Shown here in pieces: positions 1 to 64,000 of a stretch of DNA of 64,000 nucleotides (the stretch's first letter is position 1; each line of letters starts with the position of its first letter). A program made the position numbers and the translations under genes. The stretch lies in assembly GCA_045532975.1 (NCBI GenBank), contig JAZSGX010000057.1, forward strand, positions 3,223-67,222. Reading direction: 5' to 3'. The DNA is from Eubacteriales bacterium (GTDB lineage Bacteria > Bacillota > Clostridia > Oscillospirales > CAG-272). The notes below the pieces were generated by a model. That model was not told the origin of the DNA and did not search any database. It worked only from the letters and a program-made list of their open reading frames with translations.

Positions 1-1
1 A

Positions 2-754
2 AAGCTTATTTGTGAAACTGCCACAGGATACGACAATATTGACACGGAATATTGCAAGAAAAGAGGTATTGCGGTTGCTAATACCCCTGCTTACTCCACC
101 GCCTGCGTTGCGCAGGTGACTGTTTCTATGGCTTGCTCACTTGTGACACATTTGCACGAATACAGGCGCTTTGTACACGAGGGGGGCTACCAAAACAGTG
201 TTAGCGCCAATATGCTTGAGCCTGTTTATCACGAAATGAGCGGTATGACTTGGGGAATTATCGGTCTTGGTAATATCGGCAAGGGAGTTGCAAAAATTGC
301 CGAGGCATTTGGTTGCAGAGTCATTGCAAGCAAGCGCACTCCTGACCCTGACTTTGAGTGTGTGGAGCTTGATTACTTGCTCAAAAATTCCGATATTATT
401 TCAATTCATTGTCCATTGACAGACAAGACAAGGGGAATGATTGGTAAGGCACAGCTTGAAATGATGAAGAAGAATGCTATAATTATCAATGTAGCCCGTG
501 GCGCGGTTTGGGATGAGGTGGCAGTTGCTGATGCCATTATAAACGGAACAATCGGCGGTGTTGGCTGTGACGTTTTCTCCTATGAGCCAATTGACGAAAA
601 ACACCCCTTTGTCAAAATACTTGACCGTGACAATGTGCTTCTAACACCTCATATGGCTTGGGGCGCATTTGAGTCAAGGACAAGATGCTTTAACACGGTT
701 CTTTCCAACATTGAAGCGTTTTTGGAAGGTAAGGAACAAAATAGGATTGTTTAA
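2..754 (+). CDS. D-isomer-specific 2-hydroxyacid dehydrogenase (glycerate dehydrogenase-like), N-terminus outside window
   Basis: The frame is open from base 2 (KLICETATGYDNID...) into the listed ORF. It has the NAD-binding GxGxxG motif (GIIGLGNIGKGVA) plus the NVARG and TPHMAW family motifs. Confidence 0.85.
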   Translation, partial: KLICETATGYDNIDTEYCKKRGIAVANTPAYSTACVAQVTVSMACSLVTHLHEYRRFVHEGGYQNSVSANMLEPVYHEMSGMTWGIIGLGNIGKGVAKIAEAFGCRVIASKRTPDPDFECVELDYLLKNSDIISIHCPLTDKTRGMIGKAQLEMMKKNAIIINVARGAVWDEVAVADAIINGTIGGVGCDVFSYEPIDEKHPFVKILDRDNVLLTPHMAWGAFESRTRCFNTVLSNIEAFLEGKEQNRIV

Positions 755-789
755 AAGGAAAAACAGGCTTGTGAAAGCCTGTTTTTGTG

Positions 790-2940
790 TTATATAAGCT
801 CAAATTCTGCAAATGGCTTGCAATTACTGCTTGGCGCGATAAATACTTGGAATTTGCCCTTTTCTGCCTTGCGTTGCATATCTGCGCCAACAAATGCTAA
901 GGACTCCTCGTTGATTTCAAAGGAAACTACTCTTTCCTCGCCTGCATTAAGCTCGATTTTCTCAAAGCCCTTTAATTCCTTTATAGGTCTTACAACTGAG
1001 CCAACCAAATCTCTTATATAAAGCTGTACCGTTTCCTTTGCCTTATATTTGCCTGTATTTTTAACCTTAACGGATGCGATGATTTTCTCGCCTACTTTCA
1101 TTTCGGTCTTATCTATCTTGTGGTCACTATACTCAAAGGTGGTATAGCTAAGACCGTGACCGAATGGATAAAGAGGTCTGTTTGGTACGTCAATAAAGGA
1201 TGAGGTAAAGGTAATTCTTTCATCAGTTTCCGGCTTTGGTCTGCCTGTCATATATTGGTTATAATAAATCGGGCATTGACCTACGGTATATGGGAAGGAC
1301 ATTGTCAGCTTACCGCTTGGCACTGCTCTGCCAAACACAAGGTTTGCCGCCGCATTACCGCCCTCTGTACCAGGCATCCACATATTAAGAATTGCAGGAG
1401 CGTTTTTGTCAAGTCTTTCAAGGGCTAAGGGTCTGCCTGTAAAGAGCAATACCGCCACGTTTTTGTTAACCTTTAAAACCTCAAACAAAAGCTTGTACTG
1501 TGCGTAAGGAAGCTCCAGCTTAGACTTACAGTGTCCCTCACCGCTATCAAACTGGTCCTCACCTAAGCAAAGAATTACAGCCTCGCTCTTAGCGGCTAAC
1601 TCAACCGCTTCCTCAATACCGGAATAATCAGTGGAATTAAGGGCAATATCACAGCCCTTTGCATACTTGGCTCTGTCACCAACAATAGCCTTAATTCCCT
1701 CAAAAACAGGAATTGTTTCCTCTGCCTTTGCTCCGCAAGGCCAGTTACCGTAAATCTCGCCTGTGTTAGCAAGTGGACCGATAACTGCAACAGACCTAAC
1801 ATCCTCGCTCAAGGGCAACACGCCATCATTCTTCAAAAGAACGGCACATTGCTCTGCGGCGTATCTTGCAAGGTCGCGATGCTCAGGACAAAGAATAATC
1901 CTTTCTGCCTCTTCAACATTTGTATATCTGTATGGATTGTCAAACATACCAAGCTCTTCCTTAAGCTTTAATACGCGAAGAACTGCCGCATCAAGCTGTT
2001 CCATTGTAATTTTGCCCTCGGCAACAAGCTCTTCCATATTCATTGCATAGGTGGTAGATACCATCTCAATATCTCCGCTGGCGGTCATTGCCTTATGCGC
2101 GGCATCCTTAGTATTTTCGGCATATCCGTGAGTAATCATTTCCTTAAATGAAGCATAGTCGCTGATAACAACACCGTCATATCCCCATTCTTTTCTCAAA
2201 ACATCGTTAACAAGCCACTTATTTCCTGCAGCAGGAATACCGTTCAAGCTATTAAATGAGGTCATAAGCATTTTAACACCTGCATCAATTGCTGCCTTGT
2301 ATGTTGGAAGATAATATTCACGCAGTGTTCTTTCACTCATATCAACGGTGTTATAATCTCTGCCCGATTCAGCAGCACCGTATGCGGCAAAATGCTTAAC
2401 GCAAGCAGCAATATTGTATTTACCCATATCACCCTGGTAGCCCTCAACCGTTGCCTTTGCCATTTTACAGCCTAAGTATGGGTCCTCACCGCTTGACTCC
2501 ATAACTCTGCCCCATCTTGCATCACGCACCAAGTCTACCATTGGCGCAAAGGTAACCTGTACGCCGTCAATACTTGCTTCCTTAGCCGCCATTGCCGCAC
2601 AGTCGTGAGCAAGCTTAGTATCAAAGGATGCAGAAATAGCCAAGTTAATTGGATAGATAGTACGATAGCCATGAATAACATCCTGCATTAAAACAAGAGG
2701 AATTTTGTTATTACTGTTTTTAAGGTAGTTTGACTGTATGTCAATCATACGCTGCGCGCCAACTGAGTTTAAGGCACTACCCGCTTCAAATATATAATCC
2801 TTATCTATTTCATCCTGTGCCACAGGGCCTGTAATTTTAACTACACCCTTGTCAACAGAATAAGCCAAGGTGTTAAGCTGCAAAAGCTGATACGCTTTTT
2901 CCTTAACCGTCATTTTGTCCAAAAGAGCTTTGATATCCAT
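790..2940 (-). CDS. Glycoside hydrolase family 3 beta-glucosidase
   Basis: GH3 motifs are present: FAPMVDLVRDARWGRVMESSGEDPYL, KHFAAYG, and the GVVISDY nucleophile region. I moved the start to the ATG at 2940 (MDIKALLDKMTVKEK), which has an AAGGAG just upstream; the upstream extension of the ORF lacks an RBS. Confidence 0.85.
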   Translation of the reverse strand: MDIKALLDKMTVKEKAYQLLQLNTLAYSVDKGVVKITGPVAQDEIDKDYIFEAGSALNSVGAQRMIDIQSNYLKNSNNKIPLVLMQDVIHGYRTIYPINLAISASFDTKLAHDCAAMAAKEASIDGVQVTFAPMVDLVRDARWGRVMESSGEDPYLGCKMAKATVEGYQGDMGKYNIAACVKHFAAYGAAESGRDYNTVDMSERTLREYYLPTYKAAIDAGVKMLMTSFNSLNGIPAAGNKWLVNDVLRKEWGYDGVVISDYASFKEMITHGYAENTKDAAHKAMTASGDIEMVSTTYAMNMEELVAEGKITMEQLDAAVLRVLKLKEELGMFDNPYRYTNVEEAERIILCPEHRDLARYAAEQCAVLLKNDGVLPLSEDVRSVAVIGPLANTGEIYGNWPCGAKAEETIPVFEGIKAIVGDRAKYAKGCDIALNSTDYSGIEEAVELAAKSEAVILCLGEDQFDSGEGHCKSKLELPYAQYKLLFEVLKVNKNVAVLLFTGRPLALERLDKNAPAILNMWMPGTEGGNAAANLVFGRAVPSGKLTMSFPYTVGQCPIYYNQYMTGRPKPETDERITFTSSFIDVPNRPLYPFGHGLSYTTFEYSDHKIDKTEMKVGEKIIASVKVKNTGKYKAKETVQLYIRDLVGSVVRPIKELKGFEKIELNAGEERVVSFEINEESLAFVGADMQRKAEKGKFQVFIAPSSNCKPFAEFELI

Positions 2941-2969
2941 TTGAAATCTCCTTAATGTTATTTGATTAA

Positions 2970-2998
2970 ATTCTACCACATTATTAATAAATAGTCAA
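2970..2998 (-). promoter_or_regulatory. Sigma-A-type promoter for the GH3 gene
   Basis: The minus strand reads TTGACT, a 17-nt spacer, then TGgTAGAAT (extended -10). It lies between the upstream terminator and the GH3 RBS. Confidence 0.45.
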
Positions 2999-3009
2999 TT
3001 ATTTAAACG

Positions 3010-3039
3010 AAAAAAAACGGCACAAGCGTGCCGTTTTTT
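3010..3039 (-). terminator. Rho-independent terminator downstream of the 761-aa lipoprotein gene
   Basis: Stem cggcac/gtgccg with loop aagc, flanked by an A-run and a T-run, so it can work in both directions. Confidence 0.7.
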
Positions 3040-3041
3040 GC

Positions 3042-5327
3042 TTATATTGATTTAAAGAATGATACTTCAGCGTCAACAGTTGAGGTAATTGTAACTCTAC
3101 CAACATTTACATACTGATAAAGGTCAATCATAACCTCAGTGCCTGTCTTTTCAAAGGTGTAAAGCTCTGTGCCCTCTGATGTGTAGATTGTAACCTTGTA
3201 GCTTGCATTCTCATCACTGTTAAGAATGATAAGACCGTAACCAATTGCCAATTGATGCGGACCGTCTGTCCACTCAACCTCGGTTATAGCGAACTCTTGG
3301 TTTGCTGTAATCTTCATTGGATCCTTTGGCTTTGTAAAGCCTTCCCACTCTGCTGTCGTGCCACCACATACACATGGGTCCTGACCGCAAATGCAAAGCG
3401 CATCACTACCGCCCACAGCCTCGGCTGTTACGTCAACATAGCTCTTGTTACATATCAAGCAGGTAACTGTACCAAGCTCTGATGCTTCACCAAGAGTATG
3501 TGCGATAATATCTGTATAATCCCTATTCTCTGTTTTACCGCAATTACCTGCTACGCAAGCGTAAATCGTGTAACCCTCGGCAGTACAGGTTGGAGGAACT
3601 TCCTCTATTGGATTGTCATACTTGTGCTCGCCTGTAGGCTGACCGTACTCATCACCCTCGTATGCAACGAACGTACCGTGACATTCAGAGCATTCATATG
3701 TAGCATAATCAACACAGGTTTCTGCAATTATCTTGTTTTCAAGGTTATAGGTGTGTCTCTTTTCCTCGTCGCCCTTTTTAACCTCTGTATGGTCACAGGC
3801 GATGCCTCTGCAAACATTTTCACACTTGTACTCAAAGGAGCTATCGTTACCGCACCAAGGCTCAACAGCAACATAAAGCTTATGACCAAGCTTAGCAATT
3901 GTGCTCTTGCCCTCGGCATCGTCTGTGGCAAGCTCACCGCAGCCCTCGTTTTGGCAGTAATAGGACCTTTCACCATCCTCAGTACAGGTTGGCTCCAAAG
4001 TAACTATAAAGTGTTTTTCTTCCTCTGCGTCAGCTTCCTTATAATACTTATGTCCTGTTGCATCACCATTTTTTGTTGTGTCCTCCTTGTCACATCTTGA
4101 GCAGATGAGAATGTCAAAGCCGTCAAGAGTACAGGTTGGCGATACTGTTTCACTATATTGCATATCGTGACCGAGCATAGGAATTGCCACGGGAGTTTTG
4201 CCCTCTTCAATAGGCATTTGTCTACAGTTCTGACAAATGTAATATTTCAGGCCGTCTGTATCACAGGTTGGTAAGTCTTCATCAAATATTCTGAAGTGAA
4301 CCCCCGCCTGAGCATCCTCTTCCGTATAATACTTATGACCTATTGCAGGAACAATATCAACTCTGCCGGCGTAATCACATCTTGAACAGGTAACAGGTGT
4401 GTAGCCTTCAACTACGCATCTTGCCGCAATAGGCTCGCCCTTGATTTCATCGTGACCCATCGGGTCAACAAAATCAACCTTATCGGCATAATCACATCTT
4501 GAGCAGGTAACAGGTGTGTAGCCCTTATCTTCGCAGGTTGGCGCAACAACCGTACCCTTTATAACGTCGTGACCGAGCGGGTCAGTGAAATTGGACTTGT
4601 CCTGTGCGTCCCCACATACGGAGCAAATTTTCGCAGTGTATCCACCCTCAGTACAGGTTGGCTCCTCAACATCATCAACGTAATCATGTTCAACCTTGTC
4701 GGTGGGGTTTATTTGGTCGGTAAAATCACATCTTGAGCACATTACCGTCGTATATCCCTCCGCAATGCAGGTAGGGTCAACTACGGTTTCGATTAAATCG
4801 TGACCGAGTGGGTCAACAACATCCTTTTCATCAACAATGTCGCACTTCGAACAGGTAAGCATTGTCTTACCGCCTTCTGTACAGGTTGGCGCAACAGGAA
4901 CCTCCACAAAATCGTGTCCGCCCGGAACAACATCCTTCTTTTCAGAATAGTCACAGCCCTTTCTGGTACAGGTAATTTCTGTGTAACCGTCACCAGCACA
5001 GCTTGGAGAAATAACCCTTTCGGACACGTTGTGTCCTAGTGCGGGAACAACCTCCTCCTTCTTCATACCACAGGTCTTACACTCTAACTTTTTAAGACCA
5101 TCCGTTTCGCAAGTAGCTTCCTTCTGCGCACCGTCCTTAACAAAGCTATGCGTACCTTTATCAGAAACCTCAACACAGCCCTCAACCAAGCATGCGTGCC
5201 AATGGTTGTTGTCGTCCTGACGCCAGGTTGCGCCAAAATTATGCTCATGGTCACCACAGGATGCCAAAGCAAACAGCACCGCTACAAGACCGAGTAGCGA
5301 TAATGCTAATACAATTTTCCTCTTCAT
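3042..5327 (-). CDS. Lipoprotein made of ~14 tandem His-Cys3 (H...C...CxxC) mini-modules plus a ~120-aa C-terminal domain
   Basis: Signal peptide with lipobox LASC (MKRKIVLALSLLGLVAVLFALASC) and a GAGGTG RBS. The unit GHD..(8-10 aa)..PTC..GYT....CSRCD repeats with a period of about 39-45 aa. Confidence 0.8.
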   Translation of the reverse strand: MKRKIVLALSLLGLVAVLFALASCGDHEHNFGATWRQDDNNHWHACLVEGCVEVSDKGTHSFVKDGAQKEATCETDGLKKLECKTCGMKKEEVVPALGHNVSERVISPSCAGDGYTEITCTRKGCDYSEKKDVVPGGHDFVEVPVAPTCTEGGKTMLTCSKCDIVDEKDVVDPLGHDLIETVVDPTCIAEGYTTVMCSRCDFTDQINPTDKVEHDYVDDVEEPTCTEGGYTAKICSVCGDAQDKSNFTDPLGHDVIKGTVVAPTCEDKGYTPVTCSRCDYADKVDFVDPMGHDEIKGEPIAARCVVEGYTPVTCSRCDYAGRVDIVPAIGHKYYTEEDAQAGVHFRIFDEDLPTCDTDGLKYYICQNCRQMPIEEGKTPVAIPMLGHDMQYSETVSPTCTLDGFDILICSRCDKEDTTKNGDATGHKYYKEADAEEEKHFIVTLEPTCTEDGERSYYCQNEGCGELATDDAEGKSTIAKLGHKLYVAVEPWCGNDSSFEYKCENVCRGIACDHTEVKKGDEEKRHTYNLENKIIAETCVDYATYECSECHGTFVAYEGDEYGQPTGEHKYDNPIEEVPPTCTAEGYTIYACVAGNCGKTENRDYTDIIAHTLGEASELGTVTCLICNKSYVDVTAEAVGGSDALCICGQDPCVCGGTTAEWEGFTKPKDPMKITANQEFAITEVEWTDGPHQLAIGYGLIILNSDENASYKVTIYTSEGTELYTFEKTGTEVMIDLYQYVNVGRVTITSTVDAEVSFFKSI

Positions 5328-5545
5328 AAGTCACCTCTATGAAATACTTACATTTTTACATATATATTTTAACATTAATAAATGAAAATATCAAGTGCTT
5401 TTAGCACATTTGTACAAAATAATTGTCATATTGCCTACGTTTTTGTTAATAAAACGCTCACGGTAAAATTCAATTCAAAAATTATTGTTGATTAATTTGT
5501 ACGATTGTGTTACAATTATGACATAAGACTTTGGGGGAGGCTTTT

Positions 5546-6841
5546 ATGGCTAATTACATTAATGAAACCAATCAAATACCTGAAATTGCAAACGTGGATG
5601 TTTTGGTTTGCGGTGGCGGTCCTGCAGGAATAGGCGCCGCTATTCGCGCCGCGCATGAGGGTGTTTCAGTTATGATTATTGAATCACAGGGATGCCTCGG
5701 CGGTATTGCAACAGCGGGCATGATGTCACACTGGGGCGGACGCTCTTCAAGTAAGGTAATGCAAGAAATTTTCGCTCTCACCTATGAAAAAGCACAGGAT
5801 GTGGGCTGGTGTCACGAAAACGGTTGCGGCTCCGATGCCATTTATCACGACGTACAAAAAATCGTTTTAGAGGAAATGATGGTAAAGGAAGGCGTGAGGG
5901 TGCTTTACTATACAATGTTCTGTAAATCGGTTGTTGAAAACGGTGCTATTATCGGCGCTATTGTAGAAAACAAAAGCGGACGCGGATTTATACGCGCTAA
6001 GCGCGTTGTTGACTCAACGGGTGACGGTGACGTTGCTGCCTCTGCCGGTGTGCCTTTCTTTAAGGGTCGCGAAACAGACGGAAGGATGCAGCCTTGCACC
6101 ATTATGTTTAAAATCGGCGGTGTTGATTACAGCCGCGCTGTTTTCCCACCATCCTTTGAGACTACCATTGAGTTGCCAAAGGGCGAGATACAATCTCTTG
6201 GCAAAGAGCATCTGCCATTCCCTGCAGGTCACGTGCTTTTATACTCTCAGCCAACTCCAAACACCGTATGCTGTAATATGACAAACGCTATTGAAATTGA
6301 CGGAACTGATGCTGAAAGCTTAACAAAGGGTGTGTTTACCTGCCACTCTCAAATAGTTCCTATCGTTAAATTTTTGCGTGAATACGTTCCGGGCTATGAA
6401 AATTGTTGGCTTATGAGCTCGGCTTCCCTAATCGGCATCCGAGAAACACGTCATTTTGAAGGCTTGGAGTCCTTGAGCAAGGAAGACATCTTAACTGCCC
6501 GTTTCTTTGAAAACTGGGTTGTGCGCCGCGCTTGGTTTAACTTTGACGTACATAATCTGACAGGCGCAAGTCTTGATAAGACAGGCGTACAAAAGGGATG
6601 GAAGCAGCAAAACGATTACACTATTCCATACGGTTGCTTATTGCCCAAGAATGTGGAAAACCTTTTGCTCTCAGGCAGAAACATAAGCGGCTCCCACATG
6701 GCACACTCCAACTTTAGAATTATGTCCGTTTGCATTGCCTTAGGTGAGGCGGCAGGAGTAGCGGCTGCACTCTCAATTAAGCAAAACAAGCGTTTAAGAG
6801 ACGTTGACGTTAAAGAAATACAAGAAATTGTTGGTGAATAA
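5546..6841 (+). CDS. FAD-dependent oxidoreductase (FAD_oxidored / GIDA-like fold)
   Basis: N-terminal dinucleotide-binding motif VDVLVCGGGPAGIGAAIRAA. The ATG at 5546 follows a GGGGGAGG RBS, which is why I prefer it to the TTG at 5531. Confidence 0.75.
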   Translation: MANYINETNQIPEIANVDVLVCGGGPAGIGAAIRAAHEGVSVMIIESQGCLGGIATAGMMSHWGGRSSSKVMQEIFALTYEKAQDVGWCHENGCGSDAIYHDVQKIVLEEMMVKEGVRVLYYTMFCKSVVENGAIIGAIVENKSGRGFIRAKRVVDSTGDGDVAASAGVPFFKGRETDGRMQPCTIMFKIGGVDYSRAVFPPSFETTIELPKGEIQSLGKEHLPFPAGHVLLYSQPTPNTVCCNMTNAIEIDGTDAESLTKGVFTCHSQIVPIVKFLREYVPGYENCWLMSSASLIGIRETRHFEGLESLSKEDILTARFFENWVVRRAWFNFDVHNLTGASLDKTGVQKGWKQQNDYTIPYGCLLPKNVENLLLSGRNISGSHMAHSNFRIMSVCIALGEAAGVAAALSIKQNKRLRDVDVKEIQEIVGE

Positions 6842-6847
6842 TTAATA

Positions 6848-6885
6848 AATGAGCAGACTACCTTGACGGTACGTCTGCTCATTTG
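6848..6885. terminator. Bidirectional rho-independent terminator
   Basis: Stem atgagcagac/gtctgctcat. It lies between the plus-strand oxidoreductase gene and the minus-strand HAD/small-gene unit. Confidence 0.65.
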
Positions 6886-6886
6886 T

Positions 6887-7151
6887 TTATAAGTTGACAA
6901 GTACAATTGCACTTAGCTTTTCCTTGCATATTATTAAGCCAAGGACAAGGGAGAATAATATTGAGCCGATATTTATTGCAGGGAAGAACACCGCACTGTC
7001 AAGCCAGCCTGCCAAAAGTGTGTTTAACAGGTTGCAGGATGAAAAACTCACGCCTTTTTATTGTATAGCCGGAAAAGCTCTTTACTAAGATATTTTTAAC
7101 GGATGCTAAAAATGCGCTTGTGAACAAAAGTAAGCCGGATATAACGTCCAT
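6887..7151 (-). pseudogene. Small hydrophobic membrane-protein gene split by a +1 frameshift (50-codon and ~55-codon halves)
   Basis: The ATG at 7151 has a GAAGGAAA RBS and gives MDVISGLLLFTSAFLASVKNILVKSF...REFFIL. The frame then switches within or near an A5/T5 run (7040-7056) to ...NLLNTLLAGWLDSAVFFPAINIGSILFSLVLGLIICKEKLSAIVLVNL*. The total span is 265 nt, which is not a multiple of 3. Confidence 0.35.
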
Positions 7152-7194
7152 ATTTCCTTCAAAAGCTTATGTTAGCAGCACGGATATCCGTTAG

Positions 7195-7917
7195 CTATAT
7201 AAGTGCTTGAACTATTTTTGAAAAGTCTTGGTAGTTGTCAATTTTGATGTAGTTAAAATCGGAGAGATAAACGCTCTCGTCGTTGCCGCCTTGACCGTAA
7301 TCGTCACCGATATAAACAACCTCGTCGTGAGAATATCCGTTTTCGCGGCAGTAAAGGTCAAGAGCGTAATATTTGTTATACGGCTTAGGTGACATATCAA
7401 AGGATGACGAGCCACCGACAAACACGTTATAGTCCGAAAACGCCTCAACCACCTCGCCATAAAAGGCTCTGCGCTTTTTACGGTCCGGGTCAAAAGCGAG
7501 CTTATCGGGCTGGAGCGCCTTAGTACCTAAAATCGGGAAGGTGATGCAGCCTGAGGCGTGATATTCCACATTGTCACCGCGGAACTCAGTAAAGCCGTAT
7601 TTTTCGCGGAAATATGTAACCTTTTTCTCGATTTCCTCACGCTTTACAGTAAAGACTTCGTCGCGGAGAATGTCAATATCTTCTGTTTGAGCATTATATT
7701 TTGCGTACTGCAAGCCATAATTGCCGATAATGTCAATGGGATATTTGTTCATTTGGTTAAAAATGCGCCTTGCTTGACCTGCGCCCACCATTAAAAGCTT
7801 GTACTTTTTGCCGAGCAAATCAAGGGTTGCCTTGTGCTCAAAATCAAGTTGCTCCTTATGTTGAGTTAAGGTGCCGTCCAAATCCATTGCTATCAATTTA
7901 ATCTTCGATACGTCCAT
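7195..7917 (-). CDS. HAD-superfamily hydrolase (subfamily IIB-like phosphatase)
   Basis: Motif I is IAMDLDGTLT and motif IV is YIGDDYGQGGNDE. The gene directly follows the GDPD gene. Confidence 0.75.
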   Translation of the reverse strand: MDVSKIKLIAMDLDGTLTQHKEQLDFEHKATLDLLGKKYKLLMVGAGQARRIFNQMNKYPIDIIGNYGLQYAKYNAQTEDIDILRDEVFTVKREEIEKKVTYFREKYGFTEFRGDNVEYHASGCITFPILGTKALQPDKLAFDPDRKKRRAFYGEVVEAFSDYNVFVGGSSSFDMSPKPYNKYYALDLYCRENGYSHDEVVYIGDDYGQGGNDESVYLSDFNYIKIDNYQDFSKIVQALI

Positions 7918-7918
7918 T

Positions 7919-8671
7919 TTAATTTTCCTTAAGTTTATTTATAATATCGCTCGGGTTATTAGTTGTAATAAGTCGCGCACCATATTTTAGGCAAGTGTCT
8001 AATTTGCTTTTTTGTGTAATTGAGGCACCAACCCAAGGCTCAATATTTCTTTCAATCAAATAATCGTAAAGCGCCTTATTTTCACTGTCAAAAATACAAG
8101 CACAATACAAATAATCGTCAGGATTTATTCCTACGTTCATCATAAGATCGTATGGATAAAATCCGTGAAATGGGTACTTTCTGCCAAACCTACCAAATGA
8201 ATATTCCAAAACCCAAGCATCAAAGCTGTTGATAAGAATTTTTTCTCCCATTCCGTATTTTTCAACTAACTCTATTGTTTTTTCAATACATTCTATTAGG
8301 CGAAGTTCATTTTCATCGCTCCAATATTCCTTGATTTCAATATTCAAGGTAACGTTTTTATCGCTAAGAAAGAACAAAAGCTCCTCAAGGGTAGGTATTT
8401 GTTCATTACATTTGGTGTCTCCTGCGTTTAAAGCTTTTAGCTCTGCCAAGGTCATTTTATCTACTCGCCCGTGGCCGCTTGTAGTCCTATCTACCGTTTC
8501 GTCATGCATTAACACCAAATGTCCATCAACCGTTAAGCGCACGTCCGTTTCAATCATATCACAGCCACTTAACACCGCTTGTTCAAAGGCTGTCATTGTA
8601 TTTTCATAATAGTTATAGCTGTCTCCTCTGTGGGCTGCAACGTACATCCTATTTTCAGGTGTCAAGGTCAT
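7919..8671 (-). CDS. Glycerophosphodiester phosphodiesterase (GlpQ/UgpQ family)
   Basis: AHRGDS...ENT..AF, DMIETDVRLTVDGHLVLMHDETVDRTT. It overlaps the upstream gene by 4 nt. Confidence 0.85.
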   Translation of the reverse strand: MTLTPENRMYVAAHRGDSYNYYENTMTAFEQAVLSGCDMIETDVRLTVDGHLVLMHDETVDRTTSGHGRVDKMTLAELKALNAGDTKCNEQIPTLEELLFFLSDKNVTLNIEIKEYWSDENELRLIECIEKTIELVEKYGMGEKILINSFDAWVLEYSFGRFGRKYPFHGFYPYDLMMNVGINPDDYLYCACIFDSENKALYDYLIERNIEPWVGASITQKSKLDTCLKYGARLITTNNPSDIINKLKEN

Positions 8672-9930
8672 AGTATTTCTCCTAAAACATCATAGTTCAT
8701 CCAAAGCACGGTGTATCTATCCTTTAAATCCTTTGCATATTTGATGGCAGTCTTGATTTTTTCTTCACCGTAAAGGGAGTAAAATTCATCCAAATCAAGC
8801 TCTACCAAGTCAAGCATTTCCTTGATTTCCTCTGCCTTTGGCATCTTTGCAAGAATTTCCTTGATTTCTTGAGATTTCAAATTATAGACACTGCCCCTGT
8901 CCTTTTTGTATGTACCAAGCTTATCCTGTAAAGCGACACATCCGTCTCCAACCACACCGTAGGCATCCTTTATATCCTTCTCATACTCCTCACGATTAGG
9001 TATAAACTGAGTACCGTTATAGTCGGTTTTCAAAAGCTTTTCTCTTATTTGAGCAGTTATATAGGTCGAATAGAATACGTCTATACCGTGGGCAAAATAA
9101 GGCTCGTTTTTTACAATACCCGTAATCTCAAAGAAGTGGGACAAGTGATGCTCACTGCCAGAGGCGGGGCGGGAGCTTGTAGCGAAGCTCATCATAATAC
9201 CCACAATCATCAGCGCCTCGGTAACAGCCTTAACGCTTTCCTCATCACGGTTTAAAAGTCCCTTTGCGGTTTTCAAGGTTTTTTCAATCATTTCATAGGT
9301 AACATTATATATGTAGTCACAGAAATATTCATCATTTACAGCCTTTGCAAGCTTCCAATCGTTAAGTGCGGAATATTTGCCGATAATGTCACCAAAGCCT
9401 GCCTTTATCATTTCCATAGGCGCATTTCTCAAAACCTCGGTATCAGCCACAATAGCCCTTGGCAAGCCTGCGGGCACGGTTTCCTTCATACCCTTTAAAA
9501 TCATAGCCGCACCGCTTGAAGCATAACCGTCCATAGAGGGAGCGGTTGCAACAACCATATATGGAATTTTGTTAAAATGCGACACATATTTGCAAAGGTC
9601 CTGTATAACTCCTGAGCCAATTCCAACAATTAATTCTTGACCCTGTGTCTGTTTTTCTACCTCGCAAATAGCTTTTTCATCAGGAATGAGTATGTTTTTT
9701 CCGCTAAATACAACTCTTGTTAGACATTTGCCTAACAACGCCTTTTCCGTTTGCTCGCCTGCGGCAGAATAGGTATTCTCGTCGGCAACTATTAAAATTC
9801 GGTTGTACTCCTTACATAGCTCTGAAAGATGAGAGATAGCATCCCTTTCAACATATATTTTTTCAATAGGACACGAGTGATGTCTGCCGCATTTACAGTC
9901 AATGCCCCTTAAAATTTCATTAATGTTCAT
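8668..9930 (-). CDS. Iron-containing alcohol dehydrogenase superfamily protein, sn-glycerol-1-phosphate dehydrogenase (AraM/EgsA)-like
   Basis: 420 aa, with the Gly-rich nucleotide loop GIGSGVIQDLCKY, an N-terminal CKCGRHH motif, and the SGSEHHLSH metal-site region. Confidence 0.6.
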   Translation of the reverse strand: MNINEILRGIDCKCGRHHSCPIEKIYVERDAISHLSELCKEYNRILIVADENTYSAAGEQTEKALLGKCLTRVVFSGKNILIPDEKAICEVEKQTQGQELIVGIGSGVIQDLCKYVSHFNKIPYMVVATAPSMDGYASSGAAMILKGMKETVPAGLPRAIVADTEVLRNAPMEMIKAGFGDIIGKYSALNDWKLAKAVNDEYFCDYIYNVTYEMIEKTLKTAKGLLNRDEESVKAVTEALMIVGIMMSFATSSRPASGSEHHLSHFFEITGIVKNEPYFAHGIDVFYSTYITAQIREKLLKTDYNGTQFIPNREEYEKDIKDAYGVVGDGCVALQDKLGTYKKDRGSVYNLKSQEIKEILAKMPKAEEIKEMLDLVELDLDEFYSLYGEEKIKTAIKYAKDLKDRYTVLWMNYDVLGEIL

Positions 9931-10030
9931 AACTAACGCTCCTTACAGGTATTTATTATATTATACAATAATATCTTGATTAAAGCAATAGCTTGTGTTA
10001 CAATAGCAAAAAAATTATGGAGAGTAAAAT

Positions 10031-10153
10031 TGAAGCGCTATATTGGGGTGCAGTTCCATCCTGAGCGAATGTGCCTTGATAATGCAAGAAGCGACACTGT
10101 CGACGGAATTAAAATTTTTGAATATTTTATAGAATTATGTAAAAGAAGGTAGT
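10031..10153 (+). pseudogene. C-terminal remnant (~40 codons) of a class-I glutamine amidotransferase / peptidase C26
   Basis: Translation is LKRYIGVQFHPERMCLDNARSDTVDGIKIFEYFIELCKRR*. It carries the GATase GVQFHPE His-Glu motif but has no upstream Cys-nucleophile domain. Confidence 0.5.
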
Positions 10154-10172
10154 CGCAATCTACCTTCTTTTC
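10145..10172 (+). terminator. Stem-loop after the GATase remnant
   Basis: Stem agaaggtag/ctaccttct with loop tcgcaat, followed by only a short T-run. Confidence 0.45.
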
Positions 10173-10218
10173 ATATATTGATAAAGGAGAGTTATTCTCC
10201 AAGAAAGGAATTATTCCA

Positions 10219-11055
10219 ATGGCTCAATTTACAAACCAGGCACAAATTACCTACGGTAACGTTGTTGCCAACTCGAATATTGCGGTTGGTGAGATTATCT
10301 CCTCATTATCCGCCACAAAGACAGCTATCAGAGAGACCTACAATCAAGGCTCAGACATCACCTATATTATCAATATAGTTAATGCGGGTGCTAATCTGCT
10401 TTCGAATTTAACTGTCAATGACAATTTAGGCGCATATACCTTTGGCACAGGCACGCTTGTTCCTCTTGATTATATAGACGGAACGCTCCGCTTTTTTGTA
10501 AACGGAATTTTACAGCCCACCCCCACAATTGATACAACAAACGGTTTAACCATAACGGGCATTTCCGTCCCTGCCGGCGGCACTGCTCTTTTGGTTTATG
10601 AGGCTAATGTAAACCGCTTTGCTCCTATCGGTGAAGGCGGCACTATTACAAACGAGGTTGTTATCACAGGTGACTGCGGCAATGTAGTAGCTACCGAAAC
10701 GGTGACTGCTCTTACAGAGGCACAGATAACAATTACCAAGTCAGTATCTCCCGTGCCTGTTGCCTGTGGCGATACCGTCACCTACACCTTCCTCCTCCAA
10801 AACTACGGTGCTACACCTTTAAATGCAACAGACAACGCTGTTGTAAGCGACATTTTCAATCCTGTGCTTAGTAACGTTACCGCATCCCTTAACGGTGTTG
10901 CGGTTTTATTCACCTATGATGAAACAACAGGTGAGTTTGCAACCACCCCCGGCGCAGTTACGGTCCCTGCCGCAACAATTACTCAAGACCCTATAACAGG
11001 CGCGTGGACAGTTACTCCCGGCGCTTCAACTCTTATCGTATCCGGTACAATCTAA
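10219..11055 (+). CDS. Leaderless two-domain beta-sandwich protein (DUF11 / 'conserved repeat domain'-like)
   Basis: 278 aa, rich in Thr/Val/Asn/Gly and with no signal peptide. The N-terminus is MAQFTNQAQITYGNVVANSNI, and there are two similar halves (..ITYIINIVNAG.. and ..VTYTFLLQNYG..). A strong terminator follows. Confidence 0.65.
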   Translation: MAQFTNQAQITYGNVVANSNIAVGEIISSLSATKTAIRETYNQGSDITYIINIVNAGANLLSNLTVNDNLGAYTFGTGTLVPLDYIDGTLRFFVNGILQPTPTIDTTNGLTITGISVPAGGTALLVYEANVNRFAPIGEGGTITNEVVITGDCGNVVATETVTALTEAQITITKSVSPVPVACGDTVTYTFLLQNYGATPLNATDNAVVSDIFNPVLSNVTASLNGVAVLFTYDETTGEFATTPGAVTVPAATITQDPITGAWTVTPGASTLIVSGTI

Positions 11056-11057
11056 CG

Positions 11058-11085
11058 AAAAAACGGTGGGATTTCCCACCGTTTT
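11058..11085. terminator. Bidirectional rho-independent terminator between convergent genes
   Basis: Stem acggtggga/tcccaccgt, flanked by an A-run and a T-run. Confidence 0.75.
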
Positions 11086-11088
11086 CTA

Positions 11089-11919
11089 TTAAAATTCAAT
11101 TTGTTCTCTTGCAGAAACTTTGTATGTTTTTCCACCACGGCAGAGCCACAAGTCAAGTCCGCTTGGATTGTACACCATTTGTCTGTCAACGGAATATTCA
11201 AGGCTTCTGTATGCTTCTATATAGTCGTATATTTCAATGTTGGTAGCATACCAAACGTCGTCACGGTTAGAGAGGTAGGCGCAAAGCTTTTCCATCCTTG
11301 CCCAATCCTCCTCTGTGCGATATTCATAGGAGTGACCCCAGATATAGAAAAGCCAACCGTGGGTGCTTCTCCAATCCGCAATTGCATTCTGCTCTACAAA
11401 GGTTTTTGCAATATCAAACGCCTTTTCGTCTGCTTGGTGACAGGTAGCAGGCATTTCAAGCCATTTTGTTGGCAACGCAAAGCCGTGGTGAGAATGTACT
11501 CCGCGAGAATATTTAATACCCAAATCCTTTGCAATTCTTATAACATCGTCGTTATAAGTGCCGAAGGGGTAAGCCATACCGCGCACAACGTAGCCTGTAT
11601 ATTTTTCCAAGGTACGCTTGTCATCAAAAATTTCAACGGCTATTTCGGACGTTGTCATTTTCTCAAGAAATGGGTGGTTGGCTGTATGTACTGCAACCTC
11701 ATGTCCTTCATAAACCTCGGGAATTTGAGATAGTGCAACCTTAGAGCTTTTCTCATTTGGTTCCTCTGCCATAAAACCGCTATTCAAATTAAATGTAGAT
11801 TTCAAGCCATATTTGTTAAATAGCTGGCAAAGACGAATGTCATTCTTTTCACCGTCGTCATAGCTAAAGGTGAGCGCTTTTGTCTTTCCCTCGGGAAATA
11901 GCATAATATCGTTATTCAT
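11089..11919 (-). CDS. Polysaccharide deacetylase (NodB-homology, CE4)
   Basis: Motifs TFSYDDG, HTANHPF and YPFG. I moved the start to the ATG at 11919 (MNNDIMLF..), which is preceded by AAGGAG; the longer ORF would overlap tgt. Confidence 0.8.
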   Translation of the reverse strand: MNNDIMLFPEGKTKALTFSYDDGEKNDIRLCQLFNKYGLKSTFNLNSGFMAEEPNEKSSKVALSQIPEVYEGHEVAVHTANHPFLEKMTTSEIAVEIFDDKRTLEKYTGYVVRGMAYPFGTYNDDVIRIAKDLGIKYSRGVHSHHGFALPTKWLEMPATCHQADEKAFDIAKTFVEQNAIADWRSTHGWLFYIWGHSYEYRTEEDWARMEKLCAYLSNRDDVWYATNIEIYDYIEAYRSLEYSVDRQMVYNPSGLDLWLCRGGKTYKVSAREQIEF

Positions 11920-11944
11920 AATCAATCTCCTTATTTGCTTAATC

Positions 11945-13081
11945 TCAATCGGGATTTCTTTCACCCAAAATATTTCTGTACTTTTGATAGAAGGACTCGA
12001 AGTAATCCTTATCCATAGCTTCTCTTATCTTTTCCATAAGGTCATTATAGAAATACAAATTATGAAGCACGCAAAGGCGCATACCAAGTGCCTCCTTTGC
12101 CTTCAAAAGATGCCTTATATAAGCGCGTGAATAGTCACGGCAGGCAGGACATCCGCAGCCCTCTTCGATTGGACGGGCGTCTGCTATATACTTTTCGTTC
12201 ATTATGTTCATCTTACCGTTCCAAGTGAACAAATTACCATGACGGGCATTACGGGATGGCATAACACAGTCAAAGAAATCTATACCTCTGTGCACAGCCT
12301 CCAAGATGTTACAGGGAGTGCCAACGCCCATTAGGTACCTTGGCTTTTCCTTTGGCATATGAGGCTCAACAACGTCAATTATGCGGTACATATCCTCTGT
12401 TGCCTCGCCAACCGCTAAGCCGCCTATTGCGTATCCGTCCAAGTCAAGCTCCGCTATCTCTTTCATATGCTCTACACGCAAATCCTCGTAGGTGCTACCC
12501 TGGTTAATACCGAAAAGAAGCTGATTTTTGTTTATTGTCGTTGGCAAGGAATTAAGTCTTTTCATTTCATTCTTGCAACGAACAAGCCATCTGACAGTTC
12601 TGTCACAGGATGCCTTTGTATATTCGTATGGAGCAGGATTTTCAATACACTCGTCAAATGCCATAGCAATAGTTGAGGCTAAATTTGACTGAATTTGCAT
12701 TGATTCCTCAGGTCCCATAAAAATGCGCTTACCGTCAATATGAGAAGCGAAATAAACGCCCTCCTCCTTGATTTTGCGTAGCTGTGCCAAGGAGAACACC
12801 TGAAATCCTCCGCTATCCGTCAAAACAGGCTTATCCCAATTGAAAAACTTGTGTATTCCGCCTAAGTCGTGAATTAGCTTGTCACCCGGGCGAATATGCA
12901 AATGGTAGGTGTTGGAAAGCTCCACCTGGCATTTTAAATCCTTTAAATCCGTTGTGGAAATACCGCCCTTAATTGCGGCACATGTACCAACGTTCATAAA
13001 CACAGGGGTTTGTATTGTACCGTGAACAGTTTCCATAACGCCACGCCTTGCGCGACCATCTGTTTTTAAAACCTTGAACAT
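11945..13081 (-). CDS. tgt: Queuine tRNA-ribosyltransferase
   Basis: Motifs TDSGGFQ and GLAVGE, plus the zinc site CGCPACRDYSRAYIRHL. Confidence 0.95.
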   Translation of the reverse strand: MFKVLKTDGRARRGVMETVHGTIQTPVFMNVGTCAAIKGGISTTDLKDLKCQVELSNTYHLHIRPGDKLIHDLGGIHKFFNWDKPVLTDSGGFQVFSLAQLRKIKEEGVYFASHIDGKRIFMGPEESMQIQSNLASTIAMAFDECIENPAPYEYTKASCDRTVRWLVRCKNEMKRLNSLPTTINKNQLLFGINQGSTYEDLRVEHMKEIAELDLDGYAIGGLAVGEATEDMYRIIDVVEPHMPKEKPRYLMGVGTPCNILEAVHRGIDFFDCVMPSRNARHGNLFTWNGKMNIMNEKYIADARPIEEGCGCPACRDYSRAYIRHLLKAKEALGMRLCVLHNLYFYNDLMEKIREAMDKDYFESFYQKYRNILGERNPD

Positions 13082-13084
13082 TAA

Positions 13085-15061
13085 TCATTTTATCCTTTCA
13101 AATTGCTTTTCCAAAAAATGCTTTGTTATCTCAAAGGCGACGGGTCTGCCGTGGGGACAATACTTTATATTATCAAGAGTTAGCACCTTGTCACATATCC
13201 ACTTGACATGCTCTCTGTCGTAGGCTCTGCCTGCCTTTATTGCAGCTTTACAGGATGCTTGATAAAGGGCCTTTTCAAAAAACTCGTATCTTGTGCTTTG
13301 ACCAAAGCCCTCTCCCTTGACAAGTCTTGACACAAGGGTAGCAAAGGCATCGGTAGCGCCCGATATTTCAATCTCCGAGGGGATTTCAAAAATCGAAACG
13401 GTTTTATCGTTCAAATCATAGCCAAAGCCTGTTTTCTTAATTTCGTCACCGTACTCGTGCAAAGCCACAAGCTCCTCATTGTTAAGTCTTACAGTTAACG
13501 GTAGCATCAGCATTTGGGATGAGGGACTCTCGCTTTTGAGCTTTTTCTTCAAATCCTCAAATATAATTCTTTCGTGGGCGGCGTGCTTGTCAATTAAATA
13601 CATAATATCGCCAAGCTCCACTATAACGTAAGAATTGAATGCCTCTCCGATTATTTTGTAATCGGGGACGACTGTTTTTATTTCCTGTTCCGCTTCCTTT
13701 GTCGCTTCATTTACAGTTTCCTTTGAAGCTATCTCAACAGAAGAAAAGGGTGCGCTCTCTATTTTGACATTTTCAATCTTAGGCTCTGCTTTTTTGGGGA
13801 AGCTTAAAGAGAAAACGTCGTCATTTGCGTATTTCTCGTCCGTCTTTGCAATTTGAGCTATTGGGGTTGCTTTTTGTTCAGCTTTCAAGTCAGAATAGTC
13901 AAGAGTGTTATTTTGTCTTAGTGTGCCAAAATTACTGTTAGTATCAAACACAACCCTTTGCGGCTTAGGTGACTCCACGCTCCTATCCTTTACAGGGAAG
14001 GCAAGATTTAAAAGCTCCTTGCCCTTTTCAAGGGTTACCACCTCGGGCTCGTTATACAGGCTCGGTCTTTGTATGCCACCGTCAAGAGCAGTGCGTACCG
14101 CATAATATACCGCGTCAAAAATTAACTTTTCGTTGGAAAACTTAACCTCTAATTTTGCAGGATGCACGTTAACATCAACGGTTGACGGGTCTATTACAAT
14201 ATTTAAAACGCAAAATGGAAATTTGCCCTGGGGTATGTACGAAGCATAAGCTTGCTCTATTGCCGCTTGGGCTGTCTTGCTCTTTACAAATCGTGAATTT
14301 ATATAGAAATTCTCCTGTGTTCTGTATGCGCTTGCATACTCGGGAGTGGAGATAAAGCCCTCCACCTTAACGCCGCTATCCTCACGCTCTACCCTTATGG
14401 TTTTCTTAGCGGTATCTCTGCCCAAAATTGCGTAAACCGCGTTTTGAAGGTTGCCATCCCCTTGGGTAAGGTATTTTAAAGTACCGTCGGCTATGTATCT
14501 AAATGAAATGTCGGGACGGGAAAGAGCCACCTTTTCAACAACTGCACTCACCGCACTTGTTTCGGCTCTGTCCGACTTTAAGAATTTTTTTCTTGCAGGC
14601 ACGTTAAAGAAAATGTCCTCAACAATAACAGTTGTACCCTCTCCGCAGCCCGAATATATGTGGCTCTTTATTTCTCCACCATGTGCTTCAAGAGTTGCGC
14701 CCATTTCACTATTTCTTTGCTTTGACATAATTCTGATTTTGGAAACGGATGAAATAGCGGCTAAGGCTTCACCACGGAAGCCAAGGGTCATAATCTCGTT
14801 CAAATCGTCTGCATTTTTGATTTTACTTGTTGCGTGACGTAAAATAGCAATAGGTAAATCCTCATAGGACATACCTGAGCCATTGTCCGCAATTCTTATA
14901 AAGGAGGTGCCACCGTTTTTAATCTCAACGGTTATCTTTGTCGCCCCTGCGTCAATGGCGTTTTCCAAAAGCTCCTTAACAACAGAGGATGGGCGGTCAA
15001 CAACCTCGCCTGCGGCTATTAAGTTTGCAACGTCGAAACCAAGTACATTGATAACACCCAT
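13085..15061 (-). CDS. mutL: DNA mismatch repair protein MutL
   Basis: Motifs VVKELLENAIDAG and GFRGEAL, plus a C-terminal dimerisation domain. The gene follows mutS. Confidence 0.95.
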   Translation of the reverse strand: MGVINVLGFDVANLIAAGEVVDRPSSVVKELLENAIDAGATKITVEIKNGGTSFIRIADNGSGMSYEDLPIAILRHATSKIKNADDLNEIMTLGFRGEALAAISSVSKIRIMSKQRNSEMGATLEAHGGEIKSHIYSGCGEGTTVIVEDIFFNVPARKKFLKSDRAETSAVSAVVEKVALSRPDISFRYIADGTLKYLTQGDGNLQNAVYAILGRDTAKKTIRVEREDSGVKVEGFISTPEYASAYRTQENFYINSRFVKSKTAQAAIEQAYASYIPQGKFPFCVLNIVIDPSTVDVNVHPAKLEVKFSNEKLIFDAVYYAVRTALDGGIQRPSLYNEPEVVTLEKGKELLNLAFPVKDRSVESPKPQRVVFDTNSNFGTLRQNNTLDYSDLKAEQKATPIAQIAKTDEKYANDDVFSLSFPKKAEPKIENVKIESAPFSSVEIASKETVNEATKEAEQEIKTVVPDYKIIGEAFNSYVIVELGDIMYLIDKHAAHERIIFEDLKKKLKSESPSSQMLMLPLTVRLNNEELVALHEYGDEIKKTGFGYDLNDKTVSIFEIPSEIEISGATDAFATLVSRLVKGEGFGQSTRYEFFEKALYQASCKAAIKAGRAYDREHVKWICDKVLTLDNIKYCPHGRPVAFEITKHFLEKQFERIK

Positions 15062-15227
15062 AAAATTTCTCCTTTTCTAATAATTCTTTACTGAGAGCTA
15101 TACACTCTCCTCATCCACCGCTTACAAAGCTTGGATGTATTTGGAATATGGGCGTTTGCGGTCCCCCTTCCCCGCTGGGGAAGGCTGATGCACATTAATT
15201 ACACCCATATCACTTCTCCTTTTCTGA
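15043..15227 (-). repeat. Diverged 38-bp direct repeat (15043-15080 and 15190-15227, offset 147 bp) duplicating the mutL RBS and first 6 codons, enclosing a hairpin-rich ~110-bp insert
   Basis: By hand alignment the two copies match at 31 of 38 positions, and both read GAAAAGGAGAA-N4-ATG GGT GTx ATx AAT GTx. The insert carries the hairpins ccttcccc-gctg-gggaagg and catcca...tggatg. Confidence 0.8.
15122..15208 (-). other. 28-codon upstream ORF created by the duplicated mutL start (MGVINVHQPSPAGKGDRKRPYSKYIQAL*)
   Basis: The ATG at 15208 has the same AAGGAGAA RBS as mutL. The stop is at 15122-15124. Confidence 0.3.
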
Positions 15228-15233
15228 CTAATT

Positions 15234-17819
15234 TTAGTTTAACAATTTTTTAAGCTCAAATATAAAATTCATTGCCTCGATTGGAGTCAGTGTATTTATA
15301 TCAACCCTTTTAATTCTGTCTGCCGCCTCGTAAATGCTCATATCCTCAAAGGACATTGTTGCATTTATCTGTGGCTCGCTTACCTTTTTGGTTGGCTTGG
15401 CTTCAACAAATCCGTTTTCCACCATCTCGTTTAACACGGTCTTTGCCCGCTTTACAACCTCGTTAGGCACACCTGCAAGCTTTGCCACCTCTATACCGTA
15501 GCTATCATCTGTTGGCCCCTTTACTATCTTGCGAAGGAAAATAATGTCCTCACCGCGCTTTTTAGCGGCTATATTGTAGTTTACTATTCCCGTAACCTCT
15601 TCCTCAAGGGAGGTAAGCTCGTGGTAGTGGGTAGCAAACATAGATTTAGCTCCTATTTTTTTGCCTGCGGTATATTCCGCAATGGCGCGGGCTATGCTCA
15701 TACCGTCAAAGGTTGACGTACCTCTGCCCACCTCATCATAAATAATAAAGCTCTTTTTGGTTGCGTTGTTTAAGATATATGCAACCTCAGTCATTTCAAG
15801 CATAAAGGTTGACTGACCCGACGCTAAATCGTCAGATGCGCCAACACGGGTAAAGAGCTTATCAACAACACCGACCCTTGCCTCCCTGGCGGGAACAAAG
15901 GAGCCGATTTGCGCCATCAAAACAATCAAGGCGCTTTGACGCATATAGGTTGACTTACCTGCCATATTAGGTCCTGTGATAAGCGCCATTTTGTCCGTGG
16001 TTGTGTTCAAATAGGTATCGTTTGGTACAAAATAGCTGTCCTTAACAAATTGCTCAACAACAGGATGCCTTCCATCCTTAATTTCCAAAACGTCACTATA
16101 ATCAACCTCAGGGCAAACGTAGTTATTTTTAATAGCTACTTCAGCTAAAGAAACGTACACGTCCAAGCGCGCCAACATATTTGCGCTTTTTTGGATGCGC
16201 TTTAGGTTGTCAGCCACCTGTGTGCGGAGCTGACAGAAAAGTTCGTATTCCAATGCACAAAGCTTTTCGTTTGCGCCTAAAACCGCAGATTCCATTTCCT
16301 TTAATTCCTCTGTGATGTATCTTTCACAGTTGGAAAGGGTCTGCTTTCTTATATATCTTTCAGGAACCTGACCAATTAAGGACTTTGTAACCTCAATATA
16401 GTAGCCAAACACACGGTTATAGCCTATTTTTAAGGTTTTAATGCCTGTCCTTTCCTTTTCAGTTTCCTCTATTTTCGTAATCCATCCTCGGCCATCCGAC
16501 ATAATAGTACGAAGCTTGTCAATATCCTCGCTAAAGCCGTCCTTTATAAATCCGCCCTCGCGAATTGAGAAGGGTGGCAAATCCACTATCATACTGTCGA
16601 TTAAGGAGCAAATGTCCTCAAGCGTGTCGAGATTGTCTCTAATTGAATTAAGCTCGGGCACACCGACTGTAAAGAGAAGATTTTTAATTTCGGGAATAAC
16701 ACCAAGTGTTGATGCAATAGCGCGCATATCCTTACCGTTAGCGGTACCGTAAACCACCTTGGTCATAAGCCTTTCAAGGTCGAGTACACTCTTTAGCTGT
16801 TCACCGATTTCTCCTCTTAAAACGAGATTGTCGCAAAGGCAGGATACCGCCCTTTGACGCTCGTTTATCTTTTTAACGTCAAGTAACGGATGCTCAACGT
16901 AATTACGGAGCATACGTCCGCCCATTGACGTTTTTGTTTTGTCAAGCACCCAATAAAGGCTACCTCTCTTTTCCTTTGTGCGCATATTCTCACAAAGCTC
17001 TAAGTTGCGCCTTGTATTCAAGTCCATCTCCAAAAACTGCCCCTGCGCATAAACATCTATTGTGTTTATGTAGGAGATATCAGTTTTTTGGGTTTTTATT
17101 ATGTATTCAAGTATTGCGCCAACTGCGCAAACAAGACACTGATTTTCGGAATTTTTGTCTAAAAACTCCTTACCAAACTGGGTTAAAGCCTTTGCAGTTG
17201 CTCCTGCAAAGTCAAAGTATTCCTCTCTGCCAAGCTCACAAAGTGCGCCTAAGCGCTCCTTGGCAAAGGCATAAAGAAATTCCGCGTCCTCTTTTTCCAC
17301 ATTGGTTATGATTTCTCTTGGAGCATAGGTGCCAAGCTCATTTAGCACCTTTGCTTCCTCACTCGCAAATGAGGTTGCGCAAATTTCACCCGTGGAAATG
17401 TCCGCAAAGCAAACACCCACGTCGCCTCCCTCAAAATAGAGGGAGCAAAGATAGTTATTTTTGGTTTCTGAAAGCAAGGAGCTTTCAATAACAGTACCCG
17501 GGGTAATTTCCCTTACCACCTCGCGCTTAACAATGCCCTTGGCGGTTGCCGGGTCCTCAACCTGCTCGCAAATGGCAACCTTATAGCCCTTGGAAATAAG
17601 CTTGCCTATATATGGCTCAACGCTGTGAAAGGGAACGCCGCACATAGGCGCGCGCTCAGGCTCGCCGCAATCTCTACCCGTTAACGTAAGCTCAAGCTCT
17701 CTCGATGCTGTAAGAGCATCCTGAAAGAACATTTCATAAAAATCTCCGAGACGATAAAACAGTATAAAATCCTTATACTGCTCCTTTATCTCAAGATATT
17801 GTAACATCATAGATGTCAT
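15234..17819 (-). CDS. mutS: DNA mismatch repair protein MutS
   Basis: Walker A motif GPNMAGKST, plus DEVGRGTST, in a protein of 861 aa. Confidence 0.95.
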   Translation of the reverse strand: MTSMMLQYLEIKEQYKDFILFYRLGDFYEMFFQDALTASRELELTLTGRDCGEPERAPMCGVPFHSVEPYIGKLISKGYKVAICEQVEDPATAKGIVKREVVREITPGTVIESSLLSETKNNYLCSLYFEGGDVGVCFADISTGEICATSFASEEAKVLNELGTYAPREIITNVEKEDAEFLYAFAKERLGALCELGREEYFDFAGATAKALTQFGKEFLDKNSENQCLVCAVGAILEYIIKTQKTDISYINTIDVYAQGQFLEMDLNTRRNLELCENMRTKEKRGSLYWVLDKTKTSMGGRMLRNYVEHPLLDVKKINERQRAVSCLCDNLVLRGEIGEQLKSVLDLERLMTKVVYGTANGKDMRAIASTLGVIPEIKNLLFTVGVPELNSIRDNLDTLEDICSLIDSMIVDLPPFSIREGGFIKDGFSEDIDKLRTIMSDGRGWITKIEETEKERTGIKTLKIGYNRVFGYYIEVTKSLIGQVPERYIRKQTLSNCERYITEELKEMESAVLGANEKLCALEYELFCQLRTQVADNLKRIQKSANMLARLDVYVSLAEVAIKNNYVCPEVDYSDVLEIKDGRHPVVEQFVKDSYFVPNDTYLNTTTDKMALITGPNMAGKSTYMRQSALIVLMAQIGSFVPAREARVGVVDKLFTRVGASDDLASGQSTFMLEMTEVAYILNNATKKSFIIYDEVGRGTSTFDGMSIARAIAEYTAGKKIGAKSMFATHYHELTSLEEEVTGIVNYNIAAKKRGEDIIFLRKIVKGPTDDSYGIEVAKLAGVPNEVVKRAKTVLNEMVENGFVEAKPTKKVSEPQINATMSFEDMSIYEAADRIKRVDINTLTPIEAMNFIFELKKLLN

Positions 17820-17855
17820 ACTGTTTTCGCCTCCTCGATTATTAATAAATTTTAA

Positions 17856-18251
17856 TTAGTGGTGGTGATGTCCGCAATCGCTGCCGCAGGACGAGCAATC
17901 GTGTGAGCAAGGACGCTGACCTGTGATTTGGAATTCAATCTCAGCATTAACCTCGTTCATAAGCTTGTTAACAGCCTCTTGCGCCTCATTAACCATTGCA
18001 AAAACAGGGTTAGATGTAACCTTTTCAACAATTTCGTCAAGGCGGTTTTCAATAGCCTCAATAATCTTTTGGTCAACAGGCTCCTTCTTGTACTCCTCTG
18101 CCAATGCGATTTGCTGAGCGTTGTACTCAAGCATAAGCTTTTGGATGTCCTCATTGCTTTCGTAAGCAACTCTTGCCTCATTCATCTTAGCAATTCTCTC
18201 GTCTGCCTTGATAGCCTGACCGAGCTGTGCTGCAAGTTCCATAATTTCCAT
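17856..18251 (-). CDS. ricA: YmcA/YlbF-family regulator (RicA-like) with Cys/His-rich tail
   Basis: A helical, ComK-regulator-like sequence (LGQAIKADERIAKMNEARVAYESNEDIQKLMLEYN). The miaB-ymcA-mutS-mutL order matches Bacillus subtilis. The C-terminus is PCSHDCSSCGSDCGHHHH. Confidence 0.65.
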   Translation of the reverse strand: MEIMELAAQLGQAIKADERIAKMNEARVAYESNEDIQKLMLEYNAQQIALAEEYKKEPVDQKIIEAIENRLDEIVEKVTSNPVFAMVNEAQEAVNKLMNEVNAEIEFQITGQRPCSHDCSSCGSDCGHHHH

Positions 18252-18289
18252 TGTCTTGTTCTCCTTTGAATTTTATATTTTTTTGAGTT

Positions 18290-19693
18290 TTATATTTTTT
18301 CACCGTACAGAGCAAATGTGTCTGCCCGTGTGATTTTAACATTGATAAAATTGCCTGTGTAATCTTCATCGCACTCGAAGTGGACTATCTTGTTGCCCTC
18401 GGTACGGGAGGTGTACACACCCTCGTTATTTTTGCTTTTGCCGTCAACCAATACACGGATGTTCTTGCCGACGTAGGTTTGATTTATCTCGTTTGCAATT
18501 TCGTTTTGTATGGCGCAAAGACGGTCGTATCTTTCATGCTTGATTTCATCGGGTACCTGCTCCATATCGTATGCGGGAGTACCCTTTCTTGGGGAGTAAA
18601 TGAAGGAAAAAATTGAGTCAAAGCGTACCCTTTTGATAATGTCCACGGTTTGTTCAAAGTCCTCCTCGGTTTCTCCCGGGAAGCCAACTATGATGTCCGT
18701 TGTAAAGGTGACGTCCTTAATTTTGGACTTCAATTCATCTACTATGCCAAGATAACGTGCCTTATCATAATGCCTGTTCATGCTCTTAAGTATCTTATCC
18801 GACCCACTTTGAAGAGGTAAGTGGAAATGCTTGGTGGAGTGGCTGTTATTTGCCAAGGCATCAATCATTTCACTTGACGCATCCTTTGGATGGGAGGTCA
18901 TCAAATGTATCATAAAATCTCCGTCAATTTTGGAAATTTCATTTAGCAAATCTGCAATGGTAGGCTTGTCCTCCAAGTCCTTACCGTAAGAGTTTACGTT
19001 TTGACCAAGCAAGGTTATATCGTGATAGCCACGCTGTGCTAAGCACTTAACCTCTGCCAAAATATCGTCCATTTTGCGGCTGCGCTCACGCCCACGGACG
19101 TAAGGGACAATACAGTATGTGCAGAAATTGTTACAGCCGTACATAATGCTGACCCAAGCCTTATAGTTACTTTCGCGAACTATTTCAAGACCCTCGGCAA
19201 TTTGCGGCTTTTCACTGTCAAGCAAAAATTTGCGCTTGCCCTTGTCCAAAGCATTATTAATAAATTCTGGTAAGCGGTGCATCAAGCTTGTGCCAAAGGC
19301 AAAATCAACATAGTGATAAGAATGTTTAATTTGCTCGCTACGGTGGGGTTGTGCGGTCATACAACCGCAAACACCGATAACAATATCGGGATTTTTCGCC
19401 TTGTAGTGCTTAAATCTACCAATAATTGAAAGCGCACGTCTTTCGGCATGCTCGCGTATAGCACAGGTGTTAACAAGGAGAAAATCAGCCTCCTCCTCAT
19501 TTTCCGTAATAGTGTAGCCAACCTCGCGCAAGGTACCGCGTATCCTCTCACTATCAGCCTCATTTTGCTGACAGCCGAGTGTATACACAAAGGCGCACAA
19601 GCCCTTGCCCATTATTTTTTTGCGAATCTCACTTTTGTGCTTTTCCTGCTCAAAAAGCTCTTTCTCACTAACAAAATTATTTTCGGTAATCAT
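18290..19693 (-). CDS. miaB: tRNA-2-methylthio-N6-dimethylallyladenosine synthase (radical SAM methylthiotransferase)
   Basis: N-terminal cluster region TLGCQQNEADSE, the radical-SAM motif CNNFCTYCIVPYVRG, and a C-terminal TRAM domain. Confidence 0.9.
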   Translation of the reverse strand: MITENNFVSEKELFEQEKHKSEIRKKIMGKGLCAFVYTLGCQQNEADSERIRGTLREVGYTITENEEEADFLLVNTCAIREHAERRALSIIGRFKHYKAKNPDIVIGVCGCMTAQPHRSEQIKHSYHYVDFAFGTSLMHRLPEFINNALDKGKRKFLLDSEKPQIAEGLEIVRESNYKAWVSIMYGCNNFCTYCIVPYVRGRERSRKMDDILAEVKCLAQRGYHDITLLGQNVNSYGKDLEDKPTIADLLNEISKIDGDFMIHLMTSHPKDASSEMIDALANNSHSTKHFHLPLQSGSDKILKSMNRHYDKARYLGIVDELKSKIKDVTFTTDIIVGFPGETEEDFEQTVDIIKRVRFDSIFSFIYSPRKGTPAYDMEQVPDEIKHERYDRLCAIQNEIANEINQTYVGKNIRVLVDGKSKNNEGVYTSRTEGNKIVHFECDEDYTGNFINVKITRADTFALYGEKI

Positions 19694-19931
19694 AAGACTC
19701 CCTTAATATATATTAATCTAATATATTTTATCATATTTACAATAAATATGCAAGTTTTTTTGTCACTCTGCGAAGATTTTTTTGTTTTTTGACTTGAAGG
19801 CTAAAAAAGTGCCAACCTGTGTCGATATTTTTAATTTTTTGCAAAAAAATCCTTGCATTTTAAAAATTCATGTGTTATAATTTAGATGTTAAAGAAATAC
19901 TCTTTAATAATATTTTGAAAAGGAGTTTTTT

Positions 19932-20165
19932 ATGAAGGATTTTATCAAAGCAATTGATGGCTTGTCAGACACTATTAAGATTCTTTTCTGCTTGCCAATT
20001 ATCAACATTGTTTGGGCTATTTATCGTATAGCAAAGAGCGTTGAGGCTAACAACACATTGGGTATTGTTCTCGGTGTTCTCTGGATTTTCGCAGGCGCTA
20101 CAATCCTTTGGATCTTCGATTTAGTATATATGATTATGTACAAGAAGATTTGGTGGATTTGCTAA
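19932..20165 (+). CDS. Small (77 aa) two-TM membrane protein, function unknown
   Basis: AAAGGAG RBS, two hydrophobic segments, and its own terminator. Confidence 0.55.
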   Translation: MKDFIKAIDGLSDTIKILFCLPIINIVWAIYRIAKSVEANNTLGIVLGVLWIFAGATILWIFDLVYMIMYKKIWWIC

Positions 20166-20177
20166 ATTACATATAAC

Positions 20178-20206
20178 AAATGCACGGGTTTTTGCTCGTG
20201 CATTTT
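20178..20206 (+). terminator. Rho-independent terminator
   Basis: Stem aaatgcacg/cgtgcattt followed by a T-run. Confidence 0.6.
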
Positions 20207-20265
20207 ACTTTTTCTTGCATTATCAAAAGTTTTTCAAAAAATCTCGATTTTTTTCTAAAAAGGTC

Positions 20266-20294
20266 TTGACAAACGAGAAACATTTTAGTATAAT
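20266..20294 (+). promoter_or_regulatory. Consensus sigma-A promoter for tRNA-Leu
   Basis: TTGACA, a 17-nt spacer, then TATAAT. The -10 box ends about 40 nt upstream of the tRNA 5' end. Confidence 0.75.
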
Positions 20295-20333
20295 AGTCAA
20301 GCAAGGTTGAGAAACCCCTGCGGAAGTAAATAT

Positions 20334-20417
20334 GCGAGAGTGGCGGAATTGGCAGACGCGCACGTTTGAGGGGCGTGTGATTTGTTCGTACGGGTTCAAG
20401 TCCCGTTTCTCGCACCA
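20334..20417 (+). tRNA. tRNA-Leu (anticodon GAG), CCA encoded
   Basis: Hand-folded: acceptor gcgagag/ttctcgc, anticodon stem cacgt/gcgtg with loop ttGAGgg, a long variable arm, and the T-arm ggttcaagtcc. It ends in ACCA. Confidence 0.9.
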
Positions 20418-20423
20418 AACAAA

Positions 20424-20450
20424 AAGGATGACATTTGTTCATCCTTTTTT
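20424..20450 (+). terminator. Rho-independent terminator after tRNA-Leu
   Basis: Stem aaggatga/tcatcctt followed by TTTTT. Confidence 0.7.
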
Positions 20451-20554
20451 GTTTGATAAGAGAATAAAAACGGGGCTTGAAGGGGAGCGGTAGTGAATGC
20501 CCTTTCGGGGAATGGGCAGAGCCGCGACTGACCGAAGCCCGCAGGCTGAGAACC

Positions 20555-20573
20555 AGTCCCGTTTCTCGCACCA
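20555..20573 (+). repeat. Exact 19-nt duplicate of the tRNA-Leu 3' end (agtcccgtttctcgcacca)
   Basis: Identical to 20399-20417. Similarity continues downstream into the terminator and spacer module. Confidence 0.85.
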
Positions 20574-20577
20574 AAAC

Positions 20578-21043
20578 AAGAAGGACACCTATTTGGTGTC
20601 TTTTTTGTTTTGTAAGATACAATAAATAGGGACTTGAACGCAGCCGTTAAGAAATGTGTCGGGGACACATTTTAGGCGGTGACCGAAGGATTTTTTGAGG
20701 CACTTACTTTAAATACGCACTTATGCCTCAAAAAATTCAAGAGCAAAGTCCCGTTTCTTTTGGGACGTCGAGGCGCCGTCCCCTACAACATAAATTCTGC
20801 ATATACCATCAAGAAGGACACCTGTTTGGTGTCTTTTTTGTTTTGTAAGATACAATAAATAGGGACTTGAACGCAGCCGTTAAGAAATGTGTCGGGGACA
20901 CATTTTAGGCGGTGACCGAAGGATTTTTTGAGGCACTCACTTTAAATACGCACTTATGCCTCAAAAAATTCAAGAGCAAAGTCCCGTTTCTTTCGGGACG
21001 TCGAGGCGCCGTCCCCTACAACATAAATTCTGCATATACCATC
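20578..21043 (+). repeat. 233-bp unit in two exact-register tandem copies (20578-20810, 20811-21043)
   Basis: By hand alignment I count 3 mismatches in 233 bp. Each unit carries a terminator-like hairpin and three further stem-loops. Confidence 0.9.
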
Positions 21044-21071
21044 AAAAAGGACACCGTTTGGTGTCCTTTTT
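21044..21071. terminator. Third copy of the repeat's first hairpin; doubles as terminator of the convergent DegV gene
   Basis: Stem aaggacacc/ggtgtcctt flanked by an A-run and a T-run. Confidence 0.7.
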
Positions 21072-21077
21072 ACGTTA

Positions 21078-21977
21078 TTATTTCGCCTTGGAGTCAAGGG
21101 TAACCTTTGTTCCGTAATAGAAAATACCGAACATACCGGGACCAACGGATGCGCCCATTACGGCATTTACGTTACCAATGTGTATATCGCTTTCCTTGAT
21201 TGGGAAGCGCTTTAAAATCTCGTCCTTTAAAGCCAAGGCTTCACCCTCACAAACAGTGTGGTGAATAAATACGTATGGGCAAATTTCGGGCTTGAAATGC
21301 TCCGCCATATATTCAAGAGAGCGCGCAATTGATGCTTTTCTGCCCTTAACCTTTTCAACCGCAACATTACAACCGTGAATATCGGAAATGATAATCGGCT
21401 TAATGTTCAAAATGCCACCGAAAAACGCACCCACTGCAGAAACACGTCCTGCGCGCTTTAGGTAAGTTAAGCTCTCAACACTGCCAACCTGGTGTATAAA
21501 TAGCTTGTTTTCCTCTACCCAAGCTGCAACCTCGTCTATGGTTTTACCCTCAGCGCGAAGCTCTGATGCTCTTGTACAAAGAAGTGCTAGTCCGCCACTG
21601 GAAATTTTAGCATCAATAGTGATAATCTTCCTGTCAGGATACTTTTCCTGCATTTTATCTCTTGTATTTGCGCACACGTTTGCTGTGCTTGAAAGAGCGG
21701 CAGGACAAGATAAGCAAAGAACGTCATATCCCTCTTTCAAAAATTTCTCAAACATCTCAGCGCAGGCAAGCTTGGAAATTTGCGAGGTGGTTATACGGTT
21801 GCCCTCGCGCAAATAACCGTAAAACTCCTCTAATGAAAGAGTCTTCCAATCGGTATCATCCTTATATTCCTCGCCTTTATAATAAAAGCGATTGGGAATG
21901 TAGTGTACGTCGTACCTTTCACGTAAAGCCTCATCGAAGTCACTGCTTGAGTCGGTTATAATGACAAATTTTTCCAT
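21078..21977 (-). CDS. DegV-family fatty-acid-binding protein (FakB-like)
   Basis: N-terminal IITDSSSD motif and DegV length (299 aa). Confidence 0.85.
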   Translation of the reverse strand: MEKFVIITDSSSDFDEALRERYDVHYIPNRFYYKGEEYKDDTDWKTLSLEEFYGYLREGNRITTSQISKLACAEMFEKFLKEGYDVLCLSCPAALSSTANVCANTRDKMQEKYPDRKIITIDAKISSGGLALLCTRASELRAEGKTIDEVAAWVEENKLFIHQVGSVESLTYLKRAGRVSAVGAFFGGILNIKPIIISDIHGCNVAVEKVKGRKASIARSLEYMAEHFKPEICPYVFIHHTVCEGEALALKDEILKRFPIKESDIHIGNVNAVMGASVGPGMFGIFYYGTKVTLDSKAK

Positions 21978-22148
21978 AATACTCTTCCTTTTTACAATTT
22001 ATTCATATATTTAATGTACCATATATTGCTCCGTTTGTCAAGTGTTGTATAGGTATTATAAGCTATTCTCTTCATTAATATATAATAAAGCCCGCCCTTG
22101 AAACAACCCAAAATTCAAAGGCGGGGATTATTAAAAAATTAAGATTTA

Positions 22149-22511
22149 TTACTTACTTTCAACAGTTGCGCTGTCTATTGTTTCGCTACCTGATGTAGAA
22201 TTGTCAGCGGTTGCATTTGAGCTACTTGTCACAGTGCTGCTTGACGTTGTTGTAGAAGGCTTGCTGTCTACCGTGCTGCTCTTGTCCGAGGAGCTAACAT
22301 TTACAACAGGCTTTGAGCTTGACTCACTGTCGTGGTCGTGTGGGTCAACGAATGTTAAAATGATGTATGCAATCATTGTTACCAAAAGACCGATAACCAT
22401 AAACAAAGCCATAACAAGGACAAAAATTCTTGTGCCCTTGCTATGTGTTGGGGTGAAATCGGATTTTGGTTTTTGGTAGCTGCTCTTCTTACGTTTCTTG
22501 TTGTTTGCCAT
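22149..22511 (-). CDS. Small single-pass membrane protein with Ser/Thr-rich exterior tail
   Basis: AGGAGAG RBS, a basic N-terminus (MANNKKRKKSSYQKPK), one TM segment, and a low-complexity S/T tail. Confidence 0.5.
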   Translation of the reverse strand: MANNKKRKKSSYQKPKSDFTPTHSKGTRIFVLVMALFMVIGLLVTMIAYIILTFVDPHDHDSESSSKPVVNVSSSDKSSTVDSKPSTTTSSSTVTSSSNATADNSTSGSETIDSATVESK

Positions 22512-22528
22512 TTTTAATACTCTCCTAA

Positions 22529-24772
22529 TTATTTGATTTTCAGTTGTCTGGACCTTATATCCTTATCAAGCATTAAAACACCCGTTGCGGGAATTTTCAA
22601 TTTCCTGTAATTGGAGTTTGCTTCGGGATACTTTGATTCATAGTCCTTGATTACTTGGGTTATTTTTTGATTTTTCTTAAGATTCATAGCAAAGACAATT
22701 GTGCCCATTGACGTCCTGGTTGTTTTTATCGGAATCAATGACGGGCGTACAAGAATTGCCTTGTGCTCCGAATTAATAAGCATAATGTAGTTGTCGTCCT
22801 CTTCATAGATTACACTGACAACAGGGGAAGCGTCCGAAAATGCTTTTTTGAGCTTTTTGCGGTTGCCCTGTGTTGCGTATTGATCCATTGGGACACGCAC
22901 CGCTTTACCGTTTTCAAAGAAGAAAATAACTCTGTTTTCCTCGGTAAAGACGGGATTTATTTTCATTGAAATTACACGCTCATCGGGGTCAAAATTGAGC
23001 TTTTTGGGAACGTATATACCAATATCCGATGCCTTGGTAAGCTCAAAGTCCGACATCTTGGCAAAGTAAAGCTGAGCCTTGTCGGTAAAGAAGATAACCT
23101 CATCCTTGTTGCTGATTTCGCACTCGAGAACAATCTCGTCCTCCTCCTTCAGCTTTTGCTCTGCGTTGCCGCGAAGTGATTGTTGTGTAATTTTCTTTAA
23201 ATATCCGTCCTTTGTAAAGAACAAGAATGCTTGATAATCCTCAATCATAATTTCCTTATCAAAGGTTTTTATCTCGGTTGCTTCAATAATATCAGTGCGC
23301 CTTGGCTGACCGTATTTTTTCTTGATAGCCGTTAGCTGCTTAATGATGTATTGCTTCATTTTGATTTCGTCATATAAAAGGTCTGTAAGCTCCGCAATTT
23401 CCTCATCAAGTGCCATTATTTCCTCAATGCGGTTGGCTATGTACTCGCGGTTTAAGTGACGCAATTTGATTTCTGCTATATACTCTGCCTGGTCCTTGTC
23501 AATATCAAAGCCTACCATCAGGTTTGGTACAACGTCGCAGTCCTTTTCGGTGTCACGAACAATGCTTATTGCTTTGTCAATGTCAAGAAGAATTTTTCTA
23601 AGACCTCGGAGAAGGTGGCGCTTTGCCTTTTTCTTTTCCAAGTCAAAATAGAACTCACGTCTTAAGCAACCTGTCCTAAATCTAATCCACTCAACTAAAA
23701 TTTCCTTAACGCCAAGCTGCTTCGGTACACCGTCAATCAGCACGTTAAAGTTACAAGCAAAGCTGTCCTCAAGAGGTGTAAACTTGTAAAGCTTTTGCAT
23801 AACCGCGTCGGGGTCAGAGCCTTTTTTAAGGTCGATGGCTAATTTAAAGCCGTCCTTGTCAATTTCATCTCTTACCTCGGTTATTTCCTTAACCTTGCCC
23901 TCTTTTACCAAATCAAGAATTTCCTTCTTGATAGCCTCAATGGACGTGGAGTAGGGTATTTCTATAACCTCGATACAGTTTTCCGTTTCGTCGTAAACAT
24001 ATTTTGCGCGTATTTTCACAGGGCCTTTGCCTGTTTCATACACCTTTCTCATTTGCTCTCTGTCATAGACAACTGAGCCACCACCGGGAAAGTCGGGCGC
24101 TATCATTATGTCAAGGAGCTTGTCAGTATCTATCCTTGGTGAGCGCAAAATTGCAATTGTAGCATCGCACACCTCGGCCAAGTTAAATGAACAAATTGAG
24201 GAAGCAAGACCAACCGCAATACCTAAGTTTGGTGACACAAGCACGTTAGGGAAGGATGTTGGCAACAAGCGTGGCTCCTTCATTGTGCTGTCGTAGTTAT
24301 CCACCATTTCAACGGCGTTTTTATCAATTCCGTTAAAAATTTCCTGGCAGAAGGGGTCTAATTTTGCCTCTGTATATCTTGAAGCGGCAAATGCCATATC
24401 TCGGCTGTACTGCTTACCGAATGAGCCCTTTGAGTCAACAAACGGGTGCAAAAGCGACGCGTTACCGCGAGTTAAACGAACCATCGTTTCATAAATTGCC
24501 ATATCACCGTGTGGGTTTAGCTTCATAGTTTCACCAACAATGTTGGCGCTCTTTGTCCTGTGACCCGTCATCAAGCCCATTTTATACATTGTATAAAGAA
24601 GCTTTCGGTGTGATGGCTTAAAGCCGTCAATTTCGGGAATAGCACGGGACACCATAACGCTTACCGCGTATGGCATATAGTTGGATTCAATAGTTTCCGT
24701 AATGGGCTGATATATAGGCTCGCTTTCAACGTAAAACTCTTTTTTAATCTGCTTTTTCTTAGCCTTCGCCAT
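22529..24772 (-). CDS. Type IIA topoisomerase subunit A (ParC/GyrA-like)
   Basis: Motif DGFKPSHRKLLY and the active-site region AASRYTEAKL. I saw no GyrA-box (QRRGGKG). Confidence 0.8.
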   Translation of the reverse strand: MAKAKKKQIKKEFYVESEPIYQPITETIESNYMPYAVSVMVSRAIPEIDGFKPSHRKLLYTMYKMGLMTGHRTKSANIVGETMKLNPHGDMAIYETMVRLTRGNASLLHPFVDSKGSFGKQYSRDMAFAASRYTEAKLDPFCQEIFNGIDKNAVEMVDNYDSTMKEPRLLPTSFPNVLVSPNLGIAVGLASSICSFNLAEVCDATIAILRSPRIDTDKLLDIMIAPDFPGGGSVVYDREQMRKVYETGKGPVKIRAKYVYDETENCIEVIEIPYSTSIEAIKKEILDLVKEGKVKEITEVRDEIDKDGFKLAIDLKKGSDPDAVMQKLYKFTPLEDSFACNFNVLIDGVPKQLGVKEILVEWIRFRTGCLRREFYFDLEKKKAKRHLLRGLRKILLDIDKAISIVRDTEKDCDVVPNLMVGFDIDKDQAEYIAEIKLRHLNREYIANRIEEIMALDEEIAELTDLLYDEIKMKQYIIKQLTAIKKKYGQPRRTDIIEATEIKTFDKEIMIEDYQAFLFFTKDGYLKKITQQSLRGNAEQKLKEEDEIVLECEISNKDEVIFFTDKAQLYFAKMSDFELTKASDIGIYVPKKLNFDPDERVISMKINPVFTEENRVIFFFENGKAVRVPMDQYATQGNRKKLKKAFSDASPVVSVIYEEDDNYIMLINSEHKAILVRPSLIPIKTTRTSMGTIVFAMNLKKNQKITQVIKDYESKYPEANSNYRKLKIPATGVLMLDKDIRSRQLKIK

Positions 24773-25817
24773 GTATTCCTCCTTCTTTCAAGCGACTAAT
24801 CACACGGTGCGCACAGGCACGTATCATCCTGTTGTATATAGCTAAGGACTCGCCTTCGTCCTGTGGAAGATGGGCATAAATAGTATCTACCCCCAGCTTG
24901 TCCGCCTCTCTTAGCAGAATGAACAGATTTTTCGTTTGATTTTTTATATCCTTTTCGTCACCCACAGGCAACAAATTTTTATTTTCCAAAAGCGGTACTT
25001 CCTCGTTATAGCACATCACTGCGCAGTTCTCGTCTTTCTGCTTTTGTTTAGCAAGCTCTATAAAGCTGACATTTTTATCATCAACCAAATAAAGATTGGC
25101 TTTTGGGGCGTAATGCTTATATTTCATCCCCGGGGACAAGGGTGTTTCCCCTGCCTTCAATTCTTCCTTCACAGCACCTGCAATACTAACCTGTGGACAC
25201 ACGGTTTTAAGCATCTCCACAGTGACAGCGCCGGGGCGGAGCAATATAATCTCATCGTCTGTTATCTTAACGACGGTAGACTCAACTCCAACATCACACG
25301 CACCACCGTCAAGAATCAACGGTATTTTACCGTTCATATCGTCTAAAACGTGACTCGCGGTTGTGGGGCTTGGCTTACCTGAGCTGTTGGCACTTGGTGC
25401 GGCTATGGGTATTCCTGCAATTTTAATAAGTTCATTTGCAACGGGGTGCATAGGGCAACGCACAGCAACACTGTCAAGCCCTGCGGTAACCTCATTTGGT
25501 ATAATTTCTTTTTTAGGTAAAATCACTGTTAAGGGACCCGGCATAAATTTTTCTGCCAAGGAATAGTAGAGAGAATTTGTGTAGGCAATATTTTCTGCAT
25601 CGCGTGGGTCAGATATATGAACTATTAAAGGATTGTCGCTGGGTCTGCCCTTTGCTTCAAAAATACGCAGACAAGCTTTCCCATCAAGGGCGTTTGCCCC
25701 CAAGCCATATACAGTTTCCGTAGGAATTGCCACCAAGGAGCCGTTTTTCAAAAGCTCAGCCGCCTTTTCAAGTATGGCTTGGCTATCCTTATCTACCCAA
25801 AAAATCTCCGTTACCAT
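24759..25817 (-). CDS. tsaC: L-threonylcarbamoyladenylate synthase (Sua5/YwlC type, with C-terminal Sua5 domain)
   Basis: Motifs PTETVYGLGANA and SANSSGKPSPT, in a 352-aa long form. Confidence 0.9.
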   Translation of the reverse strand: MVTEIFWVDKDSQAILEKAAELLKNGSLVAIPTETVYGLGANALDGKACLRIFEAKGRPSDNPLIVHISDPRDAENIAYTNSLYYSLAEKFMPGPLTVILPKKEIIPNEVTAGLDSVAVRCPMHPVANELIKIAGIPIAAPSANSSGKPSPTTASHVLDDMNGKIPLILDGGACDVGVESTVVKITDDEIILLRPGAVTVEMLKTVCPQVSIAGAVKEELKAGETPLSPGMKYKHYAPKANLYLVDDKNVSFIELAKQKQKDENCAVMCYNEEVPLLENKNLLPVGDEKDIKNQTKNLFILLREADKLGVDTIYAHLPQDEGESLAIYNRMIRACAHRVISRLKEGGIHGEG

Positions 25818-25830
25818 TTTAAATATTCCC

Positions 25831-26898
25831 TTACTCTTGTGATCCCTTTAGCTTTTCTGCCGCATCGGCAGTTGCAAGCTTATCAAGCATCTCTCCGATG
25901 TCACCGTTCAAAAAGGCTTCAAGGGAGTAAATTGTAAAGCCTATTCTATGGTCGGTAACTCTGCTTTGCTGATAGTTGTAGGTTCTTATCTTTTCGCTTC
26001 TGTCACCTGTACCAACCTGGCTCTTACGCTCAGATGCTATTTTATCGTTCTGCTCACGAACCTTAATGTCGTAAAGCTTGGTTCTTAAAATTTTAAACGC
26101 CTTGTCCTTGTTCTTGAACTGGCTACGCTCGTCCTGGCACTCAACAACAATGCCTGTTGGCTTGTGAATAAGACGAATGGCACTCTCGGTTTTATTAACG
26201 TGCTGTCCGCCCGCGCCGCTTGACTTACAGGTTTCAACAATAACGTCACCCATATTAAGCTCAACCTCAACGTCCTCTGCCTCGGGAAGCACCGCAACAG
26301 TTGCGGTTGATGTCTGTACTCTTCCCTGCGCCTCAGTTTCAGGCACTCTTTGTACACGGTGAACGCCGCTTTCAAATTTAAAGCGAGAATATGCACCCTC
26401 ACCCGAAATCATAAAGGTAACCTCTTTAAAGCCCTTTAGTCCCGTTTCGTTAGCGCCTGTCAGCTCAAACTTAAATCCGTTTGCCTGTGCGTACATTGAG
26501 TACATACGGTAAAGGTCATAGGCAAACAAAGCCGCCTCCTCACCGCCTGCACCAGCACGAATTTCAACAACTACGTTTTTGTCGTCATTGGGGTCCTTTG
26601 GAATGAGCAAAAGCTTAAGCTCCTCCTCGATAACCTCAATTCTTTCCTTGCACTCCTTATACTCCTCAAGAGCTAAGTCGTACATTTCTCCGCTTTCCTC
26701 CTCCATCAAGAGCTTAGCGCCCTCCATGTCGTCGGTGGTTTTCTTATATTCACGATATTTTTCAATAACAGGGGTAAGGTTTTTATACTCCTTCATAAGC
26801 TTGGTAAATTCCTGCTGGTTTGACACCGTTTCGGGATTGGCAAGCTCCTCTTCAAGAGCTAAAAACCTCTTTTCTGCCTCGTTTAATTTATTGAACAT
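25831..26898 (-). CDS. prfA: Peptide chain release factor 1
   Basis: GGQ motif (GAGGQHVNKTESAIR) and the RF1-type PxT tripeptide (RVQRVPETEAQGR). Confidence 0.95.
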   Translation of the reverse strand: MFNKLNEAEKRFLALEEELANPETVSNQQEFTKLMKEYKNLTPVIEKYREYKKTTDDMEGAKLLMEEESGEMYDLALEEYKECKERIEVIEEELKLLLIPKDPNDDKNVVVEIRAGAGGEEAALFAYDLYRMYSMYAQANGFKFELTGANETGLKGFKEVTFMISGEGAYSRFKFESGVHRVQRVPETEAQGRVQTSTATVAVLPEAEDVEVELNMGDVIVETCKSSGAGGQHVNKTESAIRLIHKPTGIVVECQDERSQFKNKDKAFKILRTKLYDIKVREQNDKIASERKSQVGTGDRSEKIRTYNYQQSRVTDHRIGFTIYSLEAFLNGDIGEMLDKLATADAAEKLKGSQE

Positions 26899-26919
26899 AT
26901 ATTTTCCTTGTTATAAGCT

Positions 26920-27882
26920 TTATTTCTTTTTTACAATGTGGATTGCAAAGCCACAAACCTCACCCTTGAGATAGCAAATTGTAAGGTTGCCCTTTGCATC
27001 GTACTTAGCGGTATCCTCGTTAAACTCAATACCCATTCTTTCAAGGTACGCTCTTGCTCTATCCGGGAAATTGGTTGCAATTGCAATGTGACCGTGTGTA
27101 CCAAGATACTTTGAGTGCATAAACTCAAACTCGGAGCCTGCGAAGGTGGAGGAATTACCAACCTTGCAGTCAAGACCGAACATAGCGCAAATAAGCTTAG
27201 CGCCTGTTTGAGCCTCAATGTCGTTTTCACAGTTAATACCAACGTGAACAAGCTTAAAGCCGAGCATCTTCATAACCGCATTTCTTGTAAGGCGTGTGAT
27301 TTCCTCAAAATTACCTGCATCAATCAAGGCGTCCTTAACCATAAAGCTACCGCCACATGCGATAATTTTGCCAAAGGACAAATAATCAAGCATATTGTCC
27401 TCATTAATACCACCTGTTGGCATAAACTGCACCTGCTGATAAGGAGCAGCCATAGACTTAATCATATTAATGCCGCCCGCTGCCTCAGCAGGGAAGAATT
27501 TAACAGCCTTAAGTCCCATTTCAATAGCCTGTTCAACCTCGGATGGTGTTGCGCAGCCGGGAAGCACAGGCACACCCTTTTCAAGGCAGTGCTTAACTAC
27601 TCTTGGGTTAAAGCCCGGGCTAACTATAAACTTGGAGCCTGCCTCAATAGCCTCATCAGCCTGCTCTGGAGTGAGAACTGTACCTGCGCCAACGAGCATA
27701 TCGGGCATTTCCTTTGTAATCTTCGCAATTGCTTCCTTGGCACAAGCGGTTCTGAATGTGATTTCAGCACAATTCAAGCCACCGTCTGCCAATGCCTTAG
27801 CAAGAGGCACTGCGTTGTTTACGTCTGTAATTTTGATAACAGGCACTAAGCCGTAATTATATAATTCCTTGATAATGTCCAT
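26920..27882 (-). CDS. eda: KDPG/KHG aldolase (Eda) fused to a ~110-aa C-terminal VOC/glyoxalase-like domain
   Basis: The N-terminal ~205 aa carry GGLNCAEITFRT, VGAGTV and KFFPAE. The extra C-terminal part is FKLVHVGINCEN...HGHIAIATNF...GFAIHIV. Confidence 0.75.
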   Translation of the reverse strand: MDIIKELYNYGLVPVIKITDVNNAVPLAKALADGGLNCAEITFRTACAKEAIAKITKEMPDMLVGAGTVLTPEQADEAIEAGSKFIVSPGFNPRVVKHCLEKGVPVLPGCATPSEVEQAIEMGLKAVKFFPAEAAGGINMIKSMAAPYQQVQFMPTGGINEDNMLDYLSFGKIIACGGSFMVKDALIDAGNFEEITRLTRNAVMKMLGFKLVHVGINCENDIEAQTGAKLICAMFGLDCKVGNSSTFAGSEFEFMHSKYLGTHGHIAIATNFPDRARAYLERMGIEFNEDTAKYDAKGNLTICYLKGEVCGFAIHIVKKK

Positions 27883-27903
27883 TTTTATGTCCTTCTTTAA
27901 AAA

Positions 27904-29295
27904 TTATTTGCAGAATGCAACAAATGCCTTGTGTGTTTCGTAAAGGTCGTTCTTTGCAATAACCTCAAGTGGTGCGTGCATTGAAAGAACAGGAACACCT
28001 AAGTCAACTGTGTTGATGTTTTGGTTAGCTATATACATAGCAACGGTTCCGCCGCCGCCAACGTCAATCTTACCAAGCTCTGCTGTTTGCCAAGTAACGT
28101 TATTTTCTTCAAAGATTTTTCTGATAAAGCCAACGTACTCTGCGCTTGCATCGTTTGTGGAGCTCTTTCCGCCGCCGCCTGTGTACTTATTCATAACAAC
28201 GCCGCAGTTAACAATAGCGCTGTTTCTCTTTTCAAACACTTCAGGATACATTGGGTCATAGCCTGCGCTAACGTCTGCGGAAAGACACATAGAGTTAGCT
28301 CTTACCACGTTAGGATTGCCGCCGAGCTGACGGGAAATTTCCTCAATCATGTCAACGATTAAACGGCACTTCATTCCGCTAACGCCCTCGGAGCCGATTT
28401 CCTCCTTATCAGCAAGAACGCACATCAAGGTGTGTGCGCTGTCCTTACACTCAACAAGAGCTGTAAGAGCAGGATAAGAGCAAACCCTGTCATCGTGACC
28501 GTAAGCACCGATAAAGGAGCGGTCAAGACCCAAATCTCTTGCCTTGCCTGCAGGAGTTGCAATAAGCTCTGCGCTTACAAAATCCTTTTCTGTAATACCG
28601 TACTTATCGTTAAGGATTTTGAGCATATTAAGCTTAACCTTTTCGTCAATATCACCGTCGATTGGCTGTGAGCCTATAAGAAGGTTCAAGCTCTCGCCTG
28701 AGTGAGCTGTGCCAAGTGGCTTTTGTGATTGCTCTCTTGCCAAGTGTGGGAGCAAGTCTGTAATACAGAAAATCGGGTCGTTTTCGTCCTCACCGATTGT
28801 GATTTCCACGTTTGTACCGTCAAGCTTTGTAACTACACCGTGAAGGGCTAATGGAATTGTAACCCATTGGTACTTTCTGATACCGCCGTAGTAGTGTGTC
28901 TTTAAGTATGCAAAGCCCTCGTTTTCAAACATTGGGTGCTGCTTTAGGTCAAGACGGGGAGAGTCAACGTGAGCCGCGCAAATTCTGATACCGTTTTCAA
29001 TATTCTCAGAGCCTGCGGTAAAGGCAAACAAGCTCTTATCTCTGTTGTTGTAGTAATACTTACCGCCCTTTTCAATCTTGCCGCCGAGTGTATATGGTAC
29101 AAAGCCGTTGGCTTCGAGCATTTTAATGCCCTCTCTTACTGCCTCGCGCTCTGTCTTTGCATTGTCAAGGAAGCTCATATATCCCTTTGAATACTTTTCA
29201 ATAGCCTTTTCATCCTTCTTTGTGCGAAGGTCAAAAACATTTTCCTTCTTGTAGCAAAGCTGCTTTTTGAGTTCTTGCAAATCTGTCTTTTTCAT
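27904..29295 (-). CDS. M18-family aminopeptidase
   Basis: Motifs AAHVDSPRLDLK, GHDDRVCSY and DKEEIGSEG. Confidence 0.85.
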   Translation of the reverse strand: MKKTDLQELKKQLCYKKENVFDLRTKKDEKAIEKYSKGYMSFLDNAKTEREAVREGIKMLEANGFVPYTLGGKIEKGGKYYYNNRDKSLFAFTAGSENIENGIRICAAHVDSPRLDLKQHPMFENEGFAYLKTHYYGGIRKYQWVTIPLALHGVVTKLDGTNVEITIGEDENDPIFCITDLLPHLAREQSQKPLGTAHSGESLNLLIGSQPIDGDIDEKVKLNMLKILNDKYGITEKDFVSAELIATPAGKARDLGLDRSFIGAYGHDDRVCSYPALTALVECKDSAHTLMCVLADKEEIGSEGVSGMKCRLIVDMIEEISRQLGGNPNVVRANSMCLSADVSAGYDPMYPEVFEKRNSAIVNCGVVMNKYTGGGGKSSTNDASAEYVGFIRKIFEENNVTWQTAELGKIDVGGGGTVAMYIANQNINTVDLGVPVLSMHAPLEVIAKNDLYETHKAFVAFCK

Positions 29296-29306
29296 AATTT
29301 ATCTCC

Positions 29307-29906
29307 TCAGTTTATTTTCAATTTTTCTAATATGGAAAGGATTTGAATTGTCAAATCCGCACCGTTCTTATTATCAATTTCAAAGGTACATCTTTCGCGC
29401 AGCTCAGTATCACTTAGCTGAGATTTCAACCGCGCCTGTGCCTTTTCCTCGGTGATGCCGTCCCTTTGCATTATCCTTGCAAGCTTTTCCTCATAAGGTG
29501 CGGTTACGCAAACGGTAACGTGGCACATTTTATCAAAGCCGCTTTCAAAAAGCACCGGAGCATCCACCAAAACCGCGGAAAACCCGTTTTCCAAATGGGA
29601 GGCAAGCAACGCCTCAGTTTCTATCTTTATGTACTTATGGGTGATGCGGTTTAGCGTATCCAAGCGCGCCCTTGCTCCCTCACCCTCAAAGACAATGGCG
29701 GCTAAGCGCTTTTTACTGACAAAGCCGTTTTCCAAAATACCATTGCCGAAGCTATCAACAAGCTCCTTTATGCAATCGCGGTTAACAAGCACCCTTTCCC
29801 TATACACAAGGTCGGTATCAATAAAGCCAACACCGTATTGGGAGAATTTTTCAGAAATGTAGCCCTTGCCCGAGCCGCTTGAACCACACAAGCCGATAAT
29901 TACCAT
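29307..29906 (-). CDS. coaE: Dephospho-CoA kinase
   Basis: P-loop GLCGSSGSGKG. I set the start at the ATG at 29906 (MVIIGL..), preceded by GGAGGA; the listed longer ORF would overlap the upstream gene. Confidence 0.85.
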   Translation of the reverse strand: MVIIGLCGSSGSGKGYISEKFSQYGVGFIDTDLVYRERVLVNRDCIKELVDSFGNGILENGFVSKKRLAAIVFEGEGARARLDTLNRITHKYIKIETEALLASHLENGFSAVLVDAPVLFESGFDKMCHVTVCVTAPYEEKLARIMQRDGITEEKAQARLKSQLSDTELRERCTFEIDNKNGADLTIQILSILEKLKIN

Positions 29907-29922
29907 AGTCAGTCCTCCGCGC

Positions 29923-31059
29923 TTATATACGCACCTCTCTACCCTCGTTAGCAGATTGATACGCGCACTCAAGCACCCTTTGAACGTATGCGCCACTGTC
30001 AAAATCAGGGCTTGGCTTTTTGTCATTAGCAACAGCATCAATAAAGCTGTAATAGCTACCGATATGACCGCGAAGCCAACCGATTGGCGCTTTGATACCC
30101 GGGAACACTCCGCCGGGGGATGGATACCTGTTCACACACTCAATTTTCGTATATCCGCAAAAGCCACCCAAGGCTCCGCCCTGTGCGGTAGCATCATAAT
30201 AGTAAAGGAAATTGGGGTCCATCAAATCGAATTTAATGCTGCCCTTTTCCCCGTGGATTTCAAACACAAGGTCGTCATTTGCGCCTGTTGTTATCTTGCT
30301 TATCTCAAAGGTGCCAACCGCACCGTTTTTCAAGGTGGCAATCATATAAAAGGCTTCATCAGCGTTTGTTTGCCAAGTATTACCGTCAACACCTGTGCGA
30401 ACAGGATATGCGATTTGGCTCTTACCTATTACACTTTCAAATTCACCGCACAAGTGGTAAATCAAATCAACCGCGTGAGAGCCCAAGTCAAACAAAACAC
30501 CGCCGCCGCAAATATCCTTATCCTGCTTCCAGCCTGCTTTTTTAACAGTGTCAAGTGCCGAGGAGTGCAAGTACTTGATTGAGAAGGACAAAATACTGCC
30601 CAAGCGATTTTCCTGCATTATTTCCTTTGCGCGCATAATCGGGGACATAAAGCGGTTGTTAAACACCATCTGACATTTAACGCCTCTTTCCCTTGCCAAC
30701 TCCGCCAGCTCCTTTGCCTGCGCGTAGGTAACCGCAAGAGGCTTTTCACAGTAAACGTGCTTGCCTGCCAATATAGCCTTTTTGGCAGTTTCATAATGAT
30801 ATATGTTAGGGGTACAAATATCTACTATATCAATGAACTCATCGTTGATAATATCGTCCTCGGTATCGGAACAGAAGGGGAAATTATAACGGTACATAGC
30901 ATTTTTTGCATTTTCGGAATTTTTGGTGCAAACGCTACGAATTTTTGCATTTAACTGCCCATCAAAAAAGTAAGGTAGATTTTGCACGCAGTAAGCGTGA
31001 GTCTTACCCATTGAGCCAAAGCCCAAAAGGCCTATTTGCAAAAAGCCATTAAACATCAA
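29923..31059 (-). CDS. Gfo/Idh/MocA-family NAD(P)-dependent oxidoreductase
   Basis: N-terminal Rossmann motif IGLLGFGSMGKTHA, plus the EKPLA motif. Confidence 0.8.
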   Translation of the reverse strand: MMFNGFLQIGLLGFGSMGKTHAYCVQNLPYFFDGQLNAKIRSVCTKNSENAKNAMYRYNFPFCSDTEDDIINDEFIDIVDICTPNIYHYETAKKAILAGKHVYCEKPLAVTYAQAKELAELARERGVKCQMVFNNRFMSPIMRAKEIMQENRLGSILSFSIKYLHSSALDTVKKAGWKQDKDICGGGVLFDLGSHAVDLIYHLCGEFESVIGKSQIAYPVRTGVDGNTWQTNADEAFYMIATLKNGAVGTFEISKITTGANDDLVFEIHGEKGSIKFDLMDPNFLYYYDATAQGGALGGFCGYTKIECVNRYPSPGGVFPGIKAPIGWLRGHIGSYYSFIDAVANDKKPSPDFDSGAYVQRVLECAYQSANEGREVRI

Positions 31060-31194
31060 ACTACCCCCTTATATCATATATTTATATTATATTATAGCAC
31101 CACATTCTCATTTTTTCAATACATATTGCAATTATTTTTTTATTTTTCACAAAAAAGAGCCCTTGCATCAAACAAGAGCTCAATTTTTTTGAAA

Positions 31195-33279
31195 TTATGC
31201 CTGTGGAGTGTTTACAACCTCTGGCAATTGGAAGTTGAAATGCGCTATTGTAAGTCCAATGTCAGCCTCTGTCAAAATGGAGTTAAAGCCGTCCAAGAAG
31301 CAAATGTACATAGCACCAAACAAGGTCTTTGCGTCGCTTGCCTTCAAGGAGCTGTCGCCCGATGTCTTATAATTGATGTAATCGTAGGAGAATATCTTGT
31401 TGTAAACGCTTGAGTCGAGAATACCGTTTACATTCTTTGCCTGTGTGGCTGTGGAAACGCTACCCTCCATAGTGTACTGTGACCAAAGATGGTCGTACAG
31501 CCTTACGTCATAGCTTTCCTTTTGTCCGTCAAGAACAAACTCAAAGGTGTACAAGGCTCTGCCACCCTCTGTCAAGGTAACGCCTGCTACAAGCTTTTTA
31601 GTTACCTCATCATATTCAAGACGTAAAATTCTACCGTTCTTTTCAGCAGTCTCCTCGCGAAGCACCTTACTTACAACGTACTTGCCGTCAACGGTTTTTT
31701 CTTCGTAATTTAACATCAAATAGTAGATGAGCGTATTCACACCGCTGACATCCAAATTTTCAAGATAAAAATCCTCTACAGTTTTGTCAAGGTTCTTTTC
31801 CATAGCGGTCAGCTTGCTTGATACAACGGCAAAATTAAGGTTTTGTCCCTTGTCGGCAACCTGGTTGTTTATGCCCACAACCTCACCGCGAGCGTTAACA
31901 AGCGGTCCACCGCTGCTGCCTGACGAAATAGGCGCGGTGAAAACAACCATATCAATACCGTTAACCACCTTGCTCGGGTTAGAAACAATACCGCTTGTAA
32001 ACACGGAATCAACGCCTAAGGGATTACCTAAAGCATACACAGGGTCGCCTGTTTCAAGCATTTCCGCAGAAATATTCAAATAAGAGTTGCCCTCGGATTC
32101 TACCTTCAAAATCACCAAATCATTGCTTGGATCAAAGGCTAATATTTTGGTAACCTCAAGCTCTACTCCGTCATAACGCTTCACCTTAATTTTATTGGCG
32201 CCCGCTATAACGTGGTAATTTGTAGCTATCTCGCCCTTATCACTTATAAAGAAGCCTGAGCCTAAATTGTGCATCCTGCCGTCCTTATCGCAGGATTCAA
32301 TTCTAACGGTAGCAGATGCTATCATACTATAAATTTGCGTTGGCAAATAGTTAGTTTCATATCTGTTTTCCTGCTCAAGACCGCAGTTTTTACAGGTATA
32401 TTTGATTATTCCCTCGTCACCGTCTTTTTCCGGCGGAATAGTTACCACCAAAAAGCTATGGTTGTTTTTGTCAAGAGAAACACCGCGACGGTTAAGACCC
32501 GTATTACAGAATCTGCAAATCTGAACCTCAACGCCCTCAGAGCTACAGGTTGGCGCCTTTTCAGTAATCCAAGCGCCTGCTACGTGCGCCTCTGTTGGCT
32601 TTAAGAAATCGGATTCTACCGTATGACCGCAAAGCTTACAGGTAAACAGCTTATGCTCACCCTTTGCACAGGTGCCTGCAACTATGGACTCGTCATAATC
32701 GTGAGAAAGCTTTTCACCAACGACAACCGTCGATTTAATCACCTCACCGCACTTAGTACATATTTTGCCCTTTACAAAATTTTCCGTGCAGCTTGCATTA
32801 GTTATGATTTGATATTCCTCGCCTGCAACGTGTCCCTCAAGCTCCTCACGAAGAGTTTGAGCCTCCTCACCGCAAACAAGGCAAATTTTAACCTTTACTT
32901 CATTTTCGGTACAGGTACCGTTAACCTTTGTCTGCCACTCTCCCGGTTGATGAGCGGGGGCTGGGTGAACCTTGGTTTCAACAACAACACCGCATACCTT
33001 ACAAAGTCTTTCCTCGACCTTACTAACAAGACACGCTTCCTCAACCTTTGTTTGCCAAGGAAGTGGGTCGTGACCCTTACGCGGTATTGCCTTCAAGGTA
33101 ACAACCTCGCCACAAATAACACAAATTTTTACATCCTTACCATCCTCTGTACAGGTAGCAGATATGGTGTGCTCGGTATAGTTGTGTATGTGGTCAAGGT
33201 CCTCGTTAGAGCAGGACACTGCCAAAAATACACATAACACAACTGCCATAAGCATAGTAATATGAATAAGTTTACGCAT
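31195..33279 (-). CDS. Lipoprotein: 7 His-Cys3 mini-modules + trypsin-like (S1C/HtrA-like) serine protease + ~190-aa C-terminal domain
   Basis: Lipobox LAVSC and an AGGAG RBS. The modules follow H..(10-12 aa)..C..(9 aa)..CxxCG. Catalytic-triad motifs are NYHVIAG, NDLVILKV and SSGSSGGPLV. Confidence 0.8.
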   Translation of the reverse strand: MRKLIHITMLMAVVLCVFLAVSCSNEDLDHIHNYTEHTISATCTEDGKDVKICVICGEVVTLKAIPRKGHDPLPWQTKVEEACLVSKVEERLCKVCGVVVETKVHPAPAHQPGEWQTKVNGTCTENEVKVKICLVCGEEAQTLREELEGHVAGEEYQIITNASCTENFVKGKICTKCGEVIKSTVVVGEKLSHDYDESIVAGTCAKGEHKLFTCKLCGHTVESDFLKPTEAHVAGAWITEKAPTCSSEGVEVQICRFCNTGLNRRGVSLDKNNHSFLVVTIPPEKDGDEGIIKYTCKNCGLEQENRYETNYLPTQIYSMIASATVRIESCDKDGRMHNLGSGFFISDKGEIATNYHVIAGANKIKVKRYDGVELEVTKILAFDPSNDLVILKVESEGNSYLNISAEMLETGDPVYALGNPLGVDSVFTSGIVSNPSKVVNGIDMVVFTAPISSGSSGGPLVNARGEVVGINNQVADKGQNLNFAVVSSKLTAMEKNLDKTVEDFYLENLDVSGVNTLIYYLMLNYEEKTVDGKYVVSKVLREETAEKNGRILRLEYDEVTKKLVAGVTLTEGGRALYTFEFVLDGQKESYDVRLYDHLWSQYTMEGSVSTATQAKNVNGILDSSVYNKIFSYDYINYKTSGDSSLKASDAKTLFGAMYICFLDGFNSILTEADIGLTIAHFNFQLPEVVNTPQA

Positions 33280-33345
33280 ATAGATACTCCTATCGGATTT
33301 ATTTACTCCATTATTTTATCATAATGCGGGAAATCTGTCAAGGGT

Positions 33346-33384
33346 CAAAAAAGCGGAGGTGTCAAAAAGCAGACACTCCCCGCC
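33346..33384 (-). terminator. Rho-independent terminator after nfnB
   Basis: On the minus strand: stem gcggggagtgtc/gacacctccgc followed by TTTTTT. Confidence 0.65.
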
Positions 33385-33389
33385 TAATT

Positions 33390-34808
33390 TTATTTATCTT
33401 GCAGATATTTGTCAATAGCTTCAGCCGCAATCTTGCCAGCTCCCATTGCCAAAATTACCGTAGCCGCACCGGTGACAGCATCTCCGCCTGCGTAAATGCC
33501 TGTCTTTGAGGTCAAGCCGTCTTCATTTACGATAATACCGCCCCATTTTTGGGTTTCAAGACCTTGAGTTGTGGACTTTATAAGCGGGTTTGGAGAGGTA
33601 CCCAAGGACATAATAACAGAGTCCACCTCCATTACAAACTCACTGTTTTCCTTAACGTGCGGTGTACGTCTGCCGCTTTCGTCAGGGTCACCAAGCTCCA
33701 TTTTTACGCATTTCATACCGCAAACGCTCATATTTTTGGGGTCGCGAGGGTTTTCAGGATTGGTATAACCAAGAATTTCCACAGGATTTGTAAGGGTTTT
33801 GAAGATTATGCCCTCCTCCTGTGCATGGTCAACCTCCTCGTGCCTTGCGGGCAATTCCTCAATGCCACGTCTATACACAATATAAACCTCTGCACCAAGC
33901 CTTTTTGCGCATCTTGCCGCATCCATAGCAACGTTACCGCCACCGACAACTGCAACCTTCTTTGCATGAAGCACAGGGGTATCACTTCCGTCCTTATACG
34001 CCTTCATTAAATTTATTCTTGTCAAAAATTCATTAGCTGACAAAACGCCCTTAAGGTTTTCACCGGGGATACCCATAAATTTTGGAAGTCCTGCTCCGGA
34101 GCCGATAAATATAGCCTCATAGCCATATTCACCCGTTAACTCGTCTATGGTTATTGTTTTGCCGATAACTACATTTGTTTGAATATCAACTCCAAGCGCC
34201 TTTAAGCCCTCAATCTCTTTCCTTACAATGGCTTTGGGGAGTCTAAACTCGGGAATACCGTAAACCAAAACTCCGCCGGGAGTATGTAGAGCTTCAAAAA
34301 TAGTCACCTCATAGCCTTTTTTTGCAAGAACCGAAGCGCAGCTAAGTCCAGAGGGTCCTGAGCCGATAACTGCCACCCTGTGTCCGTTTTTCTCAATTTT
34401 TTGTGGTTCCGCCTTTGAATTTTGATTGTGATAATCCGCTACAAAGCGCTCAAGCCTACCTATTGCCACAGCCTCGCCCTTAATACCGCGCACGCACTTG
34501 CCCTCACACTGATTTTCCTGGGGGCAAACTCTACCGCAAACAGCGGGTAAGGAGGAGGATTTGGCTATTATTTCATAAGCTTCCTCAAATTTACCCTCTG
34601 CAACCTTGGCTATAAAGTCGGGAATATATATTTTAACAGGGCAACCGCCAACACAAGGCTTGTGCCTACAATTTAAGCATCTTTTTGCCTCGTCTATGGC
34701 TTGCTCAGGAGTGTAGCCAAGAGCAACCTCGTCAAAATTCTTATTCCTCACCATTGGGTCTTGGGTAGGCATTATATTTCTTTTTACTGACATATTGGGC
34801 ATATTCAC
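33390..34808 (-). CDS. nfnB: NADPH-dependent glutamate synthase beta-chain-like oxidoreductase (NfnB-type)
   Basis: Fe-S Cys clusters (CLNCRHKPCVGGCP, CGRVCPQENQCEGKC) and two GxGxxG motifs (VAVIGSGPSG, VAVVGGGNVAMD). It is translationally coupled to nfnA through an ATGA overlap. Confidence 0.8.
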   Translation of the reverse strand: MNMPNMSVKRNIMPTQDPMVRNKNFDEVALGYTPEQAIDEAKRCLNCRHKPCVGGCPVKIYIPDFIAKVAEGKFEEAYEIIAKSSSLPAVCGRVCPQENQCEGKCVRGIKGEAVAIGRLERFVADYHNQNSKAEPQKIEKNGHRVAVIGSGPSGLSCASVLAKKGYEVTIFEALHTPGGVLVYGIPEFRLPKAIVRKEIEGLKALGVDIQTNVVIGKTITIDELTGEYGYEAIFIGSGAGLPKFMGIPGENLKGVLSANEFLTRINLMKAYKDGSDTPVLHAKKVAVVGGGNVAMDAARCAKRLGAEVYIVYRRGIEELPARHEEVDHAQEEGIIFKTLTNPVEILGYTNPENPRDPKNMSVCGMKCVKMELGDPDESGRRTPHVKENSEFVMEVDSVIMSLGTSPNPLIKSTTQGLETQKWGGIIVNEDGLTSKTGIYAGGDAVTGAATVILAMGAGKIAAEAIDKYLQDK

Positions 34809-35647
34809 TTTACCTCCTTTTTAAAGAGGTTACAGGTAGCCTCGTATTTGTGGCGCTCAAACTCACCGTACGCGTTTGACCTTGCCATTGCTTCATCAAA
34901 ATCAATCAAATGTCCGTCAAACTCAGGTCCGTCAACACAGGCAAACACAGTTTTGCCGCCAACCGTCAATCGACAGCCACCGCACATTCCCGTGCCGTCT
35001 ATCATCACCGGGTTCATAGACGCTACTGTTTTAATACCGTATTCCTTGGTAAGCTTGCAGACAAATTTCATCATAACAAGAGGACCTATGGTAATAACCT
35101 CGTCATATTCTTCGCCACTCTCAATTAGCTTTTTAAGAGCGTCTGTCACAAGACCCTTTTCCCCTGCGCTACCGTCGTCGCTTACAAGCACATATTTGCT
35201 TGAGGCTTTTTCAAACTCATCCTCTAAAATAACCAAATCTTTTGTTCGGAAACCGCAAATTGCGTGAACAACACAGCCCTGCTCATGGAGCTTTTTAGCC
35301 ACAGGGTAAGCAATAGCACAACCAACTCCGCCACCTACAACCGCAACCTTTTTAAGCCCCTCTGTATGAGTCGCCTTGCCAAGAGGACCGACAAAGTCCT
35401 GTATATATTCACCCTTTTCAAAATATGAAAGCTTTTTTGTTGTTGCGCCCACAATTTGAAAAATTATGGTAACAGTCCCCTTTTCTCTGTCATAGTCAGC
35501 AACGGTCAAGGGTATTCTCTCCCCTGCCTCGTCCGTGCGCAAAATTATAAATTGTCCGGGCTCCGCCTTTTTTGCAACCAAGGGTGCCTCAATTTCCATT
35601 AAAACAACCGTATCGTTTAAGTTTCTTTTCTCTACTATTCTGTACAT
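34805..35647 (-). CDS. nfnA: Ferredoxin-NADP+ reductase-like subunit (NfnA / sulfide dehydrogenase beta-like)
   Basis: FAD/NAD-binding fold (RIPLTVAD, VAVVGGGVGCA) and a C-terminal [2Fe-2S] motif CGGCRLTVGGKTVFACVDGP. Confidence 0.8.
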   Translation of the reverse strand: MYRIVEKRNLNDTVVLMEIEAPLVAKKAEPGQFIILRTDEAGERIPLTVADYDREKGTVTIIFQIVGATTKKLSYFEKGEYIQDFVGPLGKATHTEGLKKVAVVGGGVGCAIAYPVAKKLHEQGCVVHAICGFRTKDLVILEDEFEKASSKYVLVSDDGSAGEKGLVTDALKKLIESGEEYDEVITIGPLVMMKFVCKLTKEYGIKTVASMNPVMIDGTGMCGGCRLTVGGKTVFACVDGPEFDGHLIDFDEAMARSNAYGEFERHKYEATCNLFKKEVK

Positions 35648-35648
35648 T

Positions 35649-36479
35649 TTATTCGTTTACCTTGTATAGCTTTTTCTTTAGAATTTGGTAGAAGCTTGTA
35701 TCGCTTACCTTAATTATTTTCGCGGTATTCTCCGCCTTTTCCACCTTCAAAACGTCACCGTCGTACACATCAAAGGAGCTATCTCCGTCTATTTCCAAGC
35801 TGACAGCTTCTTTTTTCAAATGATCTCCTATGCTGATTTTGATTTGAACAGTGTCCTCTCCGCTTGTAACGATGGACGAACAAACAAAGCGCATAGGGGA
35901 TAATGGAGTGACTACCATATTATTTGACTCAGGAGTCAAAACAGGACCACCGGCGGACAAGTTGTAGGAGGTAGAGCCTGTGGGGGTTGATACGATAACG
36001 CCGTCACCCAATATTGTTTCGGTATTCATACCGTTTATGTAAACCTCGGCGCTAAACGCCTTTTTCATAGTTGAACGGAACAGGGTTGCCTCGTTTAGCG
36101 CAACAAAGGAATAAACCTCCTTGCCCTCGCGAATAACCGTGCCCTTGAGCATCAGCCTGTTTTCAAGCTTATATTCACCGTTTACCACTCTGTTTATACA
36201 CTCAATGGCAGTATCGGGGTTGCAAGCGGTCAAGTAGCCAATGTTACCGAAGTTAACGCCAAACACAGGTATATCTAATTCATAAAGCTTTTTTACTGCG
36301 CGCAAAATCGTACCGTCTCCGCCCAAAACAAGGGCGAAGTCAGCCCCCTTGCTTGGATAATCGCTCTCCGCCAAAATCTCAATTTCATAGCCAAGCTTTT
36401 CAAGCATATTTTTTGCAACGTCACAAAAGCCAACACTTTCGTTCTTCAAATAATTAGGAACAATTATAGCCTTTTTCAC
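35649..36479 (-). CDS. nadK: NAD kinase
   Basis: Motifs GGDGTILR and NFGNIGYL. Confidence 0.9.
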   Translation of the reverse strand: MKKAIIVPNYLKNESVGFCDVAKNMLEKLGYEIEILAESDYPSKGADFALVLGGDGTILRAVKKLYELDIPVFGVNFGNIGYLTACNPDTAIECINRVVNGEYKLENRLMLKGTVIREGKEVYSFVALNEATLFRSTMKKAFSAEVYINGMNTETILGDGVIVSTPTGSTSYNLSAGGPVLTPESNNMVVTPLSPMRFVCSSIVTSGEDTVQIKISIGDHLKKEAVSLEIDGDSSFDVYDGDVLKVEKAENTAKIIKVSDTSFYQILKKKLYKVNE

Positions 36480-36587
36480 TATTTTCGCCTCCTTTTTTTC
36501 ATTTGTTATAACATTTTATCACTTGTGTCAAGATTTGTCAATATAAATATACAAAGCTCCGCCCCTTTTAAGAGGCAGAGCCGAATA

Positions 36588-45554: not shown

Positions 45555-46568
45555 TTAGATTTCAGCGAAGTACTTGATTGTACGAACCATCTGGCTTGTG
45601 TAGGAGTTCTCGTTATCGTACCAAGAAACAACCTGTACCTGATATGTGTCGTCGTCAATCTTAGCAACCATTGTCTGAGTAGCATCGAACAAGGAGCCGT
45701 ATCTCATACCGATAACGTCGGAAGATACGATTTCGTCTGTGTTGTAGCCGTAGGACTCAGTAGCAGCAGCCTTCATAGCAGCGTTGATGGAATCCTTTGT
45801 TACGTCTGTACCCTTAACTACTGCAACGAGAAGTGTTGTAGAGCCTGTGCAGGTAGGAACTCTCTGAGCAGAGCCGATGAGCTTGCCGTTGAGCTCAGGA
45901 ATAACAAGACCGATAGCCTTAGCTGCGCCTGTGGAGTTAGGAACGATGTTCTGGGCGCCAGCTCTTGCTCTTCTAAGGTCGCCCTTTCTGTGAGGACCGT
46001 CGAGGATCATCTGGTCGCCTGTGTAAGCGTGAACTGTTGTCATGATACCGCTTTGGATTGGGTATGTGTCGTTCAAAGCCTTAGCCATAGGAGCCAAGCA
46101 GTTTGTTGTGCAAGAAGCAGCAGAGATGATTTGGTCATCAGCTGTCAAGGTCTTCTCGTTAACACCGAATACGATGGTCTTAAGGTCATTGCCTGCAGGA
46201 GCAGAAATAACAACCTTCTTAGCACCAGCGTTGATGTGAGCCATTGATTTATCCTTAGAGCAGTAGAAGCCTGTGCACTCGAGAACAACGTCAACACCAA
46301 GCTCACCCCATGGGCAGTTAGCAGCGTCCTTCTCTGCATAGATCTTGATTGTCTTACCGTTTACTGTGATGCTGTCCTCTGTGTTTGTAACAGTATCAGC
46401 AAACTCGTACTTACCCTGTGCTGTGTCATACTTGAGAAGATGAGCAAGCATCTTTGGGCTGGTAAGATCGTTGATAGCTACAACCTCGTAGCCTTCTGCG
46501 CCGAACATCTGTCTGAATGCAAGACGTCCGATACGGCCAAAGCCGTTAATAGCAACTTTTACTGACAT
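45555..46568 (-). CDS. gap: Type I glyceraldehyde-3-phosphate dehydrogenase
   Basis: Motif INGFGRIGR and the active site SCTTNCLAP. Confidence 0.95.
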
Positions 46569-46731
46569 TTTAAATTCCTCCGAATTTTTGTTTTTTGTGT
46601 AGATTTCCCTACCAAGAATATATTTTATACTATTTTTTCCAATTATACAAGTGTTTTTTAAAATTTCGTTAAAAATTTCAATAATTTTGCTATTTTATGG
46701 TAGTTTTTATTCATTTGTTACAAATTTTTAT

Positions 46732-46760
46732 TTGACATATTGCAAATAGTCTGTTATACT
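46732..46760 (+). promoter_or_regulatory. Sigma-A promoter upstream of holB
   Basis: TTGACA, a 17-nt spacer, then TGtTATACT. Confidence 0.5.
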
Positions 46761-46814
46761 ATACCTTGCGGGAGTAAGATAATATATTGTTTCAGTAGAT
46801 TTTGAGGTGAATTT

Positions 46815-47804
46815 ATGGAGTTTTTCAAGGGGCTTATAGGCAACGAGGACATAAAAAGCACTCTTGGAAACGCTATTGCCAAGAGGGAGTTTTTGCACGC
46901 ATACATTATTGAGGGTGCATCGGGCACAGGAAAGCATACGGTTGCCCGCTTAGCCTCGGCTGGCATTATTTGCGGCAGTGCCGATTGTACAAATGACAAT
47001 CCCTGCAATTTGTGTACCAAAATTCTTAACGATAACTGCGCTGACGTGCGCTTTTACGATGCCTTTAAGGTTGATGACGTGCGTAAAATAAAGGAAACTC
47101 TTTACGAAAGTGCTACTGAATGTGAATACAAAATATACGTTTTAAGTAACGCGGAAAAAATGAATGTAAAGGCGCAAAATGCCCTGCTTATTTCCTTAGA
47201 GGAGCCGCCAAAAAACGTGGTGTTTTTCCTTTTATGCACCGATGCCACTGTTCTTTTGGAAACCATACGCTCCCGTGCGCAAATCTTACGCACAAAGCCC
47301 TTGACAGAGGCTCAGATACTACGTTATTTAAACGAAAACAAGATACCCGTTCCCGATGAGGACAAGCTGAAGGAAATTATTAAAGCCTCCTTTGGCTCTC
47401 TTGGGTACGTTTTAGATATGCTGAATGAGAGTCGGGCGGACACTTTAATAAAAGAAAGGGAACGGGCAATGAGCTTTGCTGTTTCTCTTTTGCAAAACGA
47501 CAACACCACAGTCACTACCCTTTCCTCAATGTTCAATATGACAAGGGACAAGCTGAAGGATTTATTTTCTATGGGTCTTTTGGTTCTGCGTGATTTGGCT
47601 GTTATAAAAAAGGCAAAGGATGCGCCCTTATGCTTTTTCACCTCGTCTAAGGAAGCGTCCCTTATCGCTTCCAAGCATAACGTACAAAAAATTCTTTACA
47701 CATACTCACAGCTTGAGGTTGGGATTGACAGCTTGAATGCAAATGCAAACGTCCCAAACACTCTTGTTTCCCTTATAACCAATTCAAAAAAGAAAGGCAA
47801 TTAA
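46815..47804 (+). CDS. holB: DNA polymerase III subunit delta'
   Basis: Motif HAYIIEGASGTGKHT, a Cys-rich zinc module, and SRAQ. The gene order holB-yaaT is conserved. Confidence 0.85.
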   Translation: MEFFKGLIGNEDIKSTLGNAIAKREFLHAYIIEGASGTGKHTVARLASAGIICGSADCTNDNPCNLCTKILNDNCADVRFYDAFKVDDVRKIKETLYESATECEYKIYVLSNAEKMNVKAQNALLISLEEPPKNVVFFLLCTDATVLLETIRSRAQILRTKPLTEAQILRYLNENKIPVPDEDKLKEIIKASFGSLGYVLDMLNESRADTLIKERERAMSFAVSLLQNDNTTVTTLSSMFNMTRDKLKDLFSMGLLVLRDLAVIKKAKDAPLCFFTSSKEASLIASKHNVQKILYTYSQLEVGIDSLNANANVPNTLVSLITNSKKKGN

Positions 47805-47805
47805 A

Positions 47806-48696
47806 ATGGCTGAGGAAATAATTAATATTAATGATGAAAGCAACGAGCAATACGAGGTTATCGGTATTCGCTTTAAGGACGGCGGTAAGGTTTACTATTT
47901 CTCCGCAAATAACTGTGTGGCAAAGTCAAGCGACTGTGCTGTTGTAGAAACATCCCGTGGGCTTGAATTTGGAAAGGTTGCCTGCACTAACAAAATGGTT
48001 GGTGCATCCGAGGTTGTGCCTCCCCTTCGCCCCGTTATCAGAATTGCAACGGAAAACGACATAAAAGCCAATGCGGAAAACAAGCGTAAGGAGGCTGAGG
48101 CTATTAAGGTTTGCCAGGAAAAGGTAAACGCTCACGGCTTGGAAATGAAGCTGATTGAGGCGGAGTACACCTTTGACACATCAAAGCTTACCTTCTACTT
48201 CACTGCTGACGGTCGTATCGACTTCCGTGACCTTGTAAAGGATTTGGCATCCACCTTCAGAACAAGAATTGAGCTTCGCCAAATCGGTATACGAGACGAG
48301 GCAAAGCTAATGGGTGGTCTTGGCGTTTGCGGTAGACCCTTTTGCTGTAACACATTTTTGCCCGATTTTTGCCAAGTATCAATCAAAATGGCAAAGGAGC
48401 AAAACCTGTCCTTAAACTCCGCTAAGATTTCGGGTGCTTGCGGCAGACTTATGTGCTGCTTAAAGTTTGAGCATGAAGCATACATCCAGGAAATCAAGCG
48501 CACACCCCCTGTTGACTCAACGGTAAAGACCCAGGACGGTGTTGGTCAGGTAACGGAAATTGCCCCATTGACAGGTATGATTAAGGTTAAAATCGATGAA
48601 AATATTAAGTCATATCACCGCGATAATGTTAAAATCTTGTCAATGCCAAAGGCTAAGGGCAAGAAGGACGACGAAAACGTGGACGCGGAGCAATAA
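47806..48696 (+). CDS. ricT: PSP1-domain protein YaaT (RicT)
   Basis: PSP1 C-terminal Cys motifs CGRPFCCNTFL and CGRLMCCLKFE. The gene lies immediately after holB. Confidence 0.85.
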   Translation: MAEEIININDESNEQYEVIGIRFKDGGKVYYFSANNCVAKSSDCAVVETSRGLEFGKVACTNKMVGASEVVPPLRPVIRIATENDIKANAENKRKEAEAIKVCQEKVNAHGLEMKLIEAEYTFDTSKLTFYFTADGRIDFRDLVKDLASTFRTRIELRQIGIRDEAKLMGGLGVCGRPFCCNTFLPDFCQVSIKMAKEQNLSLNSAKISGACGRLMCCLKFEHEAYIQEIKRTPPVDSTVKTQDGVGQVTEIAPLTGMIKVKIDENIKSYHRDNVKILSMPKAKGKKDDENVDAEQ

Positions 48697-48758
48697 TTGT
48701 ACGAATTGTTAAAAAACGAGGTTTTTCGCTATTTTTTGATGTTTTTTGCAAGTTAATC

Positions 48759-48788
48759 TTGACTAACCGCCATGCTATGTATTAGAAT
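48759..48788 (+). promoter_or_regulatory. Promoter of ferredoxin gene 1
   Basis: TTGACT, an 18-nt spacer, then TAGAAT. Confidence 0.45.
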
Positions 48789-48820
48789 TGTATTGAAATA
48801 AATTTCTATGGAGGTTCACT

Positions 48821-48988
48821 ATGGCTTTTAAAATTACAGATGCTTGCATCGCTTGTGGCTCTTGCCAGGCTAACTGCCCTTGCGACGCTATTTCCGAAGG
48901 CGAAATCTATGTAATCGACGCTGACAAGTGTGCAGGCTGCGGCGCTTGTGCTGAAGGTTGCCCTGTTGACGCTATCGTTGAAGAATAA
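48821..48988 (+). CDS. 2x[4Fe-4S] clostridial-type ferredoxin (55 aa)
   Basis: GGAGG RBS. Cluster motifs [12 protein letters not shown] and [12 protein letters not shown]. At under 60 aa it is too short to appear in the ORF track. Confidence 0.85.
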
Positions 48989-49000
48989 TTAAAAACATTT

Positions 49001-49028
49001 AGCAGGGTGCTATGGCGCCCTGCTTTTG
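49001..49028 (+). terminator. Rho-independent terminator
   Basis: Stem agcagggtgc/gcgccctgct followed by TTTTG. Confidence 0.6.
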
Positions 49029-49112
49029 TTTAATATTAACAATCTTTCGACAAAAGACTTGCTTTGGAAATGGTGGTTTTTCATTAAAATTTTTATTTGT
49101 AAAAATTATGGG

Positions 49113-49140
49113 TTGACAAATCATTTTTTTATGTTAGAAT
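49113..49140 (+). promoter_or_regulatory. Promoter of ferredoxin gene 2
   Basis: TTGACA, a 16-nt spacer, then TGtTAGAAT (extended -10). Confidence 0.55.
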
Positions 49141-49170
49141 AGATGTACAAATATATTGGAGGTTTTAACA

Positions 49171-49341
49171 ATGGCTTTTAAAATTACTGATGATTGCATC
49201 GCTTGTGGTGCTTGTGCTGAGTGCTGTCCTTGCGATTGTATCACCGAGGGTGACGGAAAGTACATTATTAACGCTGAGGAGTGCATTGGCTGCGGCTCTT
49301 GTGCAGGCGCATGTCCCGTTGGCGCACCTGTTGAAGAATAA
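49171..49341 (+). CDS. 2x[4Fe-4S] clostridial-type ferredoxin (56 aa), paralog of 48821-48988
   Basis: The ATG at 49171 follows a GGAGG RBS. Cluster motifs are CIACGACAECCP and CIGCGSCAGACP. Confidence 0.85.
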   Translation: MAFKITDDCIACGACAECCPCDCITEGDGKYIINAEECIGCGSCAGACPVGAPVEE

Positions 49342-49355
49342 TTAATTTATTTGCA

Positions 49356-49387
49356 TAAAAAACAGGCTGTGCGTCAGCCTGTTTTTT
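49356..49387 (+). terminator. Rho-independent terminator
   Basis: Stem aacaggctg/cagcctgtt followed by TTTT. Confidence 0.7.
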
Positions 49388-49407
49388 ATGTTAGTTGGAG
49401 AAAGCCT

Positions 49408-50154
49408 ATGAGCATTAACGAAAATGAGCGTATTAATATAATAAATGAAGACCTTTCGCTAATTGAAAACAAAAACAGCTTGACCTTTGGTACCGATGCG
49501 TACCTTTTGTCTGCCTATCTACCTAAAAAATCTCGGGCTGTATGCGTAGAGCTTGGGGTTGGCAGTGGCGTTATCTCGCTCCTTGCCTTAACAAAGAAAA
49601 AGTGCCAACACGTGTACGGATTTGAGGTGCAAAATGATATTGCTGATATCGCCAAGCGTAATGCGGAGCTAAACGGATTGAGTGACAAGTTCACCGTCAT
49701 AAACAAGGATTTGCGCCTTTGCACCGCGACCGACACACAAAAAGAGGTTGACGTTGTATTTTCAAATCCACCGTATATGAAGAAGGACAGTGGCAAGCTA
49801 AATGAAAACGAAAATAAAAACGCCTCCCGCCACGAAATTTTCGGTGAGATTAACGATTTTTGCGCCTGTGCAAAAAGACTTTTAAAGCACGGGGGGGATT
49901 TTTACATTGTTTACCGTCCCGACCGCATGATTGACTTGATTTCCGCCTTAAGAAACAACAATTTAGAGCCGAAAAAGCTCACCTTCATACACCCAAATTC
50001 AGCCACTCCCCCCTCTCTTTTGCTAATTTCTGCAAAATTGGGCGGAAAAAGCGGACTTGTTATAGACAAGCCTGTTTACATATACAAGGATGGCACACAG
50101 GAATACACCGAGCAGTTCAAAAAAATATATGAGAATTGCTCATTTGAGGAATAA
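49408..50154 (+). CDS. SAM-dependent N6-adenine methyltransferase, tRNA (TrmN6/YabB-like)
   Basis: I set the start at the ATG at 49408, which has a GGAG RBS; the listed TTG start lies inside the preceding terminator. Motifs are the SAM-binding ELGVGSGVISL and the catalytic FSNPPYM. Confidence 0.75.
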   Translation: MSINENERINIINEDLSLIENKNSLTFGTDAYLLSAYLPKKSRAVCVELGVGSGVISLLALTKKKCQHVYGFEVQNDIADIAKRNAELNGLSDKFTVINKDLRLCTATDTQKEVDVVFSNPPYMKKDSGKLNENENKNASRHEIFGEINDFCACAKRLLKHGGDFYIVYRPDRMIDLISALRNNNLEPKKLTFIHPNSATPPSLLLISAKLGGKSGLVIDKPVYIYKDGTQEYTEQFKKIYENCSFEE

Positions 50155-50156
50155 TT

Positions 50157-51035
50157 ATGAGAAATAACGAGCCGAGAAACGCACAAAAGGAAGATAAAAA
50201 TCAAATAGTCGGCGGTGTTTTGTACCTTGTTGCCACCCCTATCGGCAATCTTTCCGATATGAGTGAGCGCGCGCTAAAGGTTTTATCCGAGGTTGATATT
50301 GTTGCCGCTGAGGACACCCGTAATTCAGGCAAGCTCCTTGCCTATTTTGGCATTTCCAAGCCTATGATTAGCTATTTTGAGCATAACAAGCGTGAGCACG
50401 GTGAGGTCATACTTAAAAAGCTAAAGGAGGGTAACAGTGTTGCTTTGGTAACCGATGCAGGCACTCCCGCCATTAGTGACCCGGGCGAGGACTTAGTCAG
50501 GCTTTGCGCGGAAAACGGTGTGACCGTAACGTCTATTCCCGGTTGCTCCGCGGTTGTGAATGCTCTTGCTCTCTCTGCGCTACCCACGGGTAGATTTTGC
50601 TTTGAGGGCTTTTTAAGCACCAACAAAAACGAAAGATATGAGCGCTTAAACGAGATAAAGAACGACACGCGTACCACTATTTTTTATGAAGCGCCCCACA
50701 AGCTTGTAAAAACTCTTGAGGATATGCGCACAGTTTTTGGTGAGCGTAAAATTGCCCTATGCCGCGAGCTTACAAAGCTAAATGAGGAAATTATGCGCAC
50801 TACCCTTTCGGGCGCTTTGGAGTATTACAGTACCAATTCTCCAAGAGGTGAATATGTCCTTGTTGTTGAAGGCTCGACAAAAAATGACAATGATGCTTTT
50901 TGGGTAAATATGTCCATTGAAGACCACGTTGAGTTTTATGTGAAGCAAGGGATGAAGAAAATGGACGCAATAAAGTCCGTTGCCAAGGACCGTGACGTTG
51001 CCAAAAATGAAATTTACAAAATAGTTAATACCTAA
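50157..51035 (+). CDS. rsmI: 16S rRNA (cytidine1402-2'-O)-methyltransferase
   Basis: Motifs LYLVATPIGNLSDMS, AEDTR and DAGTPAISDPG. Confidence 0.9.
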   Translation: MRNNEPRNAQKEDKNQIVGGVLYLVATPIGNLSDMSERALKVLSEVDIVAAEDTRNSGKLLAYFGISKPMISYFEHNKREHGEVILKKLKEGNSVALVTDAGTPAISDPGEDLVRLCAENGVTVTSIPGCSAVVNALALSALPTGRFCFEGFLSTNKNERYERLNEIKNDTRTTIFYEAPHKLVKTLEDMRTVFGERKIALCRELTKLNEEIMRTTLSGALEYYSTNSPRGEYVLVVEGSTKNDNDAFWVNMSIEDHVEFYVKQGMKKMDAIKSVAKDRDVAKNEIYKIVNT

Positions 51036-51041
51036 CACCTC

Positions 51042-51075
51042 ATCCACCGCGCTTTTTTGTGTGGTGGATTTTTTT
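51042..51075 (+). terminator. Rho-independent terminator after rsmI
   Basis: Stem atccaccgc/gtggtggat followed by TTTTTT. Confidence 0.6.
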
Positions 51076-51076
51076 G

Positions 51077-51324
51077 CGGTGGGAGCAAGCCCCCACCCTA
51101 CAATGTAAATTAATTTTGCATTTTGCCTTTTGCATTTAAAAGCTCCATCGGTTGAGGGAATGTCATTCTGAGGGCAACCGAAGAATCCTTTAACGGTCTG
51201 CACCAATTGAATTTTTTCGTACCAAAGAAGAACCTTCGCTTCGCTCAGGATGACACGTTGTGTCAATTTTGCATTTTGCACTTTGCATTTTGCATTTATT
51301 CGGTGGGAGCAAGCCCTCCCCTAC
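51077..51324. repeat. Mosaic of short repeats: GC-rich hairpin (x2), ATTTTGC heptamer tracts (x2), imperfect 26-bp inverted repeat
   Basis: The hairpin cggtgggagcaagccc(c/t)c..cctac occurs at 51077-51101 and 51301-51324. (ATTTTGC)n tracts occur at 51113-51137 and 51266-51297. gtcattctgagggcaaccgaagaatc (51162-51187) is matched by the reverse complement of 51230-51254. Confidence 0.65.
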
Positions 51325-51363
51325 GAGTTTGCATTTTTATTTTTATTTTTTTATCTTTTTATA

Positions 51364-51392
51364 TTGATATATTTGGTTTTTTCTGTTAAAAT
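51364..51392 (+). promoter_or_regulatory. Promoter upstream of nagA
   Basis: TTGATA, a 17-nt spacer, then TGtTAAAAT. Confidence 0.5.
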
Positions 51393-51422
51393 ATATAAAT
51401 AACGCTATGAAGGAGGCTCTTT

Positions 51423-52577
51423 ATGAAATACGTTGCTTTTGTGGGAGGAATGGTTTTCAACTCTCATACCGAAAAATTTGAAAGAGCTAATGTAATTTGC
51501 CGTGACGGTTATATTGCGGAAATCAGCTTAGATGTGCCATCAGGCTACGAAAGGGTTGACGTAACCGACAAATATTTAATCCCAGGTCTTATTGACGTGC
51601 ATACCCACGGTATTGCAGGGGGGGATTTCAACTACGCAAGTGAAAACAAAATTTGGAAAATGTGCCACGCTTATGCGAAAAACGGTACAACGTCCATTAT
51701 GGCTACATTGGCTTCCCAGTCAATGACCAAGCTGTTTAACTCCATATACGCCATTAACCAAAACAGGCAAAATGACAATTTTGACAAGGCGAACATTATG
51801 GGTATCCATATGGAGGGCAGATACTTAAACCCAAAAATGAGAGGCGCTCACTCCGCTGAGCTTCTTGCTCTCCCTAATATGAACGAGCTTACTTCTCTTT
51901 TTAATATTATGATTCCAACACCTATGCACTTCTCCTTAGCTCCTGAGCTTGAGGGTGCTGAGGAATTTATAAAAAAGGCTTGTGAAATGGGTGCAACCGT
52001 TGGTATTGCTCACACCTCCGCCACCTACGAGGAGGCAGAGACTGCTATGGAATGGGGCGCTACCGCCTTTACCCACACCTTTAACGCAATGACACCTATT
52101 CACCATCGAATGCCCGGTGCGGCTATATGTTCTCTTAACGCTAAAAACGCTTACACAGAAATCATTTGTGACGGTATCCATATGCACCCCGCTATGGTAC
52201 AGCTTGCATATAACGCAAAGGACAAGGATAAGCTTGTGCTTATTACCGACTCTATGAGTGCAACCGCTATGGAGGACGGCGAGTATACCATAGCAGGCTC
52301 TGACGTCATTGTTAAGGACGGGCGTGCCGTTAACAAGGAGGGCGTGCTTGCCGGCTCTACCCTTACGCTTTTCAAGGCTGTTTGCAACATTATGAAATTC
52401 TGTAACATCAGCTTGGAGGAAGCCTTGAAGTTTGCCACAGTTAACCCTGCTAAGATGGTAAGGGCAGATTTTGTTGGCTCTCTTGAGAAGAACTACCGCG
52501 CAGATTTGATTGTACTTTCAGATATTAAAGAGCCTACTATATACGACGTTTACGTAGGCGGAAACAGAATAAATTGA
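51423..52577 (+). CDS. nagA: N-acetylglucosamine-6-phosphate deacetylase
   Basis: Amidohydrolase motifs IDVHTHG, GIHMEGRYL and GIAHTSA. Confidence 0.85.
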   Translation: MKYVAFVGGMVFNSHTEKFERANVICRDGYIAEISLDVPSGYERVDVTDKYLIPGLIDVHTHGIAGGDFNYASENKIWKMCHAYAKNGTTSIMATLASQSMTKLFNSIYAINQNRQNDNFDKANIMGIHMEGRYLNPKMRGAHSAELLALPNMNELTSLFNIMIPTPMHFSLAPELEGAEEFIKKACEMGATVGIAHTSATYEEAETAMEWGATAFTHTFNAMTPIHHRMPGAAICSLNAKNAYTEIICDGIHMHPAMVQLAYNAKDKDKLVLITDSMSATAMEDGEYTIAGSDVIVKDGRAVNKEGVLAGSTLTLFKAVCNIMKFCNISLEEALKFATVNPAKMVRADFVGSLEKNYRADLIVLSDIKEPTIYDVYVGGNRIN

Positions 52578-52587
52578 GGTGAATAAA

Positions 52588-54522
52588 ATGAACAAGGAAA
52601 AATTCTATATAACTACCGCTATTGCTTACGCATCGGGCAAGCCACACTTTGGCAATACCTACGAGGTTATTGCAACCGATGCTATTGCAAGATACAAAAG
52701 ACAAAGAGGCTTTGACGTACGCTTTATGACGGGTACTGACGAGCATGGACAAAAGATACAGAACAAGGCAGCCGAGGCAGGCATAACTCCACAGGAGTTT
52801 GTTGACAAGACCGCAGGACAAATTAAGGAGCTTTGGGATTTGATGGGCTCCTCCTACGACTACTTTATCAGAACCACAGACTCTTACCACAAAAAGGCTG
52901 TTGAGCATATTTTCAAAAAGCTTTACGACCAAGGGGACATTTACAAGGGTCACTACGAGGGTCTTTACTGTACTCCCTGCGAGTCCTTCTTTACCGAAAC
53001 ACAGTTGGTTGACGGCAAATGCCCTGACTGCGGACGTGAGGTTGTTAAGACAACTGAAGAGGCTTACTTCTTCAAAATGAGCAAGTATGCTGTCAGATTG
53101 AGTGAGCATATCGAAACCCATCCCGAATTTATCCAGCCGGAGTCAAGAAAGAAGGAAATGATAAACAACTTCTTAAAGCCGGGTCTTCAGGACCTTTGCG
53201 TTTCCCGTACGTCATTTAACTGGGGTGTGCCTGTTTCCTTTGACCCTAAGCACGTTACTTACGTTTGGATTGATGCTCTTTCCAACTACATCACAGGTCT
53301 TGGCTACGACCCAGACAACGAAGTACAGCCTGAGCTTTTCCAAAAATATTGGCCCTGTGACGTACACGTTATCGGTAAGGACATTGTGCGCTTCCACACT
53401 ATTTACTGGCCAATTATGTTGATGGCTTTAGGCGTTGAGTTACCTAAGAAGGTCTTTGCTCACCCTTGGTTCAACTTCGGTATGGACAAGATGTCAAAAT
53501 CAAAGGGTAATGTTGTTTATGCTGACGAGCTTGCAAAACGCTTCGGTGTTGACGGTGTGCGTTACTACGCTCTTTCCGAAATGCCTTATGCAAACGACGG
53601 TAGTATCACATATGAGGCTGTTATAAACCGCTTCAACACCGACCTTGCAAACAATCTCGGTAACTTGGTTAGCCGCACTGTGGCTATGACCAAGAAATAT
53701 TTTGACGGTGTCATCCCAGCTCCACAGGGCGACGAGGGTGTTGACGCTGACCTAAAGGCGGTTTGTGCCGAAACGGTTAAGAAATTTGACGAGCTGATGG
53801 ACGGCTTTAGAATTTCCGAGGCTTGCGAGTGCGTGTTTGATATGCTCAGCCGCGCTAACAAGTACATTGACGAAACTACACCTTGGGTGCTTGCAAAGGA
53901 CGAGGCTAACAAGCCAAGGCTTGGCACCGTTCTTTACAATCTTTTGGAATCAATAAGAATTGCGGCTATACTTTTAACCCCAATTATTCCAACCACCTGT
54001 GAGGAAATCTTTAAGCAGATTAGCGCGTCAAAAACCGCGTATGAGGACCTTGCCTTTGGCGGTCTTGAAAGCGGTATTTCCGTAGGCGAGAGCAAAATCC
54101 TCTTTACAAGAATTGACGAAAAGAAGGTGCTTGAGGAAATTGAGGCTGAAAGACAGGCAAAGCTTGAGGCTGAAAAAAAGATTGAAAAGCCAGAGGGCTG
54201 CGCTATCATTACCTTTGATAAGTTTATGGACGTGGAGCTTCGCACCGCTGAAATTTTAGAGTGCGAAAAGGTGCCCAAGGCAAAGAAGCTCCTAAAATTA
54301 AAGGTTGACTTAGGCTATGAAACAAGACAAATTGTTTCGGGCATTGCAAAATTCTATGAGCCACAGGACTTAATCGGCAAAAAGGTTATCGTTGTTGCAA
54401 ACTTAGCGCCTGCTAAGCTTTGCGGTATTGACAGCGAGGGTATGCTCCTTGCCTCGGGTGAAGAAACCGTGCGCGTTGTTTTCCTTGACAAGGACACGCC
54501 AAACGGAGAAAGAGTAAGATAA
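52588..54522 (+). CDS. metG: Methionine--tRNA ligase (with C-terminal tRNA-binding domain)
   Basis: HIGH-region variant KPHFGNTY, the KMSKS motif, and a Zn knuckle CTPCESF...CPDCG. The ATG at 52588 sits behind a GAGGTG RBS, so I prefer it to the GTG at 52579. Confidence 0.95.
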   Translation: MNKEKFYITTAIAYASGKPHFGNTYEVIATDAIARYKRQRGFDVRFMTGTDEHGQKIQNKAAEAGITPQEFVDKTAGQIKELWDLMGSSYDYFIRTTDSYHKKAVEHIFKKLYDQGDIYKGHYEGLYCTPCESFFTETQLVDGKCPDCGREVVKTTEEAYFFKMSKYAVRLSEHIETHPEFIQPESRKKEMINNFLKPGLQDLCVSRTSFNWGVPVSFDPKHVTYVWIDALSNYITGLGYDPDNEVQPELFQKYWPCDVHVIGKDIVRFHTIYWPIMLMALGVELPKKVFAHPWFNFGMDKMSKSKGNVVYADELAKRFGVDGVRYYALSEMPYANDGSITYEAVINRFNTDLANNLGNLVSRTVAMTKKYFDGVIPAPQGDEGVDADLKAVCAETVKKFDELMDGFRISEACECVFDMLSRANKYIDETTPWVLAKDEANKPRLGTVLYNLLESIRIAAILLTPIIPTTCEEIFKQISASKTAYEDLAFGGLESGISVGESKILFTRIDEKKVLEEIEAERQAKLEAEKKIEKPEGCAIITFDKFMDVELRTAEILECEKVPKAKKLLKLKVDLGYETRQIVSGIAKFYEPQDLIGKKVIVVANLAPAKLCGIDSEGMLLASGEETVRVVFLDKDTPNGERVR

Positions 54523-54567
54523 AATATGGGGCGCTTTGCCCCATATTTTTGAATAGAGGTTAATGTA

Positions 54568-55347
54568 ATGAAATTTTTTGACACACACGCCCACTGTGAC
54601 GACAAGCGCTTTGAGGCAGAATACGAGGGTGGCACAGAGGGAGTTATCACAGACTGCCTAAATGACAATGTCAGCTATATTATAAACATCGGCACAAACC
54701 TTGAAAACTCCAAGGCTTCGGTTGAGCTGGCAGATAGATTTGAAAACGTATATGCTTCCTGCGGAATACATCCGTCTGACGTGTTTTACAACGACCCGGA
54801 TGAAGCGGTTGCCACTATTGAAAGGCTTTTAAGCCACAAAAAGGCGGTTGCCCTTGGTGAAATTGGGCTTGACTATCACTATGAGGACGTTCCACCCGAA
54901 TTACAAATGGTATATTTTGAAAAGCAAATGAGGCTGGCTGAAAAATTAGACATCCCCGTAATTATACACGACAGGGATGCCCACGGGGACTGCCTTGAAA
55001 TGGTCAAGCGCTTTCCCACCGTCAAGGGCGTTTTCCACAGCTTTAGCGGTAGTGCGGAAATGGCGCTTGAGCTTGTCAGGTTAGGCTGGTACATCTCTTT
55101 TTCCGGCACCGTTACCTTCAAAAATGCAAAAAAGCCAAAGGAGGCTTGTGTGGTTGTGCCAAGTGACAGGCTTTTAATAGAAACAGACGCGCCATATCTT
55201 GCCCCCACTCCCCACAGAGGCGAATTAAACCGTTCCTCATACGTTCAGCTCACTGCTGAGGAAATTGCACGCTTGCGCGGAGTTGAGCTTTCCGAAATTC
55301 AAAAAATCACAACAGAAAACGCAAAAAGGCTATTTAGAATAAAATAA
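54568..55347 (+). CDS. tatD: TatD-family metal-dependent hydrolase
   Basis: Motifs FDTHAH, GEIGLDYH and ETDAPYLAP. Confidence 0.9.
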   Translation: MKFFDTHAHCDDKRFEAEYEGGTEGVITDCLNDNVSYIINIGTNLENSKASVELADRFENVYASCGIHPSDVFYNDPDEAVATIERLLSHKKAVALGEIGLDYHYEDVPPELQMVYFEKQMRLAEKLDIPVIIHDRDAHGDCLEMVKRFPTVKGVFHSFSGSAEMALELVRLGWYISFSGTVTFKNAKKPKEACVVVPSDRLLIETDAPYLAPTPHRGELNRSSYVQLTAEEIARLRGVELSEIQKITTENAKRLFRIK

Positions 55348-55381
55348 AAAAAGATTCATATAATTCATATGAGGTGATTAT

Positions 55382-56128
55382 ATGAAGAAAAAAAGACCGT
55401 TTTTCTACACTGTCAAATTTGCTTTTGTTGTTTTGCTTGCGGCTATATTGATTTTTCTTATCAGTTATGCCTTTTCCAATATTCTTCAAAGTCGAAATTC
55501 ATCCACGTCCCTGCCTGTTTTTAACAAAAGTGACAAGGTGCGCTTTGTTATTGACCCGGGTCACGGGGGTGAGGATGCAGGGGCGGTGGCAGATGACGGA
55601 ACTCTTGAAAAGGACTTGAATTTGGAAATTTCCACTCTGCTTTTTTCCATTTTAGAGTTAAACGGAAAGGAAGTAGTATTAACACGAGATAGCGATACTC
55701 TTCTATACGACAAATATGGAGATTTAGAGGATTACACAGGAAAGAAAAAGGTTTATGACTTAAAAAATCGCCTAAAAATTGCCGAGGAAAAGGAAAACAG
55801 TATTTACGTCGGCATACATATGAACAAATTTCCAGACTCTAAATACAGTGGCTTGCAGGTTTATTTTTCGCCAAATATCGAAACAAGCTACGAGCTTGCA
55901 AAGGATATAAAGGACACGGTTTTTAAAAATCTACAGCCGAGCAACAAAAGGCAGGTAAAAAGGGCGGACGGCTCAATTTACGTTTTGCACAATGCCAAAA
56001 TCCCTGCGGTGCTTATTGAGTGCGGCTTTTTGTCAAATGAAAGCGAGCTTGAGCTACTCAAAAGTGATAATTACCGCCGTGCATTGGCTGTGAATTTATT
56101 CTCTGCCATTGTAAAGTACGAAGGTTAG
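55382..56128 (+). CDS. cwlD: N-acetylmuramoyl-L-alanine amidase, CwlD-like (spore cortex)
   Basis: An N-terminal TM segment followed by an Amidase_3 domain (IDPGHGGEDAGAV, IHMN, ECGFLSN). Confidence 0.75.
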   Translation: MKKKRPFFYTVKFAFVVLLAAILIFLISYAFSNILQSRNSSTSLPVFNKSDKVRFVIDPGHGGEDAGAVADDGTLEKDLNLEISTLLFSILELNGKEVVLTRDSDTLLYDKYGDLEDYTGKKKVYDLKNRLKIAEEKENSIYVGIHMNKFPDSKYSGLQVYFSPNIETSYELAKDIKDTVFKNLQPSNKRQVKRADGSIYVLHNAKIPAVLIECGFLSNESELELLKSDNYRRALAVNLFSAIVKYEG

Positions 56129-56201
56129 GACACTTGATACTTGCAATAGAGCAAAGCCTATGATAATATTAGTGTAGAAACTAAAATTAAGGAATTTTAT
56201 T

Positions 56202-57572
56202 ATGAAAGAAAAGAAAGTTTACGTTTGCACCGAGTGTGACCACCAAAGCCCAAAATGGCTTGGCAGATGCCCCTCCTGCGGAAAATGGAACACCTTTGAG
56301 GAGGAAACCTATAAAGAGCCCACGCCTGTGAAAAACCAACGCATTTCTCTGATTTCCGATGCTTGCGAGCCGATTTTATTTAAGGAAATGGAAATGCCCG
56401 AGTACATACGCTCCCACACGGGAATCAGCGAGCTTGACAGGGTTTTGGGCGGTGGAATTGTTGACGGTAGCGTTATCCTTTTAGCAGGTGAGCCGGGCAT
56501 TGGTAAGTCCACCCTGCTTATGCAAATTTGCTCGCAAATCCCCTCCCGTATTCTCTACGTTTCCGGTGAGGAATCTAAAGGGCAGCTAAAGCTCCGAGGA
56601 CAGCGCTTGGGCGTTGACGGGGATGACACCTATTTTATGACGGAAACCAACGTTGACACTATTTTACAAAGTGCCGACAAGCTAAATCCACGCATTATAA
56701 TAATCGACTCTATACAGACTATGATAGACCCTGCCTGTGCATCAATCCCCGGTAGCATAAACCAAGTAAAGGAATGTGCCACAAAGCTAATTGCCAAGGC
56801 AAAGAGCAAGGGAATTTCCATTATTCTTGTTGGTCACGTTAACAAGGAGGGTACTATTGCAGGACCGAAAATCCTTGAGCATATGGTTGATGCGGTTTTA
56901 TACTTTGAGGGGGAGCGAATACAGTCATACAGGATTATCCGCGCTATCAAAAACCGCTTTGGCTCTACCAACGAAATCGGTGTTTTTGAAATGACGGACA
57001 CAGGACTTTGCGAGGTGCCAAATCCATCTGAAATGCTTTTGTCAGGCAGGCCAACAGGTGTTAGCGGTAGCTGTGCAGTTTGCGTTATGGAGGGCTCCCG
57101 CCCATTGATTGCGGAAATACAGGCATTAGTTACACCAACGTCATACCCTGCTCCACGCAGAACATCAAACGGTGTTGACTATAATCGACTTTGTCTGCTT
57201 TTGGCGGTTCTTGAAAAGCGCTTGGGACTTAAATTTTCCCAATCCGATATTTATGTAAATGTAGTTAGTGGCTTGCGTCTTGACGAGCCGAGTATTGACT
57301 TAGCTGTTGCATTGGCTCTTATTTCAAGCATAAAGGACATCCCAATCCCACAAAACGTCCTTGCTATGGGGGAGATTGGCTTGGCGGGAGAATGCAGGTC
57401 AATTAAGGACGTACAAAAAAGGCTTAACGAGTCCTACCGCTTAGGCTTTGACACCATTGCAATACCGCACAAATCAGCAGACGAAAAGCTGAAAATACCC
57501 AAGGGAGTGTCTGTTATTCCTATACAAAACGTGTATGATGCCCTTTTACTCTTTAAAAGCAAGAGCGAATAA
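56202..57572 (+). CDS. radA: DNA repair protein RadA
   Basis: Zn finger CTECDHQSPKWLGRCPSCGKWN, Walker A GEPGIGKST, the KNRFG motif, and a Lon-like C-terminal domain. Confidence 0.95.
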   Translation: MKEKKVYVCTECDHQSPKWLGRCPSCGKWNTFEEETYKEPTPVKNQRISLISDACEPILFKEMEMPEYIRSHTGISELDRVLGGGIVDGSVILLAGEPGIGKSTLLMQICSQIPSRILYVSGEESKGQLKLRGQRLGVDGDDTYFMTETNVDTILQSADKLNPRIIIIDSIQTMIDPACASIPGSINQVKECATKLIAKAKSKGISIILVGHVNKEGTIAGPKILEHMVDAVLYFEGERIQSYRIIRAIKNRFGSTNEIGVFEMTDTGLCEVPNPSEMLLSGRPTGVSGSCAVCVMEGSRPLIAEIQALVTPTSYPAPRRTSNGVDYNRLCLLLAVLEKRLGLKFSQSDIYVNVVSGLRLDEPSIDLAVALALISSIKDIPIPQNVLAMGEIGLAGECRSIKDVQKRLNESYRLGFDTIAIPHKSADEKLKIPKGVSVIPIQNVYDALLLFKSKSE

Positions 57573-57587
57573 AAAACAATAAATTAG

Positions 57588-57637
57588 CGCTGTGCCTCAA
57601 GGTCAACAGAGAGCCTTGGGGCGCAGCATTTTTTTGT
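57588..57637 (+). terminator. Rho-independent terminator after radA
   Basis: A long stem gctgtgcctcaagg/ccttggggcgcagc (with G-U pairs) followed by TTTTTTT. Confidence 0.6.
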
Positions 57638-57706
57638 TTTGCTGTAATATTTTTCATAAAAGCGCATAATATAGTAAAAGCGACGATTTACTATGGAGGA
57701 GCTTTT

Positions 57707-59515
57707 ATGTGTTCTATTTGCGGAGAGATAAGCTTTAAGAATACGGTTGGTACAGCAGTTAAAAAAATGAACCTGGAAATGAAGCACAGAGGTCCTGATG
57801 ACCAAGGGATTTTTGGGGATGAATACATCACCCTTGGACATAACAGACTAAGCGTAATGGACCCTGAAAACGGAAAACAGCCTATGAGCATAGCTTACGG
57901 GAACAAAAAATATACCATTGTTTATAACGGAGAAATTTACAACTGTGACGAGATAAAAAAGGACATATCAAGACAGGGAATTGAATTAAAAACCTCTTGT
58001 GACACCGAGGTGGTTTTGTACTCTTACATTCTCTACGGTACGGATTGCCCTAAAATGCTAAACGGTATTTTTGCCTTTGCTATTTATGACGGAGAACGGG
58101 TATTTTTCGCCCGTGACCGCTTTGGAGTTAAGCCATTTTACTATTCCGTCAAGGACAACACTCTAATATTTGCCTCGGAAATCAAGGCTATGCTAAAGCA
58201 CCCCAAGATTTCACCAAGCATCGACAAGCGCGGGCTTTGGGAGATTTTGTATCTTAGCCCAAATTTCGTGTCGGGAAAGAGTGTTTTTTGCGATATTTTG
58301 GAATTATGCCCAGGGGAGTGTATGATTTTTGACCGAAATGGGCATTCCAAATGGAAATATTGGGAGATAAAGGCAAAGCCGTTTTTAAAAGACAGAGCTT
58401 ACGCTATTGAGAAAACGAAGGAGCTTGTAACAGATGCGGTAACAAGACAGCTTAACTCCGACGTGCCCTTGAGCGTGCTTTTATCAGGTGGGCTTGACTC
58501 AAGTGTGGTGAGCGCCATTGCAAGCAAGCATTACAGAGAAAAGGGCAAGGTATTAGACACCTATTCCTTTGAATACGAGGGAAACCGAGAAAGCTTTAAA
58601 AACTCTCTTTTTCAGCCTGAGCGAGATGACGAGTACGCAACCTATTTAGCAACCTATTTGGGTACCAACCACACAGTGCTTTCCTGCCCAACAAATGAGC
58701 TTGCCGATTTGCTTTTGCCTGCCACCGCATACAGAGATTTGCCCGGGCAAGCGGATATTGACTCCTCTCTTTTATACTATTGCGGTGAAATTAAAAAACG
58801 ACACACTGTTTGCCTAAGTGGAGAATGCTCCGACGAAATATTTGGTGGTTACCCTTGGTTTTACCGCCCTGAGATGCTATATTCCGACTTTTTCCCTTGG
58901 ATACACGCACCGAAATTGCGCGCCTCTCTTTTTAAGGATGATGTGTCAAAAAGCGACGAGGGATACGAATATATAAAGGAAATTTATAAAAAATCCTTGA
59001 GGGAGTGTCCGATTTTGGACTCTGATACAGAGGAGATGAAAACCGCGCGTATTGCCTCTTACCTAAGCGTTAACTACTTTATGACCTCTCTTTTGCAAAG
59101 AAAGGACAGAATGAGCATGGCGCGGGGGGTTGAGGTGCGTGTGCCATTTGCAGACCACAGAATTTTTGAGTTTGTCTTTAACGTGCCCTGGGAGTTTAAG
59201 CGAGAAAACGGTGTGGAAAAGTCCCTTTTGCGAAGCGCCATGGTGGACTATTTGCCCGACAAAATTCTTTGGAGGAAGAAAAGCCCTTACCCAAAAACCC
59301 ACAACCCAAAATATATGGAGCGCGTGACTGATTTGCTTAAGGAACGGATTAAGAAAGGCGGTTATTTAGCTGAGCACCTTAACACGGAGCAGCTTAATGA
59401 AGTAATAAGCTCAGGTGGTACTTGGTTTGGTCAATTAATGTCCGCACCTCAGCTTGTTGCTTGGCTTATACAGCTTGACTATTTCTTTGAAAGATATAAC
59501 GTAAACCTAATATGA
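57707..59515 (+). CDS. asnB: Asparagine synthase (glutamine-hydrolysing)
   Basis: N-terminal nucleophile Cys2 (MCSICGE), the PP-loop SGGLDSS, and a GGAGGAG RBS. Confidence 0.85.
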   Translation: MCSICGEISFKNTVGTAVKKMNLEMKHRGPDDQGIFGDEYITLGHNRLSVMDPENGKQPMSIAYGNKKYTIVYNGEIYNCDEIKKDISRQGIELKTSCDTEVVLYSYILYGTDCPKMLNGIFAFAIYDGERVFFARDRFGVKPFYYSVKDNTLIFASEIKAMLKHPKISPSIDKRGLWEILYLSPNFVSGKSVFCDILELCPGECMIFDRNGHSKWKYWEIKAKPFLKDRAYAIEKTKELVTDAVTRQLNSDVPLSVLLSGGLDSSVVSAIASKHYREKGKVLDTYSFEYEGNRESFKNSLFQPERDDEYATYLATYLGTNHTVLSCPTNELADLLLPATAYRDLPGQADIDSSLLYYCGEIKKRHTVCLSGECSDEIFGGYPWFYRPEMLYSDFFPWIHAPKLRASLFKDDVSKSDEGYEYIKEIYKKSLRECPILDSDTEEMKTARIASYLSVNYFMTSLLQRKDRMSMARGVEVRVPFADHRIFEFVFNVPWEFKRENGVEKSLLRSAMVDYLPDKILWRKKSPYPKTHNPKYMERVTDLLKERIKKGGYLAEHLNTEQLNEVISSGGTWFGQLMSAPQLVAWLIQLDYFFERYNVNLI

Positions 59516-59516
59516 C

Positions 59517-59543
59517 AAAAAGACGGAATTTTCCGTCTTTTTT
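59517..59543 (+). terminator. Rho-independent terminator after asnB
   Basis: Stem agacgga/tccgtct followed by TTTTT. Confidence 0.75.
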
Positions 59544-59553
59544 AAGTTGATAA

Positions 59554-59582
59554 TTGACTTTTTTATTATCTTATGCTACAAT
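59554..59582 (+). promoter_or_regulatory. Promoter of the MFS transporter gene
   Basis: TTGACT, a 17-nt spacer, then TGcTACAAT. Confidence 0.5.
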
Positions 59583-59611
59583 TCTCTAAGTAACATTTTA
59601 CGAGGTCTTAT

Positions 59612-60844
59612 ATGCACATTAAAAACAATTATAGGGCAACTATTGCCGCTTCCTTTTTAGGATACATAACTCAAGCGATTTTGCTTAATTTCCCGCCCCT
59701 TTTGTATATTTTTTTCCAAGAGGACTTTGGGCTTTCCCTCTCAGAGGTCAGCTTTTTAATCACCGCCAACATTATTGTTGAATTAGCGGTTGACATAATC
59801 GTTTCCAAAATTGCCGCCCGTGTTGGCTACCGCCCCCTTGTGCTTTTGGCAACTGCATTTGCCGTTTTGGGTCTTACATCGATGTTTGCTTTCCCTATGA
59901 TTATTGATAATAAATTTTTGGCTCTCATTTTATCTATGATGCTTTGCGGTGCAGGTGGCGGAATTATGGAGGTGTTAATCAGCCCCATTGTTGAAGCCTG
60001 TCCCACAAAAAACAAAAGCGGTATGATGAGCCTGCTCCACTCCTTTTACTGTTGGGGTCAAGCGGCGGTTGTGCTGTTTTCAACAATTTTCTTCTTGATT
60101 TTCGGACTTGAAAATTGGATGTACGTTGCTATTTTTTGGATAAGTGTGCCTCTTGTTTGTATGCTTTTGTTCTCCCGCGCTCCTATCTATATGCTGGAGG
60201 AGGACAATACTCAGCCGTCTTCTGTATTAACGCTTTTCAAAAGCAAGGTGTTTTGGGTCCTTGTTATTATGATGATTTGCGCAGGAGCCTCCGAGCTTGC
60301 CATGGCTCAGTGGGCATCCGCCTTTGCCGAAAAGGTAATCGGTAACAGTGAATTAAAGTGGTTAACCGATTTGCTTGGTCCTTGCCTGTTTGCGATTTGT
60401 ATGGGCTGCACAAGAGTTTTCTATGCAAAAAAGTCCGAAACCCTTGATTTAACCAAGAGCATTTTCATTTCCTCCTTGATTTGTATTGCCTCTTATCTCA
60501 TTGCAATCTTTTCACCCTTCCCCGCACTCTCCTTAGTCGGTTGCGCTCTTTGTGGCATAGGCGCAGGCATTATGTGGCCCGGCTCCTTTAGTATTGCCAG
60601 CGAAAAAATACCCAATGGCGGTGTTTTGATGTTCGGCTTCCTTGCCTTGGCAGGCGATTTCGGCTGCTTAGCAGGTCCTTCCTTAGCGGGACAAATTTCT
60701 TCCCTGTTCGGCGACGATTTAAAGGTCGGCTTTGCGGTTTCCATTATCTTCCCCCTTACCTTAGCTGTAATTTGCGCCACACTATTCATACGAAAAAGAA
60801 AAAAACATACTTTAACTAAAAGCAACGAAGCGAGCCAAAGCTAA
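59612..60844 (+). CDS. MFS transporter
   Basis: 410 aa with about 12 hydrophobic segments in the 6+6 organisation. Confidence 0.8.
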   Translation: MHIKNNYRATIAASFLGYITQAILLNFPPLLYIFFQEDFGLSLSEVSFLITANIIVELAVDIIVSKIAARVGYRPLVLLATAFAVLGLTSMFAFPMIIDNKFLALILSMMLCGAGGGIMEVLISPIVEACPTKNKSGMMSLLHSFYCWGQAAVVLFSTIFFLIFGLENWMYVAIFWISVPLVCMLLFSRAPIYMLEEDNTQPSSVLTLFKSKVFWVLVIMMICAGASELAMAQWASAFAEKVIGNSELKWLTDLLGPCLFAICMGCTRVFYAKKSETLDLTKSIFISSLICIASYLIAIFSPFPALSLVGCALCGIGAGIMWPGSFSIASEKIPNGGVLMFGFLALAGDFGCLAGPSLAGQISSLFGDDLKVGFAVSIIFPLTLAVICATLFIRKRKKHTLTKSNEASQS

Positions 60845-60857
60845 TGGCTCGCTTCCT

Positions 60858-62498
60858 TTATTCTGCGGAAATTATATAGTAATATATGCTCTGCCCACCG
60901 CGATATAAATTAATGTCCGCCCCTGTTCCTCTCAAAAGCTCTGTTATTTTTTCAAGAGATTTTAAAGCCTCGCCCTCCTTGACGTCTTCACCGTAATATA
61001 CGCTTACGGTTTCCTTGCCCGTTTCCTTGATTTTTTCGCATATTTTTGCAAAGACGCCCTCAATTTCCGCTCCGCTTGACAATAGCTTATTTTCCCACAG
61101 GGCAAGGTATTCCCCTGCTTTAACCTCAATTCCGTCAAGGCTTGAATCACGCACCGCGTAGGTTATTTGAAAGGTGGACACCTGACTAAGCGCCACTTCC
61201 ATTTTGCTCAAGTTCTCCTCGCAATCCCTTTGCTCATCAAAGGCAAGCATGGCGCTAATGCCCTGTGGTACTGTACAGGTTGGCACAACCACTGCATTTT
61301 TTCCGCTTTGCTCACACGCCTGACGGGATGCCATAATCACGTTTTTATTGTTTGGCAAAACAAATACGGTTTCTGCCCCCACATCGTTAATCGCCTGTGT
61401 CAGCTCCTCACAGGAGGGGTTCATCGTTTGTCCTCCTTTTACCACTATGTCCGCCCCAAGCTCGGAAAACAGCTCCCTCATACCGTCGCCGCTTGATACC
61501 GCTACAAAGCCGTACTCCTTATTTTTCGTCTTAGGCATATCTGTCATTCTATTGGTATGCTGAGACCTCATATTTTCTATCTTTACATTTTCAATTTCCC
61601 CATATTCCATTGCCTTGCCTAAAGCCTCGTAGGGGGTGTTTGTATGGATATGCACCTTAACTATTTCTCCGTCGTCCACAAAAACTAAGCTGTCCCCTAT
61701 GCTACTTAAATATTCCTTAAGGTCAAGCGCGCTTTCGGTTTTCTTTTTCAATATTAGCTCTGTGCAATAGGCAAAGGCTATGTCCTCGCCGCTAAAGGAA
61801 GAAAAATCCGCGTTTTTGGTGGTGTCTGTGCTAAAGATGTATTCTTGCTTTGGGTTATCCCCCTTGCCGATTAAGGCTTGGTGCATAGCCCTCATTACCA
61901 CAAGCCAACCCATTCCACCTGCATCAACCACCCCTGCCCTTTCAAGCACGGGGTTTTCCTTCACCGTTTCCTCAAGAGCTTTTTCCGCCGCCTTAATTGC
62001 CACATCTAAAACATATTCAAAATCATTTTTCTTCTCTGCCGCCACACTTGATGCTTGTGCGCTTTTTTTAGCTACTGTCAATATCGTACCCTCGGCAGGT
62101 CTTTCAACCGCTCGGTACGCCTCCTCGACCCCGAGAACGAGAGCGTTTGCAAAGGTGACTCCATCACACTCAAAGCAATTTTCAAGCCCCTTGGCAATTC
62201 CGCGGAACAAAAGGCTGACAATTACTCCCGAGTTACCGCGCGCCCCCCTTAGCATAGCCTGTGCTGTTATGTCTGCCGCCTGGGAAACGATGCCACTCTC
62301 TTTGTTTATCAGCTCTTTTGCGGCATTACCCACAGTGCCTGCCATATTGGAGCCTGTATCTCCGTCAGGCACGGGAAATACGTTTAAATCGTTTATTTTC
62401 TCCTTGCTTTTTTCTAATTCATAAGCCGCGCTTATAATTAAGCTTTTATATTCCTCGCCGCTTATTTTTTTGTATCCTTGCTTCTTTTCTTGTACCAT
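60858..62498 (-). CDS. fakA: DAK2-domain protein (YloV / fatty acid kinase FakA-like)
   Basis: DhaL-type N-terminus (PDGDTGSNM) and a length of 546 aa. Its start abuts the stop of a DegV gene. Confidence 0.8.
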   Translation of the reverse strand: MVQEKKQGYKKISGEEYKSLIISAAYELEKSKEKINDLNVFPVPDGDTGSNMAGTVGNAAKELINKESGIVSQAADITAQAMLRGARGNSGVIVSLLFRGIAKGLENCFECDGVTFANALVLGVEEAYRAVERPAEGTILTVAKKSAQASSVAAEKKNDFEYVLDVAIKAAEKALEETVKENPVLERAGVVDAGGMGWLVVMRAMHQALIGKGDNPKQEYIFSTDTTKNADFSSFSGEDIAFAYCTELILKKKTESALDLKEYLSSIGDSLVFVDDGEIVKVHIHTNTPYEALGKAMEYGEIENVKIENMRSQHTNRMTDMPKTKNKEYGFVAVSSGDGMRELFSELGADIVVKGGQTMNPSCEELTQAINDVGAETVFVLPNNKNVIMASRQACEQSGKNAVVVPTCTVPQGISAMLAFDEQRDCEENLSKMEVALSQVSTFQITYAVRDSSLDGIEVKAGEYLALWENKLLSSGAEIEGVFAKICEKIKETGKETVSVYYGEDVKEGEALKSLEKITELLRGTGADINLYRGGQSIYYYIISAE

Positions 62499-63389
62499 TT
62501 AGCTCTTTCTTTCCTTTCCGAAAAAGAACAGTGCAACCGTACCCGGTCCTGTGTGGGCGCCTATGGTTGTGCCTATGTTATTTATTTTCACATCTCCGCC
62601 CTCCAAGTGAGGGAATTTTGCCATTATCATACGGGCAAGCGTCTCGGCATCCTCGTAGCAATCCGAGTGAGAGATATAGCATTTGCCACTGTAATTCGCA
62701 CCGTTTTCCGCATTTTCTTCCATTATTTTAACCATTCGATTAATTGCGCCCGTCTTTCCTCTTATCTTTTCTCTTGGGATAAGCTTTCCCTGTTTATCCA
62801 CGTTTAAAATCGGACAAATTTTAAGTATAGTGCCAAACCATCCTGCTACCCTTGACACCCTGCCGCCCTTTACATAATATGTCAAGTCCGTTGAAAAGAA
62901 CCAATGGTTTACCTTTAATTTATTTGCTTCAACCCATGCGTAAAGCTCCTCAATGCCCACGCCCGCATCACGCATATCTGCCATTTTGTCAACCAACAGT
63001 CCCATACCCGAGGATGCGCCAAGAGAGTCAACAACATATATTTTCCTATTTGGAAATTGGCTTTTCAATTCATTTTCCGCCATTTTTCCGCTTGACTGCG
63101 CTCCTGAAATGCCCGAGGATAAATTCAAAAGAATTACATCAAGCTCATCCTTTAAAAAAGGCAATAAAAAGCTCTTGTAGTCTTCCTTGTTTGGCTGTGA
63201 GGTTTTAGTATCCGCTCCGCCACGCATAATTTGGTAAAAGCTTTCTCCACTGACGGTTTTACCTAAATCATCCTTATATTCACGTCCATTTATATAATAG
63301 GTAAATGCAATATATTCAATTCCTCTTTTTTTCATATGCTCCTGTGAAATGTCAGCGGTGGAGCAGGTTGCAATCACATAATCTTTCAT
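62499..63389 (-). CDS. DegV-family fatty-acid-binding protein (FakB-like)
   Basis: DegV length and N-terminal motif (VIATCSTADIS). Directly coupled to the DAK2 gene. Confidence 0.85.
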   Translation of the reverse strand: MKDYVIATCSTADISQEHMKKRGIEYIAFTYYINGREYKDDLGKTVSGESFYQIMRGGADTKTSQPNKEDYKSFLLPFLKDELDVILLNLSSGISGAQSSGKMAENELKSQFPNRKIYVVDSLGASSGMGLLVDKMADMRDAGVGIEELYAWVEANKLKVNHWFFSTDLTYYVKGGRVSRVAGWFGTILKICPILNVDKQGKLIPREKIRGKTGAINRMVKIMEENAENGANYSGKCYISHSDCYEDAETLARMIMAKFPHLEGGDVKINNIGTTIGAHTGPGTVALFFFGKERKS

Positions 63390-63496
63390 TTTTTCAAATC
63401 CTCCTTATCTTGACAAGTATTGCCTTGCCACAAAGCTATTTTATCAAAAAATTTGAAAAAGTCTCCCTACTTATGCTTTTTACAATTCTATCAAAT

Positions 63497-63533
63497 AAAA
63501 AATGCACTCTACGGTGGGTAGAGTGCGGTTTTT
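63497..63533. terminator. Bidirectional stem-loop terminator
   Basis: Stem gcactctac/gtagagtgc flanked by an A-run and a T-run. Confidence 0.6.
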
Positions 63534-63564
63534 ATATAGAAATTCATACACGGGGTGAGGTTTT

Positions 63565-64000
63565 TTACTTTTTGGCAATTTCGCCGTCCCCCTTAAGCCT
63601 TTCTCCCTTGCGCTTGAAAAGTCCCGATGTTTTTTTAACAAGAGAGACGTAAAAGCTTGTTTTGAAGCTTAAGAGAATAATTAGCTGAGCAGGGATGCCT
63701 ATTAAAAAAAGCTGCCAATTGTTTTGCCAAAGCAAGGCTATATAAACGGTTAAAATCAATGACCACATTAAAAGTGAAACGCATAGGCACAGTGCCCTTA
63801 TGTGATGCCAAACAGCACTGAAAACAAGCTGTGACGTAAAAATTACAGGTAACGCATATATAAAAATTTGCCAATAAATTTCGTTAAGCGTAAGATACAA
63901 AATAACCGTTAACAAAACCGACACTGCAATTATACCAAGGGCAACCGTGTGGGAAATCAGTCTTTTTGTATTTCTTATAGGGGCGGTATCAACGTGCCTG
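63565..64000 (-). CDS. Integral membrane protein, N-terminus outside window
   Basis: The frame stays open upstream of the listed GTG to base 64000 (..RHVDTAPIRNTKRLISHTVALGIIAVSVLL..). It has multiple hydrophobic segments. Confidence 0.5.
   Translation of the reverse strand, partial: RHVDTAPIRNTKRLISHTVALGIIAVSVLLTVILYLTLNEIYWQIFIYALPVIFTSQLVFSAVWHHIRALCLCVSLLMWSLILTVYIALLWQNNWQLFLIGIPAQLIILLSFKTSFYVSLVKKTSGLFKRKGERLKGDGEIAKK

Follow-up and report, generated by a model that had tools for sequence, protein, structure and literature searches.

The only described relatives of the module analyzed here are ZBD1 and ZBD2 (also termed CTD2 and CTD4) of the Thomasclavelia ramosa IgA protease, which have been presented as putative structural-zinc, rod-like "periscope" domains (PMC12237041, PMC12415215). 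Both of these 2025 readings rest on AlphaFold models together with SAXS. The published account of the ZBDs is of three-stranded sheets, with zinc putatively placed at the subdomain interfaces, spanning ∼110 Å per three sheets (PMC12237041), and SAXS of an isolated homologous domain fits a fully extended rod (PMC12415215); the domains are unresolved in the experimental maps, and their zinc is given as "pending experimental validation" (PMC12237041). A broader comparison is offered by the Periscope Proteins (SasG/Aap G5-E, Rib, and SHIRT; Whelan et al. 2021, PMC8201768), in which repeats (as in SHIRT) are 82–100% identical and change in number between strains by recombination (PMC8201768). In the classical zinc ribbon (e.g., the TFIIS C-terminal domain), two knuckles of the same domain hold one zinc.

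In the window (the whole stretch of 64,000 nucleotides that was analyzed), the CDS at 3042–5327 on the minus strand is a monocistronic lipoprotein gene encoding a rod of Cys/His modules followed by a C-terminal head. The open reading frame comprises 761 codons plus a stop codon and is accompanied by the following signals:

5366..5394, minus strand: promoter-like site, TTGATA, 17 nt, TG-TAAAAT, by consensus match only, ∼40 nt 5′ of the start codon
5332..5337, minus strand: ribosome-binding site GAGGTG, read from the sequence, 5 nt ahead of the ATG
5256..5327, minus strand: signal peptide and lipobox, residues 1–24 (MKRK..., hydrophobic core, LAS-C24), read from the sequence
3012..3039, minus strand: terminator-like hairpin, 12-bp stem and T run, 3 nt past the stop codon

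A positively charged n-region (MKRK) precedes a hydrophobic helix (residues 2–23 in the AF2 prediction), and LASC fits the lipobox consensus [LVI][ASTVI][GAS]C, with S23 and C24 invariant among 21 orthologues. The 761-aa protein is thus a predicted Lgt/LspA-substrate lipoprotein with Cys24 as the lipid site. The terminator-like hairpin separates the gene from a downstream GH3 β-glucosidase gene, whose product lacks a signal peptide. Functional coupling of the two genes was considered and set aside, given the terminator between them and their separate promoter-like sites; the adjacency was seen in three of six contexts (the window, L003, and L015) and not in L001, L002, or L004.

The translation contains 49 Cys and 23 His. 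Boundary His residues at positions 60, 99, 138, 176, 214, 253, 292, 331, 387, 426, 482, 525, 568, and 610 delimit 13 His-to-His modules of 39–57 aa, each with three Cys (C1, C2, and C3), and the mature protein is laid out from its N terminus as follows:

5148..5255, minus strand: N-terminal cap module, residues 25–60, with H27-x-H29, H42-W43, C46-x4-C51, and H60, assigned by homology and by invariance in orthologues
3498..5150, minus strand: 13 His-to-His modules, residues 60–610, H...C1-x7-9-C2-x2-4(8)-C3...H, assigned from boundary His, AF2 strands, and module alignment
3450..3500, minus strand: closing half-module H610...C623-x2-C626, lacking C1, assigned from module boundaries and orthologue alignment
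3366..3395, minus strand: CxC-x4-CxC cluster (C645, C647, C652, and C654) between rod and head, invariant in orthologues
3045..3365, minus strand: C-terminal head, residues 655–761 (107 aa), a small jelly-roll-like β-sandwich in the AF2 model

A first-pass annotation of this DNA had proposed ∼14 modules of 38–55 aa with one His and three Cys apiece, quoting example peptides that are indeed found in the translation. The count is borne out as 13 modules plus the closing half-module, and the His and three Cys per repeat form an invariant set that behaves like a set of metal ligands. Sixty-nine alignment columns were invariant among the 21 orthologues, of which 44 were Cys or His, indicating that the module pattern is no product of chance; 62 of the 72 Cys and His residues of the query were at least 90% conserved. 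Two long modules each carry an extra, mostly conserved His, namely H344 (Asp in three orthologues) and H439. The CxC-x4-CxC stretch, modeled by AF2 at pLDDT <50, may be a fourth type of metal site or a disulfide knot. Adjacent modules were only 18–62% identical in protein. Identity to a syntenic orthologue was 54%, as compared to 77–96% for neighboring genes, so that, judged by these identities, the lipoprotein appears to evolve fast relative to its neighbors.

A second lipoprotein in the window is built on the same plan:

31195..33279, minus strand: second rod lipoprotein, 694 aa, with a Trypsin_2 protease after the rod, assigned by lipobox C23 and domain match

Its C23 lipobox is followed by an H30-x-H32 start, six modules, a closing half-module (H274...C296xxC299), and then the Trypsin_2 domain. 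A protease carried on the same type of rod supports a spacer role for the array.

Homology to the IgA protease was detected at the N-terminal end of the rod. The cap and first module matched 9qa6_A with E = 1e-12 (phmmer against PDB sequences), and two stretches of 9qa6_A (906–980 and 1070–1138) aligned to query residues 24–100 with conservation of an H...W...HW.C...C...H...C..C pattern. As predicted for the 761-aa protein, the ZBDs are described as end-to-end three-stranded up-and-down sheets with Cys/His tetrads at the interfaces, in what is proposed to be a rigid, metal-associated spacer of a gut Firmicute cell-surface protein. Metal is predicted in both cases. In contrast to the homotypic run of 13 Cys3His modules observed here, the IgA protease has 3 + 2 sheets with mostly His2Cys2 "HW...C...C" sites, interleaved with Ig-like domains; its ZBDs lie C terminal to the protease and are held by a sortase anchor, whereas the 761-aa protein has an N-terminal lipid and a distal C-terminal head. 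The suggestion in the first-pass annotation of a lipid-anchored extracellular stalk is supported by the lipobox and the predicted rod, and agrees with the two 2025 papers on the homologous T. ramosa domains (PMC12237041, PMC12415215).

Across residues 60–610, DSSP assignment of the AF2 model gave three strands in every module, in the form of a predicted up-and-down β-sheet. Mean pLDDT was 78.8, with modules mostly at 70–87, while the pTM of the whole rod was 0.31 and thus gives no prediction of how modules are oriented relative to one another or of how straight the rod is. The boundary His immediately precedes strand 1, C1 occupies the turn from strand 1 to strand 2, and strand 2 ends at C2, as exemplified by H138, strand 140–145, C149, strand 153–159 (ending in C159), C162, strand 165–171, and H176. 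In this topology, a six-residue strand separates H from C1, and C1 and C2 are likewise found at opposite strand ends.

The wiring of the ligands was examined by co-variation in ∼5,500 modules, 1,650 from 121 homologues and 3,900 from 143 other proteins. Among the homologues, the downstream His was lost in 13 of 28 modules lacking C1 as compared to 3 of 1,566 other modules (Fisher p = 3e-22), and the upstream His was lost in none of the 28. The pattern was replicated in the 143 other proteins, where downstream His loss accompanied absence of C1 in 14 of 63 modules versus 11 of 3,750 (p = 9e-20). Modules lacking C1 were either array-terminal, where C1 is dropped and H, C2, and C3 are kept, or had an HxH boundary next; in the two samples, HxH followed 8/14 and 16/30 modules without C1 as compared to 12/1,193 and 50/2,595 modules with C1. 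That C1 co-varies with the ligands of the next module (its His, C2, and C3) implies that the sites bridge modules. H29 is Cys in two orthologues, and such interchange of His and Cys at ligand positions is the behavior of a metal site rather than a disulfide. Co-variation and strand topology together indicate that each putative site is made up of C1 of module i−1, the boundary His, and C2 and C3 of module i. Indirect evidence from sequence and model thus places the Cys/His tetrads, as putative metal sites, where one sheet meets the next. No invariant ligand of the 761-aa protein or of the 31195–33279 lipoprotein is left over by the bridging scheme. Applied to the IgA protease, the scheme reproduces the totals of the published labels (four His2Cys2 sites and one Cys3His), although the identity of the Cys3His site does not obviously match the published label (PMC12237041).

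With module anatomy, conservation, IgA-protease homology, predicted fold, and ligand co-variation as observed here, we consider it likely that this is a membrane-anchored lipoprotein of monoderm gut Clostridia in which a thin, metal-stapled rod serves as a spacer for the C-terminal head. From these observations we infer which metal would be bound, how rigid and how long the rod is, that it is exposed at the surface, and what kind of ligand the head takes. The ∼40-aa modules would form three-stranded sheets with little hydrophobic core, joined end to end into a rigid thin rod by tetrahedral metal sites, most likely of Zn2+. Each site would take C1 from the top of sheet i−1; its other three ligands, the boundary His and the two Cys of the C2-xx-C3 knuckle, would come from the bottom of sheet i. 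The first sheet, having no predecessor, would be supplied with a second His (HxH), and the last site would be closed by the CxxC-only half-module, completed with C581. This arrangement would amount to 15 bridging or cap sites and one CxC-x4-CxC cluster and would employ 47 of the 49 Cys; the two outside the scheme are the lipobox Cys and the nonconserved C506. Extrapolation from the ∼110 Å model of three sheets puts the rod at ∼50 nm, by which the head may be carried off the membrane, through the cell wall and beyond it.

The modules had been taken in the first-pass annotation as self-contained zinc-ribbon or treble-clef units. That independent beads, each using its own H, C1, C2, and C3 and connected by flexible linkers, make up the array is unlikely. 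The ratio of one His to three Cys in each repeat would fit, the CxxC region drew weak, subthreshold Pfam matches (the Cas12f TNB zinc ribbon and Zn_ribbon_13, the latter with 17.6 bits where the cut-off is 23), and one IgA-protease subdomain distantly resembles the TFIIS zinc ribbon (PMC12237041). However, C1 co-varies with the downstream and not the upstream His, and array-terminal modules retain H, C2, and C3 without C1. Autonomous beads would leave just three ligands in each closing half-module (H610...CxxC and H274...CxxC) and would make the invariant pair H27/H29 redundant, and AF2 puts both H and C1, and C1 and C2, at opposite strand ends. The module does share with classical zinc ribbons a CxxC knuckle at a β-hairpin, a three-stranded antiparallel sheet, and a (predicted) tetrahedral Cys/His site, but it has one knuckle plus junction ligands in place of two knuckles, all Pfam zinc-ribbon models scored below threshold against it (Zn_ribbon_13 being the best), and it is extracellular whereas zinc ribbons are nucleic-acid-associated. 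The earlier zinc-stalk reading thus stands as to a rod with predicted metal-ligand sets, but not as to self-contained units or, as described below, recent duplication.

Three further readings concern the nature and purpose of the sites. A role mainly as a reservoir, buffer, or scavenger of zinc or other metal at the cell surface, rather than as a spacer, would suit the abundance of sites (∼16 predicted per 761-aa protein, as many as 81 modules in one array, and 33,637 representative proteins) but is quite improbable. Fully coordinating tetrahedral Cys3His and Cys2His2 sites are typically tight, structural, and nonexchangeable. Such sites in the homologous domains have likewise been argued to be structural (PMC12415215). 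In many architectures, moreover, the modules stand between an anchor and enzymatic or adhesive domains, and no zinc-uptake genes adjoin the 3042–5327 gene. Iron or Fe-S sites forming an extracellular redox chain would be consistent with the ligand composition only, mitoNEET-type 2Fe-2S centers likewise having three Cys and one His. This reading we regard as extremely improbable, as the sites would be spaced one per ∼37 Å sheet (extrapolated), far out of range for electron tunneling, and redox partner genes were not found nearby. The cap and the IgA protease also have His2Cys2 variants, which resemble zinc-finger sites (PMC12237041). A metal-free, disulfide-stabilized Cys-rich repeat, comparable to EGF-like modules, would accord with the extracellular location, where disulfides are common, and with the high Cys density (49 in 761 aa). 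It is nonetheless very improbable, since three Cys per module is an odd number accompanied by an invariant His, where a Cys is missing a His makes up for it (HxH) or a Glu stands in its place, H29 interchanges with Cys, and the hosts are strict hindgut anaerobes according to record titles. The IgA protease, with 24 Cys, has no disulfides in experimental structures or predicted models (PMC12237041).

In a more speculative reading, which we think unlikely, metal occupancy would govern how stiff and how long the rods are, given the near absence of a hydrophobic core, and the zinc staples would do more than hold the sheets together passively. If so, Firmicute surface proteins in the tens of thousands, including adhesins, proteases, and components of cellulosomes and S-layers, would stretch out or collapse with the supply of zinc, or with the oxidation of thiols, in the gut lumen; host calprotectin, oxygen, and reactive species would be candidate triggers, and cell-surface architecture would be under a family-wide metal or redox control that had gone unrecognized.

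Neighboring units had also been reported as very similar at the DNA level, suggesting recent duplication and copy-number change by recombination. The cited match is real (4371–4406 versus 4488–4523, 34 of 36 positions at an offset of 117 bp) but is restricted to one pair of modules:

4335..4571, minus strand: modules 6 and 7, residues 253–331, the one pair whose DNA is notably similar (74% identity at an offset of 117 bp)

TRF identified the same period (117 bp, 4367–4584, 1.9 copies, 79% matches). Over their length, modules 6 and 7 agree at 89 of 120 positions (74%) and share no exact run longer than 20 nt; every other module pair is 47–64% identical in DNA, and the 34/36 match falls on the conserved GYTPVTCSRCDY block. 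Each of the two modules has its own orthologues in relatives of only 53–73% identity, and recent duplication or concerted evolution of the pair was ruled out by the orthologue-specific signature that each has kept across species. The single close relative, P0001, is 95% identical and likewise 761 aa long, and whole-module indels were found only between orthologues of ≤58% identity. These observations, with the low protein identity of adjacent modules, do not bear out the proposed recent duplication or recombinational copy-number change; the sequences point to a module duplication that is old.

The 761-aa protein is reminiscent of the Periscope Proteins in its layout, with a surface anchor, a predicted rod, and a functional domain at the other end, and in single-layer sheets with little hydrophobic core, as in G5. 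Module number differs among its relatives (543–830 aa). In contrast to the 82–100% identity of Periscope repeats, its modules are 18–62% identical in protein and 47–74% in DNA, and its orientation is reversed, with an N-terminal anchor and a C-terminal head.

The head domain was modeled by AF2 with a pLDDT of 90.3 and a pTM of 0.82. When a head-domain HMM was built and scanned over the homologues already collected, the head was always at the extreme C terminus in 42 relatives of 427–830 aa (one being a 92-aa fragment). The head had no Pfam match, and Foldseek against the PDB returned no match at E ≤1e-3; the best was the PLTL lectin at 1.7e-3, followed by CBM61 and CBM6 at 2.5e-3 to 4.6e-3, all at TM ∼0.5 or lower. 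Over the fold matches as a whole, TM scores were 0.3–0.55 and identities 7–25%. Like PLTL and BC2L-C-Nt (TNF-like lectins), CBM6, CBM61, and C1q-like tail-fiber tips, the head is predicted to be a compact all-β sandwich of ∼100 aa, and like such domains it would lie at the tip of a long stalk; the matches are weak, and binding-site residues are not transferable. As the head lacks a significant structural match, its assignment as probably a ligand- or glycan-binding domain is a guess from architecture.

No Pfam or NCBIfam model matched the module, and its profile found nothing significant among PDB sequences (best, a CTCF zinc finger at E = 0.029, over the CxxC only). The profile, of 40 columns, nevertheless identified 33,637 representative proteins (50% clustering), with arrays of up to 81 copies and lengths of up to 7,583 aa. 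The module is thus one of the more abundant unmodeled repeats in gut Firmicutes, and the remark in the first-pass annotation that it recurs in surface proteins of gut Clostridia without a named family proved apt. The window offers two compact pure-array lipoproteins with clean ends (761 and 694 aa). What had been described were the two accessory domains of one IgA protease; the window adds a specific wiring prediction, in which each zinc would bridge two sheets. Inter-sheet zinc, if confirmed, would constitute a new structural principle of metal-stapled, single-layer β-sheets in extracellular rods, would warrant a domain family annotating thousands of "hypothetical" surface proteins, and would be relevant to engineering of the IgA protease, which is explored as a therapeutic. 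A look-up of the exact 761-aa sequence matched no recorded protein. A contig scan with the single 761-aa protein found no relative, whereas an alignment-based contig scan gave 14 loci, all from MAGs of uncultured Clostridia/Oscillospiraceae of animal hindguts. Elsewhere, the module co-occurs with SLH, CWB2, dockerin, cohesin, BspA-LRR, Flg_new, CAP, and Big_2 domains.

The gene at 3042–5327 has its own ribosome-binding site (GAGGTG, 5 nt upstream of the ATG), a promoter-like pair and a 3′ hairpin, and is therefore most likely monocistronic. Its 761-aa product begins with MKRK, a hydrophobic helix and a textbook lipobox (L-A-S-C24), in which S23 and C24 showed no variation across 21 orthologues. 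In the mature protein, 48 Cys (in addition to that of the lipobox) and 23 His recur in strict periodicity, with 13 modules of 39 to 57 aa between the boundary His residues, each exhibiting C1-x7–9-C2-x2–4(8)-C3. The ~14 units of 38–55 aa described in the first-pass annotation, together with its example peptides, were borne out, resolving in translation into 13 modules plus a cap and a half-module.

3042–5327, minus strand: lipoprotein ORF, 761 aa
5394–5366, minus strand: promoter-like TTGATA/TG-TAAAAT pair
3039–3012, minus strand: 12-bp GC-rich hairpin, then a T-run, immediately 3′ of the stop codon
H27-x-H29, H42-W, C46-x4-C51: N-terminal cap, upstream of the modules
Residues 60, 99, 138, 176, 214, 253, 292, 331, 387, 426, 482, 525, 568 and 610: boundary His
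H610...C623-x2-C626: closing half-module downstream of the modules, CxxC without C1
C645, C647, C652 and C654 (window 3366–3395, minus strand): CxC-x4-CxC cluster at the rod/head junction, CICGQDPCVC, invariant
Residues 655–761: C-terminal head domain, 107 aa
Residues 331–344 and 426–439 (window ~4296–4337 and ~4011–4052, minus strand): long-module insertions

Among the 21 orthologues (40–95% identical), Cys or His accounted for 44 of the 69 invariant columns, and 62 of the 72 Cys and His residues of the query were at least 90% conserved. The remaining residues fell into three groups: those inside a module wholly absent from some orthologues; H44, C506, H513, H550 and H691, which are plainly non-ligand; and H344, which alternates with Asp. 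Judged by this conservation, the His/Cys pattern is not a product of chance. In two long modules, an insertion of 13 aa (GH-KYY...x9...H-F) adds a further, mostly conserved His (conservation of at least 90% for H439; Asp replaces H344 in three orthologues).

AlphaFold2 (AF2) prediction of the full-length protein, using the 21 orthologues as input, gave good local confidence and an undefined global shape (mean pLDDT 78.8, pTM 0.31). Three β-strands were predicted in every module, as exemplified by that between H138 and H176.

H138: boundary His
Residues 140–145: strand 1
C149: C1, in the turn linking strands 1 and 2
Residues 153–159: strand 2, its last residue being C2 (C159)
C162: C3
Residues 165–171: strand 3
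H176: following boundary His

Given up-and-down connectivity, one end of the sheet would bear C1(i) and H(i+1) and the other would bear C2(i), C3(i) and H(i), so that a metal shared between C1 and either the boundary His H(i) or C2 of its own module should not be possible.

Ligand wiring was also approached by co-variation, in 1,650 module HMM instances from 121 homologues (set 1) and an independent 3,900 modules from 143 other proteins (set 2). When C1 was absent, the downstream His was missing in 13/28 (set 1) and 14/63 (set 2) modules, as compared to 3/1,566 and 11/3,750 when C1 was present (Fisher p = 3e-22 and 9e-20), and the upstream His was never missing (0/28 and 0/63). HxH-type boundaries followed 8/14 and 16/30 modules lacking C1 versus 12/1,193 and 50/2,595 modules with C1 (p = 3e-12 in set 1). 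The 13 set 1 modules lacking both C1 and downstream His were array-terminal, with dockerin, CarboxypepD_reg-like, transmembrane-anchor and similar elements coming next. The other 15 lacking C1 mostly had a second-His boundary next (HxH; one CxH) or Glu in place of C1. The simplest reading of these patterns is that each site would be bridging, composed of C1(i−1), H(i), C2(i) and C3(i), with a second His taking over where no C1 precedes.

Such bridging sites explain the invariant H27-x-H29 at the mature N terminus (with Cys replacing H29 in two orthologues), H42 as the C1 equivalent of the cap, and the closing half-module with CxxC but no C1. Fifteen complete four-ligand sites plus a Cys4 cluster are predicted, and the scheme uses 47/49 Cys, leaving the lipobox Cys and the nonconserved C506. 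The alternative of a site within each module corresponds to the zinc-ribbon beads of the first-pass annotation; its zinc-stalk idea was largely right, but co-variation and topology argue for a sheet with a half-site at either end rather than an autonomous bead. Disulfides are disfavored relative to metal ligation by the His/Cys/Glu swaps at equivalent positions and by each module having an odd Cys count. The CxC-x4-CxC cluster (residues 645–654), modeled with AF2 confidence <50, may be either a Cys4 metal site or a disulfide pair.

The sole PDB sequence match was 9qa6_A, a Thomasclavelia ramosa IgA protease construct (E = 1e-12), two regions of which match the cap plus first module. These regions have been named ZBD1 and ZBD2, with a three-sheet ZBD span of ~110 Å and experimental maps ending at residue 876, short of both (PMC12237041), as well as CTD2 and CTD4, isolated CTD2 being a fully extended rod by SAXS in agreement with its AlphaFold model; the authors proposed “an uncharacterized periscope domain fold” (PMC12415215). 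The fold idea was already published in 2025, as a prediction and solely for one enzyme's accessory domains. A single Cys3His site was placed in ZBD2 (site 8; PMC12237041), and the aligned ZBD2 segment of 9qa6_A contains four Cys only, too few for one His2Cys2 and one Cys3His site; under bridging, Cys3His would be expected at the ZBD1 subdomain I/II junction, not in ZBD2. This mismatch may be a labeling matter in PMC12237041 or reflect an incomplete aligned segment.

The whole protein had no match in Pfam-A or NCBIfam at E ≤ 10, these collections having no model for the module. Pfam searches returned nothing better than sub-threshold zinc-ribbon matches for a three-module fragment and not a single match for a 973-aa homologue with 25 modules. 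A word-indexed homologue search was saturated (6,886 of 8,000 scored candidates significant). When searched against 1.84 billion representative proteins, a 40-position profile from nine window modules matched 33,637 proteins at an E cut-off of 1e-3, 15,762 at 1e-10 and 3,447 at 1e-30, with up to 81 matched stretches in the largest arrays and up to 7,583 aa in the longest proteins. Module partner domains in homologues (SLH, CWB2, dockerin, cohesin, BspA-type LRR, Flg_new, CAP, Big_2, fn3 and GH85_C) were every one extracellular or cell-surface. Named sources were uncultured Clostridia, Oscillospiraceae, Acutalibacteraceae and Ruminococcus MAGs, mostly from ruminant hindgut.

The head was predicted as a small all-β sandwich with two long central strands (pLDDT 90.3, pTM 0.82). 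Foldseek against the PDB gave no match at E ≤ 1e-3; the best, weak fold matches (TM ~0.3–0.55) included TNF-like lectins (PLTL, BC2L-C-Nt), CBM61 and CBM6, the Anabaena sensory rhodopsin transducer, the β-sandwich of a fucosidase and small viral jelly rolls. Top BFVD matches (E ~2e-4 to 4e-3) were uncharacterized phage proteins as well as C1q-domain, collagen-repeat, tail-fiber and other tail proteins. A head-domain HMM matched exclusively at the extreme C terminus of 42 relatives, whose total lengths of 427 to 830 aa (one being a 92-aa fragment) reflect differing module numbers. The most natural reading is that the head would be a ligand-binding, possibly glycan-binding, tip. Two paralogues (P0040 and P0051) contain an inserted ~150-aa domain mid-rod (alignment A1 columns ~505–660), which by its sequence looks F5/8-type-C (discoidin) or CBM32-like.

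Scanning the six-frame translation of the window with the module HMM detected a second module-rod lipoprotein.

31195–33279, minus strand: lipoprotein, 694 aa
AVS-C23: lipobox
H30-x-H32: start motif of the rod
Six full modules, then H274...C296-x2-C299: rod with closing half-module lacking C1
Residues 340–470: Trypsin_2 serine-protease domain (E = 4.6e-28)

All 20 of its rod Cys are consumed by the bridging scheme, and the occurrence of this type of anchor and rod with a different head directly supports a role as spacer or stalk. The C-terminal ~220 aa beyond Trypsin_2 have no domain assignment.

The 761-aa protein would accordingly be pictured as a lipid-anchored, probably rigid and surface-exposed stalk, in which single-layer three-stranded sheets with scant hydrophobic core would be joined end to end through tetrahedral metal sites (Cys3His, or His2Cys2 in the cap), most probably occupied by zinc. 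Extrapolating ~110 Å per three sheets from the ZBD model to 14–15 sheets suggests a rod of ~50 nm, which would suffice to carry the head across a Gram-positive wall and beyond. The lipoprotein is a particularly clean, array-type example of a putative domain kind recognized in 2025, and its value lies in a large unannotated family, a bridging-site prediction open to experimental test and a pair of compact model proteins.

At a syntenic locus in a Clostridia MAG (L001), the lipoprotein was 54% identical versus 77–96% for seven neighboring gene products, a difference typical of an exposed surface protein; by this comparison with window 1–15000, the lipoprotein locus is evolving much faster than its surroundings. 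Orthologues differ by whole-module insertions or deletions (718, 729, 757–762 and 772–813 aa). The match of 34/36 nucleotides at a 117-bp offset between neighboring units was confirmed on re-examination, but the recent duplication proposed alongside it did not hold: length is unchanged in the 95%-identical relative, adjacent modules share 18–62% protein and 47–74% DNA identity (longest exact run 20 nt), and modules 6 and 7 each retain their own signature across species, all of which indicates that module duplication is old. Module identity in ORF 3042–5327 is below the high repeat identity that defines canonical Periscope Proteins.

Directly downstream of the lipoprotein gene lies a GH3 β-glucosidase.

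790–2979, minus strand: GH3 β-glucosidase, Glyco_hydro_3 + Glyco_hydro_3_C + Fn3-like

This adjacency was found in 3/6 contexts (the window and related loci L003 and L015; absent in L001, L002 and L004); given this, the intervening terminator and the lack of a GH3 signal peptide, GH3 was set aside as a partner. A 278-aa, Thr/Val/Asn-rich protein with a DUF11 repeat (10219–11055, plus strand; Pfam E = 1.8e-10) might also belong to the surface or be spore-associated. The sole RNA gene in the 64-kb window (ARAGORN; Rfam, gathering thresholds) is tRNA-Leu(GAG) at 20334–20417, plus strand.
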